Source: Candidatus Zhuqueibacterota bacterium
GTDB lineage: Bacteria; Zhuqueibacterota; Zhuqueibacteria; Thermofontimicrobiales; Thermofontimicrobiaceae
Direction of reading: 5' to 3'
Length of the DNA stretch: 64,000 bases
Assembly: GCA_034506395.1 (NCBI GenBank)
Contig: JAPDPQ010000002.1
Span: forward strand, 52,255 to 116,254
Both the position numbers and the translations under genes were made by a program. The notes under the pieces were generated by a model. It was not told where the DNA came from and did no database searches. It saw only the letters and a program-made list of their open reading frames with translations. Shown here piece by piece: positions 1-64,000 of this stretch. Within the stretch, counting starts at the first letter, position 1. Each line of letters begins with the position of its first letter.

Positions 1-3000
1 GGTGGAATGGTGAAAAGAACCAATGGGAAACGACCGCTTTCTCGAACAAATTTGCATTGACCGCTGATTATAAGCTCTATTCTTTGACATTTACCACGCT
101 GAATGCCGGCGATGAATATCGGGTGATATTCGAAACGTATGCTGGTCAGACCGCTCACAGCGTTCGCATTGATGATGTGTCACTAAGTCTGAAAGCGACT
201 GGCACAACTGCCAAGGCATTGCCTGGTTCGCCAGTCAATTTCAATGCGACAGCGGGCGTAGTCACCTCGCTGCAATCAAAGACGCCCATCAACCTCAATG
301 GCTCGGCTGGCGTTCCGTTGGATGATACCTTGGCGGTTTACGTTAAGGACAATTACGGCAACCCAGTGGGTGGGTACCCAGTGACCTTCTCATCGACCAG
401 CGGCGATAATCCTGGCACGTTCAATGGTCACACGTTCAAGGAGGTTGTCGCGAACACGGATAGCAGAGGGATTGCACAAGCGATCTTTTATCCAGGGAAT
501 AAACCTGGGGTAGCATCGATTGCCAAAGCGATCGCCACTGGCCTGACTGGCTCGCCGATTACCTACACGGTTCAAGTGGCCGAACTGACAGAATTAAAAT
601 ATGTAGATGGCAATAATCAAACTGGCACAGTAGGCACGGCACTGCCCAAACCGCTGATTGTTAAAGTGGTGGATCAGCGCGGCAAGGCGATCCCTTATGT
701 CGACGTCACTTTCAAAGTTGTTCAAGGCAAGGGCAAGGTGAATAGCGACTCTGTTGTGGTTGTAAAAACGGATACCAGTACTTATCAAGCGCAAGTGATT
801 TTCACCTTGGGGCCGACGCCTGGCACCAATAACCATGTTGTCGAAGCCAGTGCCAGTTACAAAGGCAAAGCGTTAACTGGGTCGCCAGTTCGATTCACAG
901 CGTCAGCAACGATTGGCGGAGCCAATGAGTTGGTGGAAGTCAGCGGTAATTATCAACGGACTGTGGTCGGAAGCCCGCTGGAGAACCCGCTGGTGGTAAT
1001 GGTGGGAGATGTGTACCGGAACCCAATCTCTGGCCATCCTGTGACTTTCACGGTCAAGAGTGGCGGGGGTTTTCTGGACGGTGATTCCACGAAGAAGACC
1101 GTGACCAAGAACACGGACAAAGACGGGAAAGCCCAGGTCGTATTAACGGTAGGTCGCGTTTCTGGTCAAAACAACAACACGGTAGAGGTGGTTGCTTATA
1201 AGCCTGGGACTCAGACGCATTTGACCAATTCGCCGATGACGTTTTATGCTTCAGGCACCCATAGTGCTGCCCATACGCTGGAGACGGTTTCCGGTGCTAA
1301 CCAACCACGGAGCCCGGTACGACAAGCGTTAGCCCAGCCATTCGTTGTTAAAGTGAAAGATCGCAATGGCAACCCTGTCTCGGATCATCCTGTGCAATGG
1401 GAGGTTGTCCAAGGCGGTGGTACCTTCGATGGCCTAACAGATTCGGTGAAGACCGTGAATACCAATGCCAATGGACTATCGCAGGTGTATTACTATCCGG
1501 GTCCGGTCGCTGGGCTGCAAAATGTAGTCAGGGCACGATCGTGGAATCAGGTGGAGCTCAATGGTTCACCGCGAACCTTTGTGGTCGAAACCAAGGAAGG
1601 TGCGGTGAGCGCCAAAAATTCGGTGGTCAGTGCCACCAGCCCGGTTCCAGCCGATGGTGAAACGAAATCGACCATTACGGTGATCCTGCAGGACGATTGG
1701 GGCAACAAGATCTCCAATAAAGTGGTAGGATTTCTGAGCGTCACTGGAAGCAACAATGTCCAATCCGGGTTCTTTGATCCCACTGATGCCACTGGGAAGG
1801 CGTTGGGCTATCTGGCTTCGAAGAAGGCTGAGGTCAAAGTCGTCAGAATCCGTGACATTACTGATGGCATCAATCTGGAGGATACAGCGTCAGTGAGATT
1901 TACGCCATTGGCCGCACATAGTATCGGTTACGTTTCTGGCACGGACCAAATCGCTAATTTCGGAACCGCGGTAAAAGATCCCATCAAAGCGGTGGTTCTG
2001 GATGTGAATGGCAATCCCATCCAGGGTCATCCGGTGAAGTTTGAGGTTTATGAGGGCGGTGGTTATATTTGGGAGCATCAACAGTTGAAGCAGCCCTTTA
2101 TCTATACGGATCAGAATGGCATTGCTGCTGCCAATTGGGTATTGGGTCCATCGATCGAGGTGAACCGCGCCAAGGCGGTGGCAGAGGGATTAGCTGGTTC
2201 AGGGAACGTCCGTTATATCGCGACTGGACGCAGCAATACTGCCTCAGCTTTGAAAAAGGTGAGCGGTGATTTGCAGACTGGGACGGCTGGTCTGCCATTG
2301 GACAAACCGCTGGTGGTGAAGGTGGTGGACAAGAATAATGACCCCATTTTTGATCATCCAGTGAAATTCAATGTGGAATTTGGTGGAGGCAATTTCAGCG
2401 GAGAACCATCGCTGATCGTTCGTTCTAACCCATTTGGTGAGGCAATTGCCGTATTTACGCTTGGCAAACAGGCAGGGTCAAACGTCGCCTCGGCCAGCGC
2501 GCCAGGATTGACAGGCTCACCCCAGGGATTTACTGCCCAAGGAGTTGCTGGAAAAGCGGCCAAGATCGTCAAATGGGCTGGTGAAGGCAAGACCGGTCCC
2601 GTGGGTGGTCGTATCAGCGGGATTCAAGTGAAAGTCACCGATATTTTCGATAATGCAGTAGCTGGATACACGGTGAATTTCGCAATCAATAAAGGGGATG
2701 CCACGATTAGCGGTCCCAGTGCGATCGCCAGCGGCCCAGATGGGATTGCCTCGTTGACGATCAACGTGGGCACGACCATGGGCGAGATCGAAATCATCGC
2801 TGCGGCTCCAGGTTTGATCGGAGACGGGCTGATCATCAAGGTCTATGCGGTCGCCGCTGCCGCTGTTGAGATGAAGGAGTATGCTGGCAACAACCAGCAA
2901 GGGACGATTGAGCGAGAATTGGTCTATCCGCTCTCAGTGGTGGTGCTGGATCAATATGGCAATCCTGCTGGCGGCCAAAATATTCCCATCTCGTTTGTGA

Positions 3001-4298
3001 TGATCGAAGGGAATGGTGTGGTGCTGGATCGCACAGTTTATAGCAATGAGAATGGCGTTGCTTCTGCGCGATTTCAATTGGGGAATATGACTGGTACCAG
3101 CTATAAGGTATGGGCGATCAACAATGGTCTGAAGGGATCACCAATCGAGTTCAAAGCCACTGGTGTCACCAACAAATTCCCGTTGTTCGATCCGATTCCA
3201 ACCGCAACAATCCGGGAAAATCAAAATATCAATTTTAAGGTCAATGCCACCGATGGCGATAACGATGCGATTCGGTATGGGATCCGAAACCTGCCGCAGG
3301 GTGCCATGTTTGATTCGTTAGGAAGTCGGCAGTTTAACTGGACACCCAACTATTTCCAGGCTGGTAAACATGTGATTCATTTCATGGCCTGGGATAACAA
3401 AGGCGGTTTCGACGACGAACCGGTGACGATCATCGTGGAAAACGTCAATCGTCCCCCGCAAATCACTTATTATGAGCCCATCAGCATCAATTTAGTCGGC
3501 CACAAAAATATCGGAGAGACGTTCCGATTCCTGGTCCAGGTGAGCGATCCTGATTACGATCCGATCAGCTATTCCTGGTACGATAATAACGTGTTCGTCA
3601 GCGCGAAGAGTAACTACGATTTCTATGTCGCGGATAATATCGTTGGCAGCCATCAAATTAAAGTTGTTGTGTCAGATGGTTACGACACGGTGGAGCGCAG
3701 TTGGGCGCTGTATGTGAAAACACCGGTTCAATTGGCAAGTTTCTCGGGTCGCGTGACGGATCGGCATGTCGTGGAATTGGAGTGGGAAACTACGGTTGAA
3801 GTGGCCCATGCCGGATTCAACTTGTTACGAAAGTCGGCCTCGGATCGGGACTATCAACAGATCAATTTGCAGTTGATCAAATCTGATGGGACCAAGAAAT
3901 ATCGTTATGTGGATCGGTCCATCGAGGTGGGTGAAACCTACTCTTATAAACTGGAAGACGTCTCCATTAGTGGAGAAAAAACGCAACATGATCCCATTAC
4001 CGTGATGGTTGAACGGCCGAAATCATTCAAATTGGCCCAAAATTATCCTAATCCATTCAATCCCAGCACAATGATCGAATACCAACTACCAGAGCAGACT
4101 CATGTAACGATCGTGATTTATAACATGCTGGGGCAGGAGGTGAGGTCATTGGTGGATGAAATAAAGCCCGCCGGCTATCATTCAGTGATTTGGAATGGTC
4201 TGGATAATTCGGGTGGCATGGTGACTTCGGGCGTATATTATTATCGCATGACCACACCGTCTTTTAATGAAGTGAAGAAGATGGTGCTTGTAAGATAA
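1..4298 (+). CDS. 5'-truncated giant T9SS-secreted adhesin-like protein. It has about nine tandem Big_1 (invasin/intimin-type) Ig-like repeats, two cadherin-like/putative-Ig (He_PIG-like) domains, an FN3-like module and a T9SS C-terminal sorting domain.
   Basis: Reading frame 3 is open from the first base of the window, and the listed TTG at 57 is internal. Repeated ~90-aa units show the Big_1 signature ('..VKDNYGNPVGGYPVTFS.TSG..', 'LTGSPITYT', 'GSPVRFTA', 'GHPVKFEV'). The segment 'DPIPTATIRENQNINFKVNATDGDNDAIRYGI..LPQGAMFD' is cadherin/He_PIG-like. The C-terminus 'FKLAQNYPNPFNPSTMIEYQLPEQTHVTIVIYNMLGQEV…SGVYYYRM' matches the Por_Secre_tail / TIGR04183 CTD. Confidence 0.8.
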   Translation, partial: WNGEKNQWETTAFSNKFALTADYKLYSLTFTTLNAGDEYRVIFETYAGQTAHSVRIDDVSLSLKATGTTAKALPGSPVNFNATAGVVTSLQSKTPINLNGSAGVPLDDTLAVYVKDNYGNPVGGYPVTFSSTSGDNPGTFNGHTFKEVVANTDSRGIAQAIFYPGNKPGVASIAKAIATGLTGSPITYTVQVAELTELKYVDGNNQTGTVGTALPKPLIVKVVDQRGKAIPYVDVTFKVVQGKGKVNSDSVVVVKTDTSTYQAQVIFTLGPTPGTNNHVVEASASYKGKALTGSPVRFTASATIGGANELVEVSGNYQRTVVGSPLENPLVVMVGDVYRNPISGHPVTFTVKSGGGFLDGDSTKKTVTKNTDKDGKAQVVLTVGRVSGQNNNTVEVVAYKPGTQTHLTNSPMTFYASGTHSAAHTLETVSGANQPRSPVRQALAQPFVVKVKDRNGNPVSDHPVQWEVVQGGGTFDGLTDSVKTVNTNANGLSQVYYYPGPVAGLQNVVRARSWNQVELNGSPRTFVVETKEGAVSAKNSVVSATSPVPADGETKSTITVILQDDWGNKISNKVVGFLSVTGSNNVQSGFFDPTDATGKALGYLASKKAEVKVVRIRDITDGINLEDTASVRFTPLAAHSIGYVSGTDQIANFGTAVKDPIKAVVLDVNGNPIQGHPVKFEVYEGGGYIWEHQQLKQPFIYTDQNGIAAANWVLGPSIEVNRAKAVAEGLAGSGNVRYIATGRSNTASALKKVSGDLQTGTAGLPLDKPLVVKVVDKNNDPIFDHPVKFNVEFGGGNFSGEPSLIVRSNPFGEAIAVFTLGKQAGSNVASASAPGLTGSPQGFTAQGVAGKAAKIVKWAGEGKTGPVGGRISGIQVKVTDIFDNAVAGYTVNFAINKGDATISGPSAIASGPDGIASLTINVGTTMGEIEIIAAAPGLIGDGLIIKVYAVAAAAVEMKEYAGNNQQGTIERELVYPLSVVVLDQYGNPAGGQNIPISFVMIEGNGVVLDRTVYSNENGVASARFQLGNMTGTSYKVWAINNGLKGSPIEFKATGVTNKFPLFDPIPTATIRENQNINFKVNATDGDNDAIRYGIRNLPQGAMFDSLGSRQFNWTPNYFQAGKHVIHFMAWDNKGGFDDEPVTIIVENVNRPPQITYYEPISINLVGHKNIGETFRFLVQVSDPDYDPISYSWYDNNVFVSAKSNYDFYVADNIVGSHQIKVVVSDGYDTVERSWALYVKTPVQLASFSGRVTDRHVVELEWETTVEVAHAGFNLLRKSASDRDYQQINLQLIKSDGTKKYRYVDRSIEVGETYSYKLEDVSISGEKTQHDPITVMVERPKSFKLAQNYPNPFNPSTMIEYQLPEQTHVTIVIYNMLGQEVRSLVDEIKPAGYHSVIWNGLDNSGGMVTSGVYYYRMTTPSFNEVKKMVLVR

Positions 4299-4510
4299 TT
4301 GATATTAAATCGCCTCGGCCATGATCTCCTTTTGCGCCATCGGAACAGAAGCTTATTGGAACGACATGCCTAAAGCAAGTGTCGGGGCGATTTTGAATAC
4401 GATCTGAAATGATTTATTTCCTCCGGTCGGATATGAGACTATTCTTGCCCAGCCGGAGGAAGTTTATTTTGAGCAAGTTCCTTAGGGGAAAATTGAGAAA
4501 GGCAGAAGTA

Positions 4511-5974
4511 ATGCAAGGAGAAATGACGAATTACAAAAGGATCTTGCTGGTCAATCCAGCGATCGACAAAGAGAAGAAATATGGCAAATTGGTCAGCATG
4601 ATGTTGACTCCATCGGTGCCATTGAGCATCGTTTTTTTGGGTACTTTTTTAGAAAGCCAGGGATACGAAGTCAGGCTATTTGATGAGCAGATCGAATGGC
4701 TGGATGAGCAACGCATTCAGGCGCTGGTGAATGAGTTTCACCCTGGCGTGATCGGTTTCACTTGTACCACCCCGGGGATGGCGCGCGCCCATGAGATCGC
4801 AGCCGATATTAAAAAGGTCAATCCAGAAATCAAAGTCGTGATGGGAAACATTCATCCGACTGTCCTGCCCGAGGAGACGCTTCGGGATGTCAATGTGGAT
4901 TTAGTGGTGCGCGGTGAGGGCGAGTTTACCATGCTGGAATATTTGCAAGCATTGGAGCATAAGGGGGACATCAGCAAAATAGATGGCATCTCGTATCGAC
5001 TCAATGGAGGGTATTATCATACTGGACAACGCGCCTATGAGAAAGATCTGGATGTATTTCCACCAGTCAATTGGAAGCTGTTGACGGATTTTCACAGCAG
5101 TTATGTGATCGAATGGATTCTCACGTCACGAGGCTGTCCGTACAAGTGCGTTTTTTGCTCAGCGCGCAGCATCTCCGGGTACAAATATCGCTTTAATAGT
5201 CCGCAGCGGGTGATCCACGAAGTGGATAATGTGGTCAATAATTATGGGGCAAGATTCTTCAGCTTCGCTGATGATAACTTTGTGGTGAAAAAAGATCGAG
5301 CCCGCCAAATTTGCAACCTGCTGATCGAGCGCGGCTATCATAAATATACCAAATGGTTGTGCCAGACCCGCGCAGATGCGGTGGATCAGCCCCTGCTGGA
5401 GCTAATGCGGGAGGCCGGCTGTGAATATATCAGCTTTGGCATCGAGACAGGCACACAGCGGCTATTGGATTTGATCGGGAAAAGCTTAAAGATCGAAACA
5501 ATCGAAAAAGCAGTGAATCTGGCGCATCAAGTGGGTATCAAGACGCGGGGATCGTTTATGCTCGGGTTGCCCACAGAGACGCGTGAGGAATCGCTGGCGA
5601 CCATTGACTTTGCACTTCGGCTGCCGCTCGATATTGCTAAATTCAATCTTGCAGTGCCATATCCGGGCACCGAATTGTTGAACATGGCCATTGCAGAGGG
5701 GCTTCAGGTAACCGGCGATTGGTCGAAAATCAATACCGCGGCTGGGCTGAGCGATACGCAAGCGTTCTATATCCCCAAAGGCCGCACCATGGCCGAACTG
5801 GCCAAACTGCAGAAGATGGCCCATGCCAAATTTTATCTGCGACCAAAGCAGATCTGGCGTATCCTCAAACGTGAGAATATCGATTTCAATCTGCCAAAAA
5901 TCAGATCGCCACGTCAATTCTTCGAGCTTATGGGGGCAGCCGCCGAATTTCTGGTGCATACCATCAAAAAATAA
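4511..5974 (+). CDS. B12-binding-domain radical SAM protein (class B radical-SAM family).
   Basis: The N-terminal 'KRILLVNP…' segment is a Rossmann-like B12-binding domain. The radical-SAM cysteine triad CxxxCxxC is present ('SRGCPYKCVFCSA'), followed by a long TIM-barrel-like region. The ORF opens at 4409, but the ATGs at 4511 and 4523 (after AAGGAG) are more plausible starts. Confidence 0.75.
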   Translation: MQGEMTNYKRILLVNPAIDKEKKYGKLVSMMLTPSVPLSIVFLGTFLESQGYEVRLFDEQIEWLDEQRIQALVNEFHPGVIGFTCTTPGMARAHEIAADIKKVNPEIKVVMGNIHPTVLPEETLRDVNVDLVVRGEGEFTMLEYLQALEHKGDISKIDGISYRLNGGYYHTGQRAYEKDLDVFPPVNWKLLTDFHSSYVIEWILTSRGCPYKCVFCSARSISGYKYRFNSPQRVIHEVDNVVNNYGARFFSFADDNFVVKKDRARQICNLLIERGYHKYTKWLCQTRADAVDQPLLELMREAGCEYISFGIETGTQRLLDLIGKSLKIETIEKAVNLAHQVGIKTRGSFMLGLPTETREESLATIDFALRLPLDIAKFNLAVPYPGTELLNMAIAEGLQVTGDWSKINTAAGLSDTQAFYIPKGRTMAELAKLQKMAHAKFYLRPKQIWRILKRENIDFNLPKIRSPRQFFELMGAAAEFLVHTIKK

Positions 5975-6379
5975 CTGGCTTCTCCCTCCGCAGCCTCGAC
6001 TATTTGATCGTATGTTAGGCAGTTAAGCCAACCGGCAGAAACCATATTCACCGCTGGGTGATCCGCTCTCATGATCGGATCGGTCTTGATCTACCGAGAG
6101 GTGGGAGTCGTATTCGATCGAAACAACAATCATTGAAGTTTGCTGGTTTCGCCGCCGCGGAGTAGCGGATCATGCAGAGTAAATTCGGTCAGGAAGCGAG
6201 ACACGCTTGCGGGGGATGCTGCGTCAATTTTAACAGGCTGTCCGAAAACTTTCGGATGTTAGGATAAAAACCAGCAACCAAATCAATACGGCCGAACGGA
6301 GAGCGGTTGGAAAAGTAGAATCGCCCTTTGCTACAAGAATGAGATGAATCAGTGATAGTTAAATTTTGTGGGGAGCATT

Positions 6380-9037
6380 ATGAAACGCTGCAGAGTAATT
6401 GGCATTGCTTTGAGCTGGTTGCTCAGTTGGTCGATGATGATATTCGGTCAAACGGAACCAATTGATTCAAATTCTGGGAGCATGATCCCAGTAGCATCAT
6501 TTTATGGTCGGGAATACATTGAGCGGATCGGCTACGCGGTGGCCGGAGCTGGAGATGTTAATGGGGATGGATTTGACGACTTTTTGATTGGCACCTTTCA
6601 CAACGCTGTGATGGGAGCCGACGCAGGGGCCGTTTATCTATTTTTGGGTCACCGCTATCTCCGCTGGACAATGAACGATACCGTCAATCATGCAGATGCT
6701 CGGCTGTTGGGCCAGCAAGCATATGATGCGGCTGGGTATTCGGTGGCTTGTAACGGCGACCTGAACGGCGATGGTCTGGACGATATGATCATCGGCGCTC
6801 CGGCTGGCAATGATAAGGTGCCTTATATGCCTGGACGGGTTTATATTTTGTTCGGCCGCAAAAAAGCCAATTGGGGCTATTATTTCCGCTTGTATGACAA
6901 TTGCGATGCGATTTATGAGGGCGAAGGCAATCAAGACCTCGCTGGTTTATCAGTAGCCTATATTGGCGATTTGAATGGTGATGGATATGATGATTTTTTG
7001 GTTGGTGCACCATTTCGTAATGGGAAGTATGTGGATCAGGGCCAGGTGTACCTCATTTTAGGGCGAGCCACGCCATGGCTTAAGACGGATTATTTAGCCT
7101 ACGCAGATGCGACATTTATTTACGAGGTAAGCAGTGCTAAAACTGGTTACTCAGTGGCGGGAATTGGAGATGTGAATGTCGATGGGATCCCAGATTTCGC
7201 AATAGGCGCTTATGGAGCCAGTCACGTGTTTGTCCTGTATGGACGACCCAAAGTCAATTGGGGGAAAAATTTTGATCTGGAAAATGCAGATGTGATAATC
7301 TATGGCGAGAACCGATGGTCGAAGGAAGGTGTGGGTTGGCGGGTAGCGGGGGGCAGTGATGTCAATGGCGATGGCATCTCCGATCTGTTGATCTCGGCCA
7401 CGCAAAATAGCGATCACGGAACTCGCTCTGGAATGGTCTATGTGTTGTTCGGCAAGAGAGGCGGCTGGGGCGTCTCGGAGATCTCTCTCAATAACGCCGA
7501 TGCCTCATATTATGGTGAGCAACCAGGCGACCAAGCCGGATGGGGATTGGCGATGGCCGGGGATGTCAATGGTGATGGTTTCGGCGATATCCTGGTTGGG
7601 ACTTATAAAGATGAAAATGGCCCAGTTAATGGTAAAGCCTATCTCATCAAAGGAAAAGCCTCTGGCTGGCAAAGAGATGTTTCCTTGACTACTGTGCCAG
7701 ATTTTTGTGAGCGAAGTCCTGAGGGCATTGGGTATGCGGTCGCTTCGGCCGGCGATTTTGACGCGGATGGCCTCGCCGATTATGTGATTAGCGCGCCGTT
7801 CAACAGCGACATACAAAAATGGAACGGCAAGGTATATCTGTTCACCAGCCAGGAGGTGCCCTATGAAATTTCAGGACAGGTGACCTATCATCGAACTGGC
7901 CAACCCATTCCTCAAGTGATGGTGAAATTGGATACGCTTGCTGTTGCCGCTGATACCACCGATGGACTGGGTCGCTATCAAATTTTAGTGCGCGGCAAGC
8001 ACGATCACACCGTTGCCATGGAAAAACTGATCAGAAGCGATCTGGGATCAGCCGTCAGCGCTTATGATGCGGCGTTGATCGCTCAAATGGCAGTGAAATT
8101 GTCTGTGCCCGATACCATCCATCGCGAAGCTGGTGATGTGAATAACGATGGCAAGGTCAGTATGTACGATGCCGCAAACACACTCCGCTGCGCCGTGCAA
8201 TTACCAGCATTGCCGAACACTTATGCTGGCCAATGGGTTTTTACCCCTTCCAGCATGACTTATGATTCCGTTACCCACCATTATTCAAACCAGAACTACG
8301 TTGGTTTTGTTAGAGGTGATGTGGACGGCAACTGGCGGGCGCCTGGCTCTGGGTTGGCAAAAAGCGAAGATGGTAGCACGGGGCTGCAATTTCAGGCTGT
8401 TGTCAATGGCGATGAGCTTCGGTTGCCCATAGAATTAAATTTCGATTTCTCCATGATCTCTTTCGATCTCCACATCAGCTATCCCCAAGCATTCTTAAAA
8501 TTGAAGGCGGTTGAACCTTCAACAAAGATCGCTAATTTTCAATTAGCTGTCAATTCTGAACTCAGCGGACAGGTGAAGGCGGCTGGCTTTGGCCTACAAT
8601 CTATTGTTGCCCATGGGCCTATTTTGGTTTTCGTTTTTGAAACGATCAAGCCGATCGATAACGCTTGCCAGCTTCAGATCGATCATTTTGCAGTGAATCA
8701 GCAATGTTTCGCTGCGAGGGTAAAGTTGGCGGGTGCTGAACCCTTATCTAATTTGCCGCAACGGTTCGAGCTCCTTCAAAATTATCCCAATCCCTTCAAT
8801 GGCACAACTCTCATACGATTTGCGGTTCCGCATACTGGTAAGATTCGATTGACCATTTATAATTTGCTTGGAGAAGAAGTGAATACACTGATCGATGAGA
8901 CGGTAGCGCCAGGCAAATATCATGTGAATTGGGATGGAAAAAATAGAAATGGAGCCGCTGTTGCCTCAGGAATTTACATTGCGAGAATGGACCATCCATC
9001 AGGATCGGAGCAGATTAAGCTCATCTATATGCAATAG
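6380..9037 (+). CDS. FG-GAP-repeat (integrin-alpha-like beta-propeller) T9SS cargo protein, paralog A. It has a signal peptide, about 7 FG-GAP blades, a CarboxypepD_reg-like domain, a dockerin-like double EF-hand, an internal cohesin-like module and a T9SS CTD.
   Basis: GGGGAG lies 4 nt upstream of the ATG at 6380, and the signal peptide is 'MKRCRVIGIALSWLLSWSMMIFGQ'. FG-GAP Ca-loop motifs recur ('GDVNGDGFDDFLIG', 'GDLNGDGLDDMIIGAP', 'GDVNVDGIPDFAIGA'…). The dockerin-like segment is 'SAYDAALIAQMAVKLS…GDVNNDGKVSMYDAANTLRCAVQL' (~8050-8215). The cohesin-like module 'LRLPIELNFDFSMISFDLHISYP…GQVKAAGFG…ILVFVFETIKPID' lies at ~8390-8740. The CTD is 'FELLQNYPNPFNGTTLIRFAVP…IYNLLGEEV'. Confidence 0.85.
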   Translation: MKRCRVIGIALSWLLSWSMMIFGQTEPIDSNSGSMIPVASFYGREYIERIGYAVAGAGDVNGDGFDDFLIGTFHNAVMGADAGAVYLFLGHRYLRWTMNDTVNHADARLLGQQAYDAAGYSVACNGDLNGDGLDDMIIGAPAGNDKVPYMPGRVYILFGRKKANWGYYFRLYDNCDAIYEGEGNQDLAGLSVAYIGDLNGDGYDDFLVGAPFRNGKYVDQGQVYLILGRATPWLKTDYLAYADATFIYEVSSAKTGYSVAGIGDVNVDGIPDFAIGAYGASHVFVLYGRPKVNWGKNFDLENADVIIYGENRWSKEGVGWRVAGGSDVNGDGISDLLISATQNSDHGTRSGMVYVLFGKRGGWGVSEISLNNADASYYGEQPGDQAGWGLAMAGDVNGDGFGDILVGTYKDENGPVNGKAYLIKGKASGWQRDVSLTTVPDFCERSPEGIGYAVASAGDFDADGLADYVISAPFNSDIQKWNGKVYLFTSQEVPYEISGQVTYHRTGQPIPQVMVKLDTLAVAADTTDGLGRYQILVRGKHDHTVAMEKLIRSDLGSAVSAYDAALIAQMAVKLSVPDTIHREAGDVNNDGKVSMYDAANTLRCAVQLPALPNTYAGQWVFTPSSMTYDSVTHHYSNQNYVGFVRGDVDGNWRAPGSGLAKSEDGSTGLQFQAVVNGDELRLPIELNFDFSMISFDLHISYPQAFLKLKAVEPSTKIANFQLAVNSELSGQVKAAGFGLQSIVAHGPILVFVFETIKPIDNACQLQIDHFAVNQQCFAARVKLAGAEPLSNLPQRFELLQNYPNPFNGTTLIRFAVPHTGKIRLTIYNLLGEEVNTLIDETVAPGKYHVNWDGKNRNGAAVASGIYIARMDHPSGSEQIKLIYMQ

Positions 9038-9049
9038 GGGGAGTAATTC

Positions 9050-11722
9050 ATGACTGGAAGAATTTGGTTTGAGAAGTATGTTTTGATACTTTTGATGAAC
9101 TTGATGCTGATCAAAGGCGTTGCGGGACAAAATGGAGATCAAGCGGTTTTGGGCCAGATTTATCCAGACGCAACCTTCATTTGCAAGAACGCCAACGAGC
9201 GGTGCGGCTATTCTATGGCCGGGGCTGGGGATGTCAATGGCGACGGGTTCAGCGATTTTATGGTAGCCGCATATCACAACTATCTTCACGGTTGGAATTC
9301 TGGTGGGGTGTATTTGATCACCGGCGCATTGAATCAGCGATGGGGAATGAATGTCGATATCGAAGCCGCAGCAACAGCAGTATTTCGAGGCAGCCAAGAT
9401 TACGATATGGTCGGTTATTGTGTGGCGGGCAAAGGCGATTTCAATGGCGATGGACTGAGCGATATGATTATCGGTGCGCCAGGCACCTGGGATCGAATGC
9501 CCGAAACTCCAGGATGGGCTTATCTGGTGTTTGGGAAAAAGGAAATGGATTGGGGCAAAGATTATCAATTGGAGGCCTCCGCCGATGTGAAAATCGTGGG
9601 CGAAAAGCCCCTGGATCAATTTGGCTATGCGGTCTCTTTCGTCGGTGACATCAATCATGATGGGTATGACGACATCATCTGTGGCGCACCTTATCGCAAT
9701 CAATATCAAAAATGGGATGGCAAGGCGTATTTAATTTTGGGTGCTGCCCAGGGTTGGGATGGCAATCATCTGGTGGCGAAAAAAGCCGTGGCATCTTTCG
9801 TGTTTCCAGCCGAACAAGCGTTGACCGGCTATTCGGTCGCTGGAGTGGGCGATGTGAATCAGGATGGCACACCAGATTTTGTGATTGGCGTGCCTGGAGC
9901 TAATGTCGCCTGTTTAATATTGGGTAGACCAGCCGTCGATTGGGGGCTCGATTTTGATCTGCGGAATGCTGACTCTAAATTCTGGGGCGAGGTTGATGGC
10001 GATTACGCCGGCTCATGGATCAGCGCAGCGAATGATGTTAACCATGATGGCTATCCAGATTTCATGATTTCAGCTATTCAGGCCTATTTCAATGGGGGCA
10101 AAATTTATGTGGTCTTAGGTAGAAAACGCTGGACTGAGAGCGATATCTCTTTGAAGACTGCCGACGCTTCGTTCCGAGGAGAGGACGTGGAGACGCATAC
10201 CGGCTTCTGTACCTCAGGATTGAAAGATTATGATGGTGATGGCTATGACGACCTATTAATCGGTGCTCGCTACCTTAATAGCATTGATATTCCACATGCC
10301 GGCAAAGTCTATGTGATCAAAGGTCGACCTGGTGGTTGGCAGCATGACGCCGATCTGGAAAATAGCGATTATTACTTCTGGGGGCCAGATTCCATTACGT
10401 GTGCTGGCTGGCAGGTGGCGGATGTGGGCGATGTGAATGGCGATCATGGTCATGATTTTATCGCCTCAGGACCATTTAACAGCACTGGTGCTCATTGGGG
10501 CGGAAAAATATTTTTCTTTTATGGCAAAGATATCGCTTATCATATCTCTGGAACAATTGTTTATTACTCCCATTTCCAGCCAATCTCTGATGCGAAATTG
10601 ACGGTCACTGGCAATGTGGCTGATAGCACTTTGAGCGACCGAATGGGCCGTTATTCTCTTTGGCTCAAGCCGAATGGGAATTATCGAATCGCCGCTACAA
10701 AAGCGGGTCCGATTGGGAATCAAGACTATGCGATTTCAGCCTATGACGCGGCAAGGGTAGCCAGCCATGCCATCGGAATAGATACGCTTTCAAATTGGTC
10801 CCGAAAAGCAGCCGATGTCGATCAAAATGGCGTAATTCAGATGTTCGATGCGGCGCAGATCGCCCGCTATGCTGTCGACCTTCCTGCACTGGAATCTTCT
10901 CATGTGGGCGAATTCCGTTTCGATCCAGAGAGCCGATGGTACTCCAATTTGGGACAATCCTTTCTGCAAGAAAATTTTATTGGGCTGCTATTGGGCGATG
11001 TAGATGGCAATTGGCAAACTCATACCACTATTGCAGCCAAAAATACTGGGAATTCGATATTGCCAAGTAGCATTGTCACGTTATTCAATTCGCGACCTTC
11101 GATCCCATTGACGATCAATGATTTCGCCAATGCCAGATCTGTCGATATCCAGTTCGAGTTTGATCCAACGCAACTGCAATTTCTTGAGCTTCACCGAACT
11201 GAGGTCACAAAAAATTTCTCATTGGTACTGAACGCTAATGTGCCAGGCTTGATAAAAATCGCTCTCTTTAGTGCGACTCCCGTGCACTTTCAGGGAGAGA
11301 TCGCTCGATTGCAATTTAAGCTTGTGAATTTGAATAACACTAATTTAGCCCGCCTGAAAATGACTGTAATTCGCGTCAATGATGTCCGATTCCCGCCTGA
11401 GGAGACATTAATTTTCATGGTTGACAAGAATGGCCTAAACATCGCAACAGAAGCAACATTGATCAGTCAGCCCAATCCATTTAATCCAAGCACCACTCTC
11501 ATCTTTAAAAATAATATGGCTGGTAAGGGGAAGCTGATGATCTATGATGTATTGGGAAAAGCGGTGCGCTGTTTTGATCTGGGATTTTTGCTGCCGGGCG
11601 TACATCAAGTGTTCTGGGACGGGGCGGACGACAGTGGCAACGAGCTATCCAGTGGCGTTTATTTCGCCAGATTTCAGTGCGATGCCAAGGAGAGCATAAT
11701 TAAATTGATCAAGCTAAAATAA
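9050..11722 (+). CDS. FG-GAP-repeat T9SS cargo protein, paralog B, with the same architecture as paralog A.
   Basis: It starts 12 nt after the stop of paralog A and follows GGGGGAG. The FG-GAP motifs are 'GDVNGDGFSDFMVAA', 'GDFNGDGLSDMIIGAP' and 'GDINHDGYDDIICGAP'. The dockerin-like segment is 'ISAYDAARVASHAIG…ADVDQNGVIQMFDAAQIARYAVDLP' (~10735-10890). The cohesin-like module 'SVDIQFEFDPTQLQFLELHRTEV…GLIKIALFS…GEIARLQFKLVNLN' lies at ~11060-11440. The CTD is 'ISQPNPFNPSTTLIF…IYDVLGKAV…SGVYFARF'. Confidence 0.85.
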   Translation: MTGRIWFEKYVLILLMNLMLIKGVAGQNGDQAVLGQIYPDATFICKNANERCGYSMAGAGDVNGDGFSDFMVAAYHNYLHGWNSGGVYLITGALNQRWGMNVDIEAAATAVFRGSQDYDMVGYCVAGKGDFNGDGLSDMIIGAPGTWDRMPETPGWAYLVFGKKEMDWGKDYQLEASADVKIVGEKPLDQFGYAVSFVGDINHDGYDDIICGAPYRNQYQKWDGKAYLILGAAQGWDGNHLVAKKAVASFVFPAEQALTGYSVAGVGDVNQDGTPDFVIGVPGANVACLILGRPAVDWGLDFDLRNADSKFWGEVDGDYAGSWISAANDVNHDGYPDFMISAIQAYFNGGKIYVVLGRKRWTESDISLKTADASFRGEDVETHTGFCTSGLKDYDGDGYDDLLIGARYLNSIDIPHAGKVYVIKGRPGGWQHDADLENSDYYFWGPDSITCAGWQVADVGDVNGDHGHDFIASGPFNSTGAHWGGKIFFFYGKDIAYHISGTIVYYSHFQPISDAKLTVTGNVADSTLSDRMGRYSLWLKPNGNYRIAATKAGPIGNQDYAISAYDAARVASHAIGIDTLSNWSRKAADVDQNGVIQMFDAAQIARYAVDLPALESSHVGEFRFDPESRWYSNLGQSFLQENFIGLLLGDVDGNWQTHTTIAAKNTGNSILPSSIVTLFNSRPSIPLTINDFANARSVDIQFEFDPTQLQFLELHRTEVTKNFSLVLNANVPGLIKIALFSATPVHFQGEIARLQFKLVNLNNTNLARLKMTVIRVNDVRFPPEETLIFMVDKNGLNIATEATLISQPNPFNPSTTLIFKNNMAGKGKLMIYDVLGKAVRCFDLGFLLPGVHQVFWDGADDSGNELSSGVYFARFQCDAKESIIKLIKLK

Positions 11723-11734
11723 CGAGGAGCAATC

Positions 11735-12523
11735 ATGCAAAGGTGGAAGCTTGGGCGTATTTTCGTGCTCAGCGCCATCATCATTGCATGGGGGATCAAT
11801 GATGGATTCGCGCAAGTCAAAGTTACAATCGCCGATGTTGCAGCGACGCCTAAAAGCACGGCCAGCGTGGCAATGTTGGTGAGCGATTTATCTAATTATG
11901 AGATCATTTCCTATCAATTTGAAATTTTGTATGATTCGCTGGTTGCTCGGGCGAAAGGGGTGGCAGTTGAAGGCACGATAACCGCGCCATGGGGCAGCCC
12001 CGCGGTCAATCTGGATAGCGCTGGCAGAATGCTCGTTGGCAATTTCGGGACGCGGCCGCTTTCGCCAGGCGATACACTGCTTAAACTCATCTTTGCGGTC
12101 GTCGGATTACCGGGCGATACGAGTACGATCATCCTAAAGGATTTTCAGTTCAACAATGGCAATCCCATGGCCCTATCGAAAAACGGGCGACTAAAAGTTC
12201 TATCGCCCAGCGGTGTGGCCCAGCCTTCGCCGATCGTACCGCGAAAAGCAATCTATCTCTCTAACTCGCCAGAGCCATTTTGCGACCGCACCACGATTCA
12301 AATGATTCAGCCTTCTCCAGGAGCAATCGATATTGAGATCTACAATGTACTTGGACAGCGGATCAAACGATTAGGAAACTTTGATTCAAATCGATCCTTG
12401 TTGGAGATCGACTGGGACGCGACCGACCAGCAAGGTGGACCAGTGCCGGCTGGCATCTATTTCTGTATGGTGAGACAATTCAATCGGATTCTGGCGGTTG
12501 ATCGGATGATATTCATCAAGTGA
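11735..12523 (+). CDS. Small secreted protein (262 aa) consisting of a signal peptide, a single cohesin-like domain and a T9SS CTD.
   Basis: GAGGAG lies 5 nt upstream of the ATG. The domain 'VKVTIADVAATPKSTASVAMLVSDLSNYEIISYQFEILYDSLVARAKGVAVEGTITAPWGSPAVNLDSAGRMLVGNFGTRPLSPGDTLLKLIFAVVGLPGDTSTIILKDFQFNNGNPMALSKNGRLKV' fits the cohesin beta-sandwich pattern (V.V.I..V.A..G..V.VPV….FxL.YD..VL…G….W…N…G.I..G…GxGxL..I.F.V.G..G..S.L….FN.G.P…NG.V). The CTD is 'PEPFCDRTTIQM…IEIYNVLGQRI…AGIYFCMV'. The gene is tightly coupled to both neighbours. Confidence 0.75.
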   Translation: MQRWKLGRIFVLSAIIIAWGINDGFAQVKVTIADVAATPKSTASVAMLVSDLSNYEIISYQFEILYDSLVARAKGVAVEGTITAPWGSPAVNLDSAGRMLVGNFGTRPLSPGDTLLKLIFAVVGLPGDTSTIILKDFQFNNGNPMALSKNGRLKVLSPSGVAQPSPIVPRKAIYLSNSPEPFCDRTTIQMIQPSPGAIDIEIYNVLGQRIKRLGNFDSNRSLLEIDWDATDQQGGPVPAGIYFCMVRQFNRILAVDRMIFIK

Positions 12524-12534
12524 TTGAGGAGATT

Positions 12535-14970
12535 ATGGTGCAATTACGATTTCTGATATTTGGTTTTATTTTGTCCATGATGGCAGCGATGACGCAGGCT
12601 CAGGTGCAAGTCACCTTGCCAGACACCACGGCAAATTGGAATAGCTCGGTGACCATCTCCATCCGCGTTAGCGATGTCACTGCTTATGGCATTTATTCAT
12701 ATGAGTTCATTTTAAATTATAATGCTCTTGTCTTAAAGCCTACGGCGGTCGATCATAATAATACGCTTGCTTCGAATTGGCAAAAACCAGAGGTGAATGA
12801 TTCAACCAAAGGTGTTTTGGTTATTGGTGGCTATGGAGCGAATAAGTTAGTGGGTAATGGCCGATTGGTCAATATGACATTTCAGGTGATCGGTCAACCC
12901 GATCAGGTGAGTGATTTGACATTTAGCTATTTTGCCTTCAATGATGGTAGGCCAACGCCAACATTGTCCAATGGTCGGGTGAAAGTCATCACCAATTTAG
13001 TACCGGTAACGATAACAACCAACGTACTATCTGGCACCGAGGTCGTGGTGGACGGGAGCTCGCATGCTGCGCCCTATAATACCTATTGGGAGAAAGGCAG
13101 CAGCCATCAGATCTCTGCGCCGGATCTGCAGACCATTGGAGATAGGCGATATAATTATCAGTCATGGAGTGATCAGGGGGCGCAAACTCATACCGTCTCA
13201 GTAACCCAACCAACTACATTTACCGCAAATTATAGCACCCAGTATCTGCTGACGATCCAGACAGCCCACGGCACGCCGCAGGGGAGCGGTTGGTATAATG
13301 CAGGTGCTGTGGCCAGTTTTTCCATCGATTCATCTCTTATTGAAAATGGGGATACAAAATATTTGTTTGTTTCTTGGACTGGCAGTGGCTCAGGTTGTTA
13401 TATTGGGCCGTTGCGCAAGGCATCCGTGGTCATGAATAACCCAATTGTCCAAACAGCGAATTGGTCAACTCAATATTACGTGGATATTCGCACTGATGTT
13501 GGCAAATCTTATGGAAGCGGATGGTATTCTCCAGGAGCGCTAGTGGCATTTGGCCTCGATTCCTCAACCATTATTCGATCGGATGCTCATTATCGATTCC
13601 AATCCTGGTCTGGAACTGGGCCCAATAGCTACTCCGGGACGAACCTTAGCGCCACAATCACTGTGGCTGGCCCAGTAGTCGAACAAGCAATTTGGGATAG
13701 CGAATTTTTATTGGTCACTGGTTCGCTTCCAGAGGGGGTGCTTCAAGTGCCTGGCGCTGGCTGGTACGCGAAAGGACAATCTTTTACGACTATTAAAGCC
13801 CCAGATCCATTGATTGTGAATCAGGTCAGTTATCGATTCAAGGGATGGAAAGTCAATGGGGCGATCGTCCCAGGCAATCCAGTGACGGTGGTGATGGACG
13901 GACCCAAAACAGTCATCGCTGATTACAGCAACGATATTACCGTGGTGGTAACCACCAATGTCGGATCAGGCACAAAGGTGATTGTTGATGGCGAAGAAAA
14001 AAATGCTCCATATACAGCCCAATGGATCGCAGGGACGCGACATGGCATTGGTGTCGTCAACGTTCAAAATGGTGCGCCAGGAGTCCGATATAGTTACGTC
14101 CGCTGGAGTCATGGCGGAAATCAGACCCAGGAAGTTGTCCCAACGATGAACACCACTTATATAGCTGAATTGGCGACCCAATATTATCTTGAAGTGACAG
14201 ATGAACCATCTGGGATCGCGAATCCAAAAGGCACTGGTTGGTACTTGGCTGGGCAGTTGGTCATCTTGGACAGTTTGATTCAAAATAAAATTGCGGGCCA
14301 AACCAGTTATCGTTTTATTAAATGGCAAATTGATGGAGCTGATAGCCTAAAAAAATCTGTGCGGCTAATGATGAGTCAGCCGCGTCAGGCGGTGGCAGTT
14401 TATCAGAAAGGCTTTTTTATCTCAGGTAATATCACTTTTGTGGGCAGCAATCCCAAGCCATTGACCTTGGAGGTTATTGGCGCAGAAAACTTCTCAGTGC
14501 GATCGGATAGCAATGGGTATTATGTGATCGCTGGACTGGTCAATGGGGATTATACAATTCGCCCTCGTCACCCTGCCTTCAACATTGAACCGAGCCAGCG
14601 GTCTTATAAAGTCAATCGCAATTTTGAAAATGAATACTATTTTGCCTTTTATATAACTGCGATTTCATCGCCAGAAGGGCCAACTCAGTCTCCAGATCGC
14701 TTTGAATTGTATCAAAATTATCCTAATCCAGTGGCAGATGAAACCGTGATCGAATATGCTGTAAAAGGATATGTTCCGATTCGAGTCGCAGTTTATAACA
14801 TCCTGGGTCAGGAGATCGCCCAACTTGTGGCAAATCGTCAGCCTGCTGGGCGCTATCGGGTGCAGTGGAATCGAACCGACAATCATGGGGCACGCGTGCC
14901 GCCGGGCATGTATTTCTATCGCATCGAAGCCCCCAATTTTGTCCAGATTCGAAAAATGATCGTGCTTTAG
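12535..14970 (+). CDS. T9SS cargo protein with an N-terminal cohesin-like domain, about six tandem ~100-aa Listeria/InlB-B-type bacterial repeat domains, a CarboxypepD_reg-like domain and a T9SS CTD.
   Basis: The ORF overlaps the previous stop (GTG at 12520). The ATG at 12535 follows GAGGAG, and the signal peptide is 'MVQLRFLIFGFILSMMAAMTQAQV'. The cohesin-like segment is 'VQVTLPDTTANWNSSVTISIRVSDVTAYGIYSYEFILNYNALVLKP…GRLVNMTFQVIGQPDQVSDLTFSYFAFNDGRPTPTLSNGRVKV'. Repeats recur of the form 'TQYYL.I…G.GSGWY..G..V.F..D……Y.F.SWSG.G'. 'GNITFVGSNPKPLTLEVIG…SDSNGYYVIAGLVNGDYTIRP' is CarbopepD_reg-like. The CTD is 'FELYQNYPNPVADETVIEY…VYNILGQEI'. Confidence 0.8.
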   Translation: MVQLRFLIFGFILSMMAAMTQAQVQVTLPDTTANWNSSVTISIRVSDVTAYGIYSYEFILNYNALVLKPTAVDHNNTLASNWQKPEVNDSTKGVLVIGGYGANKLVGNGRLVNMTFQVIGQPDQVSDLTFSYFAFNDGRPTPTLSNGRVKVITNLVPVTITTNVLSGTEVVVDGSSHAAPYNTYWEKGSSHQISAPDLQTIGDRRYNYQSWSDQGAQTHTVSVTQPTTFTANYSTQYLLTIQTAHGTPQGSGWYNAGAVASFSIDSSLIENGDTKYLFVSWTGSGSGCYIGPLRKASVVMNNPIVQTANWSTQYYVDIRTDVGKSYGSGWYSPGALVAFGLDSSTIIRSDAHYRFQSWSGTGPNSYSGTNLSATITVAGPVVEQAIWDSEFLLVTGSLPEGVLQVPGAGWYAKGQSFTTIKAPDPLIVNQVSYRFKGWKVNGAIVPGNPVTVVMDGPKTVIADYSNDITVVVTTNVGSGTKVIVDGEEKNAPYTAQWIAGTRHGIGVVNVQNGAPGVRYSYVRWSHGGNQTQEVVPTMNTTYIAELATQYYLEVTDEPSGIANPKGTGWYLAGQLVILDSLIQNKIAGQTSYRFIKWQIDGADSLKKSVRLMMSQPRQAVAVYQKGFFISGNITFVGSNPKPLTLEVIGAENFSVRSDSNGYYVIAGLVNGDYTIRPRHPAFNIEPSQRSYKVNRNFENEYYFAFYITAISSPEGPTQSPDRFELYQNYPNPVADETVIEYAVKGYVPIRVAVYNILGQEIAQLVANRQPAGRYRVQWNRTDNHGARVPPGMYFYRIEAPNFVQIRKMIVL

Positions 14971-15311
14971 CTGAAAGCTCGAAACCACAGGCGGTTGATA
15001 TTGGGCCTGATCTTCATTCCGTGGAAGCGCTCGTGAATGATATTTGGATTGCTCCATGTTATAGATCATGATGAGGCAAGAATTTTTAAATGAGGGGATG
15101 CTCAATTTTCCTTCCGCAAGTTTTGAACATGATCTACGGGAGCAGCGGCTGAGATTTAGGGGATTTTGATTTGTATTAAAATTGTAGCGTTCATTGTTGC
15201 TGCCTTCTATTATTCTACTATGATGAAATTGAGTTAAAAAAAGCTGTTCAAATTCTCTTTGGTTTCACCAGGGAGAATAAATAAATCGGTGTGAGATGGG
15301 GGAGCTCATCC

Positions 15312-17987
15312 ATGTGGCACTGCGATGTTAGCAGAAGATTTGCAATCACCATTTTCGGGATGCAGTTGGTATTAGGAATCACAAATGGATATGGCCAAAC
15401 TGAAATTGCAAGTCCAATGACCAAGTTGACGCCTTCTGCGGCATTTTTGGGTGAATTTTATTATGAACGGGTGGGATATTACATGGAAAATGCCGGGGAT
15501 GTCAACGGAGATGGGTGCGAGGACTTCCTGATCGGTACGTTTCATAATCGGGAAAATGGATATGATGCAGGAGCGGCTTACCTGATCCTGGGTAATAGAA
15601 ATAATATCTGGGGGATGAAGCAGCGATTGAGGACCGCAGACGCTCGTTTTTTGGGGAAACATGAGTATGATGCGTTCGGATATTATGTTTCAGGCAATGG
15701 CGATGCGAATGGCGATGGCTATGATGATTTTTTGATTGGCGCGCCGGCTGGTAATGAATTGGGAGGGCCCAACCCCGGGTATGCGTTTCTGTTTTTGGGA
15801 AAAGCGACAGCGGATTGGGGTTTCGATTGCGTGGCGCGGGATGCCGCTGATGCCTACTGGATGGGAAGCCATGCTTACGATCATGTGGGCCAGGCTGTTG
15901 CCATGCTCGGTGACATCAATGGTGATGGTTTTGATGATTTTCTCATCGGCGCGCCATTGAACGATGACGGTTCGGAAGAGAGCGGGAAGGCCTATTTATT
16001 TTTAGGCAAGGCCTCTGGTTGGCGACGCGGCGCTGATATTGAAGCTGCTGCAAATGCCAGTTTCATCTGTCAATATTATAAAGCGTGGGCTGGCTATACA
16101 GTTTCTTCCGCTGGGGACATGAATGGGGATGGAATGGCTGATTTTTTAATTGGTGCGCCGTTTCTCGATCGATGGGGAGGCCGAGTTTACCTGTTTTTTG
16201 GCCGAAAAAAGGCCGATTGGGGTGCCAATTTCGATCTTGACCAAGCGGATGTAATTTTCCAAGGTGAAAACTACGGCGATAAAGCTGGCTGGAGCTTGGC
16301 TTCCGCTGGGGACGTCAATGGGGATGGCCTGAGCGATATCCTGATTGGAGCCTACGGAAATGATCACCAAGCAGCCCAAGCCGGAAAGGTTTATTTGATT
16401 CTGGGCCGAAAATCGAATTGGCAGCGGATCGTTCAACTGAACGAGGCAGAGGCCTCCTGGTATGGGGAAAGAATAGATGATCAAGCTGGCTGGAGTGCGG
16501 CAAGCGTCCCAGATCTAAATTATGATGGATGCGATGAAATATTGATCGGCGCGTGGCATAATGATCAAATCGGAGACAACTGCGGCAAAGCTTATTTGAT
16601 CTATGGTAAGCCGAGCGGTTGGCAAACGGATCAAAGTTTGGCTGGAGTGACAGATTATTTTGTTGGTGAATATGATGGCGATTACGCTGGCTATTGTGTG
16701 ACTGGCAACGATGCCAATGGCGATGGGCTGGGAGACATCTGGATTTCTGCAGCCTATAATAGCGATAGCCAGGAGCATGCGGGAAAGGTGTATTTGTTTT
16801 TAAGCGAACGCGATCGTTACGACATCAGTGGGCAAATCCGTTATTATAGCAACGGTGAACCAGTACCAGGGGTACAAATCAATATTTTGGGAGGCACCCG
16901 AAGCTGGCTCGTAAGTGATACCAATGGACTGTTTAGCCAGATATTGCCCCACCACATAGATTATTATTTCGTCCCATGCAAAGCATCTTACAGCGATTTG
17001 AATAGTGAGACCATTATCGCCTATGATGCTGCATTGACGCTGCAAGTTGCTGTCGAAAAATTGCCTTTGGATAGTTTGCAATGGCTGGCTGCCAATGCCG
17101 ATCAAGACAGCTTCATCACCGCGTATGATGCAGCATTGATCGCGCGATACGTCGTTGGCTATCGAGATTCGAACTCGGCGGTTGGAAAATGGGTCTTTTC
17201 CCCGACACAACGCACCATTCACGATCTTGCCCAGGAACACCATCGATTAGATTTTTCCGCCATTGTGGTTGGCAATGTGCATGGCGGTTGGCAGCCATTC
17301 ATGGGGGACTCCCTGCCGCGAACTTTGGCGAGCCTCCCATTGCCCCAAGCACAGCGCCAGGGCAAACGGGTAATCATCCCGTTCGAGATTGAACAGCCGA
17401 TGGAGTTGTCTTCGCTAGAAATTCAATTAGCCTTGCCATCCGATCGGTTTTCCGTAGTAGATGTTCAGCTTGGTTCTATGTTAAGTCGTTTTCAATGGAT
17501 TTGCAATCAACAAAAAAGCCAAATCAAATTAGTGCTATATTCTGCTCATCAAACCACAGCAATCGGTGAGCTGGTCAGTTTGGTACTTGAACCGGACAAC
17601 GATAGCCCTGATTTCGATCATGTTGAATTGATAAAGTATCAAATCAATGACTTCCCTTCGGTTCGAGGCATGATTGAGCTTAGATCCCCGATTGAGCCCA
17701 TGTCACCAAAAAATTTCGCTCTGCACCAGAACTACCCTAATCCATTCAATTCTGAAACAGCGATTCGACTATCTGTCTCTCGGAATTGTAAGATTCATTT
17801 GGCCATCTATAATTTGCGGGGCGATTTGGTGCGGCTACTGGAAGATAAGTCCCTAGCGCCAGGCAATTACCAGTTTGTCTGGAATGGAAGGGATCAAAAT
17901 CAGATTCCACTTGCTTCTGGAGTCTATCTATGCCGGGCAATTGCAGGACAAGAACTACAGACGGTGAAACTCATAATGATTAAATAG
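15312..17987 (+). CDS. FG-GAP-repeat T9SS cargo protein, paralog C (FG-GAP blades, dockerin-like segment, internal cohesin-like module, T9SS CTD).
   Basis: GGGGGAG lies 7 nt upstream of the ATG at 15312, and the signal peptide is 'MWHCDVSRRFAITIFGMQLVLGITNGYGQ'. The FG-GAP motifs are 'GDVNGDGCEDFLIG', 'GDANGDGYDDFLIGAP', 'GDINGDGFDDFLIGAP' and 'GDMNGDGMADFLIGAP'. The dockerin-like segment is 'IAYDAALTLQVAVEKLP…NADQDSFITAYDAALIARYVVGY' (~17010-17165). The cohesin-like module lies at ~17370-17690. The CTD is 'FALHQNYPNPFNSETAIRLSV…IYNLRGDLV…SGVYLCRA'. Confidence 0.85.
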   Translation: MWHCDVSRRFAITIFGMQLVLGITNGYGQTEIASPMTKLTPSAAFLGEFYYERVGYYMENAGDVNGDGCEDFLIGTFHNRENGYDAGAAYLILGNRNNIWGMKQRLRTADARFLGKHEYDAFGYYVSGNGDANGDGYDDFLIGAPAGNELGGPNPGYAFLFLGKATADWGFDCVARDAADAYWMGSHAYDHVGQAVAMLGDINGDGFDDFLIGAPLNDDGSEESGKAYLFLGKASGWRRGADIEAAANASFICQYYKAWAGYTVSSAGDMNGDGMADFLIGAPFLDRWGGRVYLFFGRKKADWGANFDLDQADVIFQGENYGDKAGWSLASAGDVNGDGLSDILIGAYGNDHQAAQAGKVYLILGRKSNWQRIVQLNEAEASWYGERIDDQAGWSAASVPDLNYDGCDEILIGAWHNDQIGDNCGKAYLIYGKPSGWQTDQSLAGVTDYFVGEYDGDYAGYCVTGNDANGDGLGDIWISAAYNSDSQEHAGKVYLFLSERDRYDISGQIRYYSNGEPVPGVQINILGGTRSWLVSDTNGLFSQILPHHIDYYFVPCKASYSDLNSETIIAYDAALTLQVAVEKLPLDSLQWLAANADQDSFITAYDAALIARYVVGYRDSNSAVGKWVFSPTQRTIHDLAQEHHRLDFSAIVVGNVHGGWQPFMGDSLPRTLASLPLPQAQRQGKRVIIPFEIEQPMELSSLEIQLALPSDRFSVVDVQLGSMLSRFQWICNQQKSQIKLVLYSAHQTTAIGELVSLVLEPDNDSPDFDHVELIKYQINDFPSVRGMIELRSPIEPMSPKNFALHQNYPNPFNSETAIRLSVSRNCKIHLAIYNLRGDLVRLLEDKSLAPGNYQFVWNGRDQNQIPLASGVYLCRAIAGQELQTVKLIMIK

Positions 17988-18096
17988 CCAGATGTCGCCG
18001 GGCAAAAGAAGATATTTCCTGAATTCTATGGGAAAACACTTAAAAGTATGATATCTGGAAAAATTTTGGTTCGTAACTTAACTTGAGGATCGCATC

Positions 18097-20850
18097 ATGT
18101 ATGGCAGCAGAATTCTTATGATACTGTTATTTTGGGCTACCATAGCAGCGCCGCTATTGGCTGAAGTAACAGTGACTATTCCTGACACAACGGCGTATCC
18201 AGAAGATACTTTATTTGTTCCAATCAAATTATCCGACGTGACTGGTCTGGAAGTCTATTCCTATGAGTTTCGGATGAAATTTGATCCCAAAGTTGTTCAA
18301 TTCATCCGCGTAGACTCGACCAAAACCCTGACTGAGACGTGGGGCAAAACCTGGCTCAATACCGAATCGGTCGGGGAAATCAGGGTGGGAAATTACAACG
18401 TGACGCCCCTCCAAAATGCTGGAGTGCTGATTTATCTTGGTTTTAAGATGTTGGGCAAAATTGATGATTCGAGCCAATTTGTCGCCCAGGATTTTACCTT
18501 TAATGCGGGTCAACCAACAGTCGAACTCAAAAATGGGTCGGTGAAAATCCTGCATCCTCCTATCAGCGTTCGATTTCGGTCCAATGTGGCAGTGACCATC
18601 AAAATTCTGCTCGACAGCCATGAAAAGAAGCTGCCCTTCGATACGAGCTGGGCATATGGCTCAAGTCATACGATCGGGACAATTTCTCCGCAGTACTTCT
18701 CTTCTGATACGCGTTATAGCTTTCAAAGCTGGAGCGATGGAAAAACAATGTCTCATACCGTTAGCCCAATTTCGGACACCACTTTTACGCTGTTCATGGA
18801 TGAGGAATTCTTGCTAACGCTCCAATCGAGATATGGGACTCCGACCGGGGGAGGCTGGTACCTCCGCGGCAAAAACGCGACCTTTTCTGTCGATTCGGTG
18901 GCGCAACAAACCGATAGCACCCGCTACGTCTTTGCTCAATGGTCAGGGGTCGGAGCGAGCAGCTATAGCGGAACGCAACGCACAGTCACGATTATCATGA
19001 ACAGCCCGGTAATAGAGAGCGCCCAATGGACTCAACAGTATTATTTAGCCATTCGATCGAATATTGGAACTCCGATTGGCCAAGGATGGCATAACCAGGG
19101 CGACGCGGTTACGATATCCATCGATTCTTTGGTTACGCCCATTGCTGGCACCCGCTATATTTTCAGTTCCTGGACAGGAATCGGATCTGGCAGTTACACC
19201 GGTGCTCAGCGGAAAGTATCGGTGACCATGCTCGCACCAATCGTTCAAAAAGCCAATTGGCAAACCGAGCATTACTTGAAAATCAAATCCTCACCAGAAC
19301 AGATCGTTCAGTTCAAACAATCTGGCTGGTATGCGAAGAACAGTCTGGTATCGACCGATAAAGCGTTAGAAAGTGTAAGTTCTCCAGGAATAATTTATCG
19401 TTTCAAGCAATGGAAACTGGATCAGAAAGAGCTACCTGGGAATCCAATTCAAGTCACCATGGATACGTCGCACATAGCGGAAGCAGTCTACCAAATTGAT
19501 AGCGTTTTGGTGAATATCACCACCTCCATTGGCACGGGCAGTTTCATTACCGTGGATGGCAATCGACATCCAGTGCCATATTGGGATTGGTGGCAATTTC
19601 AGTCGAGGCATCATATCGACATCGATTCCATTCAACTGGCAGCGAATCAGAAAACGCGATACGTATTCAAATCATGGAGTGATCGAGGGGCGCGAAATCA
19701 TACTGTAGTCGCAGATACGGGGTTTCAATTAATTGCTGCTCTGGCTAGTCAGCACTTGCTCCGGATTGATACTCATCCTCCAGGGCTCATTCAATTTGCC
19801 GAAAATGGCTGGTATGATCAGGGGAGTTCGGTCAACATCCCGGCGGTTCCTTTGCAGTTCGATATCGGTCAGGAGAAGTTGAATTTTAAAGGATGGTACC
19901 TGGATCGACATTGGATCGGCGGGGAGCTCCGTCAAATTTTAATGGATCGACCCCATTCAGCCATTGCAGCTTACAAAGAGCTCCTATCAGTTAAAGGAAA
20001 AATTTTGAATCGCCGCGGTCAAATAGTGCCAAACATCAAAGTAATACTTTCTGGGGCTGCAGACGATACGGTGATCGTTGCAGATGGTGAATATGCGTTC
20101 GAAATGCTTTCTGTGGGAGTTTATCAGATTGCGCCGCAATCTGCTGGTTTTTGTTTCGAACCACCTGCGCGATCCTATCTGCCTTTATCCGAAAGCCTCT
20201 TCGAACAAAATTTTATTGCTATCGATACCTTAAAACCCCAGGTCCAGCTCATTTATCCCAATGGAGGGGAACGGCTGGTGGCAGCCTCGACTGATACCAT
20301 CAAATGGCTGGCAGCCGACAATTTTGGGATCGATTCGATCCGCATAGATTTAAGCAGCGATCATGGGCAATCCTGGTTGAATATCATCAAATTCGATAGC
20401 TCAAAATTTTCAAGCTATGCCTGGACCATTCCGAATCTTTCCAGCGATCGTTGTCTCCTTCGCATCACGGTAAAAGATTTTGACACGAATGAGGCAGAAG
20501 ACCTCAGCGATGGGATGTTTACCATCACGCCTAAATCGGCAGTGAATGATGACGGGAGCCTTGTGATACCCACAACCTTTGCGGTACACCAAAATTATCC
20601 CAATCCATTCAACAATGCAACTCAAATTCGCTTCCAACTGCCTGTTGCAGCTCAGGTTCAGATCAAAATTTTTAACACGAAGGGTCAAATGGTTGCTACC
20701 ATAGTCGATCGAAATTTTGATGCTGGGTATCATCAAATTGATTGGAATGGGAGAGATCAATTTGGTCATGAGCTGTCATCGGGTATTTATTTCTATCAGA
20801 TCCAAGCTGGGGAACAGGTTGTGATGCGCAGAATGGTATTATTACGCTGA
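18097..20850 (+). CDS. Paralog of the 12535..14970 gene. It has an N-terminal cohesin-like domain, tandem Listeria/InlB-B-type repeats, a CarboxypepD_reg-like domain, a small Ig-like beta-sandwich and a T9SS CTD.
   Basis: GAGGAT lies upstream of the ATG, and the signal peptide is 'MYGSRILMILLFWATIAAPLLAEV'. The cohesin-like segment is 'VTVTIPDTTAYPEDTLFVPIKLSDVTGLEVYSYEFRMKFDPKVVQFIRV…GVLIYLGFKMLGKIDDSSQFVAQDFTFNAGQPTVELKNGSVKI'. The repeats contain 'G.GWY..G' and 'Y.F..WS'. The CTD is 'FAVHQNYPNPFNNATQIRFQLP…IFNTKGQMV…SGIYFYQIQA'. A rho-independent terminator follows. Confidence 0.8.
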   Translation: MYGSRILMILLFWATIAAPLLAEVTVTIPDTTAYPEDTLFVPIKLSDVTGLEVYSYEFRMKFDPKVVQFIRVDSTKTLTETWGKTWLNTESVGEIRVGNYNVTPLQNAGVLIYLGFKMLGKIDDSSQFVAQDFTFNAGQPTVELKNGSVKILHPPISVRFRSNVAVTIKILLDSHEKKLPFDTSWAYGSSHTIGTISPQYFSSDTRYSFQSWSDGKTMSHTVSPISDTTFTLFMDEEFLLTLQSRYGTPTGGGWYLRGKNATFSVDSVAQQTDSTRYVFAQWSGVGASSYSGTQRTVTIIMNSPVIESAQWTQQYYLAIRSNIGTPIGQGWHNQGDAVTISIDSLVTPIAGTRYIFSSWTGIGSGSYTGAQRKVSVTMLAPIVQKANWQTEHYLKIKSSPEQIVQFKQSGWYAKNSLVSTDKALESVSSPGIIYRFKQWKLDQKELPGNPIQVTMDTSHIAEAVYQIDSVLVNITTSIGTGSFITVDGNRHPVPYWDWWQFQSRHHIDIDSIQLAANQKTRYVFKSWSDRGARNHTVVADTGFQLIAALASQHLLRIDTHPPGLIQFAENGWYDQGSSVNIPAVPLQFDIGQEKLNFKGWYLDRHWIGGELRQILMDRPHSAIAAYKELLSVKGKILNRRGQIVPNIKVILSGAADDTVIVADGEYAFEMLSVGVYQIAPQSAGFCFEPPARSYLPLSESLFEQNFIAIDTLKPQVQLIYPNGGERLVAASTDTIKWLAADNFGIDSIRIDLSSDHGQSWLNIIKFDSSKFSSYAWTIPNLSSDRCLLRITVKDFDTNEAEDLSDGMFTITPKSAVNDDGSLVIPTTFAVHQNYPNPFNNATQIRFQLPVAAQVQIKIFNTKGQMVATIVDRNFDAGYHQIDWNGRDQFGHELSSGIYFYQIQAGEQVVMRRMVLLR

Positions 20851-20936
20851 GAGATGCCCTTAATTTTTGCTGAGCAATTGAATTGCAACTTTTGATTCCT
20901 ATAGCGCAACTGCATCGATTCGAGTGAATCGGCAAA

Positions 20937-20977
20937 GAGCCGCTCTATGTAAGATATGAGCGGCTTCTTTGTTTCTA
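20937..20977 (+). terminator. Rho-independent terminator after the 18097..20850 gene.
   Basis: The stem is 'AGAGCCGCTC'…'GAGCGGCT', with a ~12-nt loop, followed by 'TCTTTGTTTCT'. Confidence 0.5.
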
Positions 20978-21276
20978 TTCACCAAATATAAAAGGGATTG
21001 AACCGCCGATTCATTAGTGGCTGCTGTACCTCATAAAAATATCAAATATGGCAATTTTCTGCTTGCCTTTTAATGAAAAAATGCTATTTTCTAAATGAAA
21101 TCACTATCGATGTTACTGCTCCGAGAAATTGTATCCTTCTTGAAATTGTTTGGACCAACTGCTGTATCATCCAGTAACTGGGGATAAAAATAATCCCATG
21201 AATCCCAAAACGAAATATGGCAGCTTTATTAATCACCCCAACGCTGCCATTCAATTTTAACTGGGAGGGCCAATCC

Positions 21277-23829
21277 ATGAAAACTATCAAACACAAGCTA
21301 ATTGGACTCGGGTTAATGATATTTGTATGCGTTCGTGCAATGGCTCAGACGGTAGAGGTATCAATCCCCGACCTGTCGGACAGCGCTGGTGCTGTGGTCA
21401 AGGTGCCAATTATGGTGAACGATGTGACTGGGTTGGGCGTGCTTTCTTATATGTGTGCCCTGACATTTGACCAGCGAGTATTAGATGCGAGAGGATATAT
21501 CATTGCTGGTACACTTTCTGACGGCTGGGCCGCGTTTTTTGCCGATAGTTTAGGGAAAGCTCGGTTGGCGGCCGCAGGAACGAACGTAGCGGTTGGCAGC
21601 GGCGTGCTGGCCTATATTCAATTCGAGGTTGTTGGTGCCCCTGGGAGCAGGACCAATCTGGTTCTGACGGATTTCGTGTTTAATGAAGGATTTCCTCAGG
21701 CAACACTTCGCAACGGTTCATTCGAAGTGAGAGCCGTGAAAAACCGTCCGCCGAAGGCCGATGCCGGGGCTGATATTCTTGGGGTTCAGGCTGCCAGTTA
21801 CGTGAAATTGGATGGTTCAAAATCATCTGATCCAGATGGCGATTCTCTGCGCTATTATTGGAGCAGCGCCAATCCTGACGTCATTATTGACACCTCGCCA
21901 GAAAATCCAGTCGCTGGTTTCCGTCCCCTGGAGATCGGTGAATACAAATTTCATTTAAAGGTAAGTGATGGTCGTGAGGAGAGCGCGCCAGATAGTGTCG
22001 TTGTCTCTGTAACGATCGAAGCGCCAGCGCCATTGGGCTATCGATTTGTGGATAACTTCGCGCAGCTCTTGGGGGCGCAGGGTGTTGTTGTGGATCCTGA
22101 AGGCAAAATATGGTCCGGCTCATATTATACAAGCCCCAGCTCTTATGTCCGGGTCTGGAATTCAGATGGAACTGTTCCCGAATGGGCGCCAGTCAAATCT
22201 GGCCGCGTCGGGAATGATGTGGTGAGCACCATGGGTAATTGCTATGGTTTAGCCATCGACAAAGAAGGGAATGTCTATTACAGCAATGCCACCGAGCATG
22301 TTGTGCTGAAGTTCGACTATCAGACTGGTGCGCCTCTGGGCGGGATTCGATTGTCCAAAGGGAGTCCCACAATGGGAGTCGACCATAACGGTTACCTTTA
22401 TGTAGGGACCGTAGTCGGCGATACCGTATGGATTTATGATAAAGATTTTCATTTGATCAATCGGGTTTATGTGGAATATATCGGCCGGGAGGTGGAGGTC
22501 GCTCCCGATGGGAGCGTCATCTATGTGGGGCAGTTCGATGGCACCGTAAGACGATTTCAGGGCAGCCCGACGACTGGCTATCACCGCATCGAAGATCTTC
22601 CTGGACCATTTACAACTGCCGATGGGCCAGGGGTGACGAGCGATATCGGATTCGATATGCATGGTCGTCTTTGGGTGACCGAAGAACATACAACCTACCC
22701 TCAGCGCGATTTCATTCACATTTACAGCCCAGATCTCAAATTTCGCGAGAGCTTTACATATTCCGATGATCATCCCTGGGATCGGCCGCGCGGGGTGGGA
22801 TTCGATCATAATTTAGGAGATTCGCTGATCTATATTGTGGATTTTGAGGCCAAAAATCCGTTCATCCAGCGCTGGGCGATCCCTGGCACCGAGCTCCCCC
22901 CAATATTTCATACCATTCGACAAGTGGCTGAGGTGGATGATAATGGATTTCCATCTTTATCGAACAAAAACGTCAAGGTTCGCGGCATCGTGACCGTGGC
23001 TGGGGAATTCGGGCCCTCTGGGCCGTCGTACCTTCAAGACGCAGCCGACAGTGCTGGCGTCGCTATCTACGATGCACGATCAATTCTGCCAGATTCTGTG
23101 AAAATAGGCGATGAAATCATGGTGGTAGGTAAAGTTGGTTTCTACAATGGGCTCACCGAAATCGATCCTGTCAAAGATTTTCGCATCCTATCGTCTGGGC
23201 ATACCATCGTACCACGAAAAATCACTTGCGCCGATTTAGCTGAACGGGTTGGCGAGCGGTTTCAATCGCAATTGGTCATTATCGAACAGGTCCATACTAA
23301 TGTGACGGTTTTTCCCAGCAACCAGAATGTCACCATTAGCGATCGGACCGGATTCGCTGTCATGAGGATCGATAAAGACACCGATATTCCTGGGGCTGAG
23401 GTTCGGGCAGACTCGTTCAGTGTGGTGGGCGTGATCACGCAATACGATCCGCAATCTCCCTACTGGGGAGGATATCAAATTATGCCGCGCTCCCGGCGCG
23501 ATTTGGCCAAAGCGACGAATATTCAAATGCTCAGCGAACAATCTGTGCCGAAGCAATTCGCTCTGTATCAAAATTATCCCAATCCATTTAATGCCCAGAC
23601 GATGATCAAATATGATCTGCCAAAAGATTGTCGCGCGACTCTGGAAATATTCAACGTACTGGGACAAAAGGTGAGAACCCTGGTTGATGGCTACCAGAAA
23701 GCCGGGACGAAAAGCGCATATTGGGACGGCCAAAATCAGAATGGTCATCGCGCCGCTGCTGGAACATACATTTATCTGCTAAGTGCTGGAGATTTTCAGC
23801 GATCGAGACGAATGATTTTGCTTCCATGA
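21277..23829 (+). CDS. T9SS cargo protein with an N-terminal cohesin-like domain, a PKD/K319-like domain, an NHL/SGL-type beta-propeller region and a T9SS CTD.
   Basis: GGGAGGG lies 7 nt upstream of the ATG at 21277, and the signal peptide is 'MKTIKHKLIGLGLMIFVCVRAMAQT'. The cohesin-like segment is 'VEVSIPDLSDSAGAVVKVPIMVNDVTGLGVLSYMCALTFDQRVLDARG…GVLAYIQFEVVGAPGSRTNLVLTDFVFNEGFPQATLRNGSFEV'. 'KADAGADILGVQAASYVKLDGSKSSDPDGDSLRYYWSS' is PKD-like. The repeated 'G.AID.EGNVYY', 'G…VGTVVGDTVWIYD', 'G.VIYVGQFDG' are propeller-like. The CTD is 'FALYQNYPNPFNAQTMIKYDLP…IFNVLGQKV…GTYIYLL'. Confidence 0.75.
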   Translation: MKTIKHKLIGLGLMIFVCVRAMAQTVEVSIPDLSDSAGAVVKVPIMVNDVTGLGVLSYMCALTFDQRVLDARGYIIAGTLSDGWAAFFADSLGKARLAAAGTNVAVGSGVLAYIQFEVVGAPGSRTNLVLTDFVFNEGFPQATLRNGSFEVRAVKNRPPKADAGADILGVQAASYVKLDGSKSSDPDGDSLRYYWSSANPDVIIDTSPENPVAGFRPLEIGEYKFHLKVSDGREESAPDSVVVSVTIEAPAPLGYRFVDNFAQLLGAQGVVVDPEGKIWSGSYYTSPSSYVRVWNSDGTVPEWAPVKSGRVGNDVVSTMGNCYGLAIDKEGNVYYSNATEHVVLKFDYQTGAPLGGIRLSKGSPTMGVDHNGYLYVGTVVGDTVWIYDKDFHLINRVYVEYIGREVEVAPDGSVIYVGQFDGTVRRFQGSPTTGYHRIEDLPGPFTTADGPGVTSDIGFDMHGRLWVTEEHTTYPQRDFIHIYSPDLKFRESFTYSDDHPWDRPRGVGFDHNLGDSLIYIVDFEAKNPFIQRWAIPGTELPPIFHTIRQVAEVDDNGFPSLSNKNVKVRGIVTVAGEFGPSGPSYLQDAADSAGVAIYDARSILPDSVKIGDEIMVVGKVGFYNGLTEIDPVKDFRILSSGHTIVPRKITCADLAERVGERFQSQLVIIEQVHTNVTVFPSNQNVTISDRTGFAVMRIDKDTDIPGAEVRADSFSVVGVITQYDPQSPYWGGYQIMPRSRRDLAKATNIQMLSEQSVPKQFALYQNYPNPFNAQTMIKYDLPKDCRATLEIFNVLGQKVRTLVDGYQKAGTKSAYWDGQNQNGHRAAAGTYIYLLSAGDFQRSRRMILLP

Positions 23830-23840
23830 TCAGAGGTCTC

Positions 23841-23877
23841 AAGCCCCATCGCCTGACCTGATGGGGCTTATTTTTCT
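23841..23877 (+). terminator. Rho-independent terminator after the 21277..23829 gene.
   Basis: 'AAGCCCCATC' – loop 'GCCTGACCT' – 'GATGGGGCTT', followed by 'ATTTTTCTC'. Confidence 0.6.
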
Positions 23878-24185
23878 CAGTGAAAAGGCTGGCTCGAAAT
23901 CTATTTCAAATAAATTGGACATCAATCCAGCCGTGCGAAGATATTTTTTCCAGCCAACACTTGGCTGAATTTCTCATCCATTTAGTTTGAGCGTGTGCCT
24001 GCTTTTGTTCTGTCTAAATTAATCGTTAAAAATTAAAATTGATTTTGAGGTTGTGGTGCGTTGAAACATTCGCTTGGTCGGAAAAGATGCAACCTCGGTT
24101 TTGAAACGGCTATAATTCATCATGATGGAGCTACATTTCCACATTTTCGCATGATGGTCCTCGGGCCAAACCTATTTTCCTCGCT

Positions 24186-24656
24186 TCAATCAAAGTAAAA
24201 GCGCATGCCGATGGCCGCATTCATATTGAAATCCGTGGCTGGAATCAATTCGAGTATCGGGACAATTTCGATGAAAAGGTCGAGCGGGGCCTTGGCGAAC
24301 TGGTAATTCAAGCCCAACGGAAAGCGGACGCCCAGCAGGCTTTCGAGCTCCAATTTAAGTCTCCCGCCGATGCCATAATAGACAGGGAGTTTCCCTTCGC
24401 TGACTTTGATCAAATGATAATCATGGAACAGAAAATCACCGTGGAGGTGAAAAGCATCTTCTCGGCCAAATGACCATGCCAATGCCCCATCCAGCGCTGT
24501 TGTCCGACCCGTCCAAAGTTTCGCCGACAAGCCCGTGGGCTCTCCCAAGATGACACCAATACCGAACACTCGTTGATTCTTTGCCCTTGCGATCAGGGGC
24601 AGAAGTGTCACAATCAGCATCAAGCAGAACGAATAAATCAACCTTCGTTTCATCAT
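24186..24656 (-). CDS. Small secreted hypothetical protein, possibly an outer-membrane beta-barrel.
   Basis: GGAGGAG lies 5 nt before ATGATG at 24656. The signal peptide is 'MMKRRLIYSFCLMLIVTLLPLIARA'. The remainder has alternating hydrophobic/aromatic beta-strand-like segments and ends in …RFYFD. It lies immediately downstream of the AttH-like gene on the same strand. Confidence 0.45.
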   Translation of the reverse strand: MMKRRLIYSFCLMLIVTLLPLIARAKNQRVFGIGVILGEPTGLSAKLWTGRTTALDGALAWSFGREDAFHLHGDFLFHDYHLIKVSEGKLPVYYGIGGRLKLELESLLGVRFPLGLNYQFAKAPLDLFIEIVPILELIPATDFNMNAAIGMRFYFD

Positions 24657-24722
24657 CGAATCTCCTCCTAATTCATTCCAATCCAATTCCGAACTCATTT
24701 TCAAAAACGAATAATGGTTTTA

Positions 24723-25928
24723 TTATCTATTCGCATTTTTCACAGTCAAGGCAATACTAGATGAGTCGTAACCAGTCAATTCCACATAACCATGGCCATT
24801 GATCTGATCTCCCGAGGCGAAGCCTTCGATTTTCACTGCACCCTCCCAATAGCGGATTGAAAGTTTCAATTCCTGATCTGCGATAAAAGGCGTGATCACC
24901 AGACCTAATTGATGCTTCGGGATTTGAAGCCGCCAGCGCGATGGATAGCGACTGCCGTGAGGACTGGTCCAATGCTCGAGCACATTCAATTGGACATCTG
25001 ATGGATTTAGCTCTTGACATATTCCGTTTTTATCGATCCAACTGCCACGGCTGAAGGGTCTAATAGATTCGTCTCGATTTCTAATCTGGTAATACATCAC
25101 CTCGCGTCCGTCGGATAATTGGAGGGCGAACCAATCCCATCCTACTTGATCTGGCCCCAAGGCGCTAGTGCTCCACTCCCGATCGAGCCATGCCTCGCCC
25201 GTCACCTCAAAAAGCTGGCCTTTGACCCGAATTTGCCCGTCGGCCGACATCCGCGGGAGCGAATAATAGTAAGAGGCATTTCCTGGTTCAATTCCCTTGG
25301 GGCTCAAGCCTCGATCCCCATGTAACGCGACTGGCTTAAGGATGCTGAGCTCTAACTCGAGGGCAACAACCGCTTCAGCCGCCTGAATCTTCATGGTTGG
25401 AAAAGCGATCAGGCTATCCACTTCAATCGCACTCACGTACCAATCTTCGACCCAAACCTTAAAGGGTATTCCCTGAGCACCGGCCAAGCGATTTGCACCG
25501 CGACTGAACCGTTCAAAGGCATAGAATTTTTTCTCTGCCACATCGGTAATGGCAAAATGGGCCATGTAGATCTGATTGGTTGCCCAGGCAGAAGGGCGCG
25601 ATGGGGACTTCGGCGCAATAGCGAAACGGAATATGGTGAATTGAAAGCCAAAATGTCGACCATTGATCGCTGTCAAATTTCCAGTATAGTACCACCATTC
25701 AGTTTGAAATTCAGGATGCGGTCCATGGTCTTGGGGAAAAATGAACGGCCGTGGTGCAAACGCTTGCGCATAGCCATCGGAATTCGGACGAGACATGAGA
25801 TCAGTAACCAACAGCCCAGATTGGCCGTGCTGCAATTTCGCCTGCTTCTGGAAGATTAAGAAACTAACGATTGCTACTGCAACGGTTCCAACGAAAATCG
25901 AGATCAGCCTTATCATAAATCGTATCAA
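24723..25928 (-). CDS. AttH/CrtC-family lipocalin-like predicted secreted hydrolase (hydroxyneurosporene-synthase-like N-terminal domain).
   Basis: It has an N-terminal membrane-anchor/signal segment. It carries the family hallmark 'FPQDHGPHPEFQTEWWYYTGNL…GFQFTIFR'. Genomic context with an ABC ATPase and FtsX permease upstream mirrors the Agrobacterium attEFGH arrangement. Confidence 0.65.
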   Translation of the reverse strand: MIRFMIRLISIFVGTVAVAIVSFLIFQKQAKLQHGQSGLLVTDLMSRPNSDGYAQAFAPRPFIFPQDHGPHPEFQTEWWYYTGNLTAINGRHFGFQFTIFRFAIAPKSPSRPSAWATNQIYMAHFAITDVAEKKFYAFERFSRGANRLAGAQGIPFKVWVEDWYVSAIEVDSLIAFPTMKIQAAEAVVALELELSILKPVALHGDRGLSPKGIEPGNASYYYSLPRMSADGQIRVKGQLFEVTGEAWLDREWSTSALGPDQVGWDWFALQLSDGREVMYYQIRNRDESIRPFSRGSWIDKNGICQELNPSDVQLNVLEHWTSPHGSRYPSRWRLQIPKHQLGLVITPFIADQELKLSIRYWEGAVKIEGFASGDQINGHGYVELTGYDSSSIALTVKNANR

Positions 25929-26870
25929 TAGATGCTTGTCAACAAAATATGCTTCGTTCAGTTTCTGCAGATGAGGATAGCCTATTTTACCACTTGAATT
26001 ACCACCCGTTCCAGGTTCAAGCTTATCATCATATCAAATTCGGATGAAAAAAATCACTTCGATTTTGTCCTATTTGAGCTATTCCCAAAGCGATTTGAGC
26101 AGAGAAAATCATCTAAAAATCTAACAAAGTGCAAAAACAGTTTGGATCAAGCCTAATTTGTCAGATGCATATTTTTTTCAAACGCATTTTAATTTATACC
26201 ATTTCGTCAAATTATCTTCATTCACCTTACGTGTCATTTCGAGCAGAGCGAGAAATTTGTTTATTCCGAATCTATTTACCCATGGAGATTCCTCAGTTCG
26301 CTTCGCTCCATTCAAAATGAGACATCGTTTTCTAATCTGACTGAGTAGTATTAGCTAATGCTACAAAATGCGAAATTCACCCAAATTGTCTCATTCTTCC
26401 GAATGCAGGAGCCCTAAATCAAATAAAGCCGAAGATTCCTGTCCACCAGCCTGACTTTCGCGTCAACTGAAGGGAAGGAATCGGGAAAGATTATCCTGGC
26501 TAGCATCAGCCCGCTGGTCATTAGAATCAACTTCAGCTCAAAAAATGTTAAAACCGTTAAAACGGATTTAGCGATACAAGTTTGTTATTAATGATCGAAA
26601 TCATTTGGGCGTTTATGACAAATTAACTATAGTTGCTGATCGCTTCAGCAGTGTTTGAAAAAATATCCTATGCAGATGCCAAATAGCCAGTTGGCGGATC
26701 GATCAGAATGACATGGCGCTCTTAATAGCGATTATGGCGAGCTGGCAAACGGCACGAAAAGATCTCCTATTTTTGACATTTTGCAAAAAGAACGAGTTCT
26801 CTGATTCAAGTGCTTTCATCAATGTGAATTCATTAACCAATCGCTCTCACGAAGTACTTTGATTATTGTC

Positions 26871-29426
26871 TCACTCCTCTCTTAGCGCCTGTGCTGGCGA
26901 GGTGCGTGCCATTTTGAGAGCGGGGTAGATGCCCGCAAGCAACGCCGCAAAGATGGCCAGAAGCATGGCCTGAAGCAATAGTTGCGGCAAAATTTCGAAT
27001 TGGATGCTCCAACCAAAAGATCGCTCATTTACAACTTTAATGAGCACCATGGCGAGAATGTTTCCAATGGGCATGGCGATGAAACCGGCCATGAATCCCA
27101 TCATGCTGGTCTGCAAAATCACCATGAGCCAGAGTTGTCTGGGGGTGAGCCCAATGGCACGCAATACACCGAATTCTCGGGCTCGTTCCAAATGAATGGC
27201 CATGAGGGCACTGAGCACACCGATGAATGCGACGATAATCGCTAATCCTTGCAGGACGTTGGTGATCAAAAATGTCCGATCGAACACCTCGACCGAGATA
27301 TTCAAGAGCGAACGATTGGATTGGATGATAACCTCATCCTCAGGCTGAAGCAAAGAGCGAATCTGAGCGATCAGTCGGTCGATATCTGTGCCAGGAAATG
27401 CATAGACCAGAATCCCAGACAGCTGGTCGTCCTCCCAATATTTGCGATAAGTGTGATGGGCAATTGAAAAGAGCCCCTGATCTGTGCCGTAATCATAATA
27501 TATCCCAGCGATCTGAAATTTGTGTTCGCCCCGATCGGTGGGCAAAGCAAACCAGTCACCCACTTGAAGATGGTGTCGGTAAGCAAACGGTTCAGAAATA
27601 ATGGCTGCCTCCTCATTTTGATAAGCATTCCATACCTGCATTGGATCGCCAGCTTTGAAGCTGAAATTTCGATATCGATGGGCTCCTATTTTAGCGGTGA
27701 AAAGTACGATATTTCCATGTGATGTATTAATATGCCTCTCGCGGTAATAATTGACATATTGGACCTGGGGTAACTGGGCAATCTTGTCGCAGAGGATTGG
27801 GTCAAGATCGCCATATGCCTGGGTGGCGATGAGGCGCGGCGCGGCGATATAGATATCTGCTGATAAGATATGTTCTAGCCAATTGATCACAGTCGATCTG
27901 AAATTCTGGATCATCGTTCCTACCCCGATGGTAGTGGCGACTGCGATGCTGAGCGCGGCGAGGGCGACGGCAGTTCGGCTCATCTGGGAAATGATTGCTC
28001 TGAGAGATATGCGGCCGAAAAATCCCAGCAGCCTACCAAAAATTGGCGTAAAACCGCGCACCAACAGGATCATAATTGCAGGGGTGAGCAACGCCATCCC
28101 TAACACCAGAGGGACTATGCCGGCGTAGCTCAGCAAAACATGTCGGCTGGGGATAAATAGGATCGCCGATCCGATGGTGATGAATAAGATGGCCAGCCTG
28201 GTGAGGGTCGGGGTCTTTTTTTGCAATTGGGATTCTAAAGCCGACCGGCGCATGACCACATTCACTGGGGCTAAAGTTGCCTCGCGGGCGGGCTGAAGCG
28301 CTGCACCAAGCGTTGCGATGATCCCTAAGATTAGACCTTTGATGAGGCTCGAGATCGGCAGATCCACTGAAGTGACTGAGAGCACAAAATACAAGTCATT
28401 GATGCTCTGGGTGACCAATCGAACCATGCTGCGGCCCAGCACGACTCCAACGATCAAGCCCAACACTGTCCCAATCACTCCAACCAGAAATGCCTCGGCC
28501 AAGATCAGATGGAAGATCTCTTTACGTGTGACGCCGATGGAACGAATTAACCCAAGGTAGGTTCTTCGCTGCACGACCGAAAAGGTCATGGTATTGTAGA
28601 TCAGAAACGTTCCGACAATGAGGGCTAACAGACTTAGCGCGGTGAGATTCAGGTTGAAGGCGCTGACCATTTGGGTTGCCGTTTGTGTCCGAGTTTCTGA
28701 TGGCAGAATCTGGGCACCCAGCGGAAGAGCCCTGCTGATCTTTTTCAATACTGAATCCTGATCAACAATAAGCTCAATGCGGCTGAGCATTCCAGTCATG
28801 CCCAATAATTCCTGAGCAGTAGCGATATCAGATAAAATTAAGTTTTCCCAACTTTCTTGCTGGTGTTGATCTGCTGGGGTGACGACGCCAGAGATCACAG
28901 CCGATTTTTTTGCGCTGCCAACGCGGATCTGCAGCGTATCCCCTCTTTTCACTTTGAATTCCTTTGCTAACTGATCGGAAATCAACACTGCTCCAGAAGT
29001 CGTTAGCAATGAGATCAATTGGGTTTGCAATGGATTGGTGCCTAAGATAAAGTGGGGTCGAAAAGGGGGCTCGGCAAAGGGATCAATGCCAAGGAATCGC
29101 ATTGGCCGGGGAGGATTATTGCCGATGACAACAAATTGTTCAATAATGGGAGCAATTGGTCGAATTCTCAGATCGATTCTCAGCCGAGTGTAAAGTGTAT
29201 CAGGCAGTCCTATGCCGGCGGCGACGATTTGATGGGTTGCGTTGCCGGTAATTGTTTGCATCGAGATTTCGAAGGCACGTTTGGCGCTGCGGTTCGCCAC
29301 ATCGACCGAAACCACCACGGCAACACCGAGGATAATACCCACCACCGATAAAGCTACCTGCCAGGGATGACGAACATAATATCGCAGGCTGGAGCGCAAT
29401 AAAATGTTGTTATTAAGCGGATGCAT
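26871..29426 (-). CDS. ABC transporter permease of the FtsX/MacB family, a fused double-FtsX protein (851 aa) of YbbP/AttF-AttG type.
   Basis: Two repeats each comprise a large extracytoplasmic domain followed by a 4-TM FtsX domain. Hydrophobic helices cluster at ~aa 250-420 and 720-851. It sits adjacent to the ABC ATPase. Confidence 0.85.
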   Translation of the reverse strand: MHPLNNNILLRSSLRYYVRHPWQVALSVVGIILGVAVVVSVDVANRSAKRAFEISMQTITGNATHQIVAAGIGLPDTLYTRLRIDLRIRPIAPIIEQFVVIGNNPPRPMRFLGIDPFAEPPFRPHFILGTNPLQTQLISLLTTSGAVLISDQLAKEFKVKRGDTLQIRVGSAKKSAVISGVVTPADQHQQESWENLILSDIATAQELLGMTGMLSRIELIVDQDSVLKKISRALPLGAQILPSETRTQTATQMVSAFNLNLTALSLLALIVGTFLIYNTMTFSVVQRRTYLGLIRSIGVTRKEIFHLILAEAFLVGVIGTVLGLIVGVVLGRSMVRLVTQSINDLYFVLSVTSVDLPISSLIKGLILGIIATLGAALQPAREATLAPVNVVMRRSALESQLQKKTPTLTRLAILFITIGSAILFIPSRHVLLSYAGIVPLVLGMALLTPAIMILLVRGFTPIFGRLLGFFGRISLRAIISQMSRTAVALAALSIAVATTIGVGTMIQNFRSTVINWLEHILSADIYIAAPRLIATQAYGDLDPILCDKIAQLPQVQYVNYYRERHINTSHGNIVLFTAKIGAHRYRNFSFKAGDPMQVWNAYQNEEAAIISEPFAYRHHLQVGDWFALPTDRGEHKFQIAGIYYDYGTDQGLFSIAHHTYRKYWEDDQLSGILVYAFPGTDIDRLIAQIRSLLQPEDEVIIQSNRSLLNISVEVFDRTFLITNVLQGLAIIVAFIGVLSALMAIHLERAREFGVLRAIGLTPRQLWLMVILQTSMMGFMAGFIAMPIGNILAMVLIKVVNERSFGWSIQFEILPQLLLQAMLLAIFAALLAGIYPALKMARTSPAQALREE

Positions 29427-29510
29427 AACTATTAAAATGAACCAAGATGATTTTAAAGAAAAAACATTATATCGCTATAATGATCCTGCGCACAGATCCA
29501 TTTGCCAAGA

Positions 29511-30233
29511 CTAAGCGAACGACAAAGAAGGACTCTCCACCAGCTTGCCTTCTCGGATCGAAAAAATTCGATCGGCCATACCGATCAATTCGCGACTATG
29601 GGTTGCCATAATCAGAGTTTTTTGTTGCCGGCGCACCAATTTATCTAAAAGGGCGATCACCTGTGCGCCTGTTTCATAATCGAGATTGCCTGTGGGTTCA
29701 TCAGCTAAAATGATGTCAGGATCATGAATGAGCGCTCGGGCAATGGCGACGCGTTGTTGCTCGCCCCCGGAAAGGCGATCTGGATAGCTTTTTGCGCGAG
29801 CTGGCAAACCGACATCTTCCAGCATTGCAATTACCCGTTCCCTGGCCAATCGTCCATTTTGCCCGTTCAATTCCAATGGCAATAGCAAATTTTCTTCCAC
29901 GGTCAGCGTGGGGATCAAGTTGAAAAATTGAAAAATGAACCCAATATGTGCGCGTCGAAATAGCGTACGCTGTTGCTCGGGAAGTCGATTAAGGCTTTGA
30001 TTCCTCAAAATTACTTCCCCTGATGTGGGCAGATCGATCCCGCTGATCAAATTGAGCAGTGTGGATTTGCCAGATCCGCTTTTGCCGAGCAAGATGATCA
30101 ATTCCCCAGCTCGAATCGTGCAATTGACGTCATTGAGCACCGTTCGCTCGCAATCGACCTCGCGATAGATTTTGGTCAATTCTCGCAATTCAATGATACT
30201 GGATTCGAATGGCTGTTCTAAAAATCGTCGCAT
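29511..30233 (-). CDS. ABC transporter ATP-binding protein (LolD/MacB-type ATPase).
   Basis: Walker A is '[16 protein letters not shown]', the signature is '[15 protein letters not shown]' and Walker B is '[11 protein letters not shown]'. The start is set at the internal ATG of 'MRRFLEQ…' (30233); the ORF track extends to 30344. Confidence 0.85.
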
Positions 30234-30634
30234 AGTTCTCCTTTTCAGAATTAAAGATGGGAAAACGATCAGATACGATGAAAGTTCCCAATCCACCAGA
30301 ATGCTTAGGAAGGCTAAGGAATGGATATTGTATCTTGTGAACATATAGGAAGTAGTACCGAGCTAATCAACCAATTGGGTAGCAGATTGGATCTATCAAT
30401 GATTTTAAGAAGGAAAAGGATCAATCTGCGATTGGAGGCGAATAAAAGCTGCAAATGAGACAGAGAGGATTCTGCGGTTGTTGAATGAGCGCGGCAAATT
30501 ATTGAGTCATATTTGATGATTTCCCGCTTAAAATTCAGGTTGCCCAATGCGGGCCAAAGAAGGGAAACGGACAACCTGAATTCAATGTCGCGAGAAGAGC
30601 AGGAGCATGAAAATTCAATAATCGGACGCGATAC

Positions 30635-31426
30635 TTAGTTTACTTGATAGAGCTCGGGGCGACGATGTTGAAAGATTGGCATCTTGTTGCGCACTGCCAT
30701 CAGATTATCGCGGTTGATTTCGCCGATCAAAAGGGCTTCGCGATCCTCGGCGGCTGATGCGACAATCACGCCATAGGGATCGATGATGCGGCTGGAACCA
30801 CAAAATGTTACCATCCCGTCGTTTCCAACCCGATTGGCGGCAATGAGATAAACTTGATTTTCTATCGCCCGAGCCCGGGTCAAGATATCCCAGTGGCCAA
30901 CCCGAGGAAACGGCCAGGCAGAGCATAGCACCAGAACCTCTGCCCCTTTCAGCACCAATGATCGGCTGAGCTCTGGAAATCGAAGATCGTAACAGATCAT
31001 GAATCCCCACGTCATACTGCCGATAGTAAAAAGCGATAGCGAATCGCCTGGTGAGATACAGCTATCTTCATCCAGCGGCGGATAAGCAGCCAAATGGGCT
31101 TTACGATATTTGCCAATAAATTCTCCTCGAGGACCAAAAGCGGCGATGGAATTGTAAATTCGTTCGCCTTCTTTTTCCGATATCCCAGCGATGACATGAA
31201 TTTTGTGCTGTTCGGCAATGTTTTGGATGGTTTGAAATGGCGCATCATTCCAGGAGGATGCCTTTTCCCGAACCACTGACATTTCATACCCTGTATCAAC
31301 CATTTCGGGGAAGACGATAACGTGACATCCTTTTTCGGCAGCATTTTGGGTAAGAGCGGCGATCTGCTCTAAATTGGACAGCGGATCTCCGAGCGAACAT
31401 TTGATCTGAGCTACGGCAATTCTCAT
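30635..31426 (-). CDS. Carbon-nitrogen hydrolase family protein (nitrilase superfamily, omega-amidase-like).
   Basis: 'MRIAVAQIKCSLGDPLSNL…' and the catalytic Glu-Lys-Cys triad context ('VIVFPEM', 'KAHLA', 'MICYDLRFPEL') are present. The length of 263 aa is typical. Confidence 0.8.
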   Translation of the reverse strand: MRIAVAQIKCSLGDPLSNLEQIAALTQNAAEKGCHVIVFPEMVDTGYEMSVVREKASSWNDAPFQTIQNIAEQHKIHVIAGISEKEGERIYNSIAAFGPRGEFIGKYRKAHLAAYPPLDEDSCISPGDSLSLFTIGSMTWGFMICYDLRFPELSRSLVLKGAEVLVLCSAWPFPRVGHWDILTRARAIENQVYLIAANRVGNDGMVTFCGSSRIIDPYGVIVASAAEDREALLIGEINRDNLMAVRNKMPIFQHRRPELYQVN

Positions 31427-31870
31427 GATTGATTTCTCCTGTTTATGATCGAAGCGATCTCTATAAAGTTATGCAATTCCGCACTCAATAACAAGCATTA
31501 ATTTTTTTCCTCAAGAAATTTGCCTTGATTTTTAGACTCTATTTATTTATTTTGGACTAAAAATCGAGCCACAAAAAATCAATCTGCGCAATTCATATCG
31601 AATTGCGCCTAAAAAGATTCATTATCAGCCAGCACAAAAGAGTCGATCAGCATTTCAGATCATTTTTATTGAATCTGATTGTGATGCTGAATTCTAAAAA
31701 ATATGTTGGAGTGGGCGGATAAGCTTCTCGTCGGTTGATTGACTTTAAAATTGATTTAGTAGGAAATTTTTGCATTCGCAGCAGTGGCATTGTTTTTTTG
31801 CTCTTGGTTTCATATCAGAAATGGGTAGATATTCGAACCGTAGTAAAACCTATAAGGGATGTGATGAGTG

Positions 31871-33256
31871 ATGGACAATGAGCAATACAAGGGCTATCGG
31901 GGACCAGCGCTGAGTACTTTGAAGAATTTTTCGGTTCAGGTATGGAGTGATGTGGAGGTAGAAACAACACGTGGGGAGTTTAAAGGAATTATTTTGCCAC
32001 GGTCCGAGACCGCTGATGATCGGCATATCGTATTGAAATTGCGCAATGGTTATAATGTTGGTTTAGCGGTTGATACAATCACTGGAATGCGACAAACCGG
32101 GTATAAAAAGGCGAACTATAAAATTCCTGAAAAACAATTTCCGTACGATCCCAAAAAACCGCGGGTAAAATTGTTTGGCACTGGGGGGACCATTGCCAGT
32201 CGGCTGGATTATCGCACTGGCGCGGTAATCCCGGCGTTTTCACCTGGTGAACTGTACGGTTCGGTGCCTGAGTTAGCGGATATTTGTAACCTCGAGACCG
32301 AAAAACTTTATGGGGTATTCAGTGAAAACATGGGGCCTGAGCAATGGATTGGGACTGCGACGGCCATTGGACGGGAAATTGAAAAAGGGGTGAGCGGCAT
32401 AGTGATTGGTCATGGGACTGATACGATGCATCACACTGCAGCGATCCTTTCATTTATGGTGCAAAACTCGCCGGTGCCAATCGTTATGGTGGGTTCGCAG
32501 CGCTCCAGCGATCGGCCTTCTTCGGATGCGGCGATCAATCTAATTAATGCGACGAAAACCGCGGCCGAAAGCGATATTGCTGAAGTGATGGTTTGCATGT
32601 TCGGGCCAACCAGTGATCAATATGATTTATTGCATCGAGGGACGCGAGTGCGTAAGATGCATTCCAGTTATAGATCCACTTTTCGCACCATCGGAGATAT
32701 TCCGCTGGCCATGGTCAGCCGTGATTGGATCATCCCATTGCGAAACGATTACAAACGCCGTCGAAACGATAGAAACGTGGTTATCAATACTGCTTTCGAA
32801 GAAATGGTCTCTATCGTCTATTATTATCCCAATATGCGGCCCGATATCATTGAATCGTTGATCGACAACAATTACAAGGGCATCATTATAGCTGGGACTG
32901 GCTTGGGGCATGTGAATAAGCCGCTCTATCCCGCTCTTAAAAAAGCCCACCAAAAGGGTATAGCCATGTTTATGACAGTTCAAACTCTTTGGGGCTACGT
33001 CCAAATGTATGTCTATGACACCGGCCGCGACATCATGGAGTTGGGGGTGATTCCCGCAGCTAATATGTTGCCCGAGGTCGCCTATGTGAAATTGGGCTGG
33101 ACATTGGGACAAACGACCGATCTGGAAAAAGTCAAGGAGATTATGCTGACCCCCATTGCAGGAGAAATTACGGAGCGCGAACCGCATAACGGCTATTTGA
33201 TTTATCAAGGCGGAATCCCTGAGGTCGAGGAGTTCATCAGCAAATATTGGAAATAG
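31871..33256 (+). CDS. Asparaginase-domain protein of the GatD type (Glu-tRNA(Gln) amidotransferase subunit D-like), which has the ~95-aa N-terminal domain absent from plain type-I asparaginases.
   Basis: The N-terminal domain 'GEFKGIILPRSETADDRHIVLKLRNGYNVGLAVDTI' matches the GatD N-domain pattern. The asparaginase core carries both catalytic threonine motifs, 'KLFGTGGTIAS' and 'IVIGHGTDTM'. The length is ~461 aa. Confidence 0.65.
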   Translation: MDNEQYKGYRGPALSTLKNFSVQVWSDVEVETTRGEFKGIILPRSETADDRHIVLKLRNGYNVGLAVDTITGMRQTGYKKANYKIPEKQFPYDPKKPRVKLFGTGGTIASRLDYRTGAVIPAFSPGELYGSVPELADICNLETEKLYGVFSENMGPEQWIGTATAIGREIEKGVSGIVIGHGTDTMHHTAAILSFMVQNSPVPIVMVGSQRSSDRPSSDAAINLINATKTAAESDIAEVMVCMFGPTSDQYDLLHRGTRVRKMHSSYRSTFRTIGDIPLAMVSRDWIIPLRNDYKRRRNDRNVVINTAFEEMVSIVYYYPNMRPDIIESLIDNNYKGIIIAGTGLGHVNKPLYPALKKAHQKGIAMFMTVQTLWGYVQMYVYDTGRDIMELGVIPAANMLPEVAYVKLGWTLGQTTDLEKVKEIMLTPIAGEITEREPHNGYLIYQGGIPEVEEFISKYWK

Positions 33257-33458
33257 CTCTCAAGCCGATGAAAGGCCCATTATTGATTGCGGACAGTTTC
33301 TGGGATCAAAGAACGAAGCAAGTAAAATTTTTCGGAGTTTTGGTAATCTGAATCCGAATAAATTTGAAAATGAATGACGGAAAGGATATTTATCCTGACG
33401 AGATGAAAAATTTTTTGTGAAGAAATCGTTGACAAAATATTTCTTATTTGGGAATGCC

Positions 33459-36400
33459 CTAATAGTTTTTTTCCAATATCATCATCTTATATTCATCCCG
33501 AAACCCCAGCCGTTTCAACAGGCCAGCGATCTCTGATGTCCTCACTGGTTGCCGGTCATAGAATTCGACTTTTATGGCGCGGATCCTGCGCCACCCTGCT
33601 GGATCATCCAATAATTGAGGGAGTAATGCAATAATAGTCTCCAAATCATTTGAAGACAGCTCCCGCAATGGGGTCAATTGTGCACCTTTAGATTCAATCG
33701 CCATTATTGGCAGACCAGCTTTGATGATCAAATAATTGTTTGGATGACGGAGCAATCGCCAATCTGGTTGCCGAGGATGGATGACGGGAAGGGGTGATGC
33801 TGCTCCATAGAGATTGGCTGGATCACAGCTATTGATTAAGATCGGGCGCTCGTCGCCTTCTATCTCGGCAGATGGCCTGTGAGTTAAGTATATGAGTGCA
33901 TCGGCAGCTTTCGGCAACGCGAACTGCAAGCCAGAAAAACTTTTGACGAAGTAGCCACGTCGGATTTCGCCGCGCCATTCTAATCGCACCAATGCCTCAT
34001 AAATTGACCGCCAAGGAATTGGCCAGCGCTCTAGATCATAAATCTCCCGGCAGATGAGACCATAACGTCGGAGGATCTGATTGATCAAAGCCTCAATTTG
34101 ATCCCCGGTCACGTTCTCGGGGCTCATCATTGCTGGCAATTGCCACCATCGGCCAGCACCAGGCAGCGGTCGATAGCGCTCATGGCGCCGATAATGACGA
34201 TAACTAAGTCTTATTCCAGTCGTTTCGATCACTTGTTCAAGTGAGTAAGTTGGTTTATCGGCACGGATAACGGCGAAGCTATCATTGCTGACTTCACCCC
34301 GCCAGATCAATTCCCAGAGACCCGCCGCACAAGCAGACGGCGGTAACCCGGTTGCTAACGATAGATCATTCACAAAGCATGCGCCTTGGGTCTGGAGCGC
34401 GCTTCGAAGTTTCTCAATCAATTCTTCTGCACTATTGTCCTTTGCCTGGGGAATTGCATCCTTAAATCGGTATCGAAAATACGAGAGATCGCTTCGAAAC
34501 GCAAATGCGATATCTCCCTTATTGCTTGTCGAAGAAGATGAGCCATACCAGGTGATCTCGCCTTGCCGACACAATTCATCCAGCCATGCGGGCTGATAAA
34601 CTTCCATTCTTTTGGCGAATATTTCTGTCTCCCAGAGCTCTGCTGGCAAGCGTAAACCTTGGAATTGTTCGATCAATTGCAACAGCCCTTGCAAACCAAA
34701 GCATTTTGTTTCTGGCGTTCGATGTTGCCAGCGCAATAGCCATTGCACATATTGGGTCACGTCGCAGGGTTGAACCTGGTGACGTTGCTGGCGCAACGTC
34801 AGGCGTCGTGCTTGTGCAACGGTTTCGCTTGTCGCCCATTGAAGCTGATCCTCAGATTCACCGATCTTCAGCGCAACATATTTTCCAGCTGCTTTTTGTT
34901 CCTCGAGCCACTGTTCCACCATCGGCCGATCGATTGGGTAACGGGCAACCATATCGGCGAGCGGGACTCCAGCATGATTGGCAACGTAGCGCTCAAGGAT
35001 CAACTTTTGGGCCTCAGCTTGAGGCCGGCTTTGAGACGCGATTTCTGCTGGTAAGATCTCATCGGATGGCAAGGATTCAAGTTCATCATCGCCCAATTTG
35101 AAATAAATTTTTTGGAAGCTCCTGGGGGAAGTCACAGGGGCATTTGGATCTGCGAAGGCTGACCGATATAAAGGGAAATCCTCTGGGGCGATCCACCGCC
35201 AATTTTGATGAACTCCGTCGATGAAGACGCAGAACGCTCGTCGCTCTGCCACTAAGGTTTGCATTAGCGATTTCGCATCCCCAGCAACTCGTTGTTCGAT
35301 CTCTTCTTCAGTTAAATCACCAATCCGATGGAGCAGATCGACCAGTTCACTTGCAGTCCTGGCGCGATAGCCATCGGCTCGACCTTGCATTCGCTGCTCG
35401 ATCTCATTGATGGCGTCTTGATGCAGTAGCAGATGCACCGCTTCAGATGATGTCAATTCTTCAATAAAGTCCTTCTCAACCGCGATGTCGCTGGTATCGC
35501 TTGGTTTCGGCTCATCGTATTCATACATGTAGCTGGCCATGAAGTCCAATAAGAGTGTTGCGGCAAATGGGGACGGCGTCGTAGCTGCACGGATCACAAA
35601 TTTGACTTCACCCGACTCGATGCGAGTGAGGAGTTCCTTCAGCTCATCCATTGCCAGAAAGTCCTGGAGCGATTCCCGATAGGTTTCCACAACAATTGGA
35701 AAATTGGGAAATTGATGAGCGACCTCTAACAGGTCCCGAGAGCGCATGCGCTGTAACCACAGCGGAGAGCGCTTTCCCGGTTTGGGCCGGGGGATGAGCA
35801 TCGCCCGATTGGCATTATGTCGAAATCGAATACCAAAAAAGGCGGAATCGGCCAACTCGGCAATCACTAAATCGGAGATGTTCTGGGGGGTAACGCTTTT
35901 GATGATCTCAATTGCGCGTTGGACGTGTTCGATGGGATAGCGAATCACAATTCCTCCGTCGGAGTGGAGCGATTCGGGTGCGATATTCAATCGCTTTTTA
36001 AACTGGGCGATTATAGCCAATTTCCAAGGCAGATGAACCCGGCCGCCATAAGGCGAGAGGATGACGATCCTCGGATCCCCCAATTCGTCCTGAAAACTCT
36101 CGATCAAAATGGTTCGATCATCTGGAATCACCCCTGCTATCTGTTTTTGATCCTTAAAATACTGATAAAGGTTACTGGCTGCCAGTTCATCCAGAGGGAA
36201 ATTCTCCATCAGCCATTTTAGGCAATGAGGATCTTCGAGCCGATCTGCCATTTCGCGACAAAATTGACCATACCTTCGGGACAAATGAGCCGAGCGATTC
36301 ATGAATTCGCCTCTCCAAAACGGCATTCGGGCCATAGCATCGCGAGCAGGGGCAACGAGAACTCGGTCATGGGTGATCTCTTTGATCCGCCATTGACTGC

Positions 36401-38048
36401 TTCCCAGCGCAATGACCTCGCCGACTCTTCGCTCGAACACGAATTCCTCCTCCAATTCTCCGAGCCGAGTCACGCCATCTTCCAGATAACAGCCGTATTG
36501 GCCTGTATCGGGAATTGCACCGCCGCCCAAAATCGCTGCCCGCTGTGTTCCCGGCAAAGCGTAAAGCATTCGATTCACCCGATCCCATGAAACGCGTGGC
36601 TTTAAGTCGCGAAATACCTCCGATGGATAGCGGCCGGAGACCATCTCCACCACGCTCAGAAAATGCGATTTCGGCAATGCTTGAAAAGGATAAGCCTGTC
36701 GAACCAGATCGTAAAGTTGATCTACTGACCAGGGCTTCATGGCGACCATGGCGATAATTTGCTGTGCTAAAATATCCAGGCAGTTTTTGGGAATTTTGAT
36801 TGGTGACACATCGGCTCGCAGCATAGCGCCGGCGATCACGGTCATTTCGAGCAGATCTGAGCGCATCTTGGGAATCAACCGACCTTTGCTTGCCATCTGA
36901 TATAGATGGCCGGCGCGTCCTACTCGCTGGAGAGCTCGAGCCACATCTTTTGGCGACTCCACCTGACAGACCAGATCGATGGCGCCCATATCGATCCCTA
37001 GCTCCAGGGTGGCAGTTGCTACCAGTGCGGTCAGCTTGCCCTGTTTGAGTTGCTCTTCAATTTCTCGGCGCATCTCCTTTGACACGCTGCCATGATGGGC
37101 TTTCACCAATTCAAACCCCGCCCGCTCATTTAGCGCTGCCGTCACCCGTTCTGCGGCCGCTCGATTATTGACAAAGATCAAAGTCGATCGATGCTTTTGG
37201 ATCAATTCCAGAAGCTTTTGATAAATTTCAGGCCAGATGGTATTCTCTGGAAGTTCTCGAAAATCTTCTACCGGGCTGATGATTTTTAAATCCAAGTTCT
37301 TTCGCATTCCAGCATCCACAATCGTGACTTGCCGAGGCTTCAAAATTGCCACCCCGTTCTGATACTCGAGATCATTCCCGACCAAAAAGCGGCCGATCTC
37401 ATCCAAAGGCTGCTGGGTTGCAGAGAGGCCAATCCGAACAAAAGGCTGCATTACGATATGCTGCAGTCGCTCTAATAGCAAAGCGAGAAAAGTGCCCCGC
37501 TTATTGTCCGAGATCGCATGAATCTCATCGACGATCACATATTTCACAGATCGAAGGATTCGCTGGGCGCGATGCGAGGTCAAAAGTAGATGCAACGATT
37601 CTGGGGTGGTAATTAATATGTGCGGCGGGAAACGCAAGGCCAACTCGCGCTCCTGCTGAGGAGTGTCTCCAGTTCGAACTGCTACTCGAATCTCTGGAAT
37701 GGTTGTTTTCAATTCCCTGGACTTTTCCTGAATTCCAGCCAAAGGCGATACCAAGTTTCTCTCGATATCATAATTGAGCGCTTTCAAAGGAGAGATATAC
37801 AGGGTATGCACACCCATCGGCGGTTCGTTGGAAAGCAGCTTTTTTAATAAGTCATCGATGCACACCAGAAAAGCCGCCAGTGTTTTGCCCGAGCCGGTTG
37901 GAGCTAAAATGAGCGTATTTTCGCCGCGGGAAATTGGTGGCCAACCCTGCATTTGAGGAGGGGTTGGTTCTCTAAATCGCTCATTAAACCATAGCTGGAT
38001 GATCGGATGAAAAAGCCCCAAAGAATTTTCTCCATTAAGCATAACCAA
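33459..38048 (-). CDS. lhr: Lhr-family large ATP-dependent DEAD/DEAH-box helicase (1529 aa).
   Basis: Motif I is 'LILAPTGSGKTLAAFL' and the DEAH box is 'VIVDEIHA'. A helicase C-domain follows, then the Lhr-specific WH/beta-barrel region and a long C-terminal extension. The size matches E. coli Lhr (~1540 aa). Confidence 0.85.
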   Translation of the reverse strand: MVMLNGENSLGLFHPIIQLWFNERFREPTPPQMQGWPPISRGENTLILAPTGSGKTLAAFLVCIDDLLKKLLSNEPPMGVHTLYISPLKALNYDIERNLVSPLAGIQEKSRELKTTIPEIRVAVRTGDTPQQERELALRFPPHILITTPESLHLLLTSHRAQRILRSVKYVIVDEIHAISDNKRGTFLALLLERLQHIVMQPFVRIGLSATQQPLDEIGRFLVGNDLEYQNGVAILKPRQVTIVDAGMRKNLDLKIISPVEDFRELPENTIWPEIYQKLLELIQKHRSTLIFVNNRAAAERVTAALNERAGFELVKAHHGSVSKEMRREIEEQLKQGKLTALVATATLELGIDMGAIDLVCQVESPKDVARALQRVGRAGHLYQMASKGRLIPKMRSDLLEMTVIAGAMLRADVSPIKIPKNCLDILAQQIIAMVAMKPWSVDQLYDLVRQAYPFQALPKSHFLSVVEMVSGRYPSEVFRDLKPRVSWDRVNRMLYALPGTQRAAILGGGAIPDTGQYGCYLEDGVTRLGELEEEFVFERRVGEVIALGSSQWRIKEITHDRVLVAPARDAMARMPFWRGEFMNRSAHLSRRYGQFCREMADRLEDPHCLKWLMENFPLDELAASNLYQYFKDQKQIAGVIPDDRTILIESFQDELGDPRIVILSPYGGRVHLPWKLAIIAQFKKRLNIAPESLHSDGGIVIRYPIEHVQRAIEIIKSVTPQNISDLVIAELADSAFFGIRFRHNANRAMLIPRPKPGKRSPLWLQRMRSRDLLEVAHQFPNFPIVVETYRESLQDFLAMDELKELLTRIESGEVKFVIRAATTPSPFAATLLLDFMASYMYEYDEPKPSDTSDIAVEKDFIEELTSSEAVHLLLHQDAINEIEQRMQGRADGYRARTASELVDLLHRIGDLTEEEIEQRVAGDAKSLMQTLVAERRAFCVFIDGVHQNWRWIAPEDFPLYRSAFADPNAPVTSPRSFQKIYFKLGDDELESLPSDEILPAEIASQSRPQAEAQKLILERYVANHAGVPLADMVARYPIDRPMVEQWLEEQKAAGKYVALKIGESEDQLQWATSETVAQARRLTLRQQRHQVQPCDVTQYVQWLLRWQHRTPETKCFGLQGLLQLIEQFQGLRLPAELWETEIFAKRMEVYQPAWLDELCRQGEITWYGSSSSTSNKGDIAFAFRSDLSYFRYRFKDAIPQAKDNSAEELIEKLRSALQTQGACFVNDLSLATGLPPSACAAGLWELIWRGEVSNDSFAVIRADKPTYSLEQVIETTGIRLSYRHYRRHERYRPLPGAGRWWQLPAMMSPENVTGDQIEALINQILRRYGLICREIYDLERWPIPWRSIYEALVRLEWRGEIRRGYFVKSFSGLQFALPKAADALIYLTHRPSAEIEGDERPILINSCDPANLYGAASPLPVIHPRQPDWRLLRHPNNYLIIKAGLPIMAIESKGAQLTPLRELSSNDLETIIALLPQLLDDPAGWRRIRAIKVEFYDRQPVRTSEIAGLLKRLGFRDEYKMMILEKNY

Positions 38049-38641
38049 ATTGATAAAATAATCAACTTTTCAATTCGGGGAAAAAGCAGCCTTAAAAAAG
38101 AATAATTCTCGATGAAGATTTCTGCTCAAAAACTTTTCACTCAATTGCAACTGACCCGATTTATTTTTCAAATCATTAAAGAAACAATTTGGCAATCCGA
38201 TTGGACGTTTCAAAAAGTATAAAGGTTGTTTTGAACTGGATTGTCCCATGGCAATAGCAACCGGGATCTGGACAAATCCTTCAATCCAATCAAATGACGA
38301 TTTTCCTGAACTGAGATTTCATTCACCCCAAGCTGGTTCTGAAAACCCAGGATCAGCTTAGCGAGCACTAAGTGAAAGCAACGATCCATGCCCCGAAATA
38401 GAGAACAATTGTCTCCATTGAGGGCAAGTAGTTCACCAGTGACAAAGCTGGTTTGATCATTCAATTGTTCAAAACCGGACGCGAGATAGAATCATGAATT
38501 CAAGATCTCGAACCGTTGCTCAATCTTCATGATGAAACCGAGCAAATCTCATTGAATAAAAATGAGCCGAATATCAATTGAAATCTTTATCAAGAAATGT
38601 TTTTCTCCAGTTGCATCGCATATGGCGATGACTCAACAGTT

Positions 38642-39460
38642 TTATTCCGATAAAGATGCCAAATGCTGTGCAATGGGTATTTGCTGGACCAACTTTCGGT
38701 TTTCGAACAAACACACCGAATCGATGCCGTATTTCAGCGCCAAACGGATCGCCCGATCGAAATCTCGGCCCACATGTTCAGGTCGATGGGCGTCGGAGCT
38801 AATCACAATTGGAACATTGTATTTTTTCAGCAATGCGATGATTTCCTCTGAAGGGTAAATTTCGCCTACGGGCTTATATAATCCTGCTGTGCTAATTTCG
38901 ACAGCTAATCCGTTTTGGGCAAAACATTGTACCAACTCTTCCCACTGATCATGAAAACTTCTGGTTGGTCGATACCCAAAAATTTTCACCAGATCGCAAT
39001 GGGCAACGATATTGAATAATCCTGAGCAAGCTGCATGTTTGAGCAATAGGATATATTGTTCATAAACCTCGTTGACATCCCGCTTTTCCCATTCGGCGAT
39101 CTCAGCCCGATTGTCAAAATTCCATTCGCCGATGAAATGGACCCCGACGATGACGTAATCGAAAGGATATTGGGCGAGCAATTTGCCAATTTGCTGCTCC
39201 TGCTGAGGAAAATAATCAACCTCGGTCCCCAGTCGAATGGGGATTTTGGGGTAGCGGTGACGAATTTGTTCGACATCACGCACATAATCGGGCAGCTCAG
39301 CAAGCGACATGGCCAGTTCAGGCCGCTCTCGATCTTGGAATGGAAAATGGTCGCTGAAGCCCATCTCGGATAATCCAATCGCTTGCGCCTGTTCAACATA
39401 TTCGTGCATCTCTCCAGTAGCATGACCGCACCGTTTGGTGTGAATGTGGTAATCCAACAT
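38642..39460 (-). CDS. PHP-domain phosphoesterase of the histidinol-phosphatase HisJ/HisK family.
   Basis: It has the 'MLDYHIHTKRCGHATGEM…GFSDHFP' metal-binding His motifs of PHP/HIS2-type histidinol phosphatases. The start is set at the internal ATG (39460); the ORF extends to 39511. Confidence 0.75.
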   Translation of the reverse strand: MLDYHIHTKRCGHATGEMHEYVEQAQAIGLSEMGFSDHFPFQDRERPELAMSLAELPDYVRDVEQIRHRYPKIPIRLGTEVDYFPQQEQQIGKLLAQYPFDYVIVGVHFIGEWNFDNRAEIAEWEKRDVNEVYEQYILLLKHAACSGLFNIVAHCDLVKIFGYRPTRSFHDQWEELVQCFAQNGLAVEISTAGLYKPVGEIYPSEEIIALLKKYNVPIVISSDAHRPEHVGRDFDRAIRLALKYGIDSVCLFENRKLVQQIPIAQHLASLSE

Positions 39461-39633
39461 AATATCCTTTTCAGTTTTAAATGATAAAGCGTTAAATCGC
39501 TCTGACGCCACAATTGCGGAAGAAAAAATTAATGACGATTTGCAAAGTTGAGCTTTGGGATTCGAGTTTGTTTATCCAATTTGCTCATTTCAACGTGCTT
39601 CAATTTCACCGTTTTTATCCATGTCAGAGCGAG

Positions 39634-40392
39634 TTAAGATTTGAATTCACCTAAGAAAATCCTATTCCCTTCAATGAAGATGTAATCCCTTCTTCCAGCG
39701 ATCCAAGTGCCGCTATTGGCATAAATGCCAGTTGGATGCAAATATTTGAGCATCGGTTTATGAGTATGCCCAAGAATGATCATTTGATACCTTCCCAACA
39801 ATTTTTCGACTTCTCTTTCGTATTCGATTAAGGTTCCTCGATAGCGCCGTGATGCGGGTGTTTTTGGCTGGAAAATATGATAGCGCTGCAATGCTCGATC
39901 CAACCTGAGATCTATATTACGGTCGAACCACCGTTCGGCCCAGGCAACCAGCCATACTGCTGCTTGACGGATCTTCCAAATTGTCCCCGAATCCCGATCA
40001 AATCGATGGCCATGTTCAATATGAAGATATTGCCCAAAATCCCAGCTCTCGACGATGAAGCGAAACAGGTGTTGCAAATAGCTGAGATCGAAATCATGAT
40101 TACCAAAAATATAGATGATCTCCAGACCTTGGTCAGAGATTTCCTTGAGCTTGGCTAGTATTCGGCGATACACTCGGAGGCAGATCGGCAGATCAAATTT
40201 CCATAGCTCGAACAAGTCACCGTTGATAATCAGCCGTTTTCCTCGTTGGGCTGCCATATCGAGAAAGCGAAGCAGTGGCTGCTCAGCTCTGCTCTGACGA
40301 AAATTATCGGCTCGAGCGCCATCGCCAAGGTGCAAGTCGCTGATCAAAAAAGTGGGCTTGTCGATTTCAAACGGTAACTCCAATTCTTGCAA
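39634..40392 (-). CDS. Calcineurin-like metallophosphoesterase (LpxH/YaeI-like).
   Basis: The motifs are 'FLISDLHLGDG', 'INGDLFE', 'GNHDFD' and 'GHTHKP'. A TTG start is preceded by GGAGGG. Confidence 0.75.
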   Translation of the reverse strand: MQELELPFEIDKPTFLISDLHLGDGARADNFRQSRAEQPLLRFLDMAAQRGKRLIINGDLFELWKFDLPICLRVYRRILAKLKEISDQGLEIIYIFGNHDFDLSYLQHLFRFIVESWDFGQYLHIEHGHRFDRDSGTIWKIRQAAVWLVAWAERWFDRNIDLRLDRALQRYHIFQPKTPASRRYRGTLIEYEREVEKLLGRYQMIILGHTHKPMLKYLHPTGIYANSGTWIAGRRDYIFIEGNRIFLGEFKS

Positions 40393-40583
40393 TTATCATC
40401 CCTCCTGAAGCGATTTTGAATTCAAGACATCAGCAAAATACGCAAAGCCATCATTCTGGATCAATCGAATTTAGTAATAAGAAAACTTATTGCTCTTTAA
40501 AGAAGAGCTATTCTGCGCTTTCCAGTGCTTTGAATTTCGTAAGATTGGAGAGCGCCATTGTCTTATGAATCGCTGCTAATTGC

Positions 40584-41063
40584 CTAATCAGCTCGCATTG
40601 AATCAATATTCGATTTCGTTTGGATGAGTTGGCTCAGGCATCCCTCCAGGTATGCAATTACCAGAGGCAAATTATTTAACAAAAGGCGAAAGCCTTTTTG
40701 GGTCCAACCAGTATACTTTTCGCTTCGGATACATTCCCTCACATCCAACGAACCAATTTGGTTTTTCTCACTTGGTGGTATGATCCGAGCGATCAACTCA
40801 GTGGAGTTGTTTTTCGGTAGTCGACAGAGTTCTTGTTCCGCCGATGATTGTTGGATCGATCCTGCAGATCGGATCGCAACGAGCAATTGCTCGGCCAACT
40901 CATTGCTGAGCGTCACACCCTTTCGCGTATAACCTGCATATTTATCCGAAGTGACGTACTGTCGGATATTAATGTAGCTTTTGCCTTTATATTGGTTCAC
41001 TTCAAACCGCAATTCTGTTGTGCGGCTCAACGGGATTGAATTGAAATTCGTTTGTGACAGCAC
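40584..41063 (-). CDS. Hypothetical protein with two tandem PC4/YdbC-like (transcriptional coactivator p15-like, ssDNA-binding) domains.
   Basis: There is an internal duplication: 'KGKSYINIRQYVTSDKYAGYTRKGVTLSNELAEQLLVAI' aligns with 'IGSLDVRECIRSEKYTGWTQKGFRLLLNNLPLVIAYL'. The pattern (basic-G, …IR.Y…KY.G.T.KG..L) resembles PF02229-like domains. Confidence 0.4.
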   Translation of the reverse strand: MLSQTNFNSIPLSRTTELRFEVNQYKGKSYINIRQYVTSDKYAGYTRKGVTLSNELAEQLLVAIRSAGSIQQSSAEQELCRLPKNNSTELIARIIPPSEKNQIGSLDVRECIRSEKYTGWTQKGFRLLLNNLPLVIAYLEGCLSQLIQTKSNIDSMRAD

Positions 41064-41201
41064 CGCATCTTTTTTATCTGTTGTTGATGTTCAGTATTGT
41101 ACTCATTGTTTAAATTGCTAAAACTTTTTTCATGGTGTACCTCTTTAGAATGCGATTCGAGCTCATTTTTGAATGATTGCAAATTGAGCCAGTCGGCTGC
41201 A

Positions 41202-41855
41202 TTAAAAGGCATATACGATGCCAAAGAGGCCGTGGAAATTGAATAGAAGCAATTGGGACTGGCCCGCAGCGATCGGAATCCAGCAATGAGCTCCAGTGAA
41301 TTTGCCAGAGATAAAAATTGAAAAATCACGCCTTCGGATCAATGTCCTTGCAAGTGCCAGTTGAATATTTGGGCCAGCGATGTAGTAGCCGCTATGGAAT
41401 AAACCATTGGTCTCAGATATTTTCAGGTTTCTCACCGTATTTTCAGGGTGGGCAAGCACTAGCCCCCCTCCGATTTGCCAGTCAAAATTCCGCCGTTTCC
41501 AACTTCGAAGCAATGTAAAAAGATTAAATCCATGGGACACTTCAAACCGTTGGATGTCTTCGTTTTTATTTTTTAAGTCGATTTTCAGATGGATGAACTC
41601 GAACTCCCAGCCATCGGCACCAGCATAGCGGCTCGCTTTCATGGCATAATAGATGGGAGGCTGAAACGAATGGGTCGCAAATCTGGCAGTGACTTTGATA
41701 TCAGAAAAGCCTTTTTGCCGCAAGCATAAGGGCGCTGGAACACAGTAGGCATCGCCTAGCGCAATCGCTAGTTGCCAAGAATGCTGCGCTTCCAATTCGC
41801 TGACCAGCAAGACGCTTGACCAGCACAGCATCAAGAGAATAAAATAGACTTTCAT
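41202..41855 (-). CDS. Hypothetical secreted or outer-membrane protein.
   Basis: The signal peptide is 'MKVYFILLMLCWSSVLLVSELEAQ', taking the internal ATG at 41855. It is rich in aromatic residues with alternating hydrophobicity. I recognise no family. Confidence 0.45.
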   Translation of the reverse strand: MKVYFILLMLCWSSVLLVSELEAQHSWQLAIALGDAYCVPAPLCLRQKGFSDIKVTARFATHSFQPPIYYAMKASRYAGADGWEFEFIHLKIDLKNKNEDIQRFEVSHGFNLFTLLRSWKRRNFDWQIGGGLVLAHPENTVRNLKISETNGLFHSGYYIAGPNIQLALARTLIRRRDFSIFISGKFTGAHCWIPIAAGQSQLLLFNFHGLFGIVYAF

Positions 41856-42111
41856 ATAGAAATCTATATGAATGGCTTCGAAAATATTCAATCATTTTAT
41901 GATCGACGGAGCACCTTGTTGAACGGCTTCAATATAAAAATATCTGTTGACATTTTCAAATATTTTCTTTTAATTTTGATTCAAACAAAACTCTTGCTTG
42001 ATATTAAGCTTTTAATTAATGAACGAACAGATAAATCGCTCGGCTCGCTCGCGCTGAAAAACTGAGGAATAGGGGTATTTTGAAGGGAATTTAGGTCCTC
42101 AATTCAGAGAA

Positions 42112-43518
42112 ATGAAAATGAAAAAAACGTTCAAAATATTTATTTCAGTCTTCCTGGTCATCCTTCTGCTTGCTGTTTGGTACTTTGGCAGGAATTTTCT
42201 TCATATCGCTTACATTGGGGCAGGATATAAAGCAAAGCTACTCTGTTCCAGCGTGTTTGTCGCCGATCGTGATCCAGTTGATGTGTTGCGCGAAGAGCTT
42301 TCAGATCCGAGATTAAAAATCATTCAGCATCAGATTGATTTTGAGACCAAGCGAGTGATAGCCACAGCGCCACTGGGTCTGGTGAAACGAACCGCGTATT
42401 ATCGACCAGGTCTGGGCGCAACTTTGGACTTATCCCCAAAGGATTTGAGTTTGACTTTGCCTGAGGCGCAACCGCCAGAGGCCTATTGGTCCACGCATTG
42501 GCCTCAGGGAGATTTGGTAGATTTGAGCCATCTACCAAAGGAAATTGATCGAGCACTAATGGATCAGGCGATCAGTGATGCGTTCGCGGAACCTGATTCC
42601 CAGCACTTGCGTCGGACTCGGGCATTGATAGTTGTATATCAGGGGCAAATTATCGCCGAGCGGTATGCAGAGGGATTCACCCCAAGGACCCGAATGCTGG
42701 GCTGGTCCATGACCAAAAGCGTGATGAACGCATTGATCGGAATATTGGTCGGCCAGGGGAAGCTGTCCATTGAGCAGTTCGCTCTGGTGCCGGAATGGCA
42801 ATCTGCTGACGATCCCCGGCGCGCTATTCAATTAGATCATCTGCTTCACATGACCAGTGGTTTGGAGTTTGACGAACGATATAGCAGCCTCTTCTCCGAC
42901 GTGGTGATGATGTTATATCGCGAAAAGGATGTGTCGAAATTTGCCATCAATAAGCCAGTCATTCATGCACCAGGGAGCTATTGGGACTATTCCAGCGGAA
43001 CGACCAATATCCTTTCCCGCATCATTCGTCAGACCTTCGCTGGAGATGATCGGGCTTACCTGGAATTTCCAGCAAAAATGCTTTTTCATCGAATCGGGAT
43101 GTACAGTGCCCTGATCGAGCCAGATGCCGCTGGAAATCTTGTTGGGTCTTCCTACATGTATGCGACGGCTCGGGATTGGGCACGATTCGGTTTGCTCTAT
43201 CTGCAAGATGGAATTTGGGAGGGGCAGCGCATCTTACCGGAGGGCTGGGTGCAATACTCGGTGAAGCCGCTGGAATTGGCTCCGAATGGAAAGTACGGCG
43301 CGCATTGGTGGGTGGGACATCATTGTCTGCCCATTTACGACCCCACTTTAGCCGCCTCTCTTCCTCAGGATCTTTTCTCAGCCAGAGGGCATAACGATCA
43401 GTATGTTACCATCATCCCGTCGAAACAGTTGGTCATTGTGCGGCTGGGATATACTGAGCAAAATAACGTTTGGAACCAGGCGGAATTGGTAGCGCGGATT
43501 TTAAAGGCGATTCGCTAA
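42112..43518 (+). CDS. Serine hydrolase with a beta-lactamase/transpeptidase-like fold (class-C beta-lactamase/esterase/6-aminohexanoate-dimer-hydrolase family).
   Basis: It has an N-terminal membrane anchor/signal. The S-x-x-K active-site motif is present ('GWSMTKSVMNALIG'), and 'YSSGTTNIL' marks the second conserved region. The length is 468 aa. Confidence 0.8.
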   Translation: MKMKKTFKIFISVFLVILLLAVWYFGRNFLHIAYIGAGYKAKLLCSSVFVADRDPVDVLREELSDPRLKIIQHQIDFETKRVIATAPLGLVKRTAYYRPGLGATLDLSPKDLSLTLPEAQPPEAYWSTHWPQGDLVDLSHLPKEIDRALMDQAISDAFAEPDSQHLRRTRALIVVYQGQIIAERYAEGFTPRTRMLGWSMTKSVMNALIGILVGQGKLSIEQFALVPEWQSADDPRRAIQLDHLLHMTSGLEFDERYSSLFSDVVMMLYREKDVSKFAINKPVIHAPGSYWDYSSGTTNILSRIIRQTFAGDDRAYLEFPAKMLFHRIGMYSALIEPDAAGNLVGSSYMYATARDWARFGLLYLQDGIWEGQRILPEGWVQYSVKPLELAPNGKYGAHWWVGHHCLPIYDPTLAASLPQDLFSARGHNDQYVTIIPSKQLVIVRLGYTEQNNVWNQAELVARILKAIR

Positions 43519-43779
43519 ATGCTCCCCTTGCATTGTCCCTTTTCGATTGAGAGCGATTAGAGGGTCTGAATTCATGCCATATAATCAGTTTTTCTTCGGC
43601 TGCCTCATTTAAATGAAACGATCAACTTCATTTGGGAAAAAATGAGAAAACCCAAGCTCCGTCAAAGCATTTCGGAGCTCGGGCAATATGACACTCAGCT
43701 CAACTGAATTTTCTCAGAATGGTTGAGACTGAACAAGCTTTTTCACTTGAAAAATCCGTTGATTGACTATCAGACTCCG

Positions 43780-45150
43780 CTAAAACTGCTTTAACAAATT
43801 TATCATTTGTTCCAGGGTGACGTTGGTTTGTTCGCCCGAGTTCATATTTTTGAGTGAAATCAGATTGTTCTGGATCTCCTCCGGCCCTAGGACCACCACG
43901 AACGGAATACCCTTCCGATTGGCATACTTGAATTGCTTTTTTAAACCGCCAGCTTCGAAAAATATTTCAGTGTTGATGCCGGCAGCTCGTAACTGCCGGG
44001 CAATAGCCAGACTGGCCTTTTTTGTGTTCTCATCGAATATCGTTACCAGGACCTGAGTTCTGGTGCGTGACTCGGGGAACATATTCAGCTCGGTCATGAC
44101 ATCGATGATGCGCTCGATGCCAATGGTGGTTCCTGTTGCTGGGATATCGGTCCCGAGAAACATCCCAACCAACTGATCATAGCGACCGCCGCCCGTCAGA
44201 GAGCCAATGCTCGGTTGTTCTACCACAGATTCATAGATCGGACCAGTGTAATAAGTCAGTCCCCGCGCCAAATACAGATCGATGGCATAATTTTCTGATG
44301 GGATGCCTAAATCTGCTATATATCCGATCAGTTCATTAAGCTCATTGATCCCCTCCAGGCCAATAGCGGAATCTTTCAAAAATGTGGTTATATCGCTCAA
44401 TACATTTTTGGCTGGTCCTGTGATTTCTAAAATGGGCAGAATCTTATTGATGGCCGATAGGGAAATATCGCGCTCCTGCAACTCTTGCCGGACTCCATCA
44501 ATCCCGATTTTTTCCAACTTATCAATGGCGATGCAAACTTCATTACCGCGCACCGCTTCTACGCCAGCATATTCCACAATCCCGGATAATATCTTGCGAT
44601 TATTGATCCTAATTTTGAATTTGTTGAAACCCAAAGTTGTTAGGATCTCATGGATCAATGCGATGGTTTCGGCATCAGCCAACATCGAGGAGCTGCCGAC
44701 GGTATCGGCATCGCATTGATAGAACTCGCGATATCGTCCCTTTTGCGGCTTATCGCCCCGCCAAACCGGCTGCATCTGATACCGTTTGAACGGAAGGGTA
44801 ATTTCGTTCTGATACATAGCCACCACGCGACATAGCGGCACAGTTAGGTCGTAGCGCAACGCCTCTTCAACAATATCAGAAAGCCGTGAAATGGTAAATT
44901 GAGTGATCGATCGACCCACTTTCTCTATTCCTGTGCCACGTTTGAGCACCTTAAAGATCAATTGTTCACCCTCTTCACCATATTTTCCTGAAAGGACCTC
45001 CAGCGTTTCAATTGAAGGCGTTTCAAGCGGCTCATAACCATATTTTTCGAAGATGGATCGAATGGTATTCATGACTAACTGACGCCGTAGCATCTGTTCT
45101 GGCAGAAAATCCCGAGTCCCTTTTGGTAGGCTGGGTTTAATAATCTCCAT
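43780..45150 (-). CDS. hisS: Histidine--tRNA ligase.
   Basis: The class-II aaRS motifs and HisRS-specific segments are present: 'LPKGTRDFLP', 'RYDLTVPLCRVVAMY' and 'FKRYQMQPVWRGDKPQKGRYREFYQCDADTVG'. An anticodon-binding domain follows. The start is set at the internal ATG of 'MEIIKPSLPKG'. Confidence 0.9.
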   Translation of the reverse strand: MEIIKPSLPKGTRDFLPEQMLRRQLVMNTIRSIFEKYGYEPLETPSIETLEVLSGKYGEEGEQLIFKVLKRGTGIEKVGRSITQFTISRLSDIVEEALRYDLTVPLCRVVAMYQNEITLPFKRYQMQPVWRGDKPQKGRYREFYQCDADTVGSSSMLADAETIALIHEILTTLGFNKFKIRINNRKILSGIVEYAGVEAVRGNEVCIAIDKLEKIGIDGVRQELQERDISLSAINKILPILEITGPAKNVLSDITTFLKDSAIGLEGINELNELIGYIADLGIPSENYAIDLYLARGLTYYTGPIYESVVEQPSIGSLTGGGRYDQLVGMFLGTDIPATGTTIGIERIIDVMTELNMFPESRTRTQVLVTIFDENTKKASLAIARQLRAAGINTEIFFEAGGLKKQFKYANRKGIPFVVVLGPEEIQNNLISLKNMNSGEQTNVTLEQMINLLKQF

Positions 45151-45585
45151 TACTCGTCGCTCCACATCTAAGAAAATAAGATTCATCCGATGACGATTGC
45201 ATTGCGCCTATTCAGTCCAAAAGCTTTGCTGATTCTTTCACGGAGATTCACGGATAATTGAAACTTCAGAAAAATGAAAATCAAAATAGCCCTGTTAATA
45301 GGGCCAAAGCATTCCAGAATCTACCACCTAATAAATTCCAAAAGTTGGTATTGATCGATGCTTTAGACAAAGATACGCATGTCGATCGTCAGCAGACTTC
45401 CAATTTCAAATTGGCCGAAATATAAGTATTATTGCAAAAGAAGGCAAGCAATTTTTTTGTTAAAACCTATAATCATGCTTGTGTTCGATCCAACTGAATT
45501 TTAGGGAACGGTATGCACCCGATTCAGATAAGCTTAATGATGCAGAATCTTACCGAAAGACTTGGCTTTTTTCCCAAAAAAATGA

Positions 45586-45614
45586 TTGACTCTTGCGGGC
45601 GAAATAAGTAAATT
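45586..45614 (+). promoter_or_regulatory. Putative sigma70-type promoter for the HAL-like gene.
   Basis: TTGACT, then a 17-nt spacer, then TAAATT, located ~50 nt upstream of the GGAGG RBS and the ATG at 45667. Confidence 0.3.
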
Positions 45615-45666
45615 GAGCGATAAAAATAAGAGATGGAACAGCTAAAATTTTAATATTGGAGGAGCA

Positions 45667-47196
45667 ATGGCGATTGAGGTCACAGGAAAAGATCTGACGA
45701 TTGAGGATGTTTATCGCGTGGCTTATCAGCAGGAACAAGTGAAGCTCCATCCGGGCGCACTGGAGCGGATTCAGCGCTGCCGGGGCTTTATTGAAAAAAA
45801 AATTACGGATGGGGAGATCATGTATGGAGTGAATACTGGGATTGGCGAGCTGTGCAATGTCATTTTGAATGAGGAACAGATTCAGCAATTTCAAAAATAT
45901 TTGATCTACAATCATTCGGCTGGAATTGGGGAGCCGGTTCCGATCCCTGAGGTGCGTGCAGCGATGCTGAGCCGCATCAATGTCCATGCAAAAGGATTTT
46001 CCGGTTGTCGTCCTGAGATCACTTTGACTTACGTTGAAATGTTGAATAAAGGAGTGACCCCAGTGGTTTGTCAAAAAGGGAGTGTTGGGGCATGCGGAGA
46101 TCTTTCGCCGATGAGCCAGATGGCGTTGCTGCTCATGGGAGAAGGGGAGGCTTTCTATCAAGGGGAGCGCTTGCCAGGGGGTGTTGCGATGGAGCGCGCC
46201 GGAATTCCAATCCCCGGTTTAAAGGCCCGAGATGGTTTAGCAGCAATTAATGGGAGCAATTTGATCACTGGCATGGGCTGTTTGCAGATTTACGAGGCGG
46301 AGCGGCTCTTGAAGCAAGCAGAAATCGCCGCAGCCATGACGCTGGAAGCCCTTTTGGCGAATATGAAGCCGTACGATCCGCGCTTGCATCGGCTCCGAGG
46401 ATTTCCTGGCGCAATTACATCCGCCGAAAATCTTCAGAAGATCATCGCTGGATCTGATCTCTTAACGGGAAAAATGAAAGTGAAAGTGCAGGATGCGTAT
46501 AGCATGAGGTCGACGCCCCAGGTGATCGGTGCAGCGCGGGATCAGTTGCGCTGGACTCGCCAGCAGTTTGAAATCGAACTCAATGGCGTAGCCGATAATC
46601 CGATCTTCCTGCCCAATGATGGAATCGTGTTAACTGGAGCCAATTTTCAGGGCTCGCCGATAAGTGTGCCGCTGGATATGCTCGGGGCTTGTATTACCAT
46701 GGTCTGTGTCATTTCCGAACGTCGGCTGAACCGGTTACTCCACCCAGCGCTTAGCGTTGGATTGCCCGCGTTCCTCACTAAAGGCGCAGGGATGTTTTCG
46801 GGACACATGCTGAGCCAGTATACTGCAGATATGCTGATCGTCGAGCAGCGCATCCTCTCCATGCCCGCCTCGATCCAATCAATTCCGGCGGCTGCAGATC
46901 AGGAGGATTTCGTCAGCATGGGGATGAATACGGCGCTAAAGACCAAACAGATTATCGAAAATGCCTATGGCATTTTGGGTATTGAGTTCATTGCCGCGGC
47001 GCAGGCGCTGGATTTCAGGGATTTTCAACCAGGCAAGGGGACGCGGGCGGCTCACGCTGCGGTCCGAAAAATTGTCGACCATCTCGACGAGGACCGGCCC
47101 CTGTATCCTGATCACAATAATATGATGCAAGCTGTGAAACAGCGAAAAATTCTCGAAGCTGTCGAAGCTGAGATCGGCGAGCTGAAAACGTATTGA
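45667..47196 (+). CDS. hutH: Aromatic amino-acid ammonia-lyase family protein (MIO-dependent), histidine ammonia-lyase-like.
   Basis: GGAGG lies 6 nt upstream. The sequence aligns along its full length with HAL ('YGVNTGIGEL', 'GSVGACGDLSPMSQMALLLMGEGEA', 'QDAYSMR'). The MIO-forming tripeptide reads Ala-Cys-Gly here rather than the usual Ala-Ser-Gly. Confidence 0.8.
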   Translation: MAIEVTGKDLTIEDVYRVAYQQEQVKLHPGALERIQRCRGFIEKKITDGEIMYGVNTGIGELCNVILNEEQIQQFQKYLIYNHSAGIGEPVPIPEVRAAMLSRINVHAKGFSGCRPEITLTYVEMLNKGVTPVVCQKGSVGACGDLSPMSQMALLLMGEGEAFYQGERLPGGVAMERAGIPIPGLKARDGLAAINGSNLITGMGCLQIYEAERLLKQAEIAAAMTLEALLANMKPYDPRLHRLRGFPGAITSAENLQKIIAGSDLLTGKMKVKVQDAYSMRSTPQVIGAARDQLRWTRQQFEIELNGVADNPIFLPNDGIVLTGANFQGSPISVPLDMLGACITMVCVISERRLNRLLHPALSVGLPAFLTKGAGMFSGHMLSQYTADMLIVEQRILSMPASIQSIPAAADQEDFVSMGMNTALKTKQIIENAYGILGIEFIAAAQALDFRDFQPGKGTRAAHAAVRKIVDHLDEDRPLYPDHNNMMQAVKQRKILEAVEAEIGELKTY

Positions 47197-47224
47197 TCGA
47201 TTTATTACTCCAGCGGATGATAGG

Positions 47225-47263
47225 ACAGCCGCGGATGAGTGGATCTGCGGCTGTTTTGTTTTC
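47225..47263 (+). terminator. Rho-independent terminator after the HAL-like gene.
   Basis: 'ACAGCCGC' – loop 'GGATGAGTGGATCT' – 'GCGGCTGT', followed by 'TTTGTTTTC'. Confidence 0.55.
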
Positions 47264-47377
47264 TGTAGGGGATGTTAGGCGTGGATCGAGTGAGATCGAA
47301 AATGATTGAAATTTAGCCAAAAAGGCAAATCCACGTTCGGGAAAATTGGTCTCGTCCCTCGCGCTCTGCATGATCCT

Positions 47378-47716
47378 TCATTTCTGATCGATATCAGACC
47401 AATTAAACGGCATTATGTTAACCTCAATCTTGAGTTTCTTCTCAACCATTGCTTTCAGTTGATCTGGTCTCTGGATCAGCAAAATTTTGGTCGCTTTAGA
47501 TTGCTGTTTGATCCATCGTTCGATTCGCAGGACAACCCCAATTGAATCGTCCAAATGCCAACATTGAGCGATTCGTATCGGTCTAAAACTTCGCGTATAG
47601 CTGGATTTGGCAGTCCCATTGCGATGTTCGGCATATCGCCGGGCCAAATTTTTAGTATAGCCAGTATAATAGCTGCCATTATCGCATTCCAAAACATAGA
47701 GGAAGTACCCAGGCAT
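47378..47716 (-). CDS. GIY-YIG nuclease-domain protein (UPF0213/YhbQ-like).
   Basis: The GIY-YIG motif is present ('GYFLYVLECDNGSYYTGYTKNLARRYAEHRNG…'). The internal ATG at 47716 is taken as the start. Confidence 0.7.
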   Translation of the reverse strand: MPGYFLYVLECDNGSYYTGYTKNLARRYAEHRNGTAKSSYTRSFRPIRIAQCWHLDDSIGVVLRIERWIKQQSKATKILLIQRPDQLKAMVEKKLKIEVNIMPFNWSDIDQK

Positions 47717-47729
47717 GGTCAGATTCGAA

Positions 47730-48659
47730 TCATTTTTTGTCGAAGTAATGGTTCCCATAAGGATTATAAATTGCCTTCAAATGTTGCGGTAAGACACTCA
47801 CTTCAAAACGGGACCCAAAGTACATTTCGCCATCTAAGTGAGCTGGCACTTCGTGATCAAATTCGAATACAATTCGATTCGTGGAAAAGTAATTGACCAC
47901 AGCATCCTCGGTATGCACTTTTTTGATCACCCGCAGTAGCTCCTTGATTCGCCCCGGCAATGAGAGCTCGTTAATCATGCAGACATCAAGCAAGCCGTCG
48001 TTTGCAATTGCGTTTGGTGTCAGATAAAAGCCACCCGCTAATCTGCGACCATTCGCTATGGTGTTTAAAAACGATTTAGTATGGCGCATTTGGTCGAAAT
48101 AGTTGACTTGCATGTCGTGTTCCTTGTAGGTGACCAGCGTTTTTAAAATATGTTTCCAGTATTTAACCTTGCTGCCACCTTTGACCGCACGACTATTTTC
48201 TGCCTCATAATTTTCGAACGCTACCTGCGCATCGAAACCCAGACCCATTCCGTTGATAAAATAGCGATCATTACATTTGCCGACGTCCATTTGCACGGTG
48301 TGCTCTTCAAAAAATATTTCCCAGTCATGATCAGCAAAATGCTCGGAGAAGCCAAGGATAGTGATAAAATCATTGCCGGTTCCGGCAGAGACCGCTCCAA
48401 AGGTGATGTGCGGTTGGTCGACCAAAGCTTGGACGATTTCGTTGAAGGTCCCATCACCACCTACTCCGATGATATGGGTAAATCCCTCCCGGGCAAATTG
48501 ATCGGCAAGCTGTGTGGCATGACCGCGGCGTTCGGTAAATAAGATCTCAGCAGAAAGTTGATATTTTTCGATCATCGCCTTGACGGTATTTTTATAGCTC
48601 GCCGCCAAGCCATTACCAGCAATTGGATTAATGATAAAAAGCCATTTCTTTTCAGACAT
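47730..48659 (-). CDS. Lipid kinase of the diacylglycerol-kinase catalytic-domain family (YegS/BmrU-like).
   Basis: 'WLFIINPIAGNG' and the 'GGDGT' motif ('IIGVGGDGTFNEIVQAL') are present. The length is ~310 aa. Confidence 0.75.
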   Translation of the reverse strand: MSEKKWLFIINPIAGNGLAASYKNTVKAMIEKYQLSAEILFTERRGHATQLADQFAREGFTHIIGVGGDGTFNEIVQALVDQPHITFGAVSAGTGNDFITILGFSEHFADHDWEIFFEEHTVQMDVGKCNDRYFINGMGLGFDAQVAFENYEAENSRAVKGGSKVKYWKHILKTLVTYKEHDMQVNYFDQMRHTKSFLNTIANGRRLAGGFYLTPNAIANDGLLDVCMINELSLPGRIKELLRVIKKVHTEDAVVNYFSTNRIVFEFDHEVPAHLDGEMYFGSRFEVSVLPQHLKAIYNPYGNHYFDKK

Positions 48660-48921
48660 TTTTCCTCCGCTCAAATTCATTATTCAAAATTAACGAAAGG
48701 TTCTGTCTGCCAATTGGCAGGATGAAATTTCATCACTAAATGGGCTAAAACACACCCATTCGACATCCAGATGAAATTTAATTTCGCTTGAAGATGTCAT
48801 GAGAGCGGCGCTCCAGAAAGAGGAAGATTTTCTTTTGCAGGACGCTCTTATTAGAATTTGGGCACCAAAGAAATGAAGATCGGCAAAAGTTTGGATCATC
48901 AGAAGTCTGGTGCGAAATTGG

Positions 48922-50658
48922 CTAAAGACCTTGAGCCACTTGATGATAAACCTCAAGGTAGCTCTGAGCTGCATTGGACCAATCGAAACTTCGAGCCTGC
49001 TTGAAGCCCATAATGATCAATCGGTAGTATTCCTCGGGATGATGTTGGTAGAGATGAATGGCCTCGATTAATTTTTCATGCAACGCGGCGACCATGCTTT
49101 GGGACCAGGGATTGGCACGTCGAGCGTTTAAATCATTGCTATGGGCAAAGTAATCTCGGATAAAAGCGATTTGATAAAAATCGTTTGTTTCACGATACAA
49201 TAAACCACAGCGTTGGTCCTGAATCTGGTCAGCCAGACCACCCGTTTTTCGCGCGAGGACCACCGTTCCATTGACCAGATATTCCAAGGCGGCACCGAAC
49301 GGTTCGTAAATGGAGGGCATCAGCCCGAAACTGCTGCCCAGAAGCAATTCCTGGTATCCTTGTTCCAACCGCATGGGGAACATTGTGACATTGCCTTGAC
49401 ACCGTGAAACGGCTTCACGGAGGAAATCCAAATGGCTAAATTTGGATACCAGAGGCGTTAAAACGACCTTGATCTCGTCCGGCGCAAACCGCTCAAAACA
49501 TTGCAGCGCAATATCGTACCCTTTCTGATTTACGTCCATTCGGCCAGTCATTGCAATAATTGGAACTGAGTCGGGCAGATGGCTAATCGGTCCTCCCTGG
49601 TAGGTCAATGCTCCAATTTGTTCGGCTGGGTGATATTGCTCCAAAACCTGCAACAATGCTTTTCGATTTCGCGATTTGATTTCTTTGATTTTTTGGATTG
49701 TCAGTTGTTTTTCTGGCCTGAATTCCTCTGGGAACGGTACAAAAGGGCCGTTTGGAATGCCGACGAGTTTAGACCGCTGAAGCAATGGCTGGAGGTGCGG
49801 AGCAAAATACTCGGCTTGGAGGATGTCAGTAGTTAATTCTCGAGCAAAGGATTGACTCACTGTCGTGATCGGTGCATCGACCAGGGGCAGAGCGAGCTGC
49901 AGGGCCGTCAATCCCTGTCGGAATTGTCGTTCGATCCGTTCGATCGTGCCAGCACCGAGGATTGGTACCAGCGATTCCCATGGAACAAAGCAATCGAACA
50001 CATTATGAAGGGTTATCACCGAGCCGCAAGAACGCAATACCCCATTTCGCATCGCGAGCTTACTGGTCAACGCGATCAGAGCAGATTGCCAATCCTGGAG
50101 GTGAAATACAATATTATTGTCGCGACCTAAAGCCTTTAACGCGAATGGCACTGCATGACAAAATATGAGCGCATTCTGCAAAAGCAGCCGATCATTCTCA
50201 TCTTGGTCCGATTCATGAAAGATGTATGGATCATTGAGCCTATTTTGCGCATTGAAAAAGCCATCGATCTTCAAATAATATTCTTTAACCGCACCATGCT
50301 CACCACAAGGAATCGAATGTTCCAAAATTTCGACATCGTATTGGTGCTGACCCACTTCGATTGACACATGCTGATGGGTCGGGGACACTCGTCGTTCATC
50401 GATGATTCCAGAATGAAACGGCGTTAGGACGATGACGTCCACATTGGGATCAGCGGCTTTTAAATGTAGGGGTAAGAGGGTAGCCACAGCACCCAGTCCC
50501 CCACTTTTGGCGAAACGATTTTCATAGGTACAATAGGCAACAGTTTCGATCTGCAGGTGTTTCAGCCGATCGACTATCAAATTGATTTCAGCATTATCAA
50601 AAAAATAAGGCATCAAAGTCCAGTCCTTGGACCAATCGATATGGGGCTTTTCTTTCAT
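48922..50658 (-). CDS. GT5-family glycogen/starch-synthase-like glycosyltransferase.
   Basis: The 'FAKSGGLGAV' motif matches GlgA's 'KTGGLADV'. The C-terminal GT-B domain ('EPFGAALEYLVNGTVVLARKTGGLADQI') matches GlgA's 'EPCGLTQLYALRYGT.P.VR.TGGL.DTV'. There is an extra ~40-aa N-terminal extension. Confidence 0.7.
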   Translation of the reverse strand: MKEKPHIDWSKDWTLMPYFFDNAEINLIVDRLKHLQIETVAYCTYENRFAKSGGLGAVATLLPLHLKAADPNVDVIVLTPFHSGIIDERRVSPTHQHVSIEVGQHQYDVEILEHSIPCGEHGAVKEYYLKIDGFFNAQNRLNDPYIFHESDQDENDRLLLQNALIFCHAVPFALKALGRDNNIVFHLQDWQSALIALTSKLAMRNGVLRSCGSVITLHNVFDCFVPWESLVPILGAGTIERIERQFRQGLTALQLALPLVDAPITTVSQSFARELTTDILQAEYFAPHLQPLLQRSKLVGIPNGPFVPFPEEFRPEKQLTIQKIKEIKSRNRKALLQVLEQYHPAEQIGALTYQGGPISHLPDSVPIIAMTGRMDVNQKGYDIALQCFERFAPDEIKVVLTPLVSKFSHLDFLREAVSRCQGNVTMFPMRLEQGYQELLLGSSFGLMPSIYEPFGAALEYLVNGTVVLARKTGGLADQIQDQRCGLLYRETNDFYQIAFIRDYFAHSNDLNARRANPWSQSMVAALHEKLIEAIHLYQHHPEEYYRLIIMGFKQARSFDWSNAAQSYLEVYHQVAQGL

Positions 50659-50857
50659 TCGTTTTATAACTCCACAGCTTCAAGTCGGTGATACTTTTTT
50701 CCATCGCGAATAAATTGATGATTCGGAAAATGGATTTTGACCTCAGATTCAGCCAAATGAAAATATGGTTGAACAATGATATTGATCGATGGATATTCCG
50801 ATGATCGAAATTATGAGCTCTTAGGATTTATTGATCGCAGAAGCGCCTTGATTGTGG

Positions 50858-51568
50858 TCATTGGGACATGTTCCAAATGATCACCGAGTCGAATAATTTC
50901 GATTCTCTTGCCTGACGCTGCAGTTGAATGGCTTCCGCGCGAGTCATCGGTCCACCGATGACGATCGAATACTGCGTTCGACTACCGAACGGTTCGTAGA
51001 CCTCGAATTTGAATTGATCGGTCTTTTTCGTCAATCTTTTCGCCTCATTCATCGCATCAGAGAGCTTGTCGTGTGAGCCGACAATCACAAAAAAGGTTCG
51101 TCGCGGGTTAATGCCCAACAAGCCGCGCCAGAATTGCTGGATTGGTGTTTCTTGGGGCAATGCAAAAGTTCTCAGCCGGAGCTCGATACGAGTGGTATCC
51201 TGAACTTGGGTGGTATCCTGGGATTGAGCATAGACCACCGAGCTGAACAATGGCAAGCCGATGGGATGATTCGCGGTCGCCGAGTGCCTTTGTGGGACAT
51301 CGATTTGTCCGGCATTGATGAGCGCGGTGATTAATGCCGGTGCAACAATGCCCAGTTCAAAGATTTTGACTGGGTTGTTCTCATCTTTATGGAGGAACGC
51401 TGTGATCCCGCCGAGATAGAACAAAATGAGCACGCGAATAGCATAGCCCAGCACGGCAAAAACGGTGAGTTTTACCAACAACACCTCCAAATCCACCACC
51501 AGTAAATTCATGATAATCGGTGTCAGCGCACCCAGCCCACCGATGAATATTTTCTTCCATGTTTTCAT
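50858..51568 (-). CDS. Membrane protein with a possible C-terminal SPOR-like (peptidoglycan-binding) domain.
   Basis: Three N-terminal TM helices are present. The C-terminal ~75 aa ('FFVIVGSHDKLSDAMNEAKRLTKKTDQFKFEVYE…YSIVIGGPMTRAEAIQLQRQARESKL') resembles the SPOR βαββαβ pattern. This assignment is weak. Confidence 0.4.
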   Translation of the reverse strand: MKTWKKIFIGGLGALTPIIMNLLVVDLEVLLVKLTVFAVLGYAIRVLILFYLGGITAFLHKDENNPVKIFELGIVAPALITALINAGQIDVPQRHSATANHPIGLPLFSSVVYAQSQDTTQVQDTTRIELRLRTFALPQETPIQQFWRGLLGINPRRTFFVIVGSHDKLSDAMNEAKRLTKKTDQFKFEVYEPFGSRTQYSIVIGGPMTRAEAIQLQRQARESKLFDSVIIWNMSQ

Positions 51569-52221
51569 TGACGCCTCTCCTCTTGGCAAAAATGAGCATC
51601 AGAATTAAAATCTGGCTGCTTGATGACCACAACTAGCGCAATAGATCCGATGATCAGGTACAAAAAAGCTGCATTACTGCTCCTACCCGGGATCAATTGT
51701 GCCTTCTCCTAACGTTACAAAGCATCGGCAAAATGTGAACCCTCCATCATTCCGAACCACGCCAGTTGTTGGAGGGAAATTTGGTTAATCAGCGATTCCG
51801 AAAAAGACGCCTTCTTCGATCTGTCGAATGACGGACAGATCCACTTGGAATGAACAGAATATATCGCTTTCACAAAAACATAATTTCGTACGGTGGGTTC
51901 GAGTTCAATATTTTATGCGGCAAGATACTAAATTTAGATCGATTTGTCAAGCTCAAATTTGGCTGCCTGAAATTTTGGTTGCTTCAAAGCACTATTGGCC
52001 GAAACGCAGTTCAATCTGTCTGGCTATTTCTCATTAGATTTCATTTTTGGGCGATAGCAATGATAGTTACAATCGAATTCGATGAATAATCCTCTGAGAA
52101 CGTTCAGGGACGCTTCATCTGTGAAAAAATTTAGAAGGAGTTGAATAGCGATCGCGCAAAGCAACTCTTGATGGAGCATTAATTCGATAAATTTTATAAG
52201 GAACCAGCTCCCAAGCGTTCA

Positions 52222-52914
52222 TTACTCTTCCACCACGTACTCGAACAATAAGCTTGCCATTACCAGAAAAATGATATCGAAACCGATCAGAATTCTGAGC
52301 CAGGATGCCGCGCCAGCTAAGCTCTCCTGATTGATTAGCGAACTGGTCGCTTTCACAGCGGCCAGCAGCACGGGGATTGCAATCGGAAATAGCAGAATGG
52401 GCAGCAGGATCTCCCTGGCGCGAGTATTGACCGAAATGGCAGAGAGCAAGGTTCCAACGGTAGCGAACCCCAGAGTGCCCAAAAGAATAATGGATAGGAG
52501 AGGGAGCAGAATGGCGAAAATATCAAGATTGAAAAGCACAATCATCAAAGGAAGCATGATCACTTCCATCAATACCATGAACAAGAAATTTCCGATCATC
52601 TTGCCCAAATAAAGCAGATAGTGGTCTACGGGACAAAGCAGCAGCCCCATCAAGCAGCCCTGGTCGACTTCGTAGATGAACGAGCGATTCAGGCCCAACA
52701 AGCCCGCGAAAGTGATGGCGACCCAGAGAATTCCAGGTACCATTTGTTTGACCACGGTACTTCCTGGTTCGAACATGAAATTGAAAATGACCACCACGAT
52801 CAAGCAAAAGATCAGCATTGATGAGATGGTTTCGCGACTTCGAAGCTCTGAGAGAATGTCCTTCCAGGCGATTGTGATCATGGGTGGCATCGTCATGCTT
52901 TTTGCTCCCTTCAA
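52222..52914 (-). CDS. ccmB: Heme exporter protein B (ABC permease CcmB).
   Basis: It is ~225 aa with 6 TM helices. It aligns with CcmB ('PGILWVAITFAGLLGLNRSF..E.DQGCLMGLLLCP'). It lies directly downstream of ccmA. Confidence 0.75.
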   Translation of the reverse strand: MKGAKSMTMPPMITIAWKDILSELRSRETISSMLIFCLIVVVIFNFMFEPGSTVVKQMVPGILWVAITFAGLLGLNRSFIYEVDQGCLMGLLLCPVDHYLLYLGKMIGNFLFMVLMEVIMLPLMIVLFNLDIFAILLPLLSIILLGTLGFATVGTLLSAISVNTRAREILLPILLFPIAIPVLLAAVKATSSLINQESLAGAASWLRILIGFDIIFLVMASLLFEYVVEE

Positions 52915-52970
52915 TCTATTGCAAGAACATGCGCAACAGGTAAAGAGTCATTTGGACCGTTTGCTGCATA

Positions 52971-53744
52971 TTAGGATGGCTCCTCTGTCAATCGGCGATA
53001 AAGGGATTTAAACGCCAATGGATCATATTCACGGGTAAGTCCTTGCCACACAAGCCTTCCTTTTGATAGGATGACGAAATGGCTGGCCAGTTTTAATCCC
53101 AAATCGAGATCATGAGTGGTCATGACGATCGTGCGATCGGGTGAGATTAATGAAGTGAATAAATCGACGAAATTTTCGATGGCACTTTGGTCCAGTCCAG
53201 TAAAAGGCTCATCCAATAAAATAATTTTGGGATCGGCAAGGAGGGCGCGACCGATGGAGAGACGCTGCTGCATGCCGCGGGAAAAGGTGCGAACCAGGTC
53301 GTGTCGGCGGGCCGAGAGACCAATAAGCTGGAGCGTCCTTTCGATCTGTCGTTGGGCATTGGGGAGGTGATACATCCTAGCGTAGAACCTCAAATTTTCC
53401 TCAGCAGTCAGATTGTTGTATAAAAAGCTTTGATGTCCAATAAATCCGATCTGCTGTCGAATAGCGAGCGGTTGGGTTTTAGCCGACTGTTGCGCCCCAG
53501 TGGTCTGGTTCTGATTTCTTGCCGCGGGACCATTTAACTGAGCCGCTGATCGAGAGGTTGTTTGGATGATTATCTCCCCTTGGGAGGGTTTCGCCAGGGT
53601 TGCGATGAGTTTAAGCAGGGTGGTCTTGCCAGCACCATTAGGTCCAATTATCATCCAATATTGCCCTGGCGTAATCTCAAGCGTAATATCTTTTAGGGCA
53701 ACGAACGAGCCGAACGATTTCGAGACTTCGTGGAGTGTGATCAT
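52971..53744 (-). CDS. ccmA: Heme exporter ATP-binding protein CcmA, carrying a low-complexity insertion.
   Basis: Walker A is 'GPNGAGKTTLLKLIA', the signature is 'FSRGMQQRLSIGRAL' and Walker B is 'ILLDEPFTGLD'. The start is the ATG of 'MITLHEV' (53744), which overlaps the upstream gene's stop (ATGA). A Q/T/A-rich ~45-aa insertion ('TTSRSAAQLNGPAARNQNQTTGAQQSAKTQPLAIRQQ') lies between Walker A and the Q-loop. Confidence 0.8.
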   Translation of the reverse strand: MITLHEVSKSFGSFVALKDITLEITPGQYWMIIGPNGAGKTTLLKLIATLAKPSQGEIIIQTTSRSAAQLNGPAARNQNQTTGAQQSAKTQPLAIRQQIGFIGHQSFLYNNLTAEENLRFYARMYHLPNAQRQIERTLQLIGLSARRHDLVRTFSRGMQQRLSIGRALLADPKIILLDEPFTGLDQSAIENFVDLFTSLISPDRTIVMTTHDLDLGLKLASHFVILSKGRLVWQGLTREYDPLAFKSLYRRLTEEPS

Positions 53745-54709
53745 GACTTGGCTTTTCTCATGGTATACACAAAACCGACCAGCAGCAAGGCAACGACAGC
53801 GATCAGCACCAACCATTGAATGGAGAACGAAAAATGCTTGATAGGAATATTCGTAAGAGTAAAATTGAGTTCCATCCCTGGCATGAGGTGGAATGCTGAA
53901 TACCGCTGATAGTTGATGCCGCGAATCGAGAATTCTCCCTGTTTCATGATCCCCGGACCTTGCAATACAAGCTCCGGGTTCGAGACAAAAATATTGATTC
54001 CCCCGCTTGGATAAATGACGGGGCGCGAAAAATTCCATTCCGATTTTCTGGTCGGCACTGAAAAACGGAACGAAAATTGGCGCGAGCCCGGCGACATCAG
54101 CTCAGTGTGATAGAGCTGATCCCCCTCGATTCGAACCACATTTTGAGCCTCTGGTGTCAGGATTTCCAGATCTTCGAACCCATCCGGCAAGGGAAATTGC
54201 AGCACGAAATGTTGCTCGGGCTGATCGAAATGTTCGCCAATAAACGTCTTATTCCCCACATTGTTCATGACGAAAATTTCGCGGAACAGCAGCTTGCCTG
54301 GCTCAGCGTCGATGAACAGATGCTCTAATTGTAAAACGATCTTTTCGGGACTCGAGGTCGTGTCATATACGATCACATTGCTTTGCGCCACGGGCGTGTC
54401 GGTTGTTAAACGCACCGCCTGGCCGTAGTAAACAATATCGACAAATGTGGAACGAGGATAATAAAGTAGGGTGCTATCGAGCTTCAAACCTTGAAATTCA
54501 AAATGACCTTTTGCATCGGTTTTTTGCATATACGACGAGTCATCAACGACGGTATGACCACGATTGACAAGTAGATTCACTTCCGCCCCAGCCACAATCG
54601 TACTATCGGCTGAGCCGTTATAAACGAAACCAGAAATTTTGCCAGTCTGGGCCAATATCGGCATTGAAAAGAAACTCATTGCTAAGAAAATCAAAACGAA
54701 ATATCTCAT
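53741..54709 (-). CDS. Hypothetical exported protein encoded inside the ccm operon. It has a signal peptide, a CarboxypepD_reg-like beta-sandwich, an unknown domain and a C-terminal TM anchor.
   Basis: The signal peptide is 'MRYFVLIFLAMSFFSMPILAQT'. 'GKISGFVYNGSADSTIVAGAEVNLLVNRG…TDAKGHFEFQGL' is CarbopepD_reg-like. The C-terminal hydrophobic helix is 'WLVLIAVVALLLVGFVYTM' followed by basic residues. The protein has no cysteines. It is translationally coupled to ccmA. Confidence 0.55.
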   Translation of the reverse strand: MRYFVLIFLAMSFFSMPILAQTGKISGFVYNGSADSTIVAGAEVNLLVNRGHTVVDDSSYMQKTDAKGHFEFQGLKLDSTLLYYPRSTFVDIVYYGQAVRLTTDTPVAQSNVIVYDTTSSPEKIVLQLEHLFIDAEPGKLLFREIFVMNNVGNKTFIGEHFDQPEQHFVLQFPLPDGFEDLEILTPEAQNVVRIEGDQLYHTELMSPGSRQFSFRFSVPTRKSEWNFSRPVIYPSGGINIFVSNPELVLQGPGIMKQGEFSIRGINYQRYSAFHLMPGMELNFTLTNIPIKHFSFSIQWLVLIAVVALLLVGFVYTMRKAKS

Positions 54710-54885
54710 TTTTCCCTTCCGTAATTAACGATCTATTCACTTTAAGATTAAAAAATGCCTTGATTGAATACTCGATCGATTGAGCAGCATCGCTTTTTAG
54801 CAACAATGGGCTTTAGTACCGTTTTTTATCATGACACATATGCTTGAAAGCGAAACCTCTGGTCCAGAACTTAAGACTCAACTTG

Positions 54886-56913
54886 TCACCGTCCTTTTTT
54901 ACTCTTGGATGACCTGGCATTTTTTGGTCGCTCCGATGATGGAGCTGCCGAATCCTTTTTTCGCGCTGCCTGGATCAGGATAATGGAAACGCCTATGACC
55001 ATAACAAAGCCTCCAATCCACATCCAAATCTGGAGCGGATTCACCAAAAATGTGAACGTGGCAGATCCATCATCCTGGTAGCTGGATAGAATGGCATAGA
55101 GGTCCTCTTTGAATGTCGAGCGAACCGCTACCTCCGTAGTATACTGGGTTTTACCCATGGCGGAATGATAGAAATTTCGCTGCGGCTTCAAAATCCCAAT
55201 TTTTTTGCTATCTTTGAAGACTTCTAATTCTGCAATAAGTATATCCTGGTTGGTCCGATGGCGTTCTCCCATCCCGGTATAAACCAGGCGGTAGCTGCCA
55301 ATGCCTGTCGCTTGGCCTTGTTGAAGGGTGATCTGCTTTTCCTGTTTGAAAGCGGTTGTGCCAACAATCGCCAAATAGATCAAAATAACTCCAACATGGA
55401 TCAAATAACCAGCATAGCGTCGCGTATTATGTTTTAAGGTTCGGAATAACGCAGGAATATAGCGCATTTTTTCTGATTTGACGCGATGACTTGCTGCACC
55501 GATGATTTCCGCGGCGATGATCGCCAGAGCAAGAAATGCGATCACTAGGGTGACCAACGCCCAAACATGATTGATCCCAGAAACATAGAGAATGATTCCA
55601 AATAACACCGATGTAGTGAAAGGATAAAGGCCTCGATTCAATAGGACTTGATTTGAGGTCTCACGCCACGATAAGATGGGGCAAATCGCCAGCAAAAACA
55701 ACAGCACGAGTCCAATAGGTTTGGCAATTCGATTGAAATAAGATTCGCCCAAGGCAACTTGCTTTCCGATGAACAACTCGGTAATAGCTGGGGCTAACGT
55801 GCCGATCAAGACCATAACCAATAGCACAATGAAGATGATGTTGAGGAGCAGAAAACTGGTCTCGCGGCTCAAAAGCGATTCATAGAAAGATTTGGAGCGC
55901 ATCTTGTTAATGCGGAACACCATCAAACCGATTGCTACCACCAAGATGATTAGCATGAATACGAGGAATAATGTGCCAAGATTGGATTGGCCAAAGGCAT
56001 GCACCGAGGAGATGATCCCGCTGCGCGTGATGAAAGTGCCCAGGATGGTCAGCAAAAAGGTGAGGATTGCCAGCGAAACGTTCCAACCGCGCATCAGATC
56101 CCGTGTCTTTTGCGCCATGATGGAATGGACCAGCGCCGTACCAGTGAGCCAGGGCAATAGAGAAGCGTTTTCCACTGGGTCCCAAGCCCAATAACCGCCC
56201 CATCCCAATTCCACATAGGCCCATTGCGCGCCCAAGAGATTGCCCACGGTCAATGCGATCCAGGCAAATAAGGTCCAATTTCGGCTACGATCCAGCCATA
56301 GATCGGAAACATCACCCTTGGCTAAAGCCGCTATTGCATAGGCAAAAGGAATTGTGAAACCGACGAAACCCAGAAAAAGCGATGGTGGGTGAAAAATCAT
56401 CTCCGGGTTCTGAAGCAACGGATTCAACCCCATGCCATCTGGCGGAACTGGGGACAATCGCTCGAATGGATTGGTGGCGTAGTTGACCAGAACGAGAAAG
56501 AAAAGGGTGACAAGATTGACAGTTGCCACCACATGATGTTTAAAAGGATCATCTTTGGTCCGATTCAGAAAAATATAGAGTGCGTTAAAAATCGTTAGCA
56601 GCCAGGTCCAGAACAGCAACGATCCTGACTGACCAGCATAAACTGCTGATAACGTGTATAACAATGGCAGGTGTCGATCCGAATAATCAGCGACGTATCG
56701 AAACGAGAAGTCGCGGCTGACAAAGGCATGAGCAAGGACAAAGATACTCAGGGTGATCAATATAAATTGACCGTAAACTGCCAGGTTCGCATTTTGGAGC
56801 CATGATTTTCGCTGTAATTTTATTCCCGAAACACCTGCCCAAATCGAATAGGCCGAGGCAATAAATGCAAGCAATAATAGGTAATGTCCCAATGACAATG
56901 TAATTCTCCTCAC
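54886..56913 (-). CDS. ccmF: Cytochrome c-type biogenesis protein CcmF (heme lyase / NrfE family).
   Basis: It is 675 aa and polytopic. The WWD motif is 'WGGYWAWDPVENASLLPWL'. The overall length and hydropathy are typical of CcmF. Confidence 0.9.
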   Translation of the reverse strand: MRRITLSLGHYLLLLAFIASAYSIWAGVSGIKLQRKSWLQNANLAVYGQFILITLSIFVLAHAFVSRDFSFRYVADYSDRHLPLLYTLSAVYAGQSGSLLFWTWLLTIFNALYIFLNRTKDDPFKHHVVATVNLVTLFFLVLVNYATNPFERLSPVPPDGMGLNPLLQNPEMIFHPPSLFLGFVGFTIPFAYAIAALAKGDVSDLWLDRSRNWTLFAWIALTVGNLLGAQWAYVELGWGGYWAWDPVENASLLPWLTGTALVHSIMAQKTRDLMRGWNVSLAILTFLLTILGTFITRSGIISSVHAFGQSNLGTLFLVFMLIILVVAIGLMVFRINKMRSKSFYESLLSRETSFLLLNIIFIVLLVMVLIGTLAPAITELFIGKQVALGESYFNRIAKPIGLVLLFLLAICPILSWRETSNQVLLNRGLYPFTTSVLFGIILYVSGINHVWALVTLVIAFLALAIIAAEIIGAASHRVKSEKMRYIPALFRTLKHNTRRYAGYLIHVGVILIYLAIVGTTAFKQEKQITLQQGQATGIGSYRLVYTGMGERHRTNQDILIAELEVFKDSKKIGILKPQRNFYHSAMGKTQYTTEVAVRSTFKEDLYAILSSYQDDGSATFTFLVNPLQIWMWIGGFVMVIGVSIILIQAARKKDSAAPSSERPKNARSSKSKKGR

Positions 56914-57053
56914 ATGATCTTAGAGTAATGCCGAACACGGAATGGAACAATTTGGATTTTAGGTTGTGAAGCATGAAAGAAAAATCAGGCAGTCGCGCAA
57001 TTGCTTCTCAGAAAGGAGCCTCCGCAGATATAAAATGCTATTTATCCGAGGAA

Positions 57054-57437
57054 TTACTCCCGCTTTGCCTCATATTTGGATGGGCATTTGGTCATGATCT
57101 GTGTGGCATTGAAGGTACCATTTTCATATTTGCCTTCCACAACCACCGATAGACCTTCTTGAAAGGTATCTGGGGCGACGCCCTTATGTTGAACGTTCAG
57201 CACTTTATTGCCGTCCGTCAGTTGAAAGCTGAGCAAAAGGCGCGGAGCATCCCACTGAATCGAGCCTGGAACCACCTCGCCGTTGATGCGCGTCCCTTTT
57301 CCCTCAAGCTGATGCGCTTGGGCAAAAAATTCATCAACGGTCAAGAAATAAACGGATGAATCCTTCATGCCCGACCAGAACAAATAAACAACAACGATCA
57401 ATATGATGAGTCCACCAATAAGCAATTTTTTATTCAT
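57054..57437 (-). CDS. ccmE: Cytochrome c-type biogenesis heme chaperone CcmE, of the variant CxxxY type.
   Basis: An N-terminal TM anchor is followed by an OB-fold ('GEVVPGSIQW…VQHKGVAPDTFQEG..VVVEGKY'). The C-terminal 'TKCPSKY' has Cys in place of the canonical heme-binding His of HxxxY. GGAGG lies upstream of the start. Confidence 0.85.
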   Translation of the reverse strand: MNKKLLIGGLIILIVVVYLFWSGMKDSSVYFLTVDEFFAQAHQLEGKGTRINGEVVPGSIQWDAPRLLLSFQLTDGNKVLNVQHKGVAPDTFQEGLSVVVEGKYENGTFNATQIMTKCPSKYEAKRE

Positions 57438-57523
57438 GCTGAAATTGCCTCCTGAATAATTCTAATAAAACCGAAATACAACAGAGTTTTTCCGAAGTAT
57501 CGATGGAAAAAGGCGAGGTCCGG

Positions 57524-58792
57524 TCACTTAATGATATCCGTGCCCATGAACTCTCTCAGCACCCGAGGAACGATGACTGTACCCTCGTCGGTTTGATAAT
57601 TTTCTAAGATGGCGATCACCGTTCTCGGCAATGCAAGTCCAGATCCATTGAGCGTATGGACATATTCGGGCTTGGCATTGGCATCGCGCTTGAATCGGAT
57701 ATTGGCGCGTCGAGCTTGGAAATCCTCAAAATTGCTGCAAGATGACACTTCCAGCCACTTGCCGAGACCATCAGCCCAGACTTCGATGTCATAGCATTTA
57801 GCAGCCGCAAAGCTCAGATCTCCAGTCGAAAGAGCCATGACACGATATGGCAACTCCAAGAGTTGCAAGACTTCCTCAGCATTTTGAAGCAACTTTTCCA
57901 ATTCATCGTAAGAACTTTCTGGCGTGACAAATTTCACCATTTCGACCTTATCAAATTGATGCACCCGCACCAGTCCACGAGTATCTTTGCCATAGGTCCC
58001 TGCTTCGCGACGAAAGCAAGGGGTATAGGCGGTATAATATATTGGCAGGTCCTCGCCTCGAAGGATTTGATCGCGCAACAAATTCGTCACTGGCACTTCA
58101 GCCGTGGGGATAAGAAACAAATCGTCTTGCGAGGTGACGTACATGTCATCTTCGAGCTTGGGAAGCTGCCCGGTGCCGAACATGCTTTCGCGATTCACCA
58201 AAAACGGTGGATATACTTCGGTATAACCATGTTTTTTGATATGAAGATCAAGCATAAAATGGATCAGCGCGCGCTGCAACCGGGCCCCCAGACCTTTATA
58301 GTTAATGAAAAACGAGCCGGCGACGCGAGACCCTCCTGCAAAATCGATGATCCCCAGCTTCTCGCCGATCTCCCAATGCGGTTTTGCTTTGAAATCCTTA
58401 GGAGGCAGTTCGCCCCAGCGTTTGACCTCTAAATTTGCTGAAGCATCCTGACCAATCGGGACCGATTCATGGGGAATGTTAGGGATGCGGATTAGGATGT
58501 CATAGATCTGCTGGTCGAGGGTTTTCACCCGATCGTCCATTTGTTTGATCCGATCTGCCACGGATTTCATTTGACTAATCAGATGACTGGCATCCTGTCG
58601 TTGCTGTTTCAAACGACCGATCTCCTCAGAGACCTGATTTCGTTCATGTTTTAGCGCTTCGACTTCAGTCAGAATCTGCCGTCGCTCCCCATCCAATTGC
58701 AACAGGCGATCGATATCTGCATGATCATTTTTTAGCTGAATGGCTTGTTTGACGCGATCGACATTGTTGCGAATAAACTTGATGTCTAACAT
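57524..58792 (-). CDS. serS: Serine--tRNA ligase.
   Basis: The N-terminal coiled-coil is '[22 protein letters not shown]…'. The class-II catalytic core is present ('[26 protein letters not shown]', '[28 protein letters not shown]'). The length is 422 aa. Confidence 0.9.
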
Positions 58793-59055
58793 GTTGAGTC
58801 CTCACCTATTATATTTTGGGTCTTTAGCTCGCATCCCGCTATTATTCTTTCATCGATTCGTTATCAGTCTCAGAGATCGTAGAACCGATCAATCAACTAA
58901 GAAGCGATCCAGTATTCCATTATTTTGATTTATGCTTTTAACACCGGAATGATGCAAAAGTTCACTTTTCCAATGCGCTACCAGGATAAAACAAACCAAA
59001 AAACCGATCATTTAAAAAATCAAGCTATCGATGAATCAGTATGCTGTCAAATTCG

Positions 59056-60456
59056 CTATTGTCCTTTGCCGCGCAACATGACATAAATGGTGCTTAGAAT
59101 GATCTTCAAATCCATCCGCAACGAGACGTTTTCGATATAAAACAGATCGTATTCGAGTTTTTTCTTGACGCTCTCGATGCTGGTGTCGTACCCGCCTTTG
59201 ATCTGCGCCCAACCAGTGATCCCTGGCTTCATGCGAAGTCGTCGCGCATAAAGTGGGATCTCTCTTTTAAGTTTTTCGACAAAAAAAGGTCGTTCTGGAC
59301 GAGGACCGACCAAGCTCATTTGACCGATCAGAACATTGTAAAATTGGGGAATCTCATCGATCCTCAGTTTGCGAATAATGCGGCCGACAAAAGTCACCCG
59401 AGGATCGCGCTGACCTGCCCAGACTGGCCCGGTTTCCTTCTCAGCATCGACCACCATAGATCGAAATTTATAGATCGTGAAATGCTTACCATCCTTTCCG
59501 ACGCGCTTCTGACGAAACAATACTGGCCCACGAGAATCCAGCTTGATCAAAATCGCCACTAATAACCAGACTGGCATAAAACCGACCAAAACGATAATTG
59601 ACACGGCGACATCGATAATTCGTTTAATGCGTTGCTCCCACTGCGGCATCATTTGGGGCAAGATCTCGATTAACGGAAAAGCGTAAATTTGATTGGTGCG
59701 GCCGTAGCCCATCACAATGTCATAAAGATCTGGTACAATCTTCAAATTGACCAATAACGAATCGCAATAGGAGATGATATTGATTACCTCTTTGGGCGAG
59801 CTTTTCTTCGCTGCGATAATGATCTCTTCAATTCGTTGTTGCTCCACGATCCGTGCAATATCTTTATAATGTCCCAGCACAGGGACGCCCTTATAATTGG
59901 CATTCACATCCTTTTTCGACGGGGAGATAAATCCGACGACATCATAGCCGAGGGCACGATATTGATTGATCTTATCATATAATTCCTGAGCTTTCTCATT
60001 CCATCCAATGATCAGGGTCTTGCGCCGGCCAAATCCCATTTCCAATAGCTTCCGCTGGATCGTTCGCAGCAAAATCCGCTCGCTGCTGGTAAAAAAGACC
60101 AGCATGAACCAGTAGGAGATGATAATGATGCGACTCACCGAGGGGGGTGATTGGAGATCGGTTCGAGTGTCAAAGGTCAGAAGAAACAGCAGCAACACAC
60201 CGATAGACACAGTCTTAAGGACAGTGACAAATTCATCGAAGCGCGATTGCGCATACCAGGATTTATAAAGACCAAAGAAGAAGAACAGAAAAAACCAGTA
60301 CAGGAACAAAATGAACGACAGTAGCAAATTACTGGCAAGCCCTGGTTCGATATAGTAATTCAACGAATGGCGCAGCAAAACCCAGCACAGATAGGTTAAA
60401 TTGATGGCGATAAAGTCGCCAACCAACAAAAATATTTTCTCTATGGCTTTTGGCAT
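59056..60456 (-). CDS. Polyprenyl-phosphate glycosylphosphotransferase (WbaP/exopolysaccharide 'bacterial sugar transferase' family).
   Basis: Four to five N-terminal TM helices are followed by a central CoA-binding-like domain. The C-terminal sugar-transferase domain is 'PVLFRQKRVGKDGKHFTIYKFRSM…DEIPQFYNVLIGQMSLVGPRPE'. Confidence 0.85.
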   Translation of the reverse strand: MPKAIEKIFLLVGDFIAINLTYLCWVLLRHSLNYYIEPGLASNLLLSFILFLYWFFLFFFFGLYKSWYAQSRFDEFVTVLKTVSIGVLLLFLLTFDTRTDLQSPPSVSRIIIISYWFMLVFFTSSERILLRTIQRKLLEMGFGRRKTLIIGWNEKAQELYDKINQYRALGYDVVGFISPSKKDVNANYKGVPVLGHYKDIARIVEQQRIEEIIIAAKKSSPKEVINIISYCDSLLVNLKIVPDLYDIVMGYGRTNQIYAFPLIEILPQMMPQWEQRIKRIIDVAVSIIVLVGFMPVWLLVAILIKLDSRGPVLFRQKRVGKDGKHFTIYKFRSMVVDAEKETGPVWAGQRDPRVTFVGRIIRKLRIDEIPQFYNVLIGQMSLVGPRPERPFFVEKLKREIPLYARRLRMKPGITGWAQIKGGYDTSIESVKKKLEYDLFYIENVSLRMDLKIILSTIYVMLRGKGQ

Positions 60457-60466
60457 GGATCGAATT

Positions 60467-61612
60467 TCAACCTCGGATCGGATTCCAGGTCACTACGGTT
60501 TTGCGTTTGATCAAAAAACTAACGATCGCCTGGAACGAGGCCAAGTTCACCAGACAATAATAAAACGGGGCATAAAATAGAAAATTATGATAGCGCTTTC
60601 GCTCCATTCCATATCCGAACAAAGCGGCTGCATAGAATAGACATTGCAGCACAAAGGTGATTTGAAAAAGCCTGATATGCAACAGAAATAAATTGATCAC
60701 AAATAGAATCGGTAAATAAAATGCAACCAACCAGCGAAGGATTTTATGAGAGAATAATTGAAAGCTTAGCATAGGATATTTGATCGGGTTTAAAAAAGAT
60801 CGATGTTGCAGCAGCGAATAGAAGCTGCGGTTAATGATGCGTTTCTTTCGCTGATATTCCTCCTGGAAGCTGCTCATGGTCCTTTCAAAGCAGAGGGCAG
60901 CAGGTTCGTAGACGACACGGTAACCTTGCTCAATGATGGTCAACGGTTCGATTAGGTCGCTAATGATGTCGTCAGCTAAAGGGACATACAACTGCTTTCG
61001 AACCGCATAAATCGATCCATTGGCACCCAGAATGGAAGCCGCGCGACTCTCCTGGCGTTTGAGAAACTTTTCATAATCCCAATAAACATTTTCGGCCTCG
61101 CCAATGGGATTTTTGCTATCAGTAACGTAGACCAGCTCGCCACAGACACAGCCTACCGATGGATCGAAAAAATTGCGGACAATTTTGCGAATCGCATCCG
61201 AGCGATAAAAAGCATTGGCATCAGAAAACACGATGATCTCGCCGTGTGCATGGCTTACCGCCAAATTTTGACCTGCGGTCTTGCCCTTTCGTTCTGGTAA
61301 TCGGAGCAAAATGACCCCCTGGGAGGCAAAGCGTTGCACAATCGCATCGGTCTCATCGGTCGATGCATCGGAAATAACCATGATTTCCAGCTTTTCCTTT
61401 GGATAGTCCAGCGCAAGGCAATTTTCTAACTTTTGCTGGATCACGGCAGCCTCGTTATAAGCCGAAATGATAAGCGTTACAGAAGGCTCATGATCATCGT
61501 TTTTCTTGACACGGTGCGGTTTTATCGCCGCTATGAGTGTAATGAGCAGCGGATAGCCGACGTAAACATAAAAGATGATCGCGATAAAGAAATAAAAGAT
61601 GGCTGCTAACAT
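60467..61612 (-). CDS. Family-2 glycosyltransferase with C-terminal TM helices (processive/synthase-like GT2).
   Basis: 'VTLIISAYNE', 'DASTDETDAIV' and the 'DAN' context are present, as is a QxxRW-like region ('QRKKRI'). The C-terminus is hydrophobic. Confidence 0.8.
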   Translation of the reverse strand: MLAAIFYFFIAIIFYVYVGYPLLITLIAAIKPHRVKKNDDHEPSVTLIISAYNEAAVIQQKLENCLALDYPKEKLEIMVISDASTDETDAIVQRFASQGVILLRLPERKGKTAGQNLAVSHAHGEIIVFSDANAFYRSDAIRKIVRNFFDPSVGCVCGELVYVTDSKNPIGEAENVYWDYEKFLKRQESRAASILGANGSIYAVRKQLYVPLADDIISDLIEPLTIIEQGYRVVYEPAALCFERTMSSFQEEYQRKKRIINRSFYSLLQHRSFLNPIKYPMLSFQLFSHKILRWLVAFYLPILFVINLFLLHIRLFQITFVLQCLFYAAALFGYGMERKRYHNFLFYAPFYYCLVNLASFQAIVSFLIKRKTVVTWNPIRG

Positions 61613-61771
61613 AAAGTCTGATCTGATTGATTAAGGCCGACCCGTCAGACCGATGAAGCAAGCGCTGGCGGTATTATTGGTTGGAATCTAAAGAAAATGG
61701 TTTTACCTCCAGATATCAAATACTGTTTATTCAACTTTGTGCAAGAGAAGATCGTTCCCATGTACGATGCG

Positions 61772-62884
61772 TCATAAGTTCTCCTCTAAAATTGCGACGA
61801 TGCGACGCGCTGCCTGACCATCCCACAATGGTGGGATTTGACCTTGACGGGATTGGCCATCAAGAATTTTGTAACTCTCATGGACGATGCGATCTGTGTT
61901 CATGCCTACTAACACATTTGTGCCGAGCTCCACTGTGATCGGCCGTTCGGTATTACGCCGCAAGGTGACACATGGAATACCCAGCACGGTGGTTTCCTCT
62001 TGAATCCCACCAGAATCTGTCAGCACCAAACTGGCGTTTCTCATTAGTTGCAGAAAATCCAAATAGCCCAGGGGTTCGATCAAGCGGAGATTCTTGGCTC
62101 GCTCGATGCGCCAGTCGAATTGGAATTGCGTCAGCATTTTCCGAGAGCGCGGATGAATTGGGAAGATGATCGGGACTCGTGAGGCGATCTGTTCCAGTGC
62201 GGAGAGGATTCGATCGAAAGTTTGCCGATCATCGACATTGCTGGGCCGATGCAGAGTAAGTAATGCATACGGCTGGTGATTAAGTCCCAAATGGTTAAGT
62301 ATAGTCGACTGTTGAGCGCGCTGGAGGTGGCTCATCAAAGAATCGATCATCACATTGCCTACGAAGAAAATTTTATTCGGATCGATCCCTTCATGGATCA
62401 AATTGCGCCGGCCGCTCTCCTCTGTGACAAATAAAAAATCCGCCAAGGAATCGGTCACGATGCGGTTGATCTCTTCAGGCATCGAGCGATCAAAACTTCG
62501 CAGTCCTGCCTCTACATGGGCGATTCGGACTTGCAACTTGGACGCTACCAGCGCCGCAGCCAACGTGGAATTGACATCTCCAACCACCAACACCAAATGC
62601 GGCCGAAGCTCTTGGATAATCCGTTCTAATGCGATCATGATCGCTCCGGTCTGTTGGGCATGGCTCCCAGATCCACACCCCAAATAAATGTCAGGTTCAG
62701 GGAGATTTAGATCATGAAAGAAGATCTGCGACATCTTCTCGTCATAATGCTGACCAGTGTGTACCAGTGTAGCGCACAAGCGATTGGAGACTTGCATGAG
62801 CCGATGGATTGGGGCGATCTTCATAAAATTTGGGCGCGCCCCTACGATATTCAAGATGCGAACCCTATTCTGCTGCTGATCCAT
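61772..62884 (-). CDS. wecB: UDP-N-acetylglucosamine 2-epimerase (non-hydrolysing).
   Basis: 'RILNIVGARPNFMKIAPI…LVHTGQHYDEKMS' and the conserved 'GDVNST' and 'HVEAGLRS' motifs are present. Confidence 0.9.
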   Translation of the reverse strand: MDQQQNRVRILNIVGARPNFMKIAPIHRLMQVSNRLCATLVHTGQHYDEKMSQIFFHDLNLPEPDIYLGCGSGSHAQQTGAIMIALERIIQELRPHLVLVVGDVNSTLAAALVASKLQVRIAHVEAGLRSFDRSMPEEINRIVTDSLADFLFVTEESGRRNLIHEGIDPNKIFFVGNVMIDSLMSHLQRAQQSTILNHLGLNHQPYALLTLHRPSNVDDRQTFDRILSALEQIASRVPIIFPIHPRSRKMLTQFQFDWRIERAKNLRLIEPLGYLDFLQLMRNASLVLTDSGGIQEETTVLGIPCVTLRRNTERPITVELGTNVLVGMNTDRIVHESYKILDGQSRQGQIPPLWDGQAARRIVAILEENL

Positions 62885-63169
62885 GATGTCTTAGCCGTTC
62901 TTTTTGCCTGAAGAAGCGATCAACAAGCTTCGCTCAGGCTGTTCTCATTGAAAATCCGAAATGATTTTTTAGCTGATCAATCGCGCCATTACTTTCAAAT
63001 CGTATTGTATCGGCGCTCAATCCCAGTCGATAATTCGATATGAACAGGGGCGAATTGAACTGGCCCGATTGCCTGAAAAATTCTGGAAATTTCCCTGCCG
63101 AAGGTCCATTCTTTCAGGCAATCGGTGTAGCTTGATAAAAAATGCTGTGAGAATCTTCGAGTCAGTTTA

Positions 63170-64000
63170 TTATTGGGATGGTGACTCTTCTTTACAGTAG
63201 ATATCGGTGTAGAATCCGCGACCTGAACCCAATTTGACGATTTTATCGAGACCATCTTTAATATTTTTAGTGAGATTTCTGGTATCGACCAAAGCCTTCG
63301 AGTGCTTCAAGATGAATTCGGCGTCATAGACATCATGATCGGCGGTAACGACTACAACGTCCTGAGCCTCAAGCAGCTCTTTGGTCAATGGTTGCGATTC
63401 ATATAATTTGCCAGCGATTTTGATCTGGGGGACGTAGGGATCGTTGTAGCAAAGCTGTTTCACCCCGCGCTGTAACAGAAGCTCCATAATTTTAATCGCT
63501 GGCGAGTTGCGCGTGTCGTCCACGTTTTTCTTGAAAGCAATTCCCAATATCAAAATTTTTCCTTTGCGGATCGACGAGTCCACGTTCGCCAGGGCGCGAC
63601 GGATGTTGCCGATCACATAGAATGGCATTTCTTCGTTTGTTTCGGCAGCTAGTTCGATAAATTTGGTGTGAAAATCATATTCCCGGGCCTTCCAAGCCAG
63701 ATAATAGGGATCGATCAGGATGCAATGTCCCCCGATTCCTGGACCAGGATAAAATGGCATGAAGCCAAACGGTTTGGTCGCTGCTGCATCGATCACCTCC
63801 CAGATATCGATACCGCCCATGCGGTCGCACAATTGTGCCATTTCGTTGACCAGAGCGATATTGACACTGCGGAAAATATTTTCCAGTAATTTTTCCATCT
63901 CGGCCACGCGAGGGCTGGAAACGGTATGCACCTGTTTCACAACTTGAGAAATTGCCAATCGTGCGACTTCAGTGCATTGAGGAGTAACGCCGCCGACAAC
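63170..64000 (-). CDS. Nucleotide-sugar dehydrogenase (UDP-ManNAc/UDP-glucose dehydrogenase family). Only the central and C-terminal domains are in the window; the N-terminal NAD-binding domain lies beyond the window end.
   Basis: The catalytic Cys is in 'GIGGHCILIDPYYL'. The 'KDGLDKIVKLGSGRGFYT' tail is typical of the UDPG_MGDP_dh C-terminal domain. The frame is open through base 64000. Confidence 0.85.
   Translation of the reverse strand, partial: VVGGVTPQCTEVARLAISQVVKQVHTVSSPRVAEMEKLLENIFRSVNIALVNEMAQLCDRMGGIDIWEVIDAAATKPFGFMPFYPGPGIGGHCILIDPYYLAWKAREYDFHTKFIELAAETNEEMPFYVIGNIRRALANVDSSIRKGKILILGIAFKKNVDDTRNSPAIKIMELLLQRGVKQLCYNDPYVPQIKIAGKLYESQPLTKELLEAQDVVVVTADHDVYDAEFILKHSKALVDTRNLTKNIKDGLDKIVKLGSGRGFYTDIYCKEESPSQ

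Follow-up and report, generated by a model that had tools for sequence, protein, structure and literature searches.

Results

Gene content of the locus

The 64-kb window analyzed here, from an uncultured KSB1 (Zhuqueibacterota) bacterium, carries a cytochrome c maturation cluster on its minus strand in the order ccmE, ccmF, X, ccmA, ccmB, where X is an unnamed ccm-linked protein. The original prediction had listed the same five genes, with the middle one unassigned; all five lie where it had placed them, on the minus strand, and four have family matches. Upstream of ccmE is serS (57524..58792, minus strand; PF00587 and PF02403), which lies outside the ccm system, and a non-coding gap of 630 bp (51590..52221) follows ccmB. 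In every KSB1 locus for which that flank was captured, serS is directly upstream of ccmE, and the order serS-ccmE-F-X-A-B holds in 20/20 complete KSB1 clusters. No c-type cytochrome gene lies within the window, in which a motif scan found no ORF of at least 100 aa with a CXXCH motif.

The ccmE gene (57054..57437, minus strand) encodes a membrane-anchored heme chaperone of 127 aa (PF03100, E 3e-29) with a hydrophobic anchor legible at its N-terminus. Its C-terminus reads IMTKCPSKYEAKRE, in which the Tyr is followed by five more residues, and the heme-binding motif CPSKY (57072..57086, minus strand) runs from Cys118 to Tyr122. It had been predicted that this Cys occupies the position of the heme-binding His of HxxxY, with an alignment of CcmE C-termini as the proposed check. 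Pairwise HMMER alignments match TKCPSKY to AKHDENY in the CcmE proteins of E. coli (8CE8_E, 1SR3_A; E 4.5e-11) and Shewanella (1J6Q), and to TKCP in that of D. vulgaris (2KCT; E 3.9e-7). The E. coli counterparts of Cys118 and Tyr122 are His130 and Tyr134, which bears the prediction out. The Cys is neither a chance nor a private substitution, for KCPSKY is kept in 85 of the 88 CcmE homologues returned by a database search (two of the three exceptions are truncated or longer-tailed). KCPSKY is the commonest motif of System I*, the Cys-type variant on record since 2006 (Allen 2006 and Goddard 2010, both as cited in PMC3601427 and PMC9084895), and the assignment of the cluster to that variant stands. 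The accompanying claim of a thioether-linked heme on CcmE is contested: heme is reported to be bound covalently by the Cys-type CcmE of D. desulfuricans but non-covalently, via the Cys, by that of D. vulgaris (PMC3884852). In M. acetivorans, heme attachment to CcmE is Cys-dependent (PMC9084895).

The heme lyase gene ccmF (54886..56913, minus strand; PF01578, E 1e-39; PF16327, E 1.5e-52) encodes 675 aa from a GTG start, or 670 aa from the ATG 15 nt downstream that gene callers use. The protein matches Thermus CcmF (6ZMQ) across residues 37-656 (E 1.8e-99). Its WWD domain is intact, with the stretch WGGYWAWDPVENAS identical in the two proteins, and all four His-containing motifs (HPP, TALVH, SVHAF and IHVGV) are kept. 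The ABC ATPase gene ccmA (52971..53744, minus strand; 257 aa; PF00005, ABC_tran) scores 133.4 bits against NCBIfam TIGR01189, for which the cut-off is 131.6, and its product carries a Q/N/T-rich insertion of 23 aa specific to the sublineage. An annotated 355-aa ccmA ORF was rejected as over-extended; the gene really begins with the ATG at 53744, and this codon and the stop codon of X share the tetranucleotide ATGA. The ABC permease gene ccmB (52222..52914, minus strand; PF03379, E 3.7e-39) encodes 230 aa from a TTG start, or 224 aa according to gene callers.

Genes missing from the cluster

No CcmH or thioredoxin-like protein was found in the window. The original prediction had taken the CxxxY variant to lack CcmH as well, a link that is not supported. 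About one third of bacteria with Cys-type CcmE have CcmH, and the lack of it "is not a characteristic feature" (2011 review, PMC3601427). Moreover, in Gemmatimonadota, in Latescibacterota and in two metagenome lineages that are unassigned, ccmF and a Pfam-valid CcmH come directly after a KCPSKY CcmE; the three such CcmH proteins that were scored reach 62-71 bits against a cut-off of 25. For the KSB1 lineage itself, the same guess fits a published KO table, which gives ccmH = 0 for KSB1 4484_87 (GCA_002085355.1; PMC9012183).

Motif, profile and phmmer searches agree with the earlier statement that ccmC, ccmD, ccmG and ccmH are absent from the window. The WWD motif of CcmF (56179..56202, minus strand) is the only one in a six-frame scan of the window, in which neither a CcmC HMM nor phmmer with seven CcmC queries detected a CcmC and no conserved small CcmD-like ORF was found. 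The gap after ccmB, which is the slot of ccmC-ccmD in other lineages, contains no ccmC remnant by tblastn and no conserved ORF or Rfam match, and it is AT-richer than the cluster (GC 0.41 vs 0.467). None of about 20 KSB1 loci has ccmC within 10 kb of the cluster. Because other lineages with the same layout (L042, L047, L015-L022) carry ccmC-ccmD directly after ccmB, the absence at the KSB1 locus is a real local loss. Elsewhere the layout is ccmE-F-(H-CcmI-N-like)-X-A-B-C-D; that of KSB1 is reduced, with ccmE-F-X-A-B alone retained.

As a trait of the variant, however, the absence of ccmC and ccmD does not stand, CcmC being required in every System I studied, the archaeal one included (PMC9084895). 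For KSB1, a published KEGG table on other KSB1 MAGs records ccmC in 38/44, tracking ccmB, and gives ccmC = 1 for KSB1 4484_87 (PMC9012183). The cluster of that same genome, our locus L044, is ccmE-F-X-A-B with no ccmC within 10 kb. The missing ccmC thus appears to be a matter of gene order, with an unlinked ccmC in KSB1. Of the three residues through which E. coli CcmE contacts CcmC, two are D101 and E105 (PMC6204919). Since Asp and Glu are kept at these positions in the alignment, the CcmE of the window probably still docks on a CcmC.

Sequence, fold and neighborhood of protein X

Of all the genes in the cluster, X (53741..54709, minus strand; 322 aa) is the most informative, and it is a new lead; no Pfam or NCBIfam family scored above threshold for it. 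The protein opens with a signal peptide, continues with three beta-sandwich domains and closes with a TM helix at its C-terminus; it has no Cys, no recognizable catalytic motif and no sequence similarity to the TPR protein CcmI. It has about 3,300 relatives (50% clusters). For a structure model of high confidence (pLDDT 90.4), two methods gave Ost1/ribophorin I as the best PDB match, with an identity of 10-13% and low TM-scores of 0.35-0.38, values at which common ancestry cannot be claimed; further fold matches are pilins, aminopeptidase N-domains and transthyretin-like modules. Tyr94, His130, Glu144 and Asn150 are nearly invariant among 151 family members, a pattern that suggests a specific ligand site. 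Within KSB1, X evolves faster than CcmE (45-89% vs 63-100% identity).

The position of X is highly regular. Every one of the KSB1-type loci, 20 complete and 6 partial, has X between ccmF and ccmA, and homologues of X hold this place too in clusters of Gemmatimonadota and Latescibacterota (ccmE-F-H-ZnR-X-A-B-C). Every relative whose neighborhood was inspected comes after ccmF, including 5/5 family representatives chosen without regard to ccm, which are directly downstream of it, and this adjacency is conserved in at least four phylum-level groups. Wherever ccmAB belong to the cluster, X is upstream of ccmA. In two relatives, P0337 and P0264, a module resembling the N-terminus of CcmI is fused to X; the sole NCBIfam match of these proteins at E ≤0.01 is TIGR03142 (CcmI), at 21-24 bits, below the cut-off of 29.3, and the P0337 gene directly follows ccmH. 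A canonical cluster with an HSNEY CcmE (L008) is without X. The co-occurrence of X and Cys-type CcmE comes from a biased sample, because loci were found by Cys-CcmE or X queries, and its independent tests are L039 and L042 only.

Discussion

Our results support a model in which the cluster is ordinary apart from its unlinked ccmC and X. We are confident that the module is functional, belongs to System I* and has its ccmC elsewhere in the genome, and the best overall explanation, which we consider likely, is a System I* core pathway in KSB1 with an unlinked CcmC and with X in the CcmF ligation module. By established Ccm biology, the unlinked CcmC, probably aided by a small CcmD, would place heme on Cys118 of CcmE, and ATP hydrolysis by CcmAB would then free holo-CcmE. 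Holo-CcmE would dock on CcmF, where heme would pass to the CXXCH sites of Sec-exported apocytochromes. Synteny, fusions and fold suggest that X may be a membrane-anchored periplasmic subunit of the ligation module that replaces the TPR domain of CcmI and holds unfolded apocytochrome, holo-CcmE or both at CcmF. On balance we lean toward X being a real Ccm component; that it is specifically a CcmI-like chaperone acting at CcmF, a non-TPR analogue of CcmI, is a more tentative proposal.

A more radical reading of the locus is that KSB1 truly lacks CcmC and that CcmF, perhaps with X, takes cell heme and loads Cys-type CcmE, leaving a four- or five-protein System I with no canonical loader. The real local loss of ccmC, missing from the window and from the 10-kb flanks of about 20 KSB1 loci, would fit this idea, as would a CcmC profile search in which no KSB1-named protein stands among the best 120 of 5,559 matches. 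However, with those best 120 of 5,559 the missing name is uninformative, the KO table assigns ccmC to 38/44 KSB1 MAGs including the very genome of L044, CcmE keeps two of its three CcmC-contact residues, and CcmAB are not known to serve any purpose in the absence of CcmC. We therefore regard a KSB1 pathway without CcmC, and the minimal system that it implies, as highly improbable.

The placement of X at CcmF faces two further alternatives. Translational coupling of X to ccmA through the ATGA overlap could just as well point to a partnership with the ABC module. On that view, which the tight X-ccmA junction also seen in L003, L028 and L042 and the invariable position upstream of ccmA would fit, X assists heme export and release (by CcmAB and the unlinked CcmC) rather than CcmF; it could aid the release or receipt of holo-CcmE or, given that no ccmD was found in the KSB1 cluster, substitute for CcmD. 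This seems unlikely, as five loci without nearby ccmAB (L006, L039, L040, L041 and L043) have X after ccmF, ccmH or the CcmI-N-like gene, in X-bearing lineages such as L022 and L042 ccmC is followed by a small CcmD of the normal kind, and the fusion partner of X is a CcmI-like N-terminus rather than an ABC component. Even less probable is that X merely rides along in the operon as a beta-sandwich protein of a generic kind from the cell envelope, a passenger without any part in cytochrome c maturation. Its lack of a family annotation, Cys or catalytic motif, its generic fold matches and its faster divergence in KSB1 are what such a passenger might display, but they must be set against the conserved adjacency to ccmF across phyla and in all five independent samples, the translational coupling, the fusion to a CcmI-like module beside ccmH and the four nearly invariant residues. 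Placement of X in the CcmF ligation module remains our preferred reading.

Comparison with known systems

Among the closest parallels is the System I* of Desulfovibrio (CcmABCDEF and CcmI in D. desulfuricans; PMC3601427, PMC3884852), with which the window shares CcmF, CcmA and CcmB, a cluster without CcmG and CcmH, and a CcmE that aligns to 2KCT through TKCP. The Desulfovibrio ccm operon probably includes ccmC and ccmD, neither of which lies within the window here. Both genes are required for cytochrome c biogenesis in Desulfovibrio (PMC9084895). The present cluster also differs in its host phylum, the FCB-group KSB1, and in its ccmF-ccmA slot, which holds a beta-sandwich protein without TPR; the accessory protein described in Desulfovibrio goes by the name CcmI. 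The archaeal system of Methanosarcina acetivorans (CcmABCEF) likewise has a CXXXY CcmE, is without CcmH or CcmI, and shares ccm genes that are dispersed rather than gathered in one operon (PMC9084895). It has no CcmD at all, unlike relatives of the window cluster, which carry CcmD and often CcmH. In this archaeal system CcmF is split, whereas the window has one full-length CcmF and the additional gene X.

Compared with canonical System I (E. coli CcmABCDEFGH; 8CE8, 1SR3), the CcmE, CcmF, CcmA and CcmB families are common to both, the OB-fold region of CcmE is alignable from residue 42 to 122, and the WWD domain of CcmF is almost identical to that of Thermus 6ZMQ, with the four His motifs retained. 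The differences are Cys118 in place of His130, a locus without ccmC, ccmD, ccmG and ccmH, and the order E-F-X-A-B rather than A-B-C-D-E-F-G-H.

Like CcmI/CycH, the apocytochrome c chaperone of the CcmFHI complex, X adjoins ccmF/ccmH in the ligation module. Relatives of X carry, either as a separate small gene or fused at the N-terminus, a module whose best NCBIfam match is the CcmI N-terminal domain TIGR03142, in all cases below the cut-off, and a large periplasmic domain comes after it. The fusion proteins read as TM, cytoplasmic coiled coil, TM and periplasmic domain, a topology that resembles CcmI. Unlike CcmI, X has three periplasmic beta-sandwich domains instead of TPR repeats and an additional C-terminal TM helix, and the copy in the window is without the CcmI-like N-terminal module. 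Ost1/ribophorin I of oligosaccharyltransferase, from another pathway and another domain of life, is an analogue of X in fold only. This subunit is not catalytic; it has beta-sandwich domains on the lumenal side and one membrane helix, and it probably presents substrates, while still unfolded, to an enzyme that is polytopic in the membrane.

A System I* cytochrome c maturation cluster in KSB1

The window comes from a metagenome-assembled genome of candidate division KSB1 (Zhuqueibacterota, FCB group), and its CcmE is 100% identical to a KSB1 entry at NCBI. The cytochrome c maturation (Ccm) genes of the window lie on the minus strand and follow serS (58792-57524). In order, they are ccmE (57437-57054, 127 aa, PF03100), ccmF (56913-54886, 675 aa, PF01578 and PF16327), an unnamed gene for a 322-aa protein that we call X (54709-53741), ccmA (53744-52971, 257 aa, TIGR01189) and ccmB (52914-52222, PF03379). 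A non-coding gap of 630 bp (51590-52221) separates ccmB from the next gene, which encodes a SPOR-domain protein (51589-50858, minus strand). The original prediction of a ccmE-ccmF-unknown-ccmA-ccmB cluster, with no ccmH, ccmC or ccmD in the window, is confirmed for every gene and every absence. CcmE scored 101.6 bits against PF03100 (E 3e-29, cut-off 24.6), and CcmF is orthologous over its full length to the Thermus CcmF of known crystal structure (6ZMQ, E 1.8e-99). It carries the same WWD motif as that protein and all of the histidine motifs HPP, TALVH, SVHAF and IHVGV, which we take to correspond to E. coli H173, H261, H303 and H491. The ABC module is present in CcmB (134.8 bits against PF03379) and CcmA (133.4 bits against TIGR01189, cut-off 131.6). 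The listed ccmA ORF, at 355 aa, begins too far upstream; the true ATG and the stop TGA of X share the overlap ATGA.

The identity of the variant rests on CcmE. In pairwise HMMER alignments, its TKCPSKY segment fell exactly over AKHDENY of E. coli (8CE8_E, 1SR3_A) and Shewanella (1J6Q) CcmE and, in D. vulgaris CcmE (2KCT), over TKCP, so that Cys118 takes the place of the heme-binding His130 and Tyr122 that of Tyr134; the protein runs five residues (EAKRE) past Tyr122. The prediction that a cysteine occupies the histidine position of the HxxxY motif was thus borne out by the alignment of C-termini. KCPSKY was also found in 85 of 88 database homologues of this CcmE, and is therefore a fixed trait of a large clade. 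The Cys-CcmE variant, System I*, is reportedly treated in Allen 2006, Goddard 2010 and Stevens 2011. Having the defining CcmE feature, the window cluster is, on sequence grounds, a member of System I*. The majority motif among Cys-CcmE proteins was CPSKY in a 2011 review of System I (25 of 36 genomes; PMC3601427), which was the only one returned among the papers searched by phrase for CPSKY and CcmD_alt. Reports on heme binding by the CcmE cysteine differ: attachment is described as being covalent in D. desulfuricans but not in D. vulgaris, and in M. acetivorans it depends on the cysteine (PMC3601427, PMC3884852, PMC9084895).

Several further features of the cluster were observed. CcmA contains a Q/N/T/A-rich insertion of 23 residues (SAAQLNGPAARNQNQTTGAQQSAKTQP; window about 53480-53550, minus strand) between the Walker A region and the Q-loop, which does not occur in CcmA of the other aligned loci (L003, L004, L028, L042, L005 and L008). 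In the KO table of the PeerJ study of 44 KSB1 MAGs (PMC9012183), ccmA was called in 0 of 11 clade II KSB1 MAGs, although ccmB and ccmC were called. Neither promoter nor terminator scans of the cluster yielded anything over shuffled expectation that was useful for defining an operon, and an Rfam scan of the window returned no family match. The gap after ccmB has a lower GC content (0.41) and lies where ccmC-ccmD are found in other lineages. It holds no conserved ORF, its small ORFs (including one of 43 aa with one hydrophobic stretch) not being kept in other KSB1 loci. On its minus strand, a sequence at 51950-51922 (TTGACA-17-TATCTT) closely resembles a sigma-70 site and is possibly the promoter of the SPOR-domain gene.

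The KSB1 locus is a trimmed version of a widespread layout

We gathered 46 related loci and annotated them with one common query set. In KSB1, the order ccmE-ccmF-X-ccmA-ccmB is complete in twenty loci, including the window, and six more are fragments in the same order; serS is directly upstream wherever that flank was captured. Outside KSB1, further genes join the core. It reads ccmE(KCPSKY)-ccmF-ccmH-ZnR-X-ccmA-ccmB-ccmC, with ZnR a small zinc-ribbon gene, in five loci of Gemmatimonadota type and on a Latescibacterota chromosome, and in one locus (L022) a 53-aa CcmD-like ORF comes after ccmC. Another locus, L042, has multiheme cytochromes followed by ccmE(KCPSKY)-F-X-A-B-C-D, a further one (L047) has ccmF-X-A-B-C, and two (L006 and L039) have ccmE-F-H-ZnR-X but lack ccmABC in the vicinity. 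KSB1 thus has a pared-down form of a common arrangement, its locus having lost the terminal ccmC-ccmD and the internal ccmH-ZnR. Compared with the Desulfovibrio and archaeal forms of System I*, the window cluster differs in its host phylum, in its probably unlinked ccmC(D) and in having the beta-sandwich protein X between ccmF and ccmA.

CcmC and CcmD are probably encoded elsewhere

No second WWD protein besides CcmF was found in a six-frame scan of the window, and neither a CcmC HMM nor seven CcmC queries matched there. A ccmC pseudogene in the 630-bp gap was considered and rejected, as there was no collinear or significant match. Nor was ccmC found within 10 kb on either side of about 20 KSB1 clusters. 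These absences could mean that KSB1 truly lacks CcmC, a reading that we regard as highly improbable. K02195 (ccmC) was called in 38 of 44 KSB1 MAGs, tracking ccmB (PeerJ study Table S7, PMC9012183), and the table gives KSB1 bacterium 4484_87 (GCA_002085355.1) one copy each of ccmC, ccmB and ccmA and none of ccmH. The locus that we recovered from that same genome (L044) reads serS-ccmE-F-X-A-B with no ccmC within 10 kb, so at least one KSB1 genome with this cluster has ccmC annotated but unlinked. Moreover, three residues of E. coli CcmE have been shown to make contact with CcmC (PMC6204919). At two of these, D101 and E105, the window CcmE likewise has Asp and Glu, which also speaks against the loss of CcmC. 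A profile search built on eight CcmC sequences gave 5,559 matches, none of them KSB1-named among the best 120; because only those 120 were examined, the search says nothing either way about KSB1. The supplements of the Zhuqueibacterota study contain no ccm terms.

For CcmD, we found no conserved small transmembrane ORF in or beside the window cluster. In relatives, CcmD is 44-53 aa long and comes after ccmC (L005, with PF20077, L022 and L042), and it probably travels with the unlinked ccmC.

CcmH is compatible with Cys-CcmE

The window holds no CcmH and no thioredoxin-like protein; four CcmH queries (PF03918 family, CxxC) gave nothing by phmmer, and no ccmH was found within the 10 kb fetched on each side of any KSB1 cluster. 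The original prediction also described the variant with the CxxxY form as one that lacks CcmH. The motif does not imply this: KCPSKY-type CcmE adjoins CcmH in several loci, and the 2011 review agrees, having withdrawn the absence of CcmH/CcmG, the original 2006 criterion of System I*, as a defining feature and having found CcmH in about one third of bacteria with Cys-CcmE (PMC3601427). In our set, CcmH adjoins KCPSKY-CcmE and ccmF in eight loci (at about 12,370-12,970 in each of L015-L018, L020 and L022, at 12414-12899 in L006 and at 3394-3945 in L039). In the three of these that were scored (L006, L015 and L022), the gene after ccmF gave 62-71 bits against PF03918 (cut-off 25). The copies beside Cys-CcmE have CLCGDC (CQCGC in L006) in place of the canonical LRCxxC, with extra Cys pairs downstream, and may represent a distinct CcmH subtype that goes with Cys-CcmE. 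Within KSB1, the KO table lists no ccmH in 4484_87 and in the nearest tabulated relative of the window genome, and 1-3 copies in other KSB1 clades (PMC9012183).

In one KSB1 sublineage, ccmB is directly followed by a gene for a lipoprotein of 640 aa that combines TPR repeats with a thioredoxin/AhpC-TSA domain at its C-terminus (WCGPC; L037:12603-14522, L012:5642-7561 and L038:7844-9763). It looks like a combined CcmI/CcmG-like factor; it has no homologue in the window.

Protein X is probably a Ccm component

X matches no Pfam or NCBIfam family, its sole hit being a weak, sub-threshold one to CarboxypepD_reg at the N-terminus. A word-indexed search returned 43 homologues, all KSB1-like, as would be expected of a KSB1-specific invention, but we rejected that explanation because local phmmer found relatives in the same slot of other phyla and an exhaustive HMM search over 1.84 billion cluster representatives found the family well beyond KSB1. 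The latter gave 3,315 representatives at E up to 1e-3 and 1,654 at E up to 1e-10, mostly 370-410 aa long and matching end to end. A separate metagenome scan for X used a KSB1-only alignment, the multi-phylum alignment being too divergent. Among 151 family members from many lineages, hardly any variation is seen at a few polar residues (His130 98%, Asn150 97%, Glu144 95%, Tyr94 95% and Thr118 93%), and these look like a specific site rather than scaffold. The pattern suggests a definite site for ligand binding or catalysis in a beta-sandwich protein whose remaining sequence evolves fast. We also considered X as a thiol-redox substitute for CcmG or CcmH and rejected it, because the window X has no cysteine, as is likewise the case for 50 of 149 family representatives.

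The genomic setting of X bears on what it might do. Five X-family representatives were picked from the HMM list regardless of ccm, and X was directly downstream of the ccmF region in all five. Between ccmF and X lies a CcmI-N-like gene in L040, ccmH in L041 and nothing in L042, L043 and L047. We consider it rather probable that X belongs to the Ccm machinery in some capacity, and very unlikely that it is a mere passenger. The ATGA coupling of X to ccmA keeps alive the alternative that X has a role in the ABC module with CcmAB, but X remains with ccmF/ccmH in five loci (L006, L039, L040, L041 and L043) although ccmAB are not nearby, which ties X to the ligation module and makes an ABC-module role unlikely.

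Within the ligation module, CcmI is the obvious comparison. CcmI/CycH has a periplasmic TPR domain that binds apocytochrome c, and the CcmI of the Desulfovibrio operon is presumably a TPR protein as well, though it may instead be a relative of X. X, in contrast, is made of beta-sandwiches: it has no TPR match, its AF2 model is all-beta except for two terminal helices, and the N-terminal membrane module of CcmI (TIGR03142) is absent from the window copy. In relatives, the product of the ZnR gene (about 160 aa) starts with a single TM helix that has a PLF/PLLR-like motif at its end, continues with a coiled coil and usually has a zinc ribbon at its C-terminus. ZnR or CcmI-N-like genes occur at L006:12896-13432, L022:12927-13384, L039:3933-4421 and L040:390-737, and a ZnR-type module is fused to X in two family representatives (P0337 and P0264), the former directly after ccmH. 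TIGR03142 was the best or only match in six of the seven ZnR or fusion sequences scanned, at 17-24 bits and in every case under the 29.3 cut-off. The fusion proteins run TM, coiled coil, TM, periplasmic domain, an order that we take to resemble that of CcmI with beta-sandwiches replacing the TPR repeats. The ZnR gene is absent from KSB1 clusters, and the X of KSB1 and of L042, whose clusters lack both ccmH and ZnR, is without the cytoplasmic tail of about 60 aa present in other copies.

From these observations we tentatively infer that, in a CcmI analogue built without TPR repeats, X is the working part on the periplasmic side and presents apocytochrome, holo-CcmE or both to CcmF. It is possible, if rather doubtful, that X founds a widespread new Ccm component, that is, a membrane-anchored subunit of the CcmF module that replaces the CcmI TPR, is tied to Cys-CcmE and has a site that could handle heme. 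That site (His130/Glu144/Asn150/Tyr94) could be involved in handling heme, for instance by removing it from the CcmE cysteine.

Proposed pathway and implications

By analogy with established System I, CcmC, encoded elsewhere and probably together with CcmD, would bind heme in its WWD domain and hand it over to CcmE at Cys118, Tyr122 serving as a ligand of the iron. Holo-CcmE would then be released by CcmA2B2 with ATP and would dock on CcmF, where the WWD domain and His ligands would position the heme for thioether formation at the CXXCH of Sec-exported apocytochromes. Clients for such a pathway exist in KSB1, the Zhuqueibacterota study having reported coxABC and aa3-type cytochrome c oxidase genes from several orders; in the window itself, we found no CXXCH protein and no coxABC/aa3 client gene.

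The Cys-CcmE variant is well established in the field, and finding it in a further phylum is no surprise; adding KSB1/Zhuqueibacterota, a phylum of the FCB group with no cultured member, to the range of System I* is of modest value. The part that may be new is the X family, a nameless, ccmF-linked group of about 3,300 clusters with no Pfam model. KCPSKY-CcmE occurs both with and without CcmH in related phyla, and the layout series from E-F-H-ZnR-X-A-B-C-D through E-F-X-A-B-C-D to E-F-X-A-B could show what CcmH and CcmI contribute. If X is a true subunit, then models of System I* heme ligation without CcmH and TPR-CcmI lack a part, and heterologous reconstitutions that omit X could under-perform. 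Breaking the bond between heme and the CcmE cysteine is the chemical puzzle of System I*.

Other genes in the window

Elsewhere in the window, six large secreted proteins of 816-917 aa are encoded on the plus strand (6368-23829), interrupted by an unannotated ORF of 262 aa (11735-12523). FG-GAP repeats occur in three of them and Cohesin domains in three, with a Dockerin also in one; every one of them ends in a FlgD_ig-type C-terminus, and T9SS sorting-tail models additionally match the 917-aa protein (18097-20850). The run looks like a cell-surface or cellulosome-like paralogue array. It is preceded by genes for a 1,413-aa Big_1/invasin-like protein (57-4298, plus strand) and a B12-binding radical SAM enzyme (4409-5974).

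On the minus strand, a 159-aa protein with a PC4 (transcriptional coactivator p15) ssDNA-binding domain (40584-41063, E 3.8e-10) is encoded close to an Lhr-type large helicase (33459-38048), a PHP-domain protein and a metallophosphoesterase. The same strand encodes a CrtC-like protein of the hydroxyneurosporene synthase family with two lipocalin domains (24723-25928; PF07143 and PF17186), which adjoins a MacB-type ABC transporter (26871-30344).

Follow-up and report, generated by a model that had tools for sequence, protein, structure and literature searches.

The ccm cluster in the window, by which we mean the whole 64,000-nucleotide stretch of DNA that was analysed, carries a 322-residue open reading frame between the genes for the haem lyase CcmF and the ATPase CcmA. 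The question raised by this locus is what an uncharacterised, exported and membrane-tethered protein does at that position. A preliminary description had suggested that it might supply an accessory periplasmic function, for example in apocytochrome handling, to a variant System I lacking CcmH and CcmI. We refer to the reading frame as ORFX, and to the large family of membrane-tethered periplasmic proteins to which it belongs as X.

Results

A conserved gene coupled to ccmA

The reading frame and its 4-nt ATGA overlap with ccmA are both present in the sequence as first described (Table 1). ORFX occupies the slot between ccmF and ccmA on the minus strand, with its TGA at 53743-53741 and the ccmA ATG at 53744-53742, and the minus-strand junction reads ...AAG TCA TGA. 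Six of seven related loci from KSB1 retain the TCATGAT junction, where the ccmA orthologues begin with MIKI…, and the X gene overlaps ccmA by 4-26 nt in five distant loci (L011, L014, L015, L021 and L024; Table 2). The translational coupling of ORFX to ccmA, as had been claimed, is real and conserved. A promoter and terminator scan found no terminator on the minus strand of the ccmF-ORFX interval and promoter-like sites not far above the shuffled expectation, and an Rfam search of positions 50000-59000 gave no matches.

Table 1. ORFX, its neighbours and its parts, in positions of the window
Feature	Positions	Strand	Basis
ccmE, Cys-type, ending …TKCPSKYEAKRE	57054..57437	(-)	Pfam CcmE 3.2e-29; motif read off translation
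ccmF (haem lyase), 176 nt upstream of ORFX	54886..56913	(-)	Pfam CcmF_C 1.5e-52, Cytochrom_C_asm 1e-39
ORFX, 322 aa, exported and C-terminally anchored	53741..54709, including stop codon	(-)	ORF list, ATG start
Signal peptide, aa 1-20 (MRYFVLIFLAMSFFSMPILA)	54650..54709	(-)	Read from sequence; AF2 helix 2-19
Domain 1, aa 23-115, transthyretin/CarboxypepD_reg-like beta-sandwich	54365..54643	(-)	
His130 codon	54320..54322	(-)	Plus-strand atg, CAT on the minus strand
Domains 2-3, aa 124-286, all-beta, without sequence-family match	53852..54340	(-)	AF2 secondary structure, conservation, structural matches
C-terminal TM helix, aa 297-316, then 6-residue cytoplasmic end MRKAKS	53762..53821	(-)	AF2 helix 297-321
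ATGA stop/start overlap of ORFX and ccmA	53741..53744	(-)	Sequence
ccmA (ABC ATPase), start at the ATG inside the ATGA overlap	52971..53744	(-)	TIGR01189 133.4 bits, cutoff 131.6
ccmB (ABC permease)	52222..52914	(-)	Pfam CcmB 3.7e-39

Searches with ORFX recovered 43 close homologues that are 45-89% identical to it (best E 1.7e-192), all of them from the uncultured phylum KSB1/Zhuqueibacterota. The gene order SerRS-ccmE-ccmF-X-ccmA-ccmB is kept in all seven KSB1 genome loci (48-74% identity), and the frame is intact in all relatives, neither missing nor frameshifted. Because of these homologues, and because the identity of X parallels that of CcmF and CcmA from locus to locus, ORFX is clearly a real gene and not a chance reading frame.

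Topology and fold of ORFX

The N-terminus, MRYFVLIFLAMSFFSMPILA followed by QTGK, reads as a typical Sec signal with a basic n-region, a hydrophobic core and an ILA cleavage-type site, and the homologue alignment shows the equivalent hydrophobic stretch, up to QTG, to be conserved. At the other end, the hydrophobic stretch I297-T316 followed by MRKAKS fits the positive-inside rule, and W299, G312, Y315 and T316 of the helix are conserved. The signal peptide and C-terminal TM helix of the preliminary description agree well with these features, and its CarboxypepD_reg-like beta-sandwich corresponds to Domain 1.

The AF2 model of ORFX (mean pLDDT 89.3, pTM 0.73) comprises three beta-sandwich domains and is all-beta apart from the signal peptide and the TM helix, with strands across residues 124-286. 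A region of about 200 residues had been described as without recognisable motif; residues 124-286 indeed have no Pfam or NCBIfam match, but they are predicted to fold as further beta-sandwiches. By sequence, ORFX scores under the gathering threshold of PF13620 (CarboxypepD_reg) and has no match to PF03918 (CcmH), to TPR families in Pfam or to NCBIfam, and PDB sequence searches with three family profiles gave nothing significant. The PF13620 fold covers less than one third of ORFX and is uninformative on function.

Domains 2-3 match OST1/ribophorin I and the N-terminal beta-domain of M1 aminopeptidases in structure, and pilin, CnaB and transthyretin-like proteins are among the further fold matches. 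OST1, a subunit of the eukaryotic oligosaccharyltransferase, offers an analogy of architecture only, with 8-13% identity, no detectable sequence similarity, and a different pathway in another domain of life; the aminopeptidase domain is 6-14% identical, and X lacks a catalytic domain. Shared by pilins, adhesins and aminopeptidase N-domains, the beta-sandwich is a generic fold and therefore without functional specificity.

A large, unnamed family

An exhaustive profile search recovered 3320 cluster representatives of X at E<=1e-3, 1655 at <=1e-10 and 175 at <=1e-30, all of them unnamed or labelled "hypothetical". The best 150 of the 3320 are near full-length matches; genomic context was sampled for the top of this list only, and weaker matches may share just Domain 1. 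Neither Pfam, NCBIfam nor the literature searched gives the family a name, and literature searches on uncharacterised ccm neighbours and on a zinc-ribbon protein with CcmF and CcmH returned nothing relevant.

ORFX has the family architecture of a signal peptide, an all-beta ectodomain of about 270 residues and a single C-terminal TM helix. It also carries all of the residues that are 93-100% conserved in the 150-sequence alignment (N31, T118, H130, E144, N150, P175 and P207-G208), of which the polar N31, T118, H130, E144 and N150 are near-invariant (H130 98%, E144 95%, N150 97%). H130, E144, N150, P175 and P207-G208 all lie within Domains 2-3.

ORFX contains eight histidines and no cysteine. 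Cysteine is likewise lacking from all KSB1 members and from 50 of 149 distant members sampled, whereas a vicinal pair in the motif LMSCC is conserved in 54 of the 149, about one third. Because many members carry this pair, the lack of cysteine is a feature of the clade, not of the family. The absence of cysteines from ORFX had been read as evidence against a thiol-redox Ccm component, and we agree that a protein with none cannot be one; given the cysteine-free members elsewhere, a thiol function is not the common role of X either.

Distant loci and a zinc-ribbon partner

A locus search with a narrower family alignment gave just five metagenome loci. The distant sample considered here comprises 13 loci with upstream neighbours, at 20-38% identity and including Acidobacteriia (Table 2). 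The X gene follows ccmF(-ccmH/-ccmG) in 12 of the 13, the thirteenth contig being too short for ccm genes. Together with the seven KSB1 loci, this speaks clearly against homologues scattered without ccm linkage. A small TM plus zinc-ribbon protein, ZnR, is encoded directly before X in all 13 loci, with start/stop coupling to X in L010, L011, L012 and L022. ccmA(BCD) follows X in six distant loci, with a small CcmD-like ORF after ccmC in L011, L014, L015 and L024, and ccmABC does not adjoin X in L008, L010, L012/L013 and L022.

Table 2. Order of ccm genes (single letters), ZnR and X in the distant loci
Locus	Order	Remark
L008	F-H-ZnR-X	
L009	F-ZnR-like-X	
L010	F-H-ZnR-X	
L011	E-F-ZnR-X-A-B-C-D	
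L012/L013	F-H-ZnR-X	
L014	E-F-H-ZnR-X-A-B-C-D	
L015	F-ZnR-X-A-B-C-D	
L016	ZnR-X only	short contig
L017	H-ZnR-X	
L018	F-H-ZnR-X	
L021	E-F-H-ZnR-X-A	
L022	E-F-H-G-ZnR-X	
L024	E-(F)-H-ZnR-X-A-B-C-D	Acidobacteriia

Most distant X members end in a cytoplasmic tail, IAxLDDxFExGxIxxxxYxxxRxxLK, that is homologous to the N-terminus of ZnR (hhalign 98.2%, E 3.7e-14). Tail and adjoining ZnR gene are typical of the family, not universal. ORFX has no tail, ending six residues past its TM helix, and the zinc-ribbon gene is absent from the window and the KSB1 loci; outside KSB1, tail-less forms occur in L017, P0045, P0076 and P0100. X is found with ZnR in Acidobacteriota and other lineages, including GC-rich ones, and without it in KSB1/Zhuqueibacterota.

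By tblastn, ccmC, ccmD, ccmH and ZnR are absent from the 64-kb window and from 10 kb on either side of the seven KSB1 loci, the sole matches reflecting CcmC-CcmF paralogy within ccmF. The KSB1 gap between ccmF and X, 47-482 nt long and unconserved, contains no degraded zinc-ribbon gene and no conserved small ORF. CcmI is absent from the window and from within 10 kb of its KSB1 relatives, and no TPR protein or CcmI was found in any annotated flank of the X loci examined.

Association with System I*

System I*, the variant Ccm system, is distinguished by its CcmE, in which CxxxY replaces HxxxY. Every CcmE that we saw beside an X gene is of this Cys type (KCPSKY, KCPTRY or KCASKY), and the CcmE of the window ends …TKCPSKYEAKRE where that of E. 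coli has …AKHDENY. Judged by the sequence of its CcmE, the cluster in the window is of the System I* type. In the System I* cluster of Desulfovibrio, the ccmF-ccmA slot reportedly holds a TPR gene. The literature indicates that CcmH is not obligatory for System I*. For M. acetivorans, heterologous expression of CcmABCEF is enough (PMC9084895), and E. coli supports a functional Desulfovibrio cluster (PMC3601427). These results indicate that an X-like protein is not always needed for System I* to function, and a role of X may therefore be facilitating or lineage-specific.

Comparison with CcmI and CcmH

CcmI (CycH) binds apocytochrome c and apo-CcmE, and consists of a TIGR03142 N-terminal module and a periplasmic TPR domain. 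It acts as apocytochrome chaperone within CcmFHI and spans the membrane with two TM helices, with a loop in the cytoplasm and a domain in the periplasm (PMC3884852; PMC12285233). X resembles it in being encoded with ccmF/ccmH, in its membrane anchor and in its large periplasmic domain, but the ectodomain of X is three beta-sandwiches rather than TPR, and the anchor is C-terminal rather than N-terminal. Among 66 X proteins, six match the TM and cytoplasmic-loop part of TIGR03142 (best 1.7e-5), as do three of seven ZnR proteins (0.002-0.07), all below cutoff (best score 22 bits, cutoff 29.3). This resemblance concerns the long-form X tail and ZnR. Because hhalign found no similarity of the X tail and the ZnR N-terminus to E. 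coli CcmH, the link to CcmI stays a weak lead. ORFX itself, with an all-beta model and neither tail, TIGR03142 match nor TPR, was rejected as a member of the CcmI family.

CcmH (PF03918), likewise a partner of CcmF, is anchored in the membrane, faces the periplasm and has its gene directly behind ccmF. It is a small, helical thiol-oxidoreductase with an LRCxxC motif, whereas ORFX is all-beta and cysteine-free. The possibility that X substitutes for CcmH was rejected, most other lineages encoding both, and a role like that of CcmI would fit X better.

Discussion

Because the X family adjoins ccmF in the ccm clusters examined, ORFX is probably an unrecognised accessory part of the Ccm machinery, and we lean towards a role for X as an accessory component that acts with the CcmF module. 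That X is specifically an apocytochrome chaperone is possible, if rather unlikely. The accessory periplasmic piece envisaged in the preliminary description is supported in part by the strict ccm synteny, but the conserved neighbour is the CcmF module rather than the exporter, and X does not stand in for CcmH, with which it co-occurs in most clusters outside KSB1. The loci in which ccmABC is not adjacent to X (L008, L010, L012 and L022) point to the CcmF(-CcmH) haem-lyase module, and not to the CcmAB exporter, as the conserved partner of X.

ORFX is the KSB1/Zhuqueibacterota version of X, which would be a dedicated component of System I* clusters. X may be exported by Sec, its three beta-sandwiches lying in the periplasm and its single C-terminal helix in the inner membrane. 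It could be a subunit for docking or chaperoning, tethered in the periplasm, that cooperates with the holocytochrome c synthase module CcmF(-CcmH) and holds apocytochrome c and/or holo-CcmE at the lyase, comparable to the proteobacterial TPR protein CcmI with a different fold. We infer that X associates physically with CcmF and binds apocytochrome or CcmE. The homologous modules of the long-form X tail, a TM-proximal cytoplasmic helix, and of ZnR would probably pair in the membrane and cytoplasm; in the KSB1 clade, tail and zinc-ribbon gene may both have been lost while ectodomain and anchor were kept. It is tempting to speculate, tentatively and somewhat short of probability, that X and ZnR form an unrecognised, widespread core module of System I* that replaces the TPR-type CcmI. 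In such a trans-membrane pair, a periplasmic all-beta arm would present apocytochrome or holo-CcmE* to CcmF and a cytoplasmic zinc-ribbon arm would couple inside the cell, KSB1 having kept the periplasmic arm only.

Alternatively, X may handle haem or holo-CcmE* instead of the apoprotein, with His130 together with Glu144 and Asn150 ligating haem or helping to break or transfer the Cys-haem thioether at CcmF. We consider this doubtful. It agrees with the high conservation of these three residues, with the Cys-type CcmE beside every X gene and with the existence of cytochrome c fusions, and the release of haem from the thioether of Cys-type CcmE is chemically unexplained (System I review, PMC3601427).

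An accessory role of X in haem export or CcmE release by the CcmAB(C) module, such as that of a CcmD-like stabiliser, is improbable. The conserved overlap with ccmA in KSB1, its counterparts in five distant loci and the lack of ccmD from the KSB1 cluster would fit such a role, but X follows ccmF-ccmH-ZnR with no ccmABC adjoining in L008, L010, L012/L013 and L022, a CcmD-like ORF is present besides X in four other clusters, and X is also coupled to the zinc-ribbon gene upstream. More improbable still is an unrelated envelope protein, adhesin-like or structural, riding in the operon. In favour are the generic fold, matched by pilin, CnaB and transthyretin-like proteins, and the lack of a recognised functional motif; against it, X keeps its place in lineages as distant as KSB1, Acidobacteriia and GC-rich ones, is coupled to ccm genes on both sides, and occurs in fusions to cytochrome c. 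Least likely of all is a redox component giving thiols or electrons to apocytochrome, haem or the b-haem of CcmF, which the LMSCC pair and the cytochrome c fusions of some members might suggest, but which the many cysteine-free members oppose.

The field has yet to explain how System I* manages in the absence of CcmI and, in many cases, of CcmH or CcmG (PMC3601427; PMC9084895). With thousands of members tied to ccmF across phyla, the X family is a concrete candidate for the handling of apocytochrome or CcmE that is missing there, and an X/ZnR module would add new components to the CcmA-I list that reviews treat as complete. It would also improve annotation of cytochrome-rich uncultured lineages (Acidobacteriota, KSB1), and could aid heterologous production of multihaem cytochromes from organisms of these types.

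A tblastn search of 72,556 plasmids found no copy of X and matched only the cytochrome c domain of a fusion protein. In fusions of this kind, an N-terminal mono- or dihaem cytochrome c domain is joined to X, and the fused genes still lie within ccm clusters.

ORFX is encoded in a System I* ccm operon

ORFX, the 322-aa ORF between ccmF and ccmA, is encoded within a ccm operon of System I*, the variant with a Cys-type CcmE (CcmE*), and is probably co-translated there. The minus strand over 52.2-58.8 kb reads serS, ccmE, ccmF, ORFX, ccmA, ccmB in the ORF list, with the Ccm neighbours identified from Pfam and NCBIfam. Reading the junction in the sequence bears out the 4-nt ATGA overlap described for ORFX and ccmA: the ORFX stop TGA occupies 53743-53741 and the ccmA ATG 53744-53742. 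The CcmE in the window ends in …KCPSKYEAKRE, and is thus a Cys-type System I* chaperone (PMC3601427, PMC9084895), not one of the His type.

This arrangement is conserved. Among 5.8 billion proteins, a word-indexed search recovered 43 ORFX homologues that share 45-89% identity with it (lowest E 1.7e-192). All are unnamed, and their few taxon labels read 'candidate division KSB1' or 'Candidatus Zhuqueibacterota', two names for one uncultured phylum of the FCB superphylum (PMC11683472). Forty sequences align collinearly, at a mean column identity of 64%. All seven KSB1 loci keep the order ccmE-ccmF-X-ccmA-ccmB (X being the unnamed family that contains ORFX), with serS upstream wherever the contig extends, and identities across these loci run in parallel for X (48-74%), CcmF (57-70%) and CcmA (51-64%). 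The X/ccmA stop/start junction TCATGAT is present in six of the seven. The ccmF-X spacer is unconserved (47-482 nt) and contains neither a small ORF nor a predicted terminator.

The KSB1 cluster is minimal, comprising ccmE*-ccmF-X-ccmA-ccmB both in the window (52222-57437) and in the relatives (L001-L007). Neither the window nor the +/-10 kb flanks in the relatives contain ccmC, ccmD, ccmH or ccmG, and ccmC must therefore lie elsewhere. The window also has no gene for ZnR, the small TM and zinc-ribbon protein encoded upstream of X in distant loci, and no CxxCH-containing ORF of at least 100 aa across its whole 64 kb.

Two neighbours deserve separate mention. Between its Walker A and ABC signature regions, CcmA has a low-complexity insert ('…SRSAAQLNGPAARNQNQTTGAQQSAKTQPLAIRQQ…') whose length differs among KSB1 orthologues (the alignment has 297 columns in L001 vs 255 elsewhere). 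A membrane protein with a SPOR domain follows ccmB in the window and in six of seven KSB1 loci, at a spacing of ~170 nt to 1.4 kb, and probably lies outside the operon.

Positions of features in the window and in loci with distant X homologues (L008-L024)
Feature	Position	Strand	Remark
serS	57524-58792	-	ORF list
ccmE	57054-57437	-	Pfam CcmE 3.2e-29
ccmF	54886-56913	-	Pfam CcmF_C 1.5e-52
ORFX	53741-54709	-	ORF list
ccmA	52971-53744	-	TIGR01189, just above cutoff
ccmB	52222-52914	-	Pfam CcmB 3.7e-39
SPOR-domain protein	50858-51589	-	Domain C-terminal, Pfam E 1.6e-4
FlgD_ig run	57-23829	+	Large secreted proteins
FlgD_ig protein	57-4298	+	Big_1/invasin Ig-like domains
FlgD_ig protein	6368-9037	+	FG-GAP repeats
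FlgD_ig protein	9050-11722	+	FG-GAP repeats, dockerin, CarboxypepD_reg
FlgD_ig protein	12520-14970	+	N-terminal cohesin domain
B12-binding radical SAM enzyme	4409-5974	+	Ordinary gene
MacB/FtsX-type ABC permease	26871-29426	-	Ordinary gene
Lhr-type large helicase, 1529 aa	33459-38048	-	Ordinary gene
Aromatic amino-acid ammonia-lyase	45667-47196	+	Pfam Lyase_aromatic, E 1e-165
ZnR gene	L008:2845-3264
ZnR gene	L010:3807-4238
ZnR gene	L012:8534-9004
ZnR gene	L014:7975-8454
ZnR gene	L015:8502-8891
ZnR gene	L018:1697-2158
ZnR gene	L021:7495-7944
ZnR gene	L022:7306-8001
ZnR gene	L024:5498-5950
Cytochrome c-X fusion	L014:9001-10464
Cytochrome c-X fusion	L022:8001-9854
CcmH, Cys-rich motif	L008:2369-2833
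CcmH, Cys-rich motif	L010:3334-3795
CcmH, Cys-rich motif	L012:7976-8461
Second small protein after X	L012:10612-10980

ORFX is an anchored, all-beta periplasmic protein

Every descriptive point made about ORFX in the preliminary description was confirmed. The protein has no cysteine, a signal-peptide-like N-terminus (MRYFVLIFLAMSFFSMPILA/QTGK), and a 20-residue hydrophobic C-terminal segment (I297-T316) followed by MRKAKS. Its sole sequence-family match is the CarboxypepD_reg-like region at residues 25-77, which is sub-threshold (E 2.3e-4, 21.9 bits vs a cutoff of 32.3); NCBIfam gave no match. AlphaFold2, run on the ORFX alignment (mean pLDDT 89.3, pTM 0.73), predicts a signal helix, a first beta-sandwich (~23-115), further beta-sandwich structure (124-286), a short linker and a helix at 297-321. 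The protein is exported, all-beta and periplasmic, is held by a C-terminal anchor, and evolves under purifying selection.

Profile searches found no PDB chain related to X by sequence. Fold matches to ORFX include, lower in the ranking, the M1 aminopeptidase N-terminal beta-domain and Gram-positive pilins. OST1, a subunit without catalytic activity in a membrane enzyme complex, likewise joins extracytoplasmic sandwiches to one C-terminal TM helix, a likeness that at 8-13% identity is one of architecture only.

X is a large family whose constant partner is ccmF

The X family is very large and extends far beyond KSB1. When 1.84 billion cluster representatives were searched exhaustively with an HMMER profile, 3320 proteins matched at E<=1e-3, the lower tail of which may share only domain 1. 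E is <=1e-10 for 1655 of them and <=1e-30 for 175, and the matches of the best 150 span nearly the whole profile. Most members, at 375-400 aa, add to an ORFX-like ectodomain and TM helix a cytoplasmic tail of 50-90 residues with the motif IAxLDDxFExGxIxxxxYxxxRxxLK. Near-invariant residues (ORFX numbering) are G27, N31, L46, G68, F72, Y94, T118, H130 (98%), E144 (95%), N150 (97%), P175, P207 and G208. Domain 2 has two vicinal cysteines ('LMSCC') in about one third of members, and another third are Cys-free, as is ORFX. With Pfam and NCBIfam models, none of ten distant members scored at or above threshold, and every member named in databases is a 'hypothetical protein'.

Genomic context was sampled from the best-scoring members, covering all distant homologues with neighbours on their contig; taxon labels among the loci are KSB1/Zhuqueibacterota, Acidobacteriia, 'bacterium' and a mislabelled 'Cytophagia'. 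The homologues are not scattered at random with respect to ccm genes: ccmF and/or ccmH lies upstream in 12 of the 13 distinct distant loci with upstream neighbours (the other, L016, lies on a contig too short to extend that far) and in 7/7 close loci. The ccmF(-ccmH) haem-lyase module is the only constant genomic partner of the family.

Gene order at distant X loci
Locus	Order
L008, L010, L012/L013, L018	ccmF-ccmH-ZnR-X
L009	ccmF 3' end-ZnR-like-X
L011	ccmE-ccmF-ZnR-X-ccmA-B-C-(D)
L014	ccmE-F-H-ZnR-X-ccmA-B-C-(D)
L015	ccmF-ZnR-X-ccmA-B-C-(D)
L016	ZnR-X only; short contig
L017	ccmH-ZnR-X
L021	ccmE-F-H-ZnR-X-ccmA
L022	ccmE-F-H-ccmG-ZnR-X
L024 (Acidobacteriia MAG)	ccmE-(F)-H-ZnR-X-ccmA-B-C-(D)

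A small protein is encoded directly upstream of X in 13/13 distant loci, ZnR in all except L009, where it is ribbon-less; a weaker X member (E 1.6e-12, short contig) likewise has a zinc-ribbon gene just before it. X is coupled to both sides: its stop overlaps the ccmA start by 4-26 nt where ccmA comes next, and equally there are 1-8 nt overlaps with the ZnR gene (L010, L011, L012, L022). CcmE is Cys-type in all X clusters where it is seen (KCPSKY, KCPTRY, KCASKY). CcmH of several clusters has unusual Cys-rich motifs such as 'LICMCECGMTVEACEGAMDCSS' instead of canonical LRCxxC, and a second small protein, encoded after X in L012, contains 'FRCPCGSCDLVLSKCEHVRC'.

In ZnR proteins (85-229 aa), a TM helix at the N-terminus is followed by a cytoplasmic helix (LxxIKDLEFDYxMGKISxEDY) and, in most, by a C-terminal zinc ribbon. 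This family too is large, with >436 matches, many from Acidobacteriia, none named CcmI; names are 'hypothetical' or 'zinc ribbon domain-containing protein [Acidobacteriia]'. Its TM and helix are homologous to the TM and tail of X (hhalign profile-profile, probability 98.2%, E 3.7e-14). Both may resemble the N-terminal TM/cytoplasmic-loop module of CcmI (NCBIfam TIGR03142), a lead rather than a demonstration: 6 of 66 X tails match at E<=0.01 (best 1.7e-5) and 3 of 7 ZnR at E 0.002-0.07, all below the 29.3-bit cutoff. One X tail gives a sub-threshold match to Pfam SHOCT (E 1.8e-4), and E. coli CcmH showed no similarity to X tail or ZnR N-terminus. Neither ZnR gene nor X tail was found in the window or the KSB1 loci; this co-loss is only suggestive and no rule, because tail-less X also occurs elsewhere, as in L017, where ZnR is present.

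In several members (P0202, P0203, P0204-P0206, P0208, P0211; 487-623 aa) the X ectodomain is preceded by one or two c-type cytochrome domains (CxxCH) at the N-terminus, a Rosetta-stone-type link that places the ectodomain beside cytochrome c in the periplasm. At least two are encoded within ccm clusters (L014, L022). For P0202 the called start appears truncated: a signal peptide is missing, and there is a gap of 547 nt upstream.

A proposed CcmI-like role

The System I/I* pathway is already known; X is a candidate new component of it. Neither X nor ZnR has a Pfam/NCBIfam model, a solved structure, a name in any source or a mention in the searched literature. On balance, we slightly favour ORFX as a Ccm accessory of the CcmF module. 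X would then be an accessory subunit of the CcmF(-CcmH) haem lyase in a role for which CcmI offers the best fit. CcmI belongs to the CcmFHI complex as a periplasmic protein anchored in the membrane; it binds apocytochrome c, and a ternary complex arises with apo-CcmE (PMC3884852; refs in PMC12285233). Suggestive of this are the gene's place after ccmF/ccmH, the large tethered periplasmic domain, the cytochrome c fusions, the weak CcmI resemblance of tail and ZnR, the OST1-like 'substrate-presenting subunit' architecture, and the absence of TPR CcmI from X clusters (no TPR protein is listed in the flanks of X loci). Tested for the features that define CcmI, the TIGR03142 module and a TPR domain, ORFX has neither; X may work like a CcmI, and is not one. 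The earlier proposal of an accessory periplasmic Ccm protein is thus supported in part, with the CcmF module as partner and a role like that of CcmI rather than CcmH. Its suggested example, apocytochrome handling, is more tentative: ORFX could possibly be an apocytochrome chaperone specifically.

Alternatively, X could handle haem or holo-CcmE* through H130, E144 and N150. X associates exclusively with Cys-CcmE, and the release chemistry of the Cys-haem thioether is unexplained (PMC3601427), both of which lend this reading appeal. Methanosarcina and Desulfovibrio System I* are reported functional without extra factors (PMC9084895, PMC3601427), and no haem-binding fold is recognised in X. Overall this reading is unlikely. 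An accessory of the CcmAB(C)/CcmD-like exporter is quite improbable, as ccmABC does not adjoin X in L008, L010, L012 and L022, and an unrelated hitch-hiking envelope protein marginally more so, given the deeply conserved gene position. A thiol or electron-transfer component, the least credible reading, is impossible for Cys-free ORFX and a third of the family.

Other genes in the window

The proteins of the FlgD_ig run share this domain at their C-termini; to our knowledge, an adjoining cohesin/dockerin pair is unusual outside clostridial cellulosomes. The MIO-forming triad of aromatic amino-acid ammonia-lyases is usually Ala-Ser-Gly, and the enzyme in the window reads 'GACGD' (Ala-Cys-Gly) at that position.
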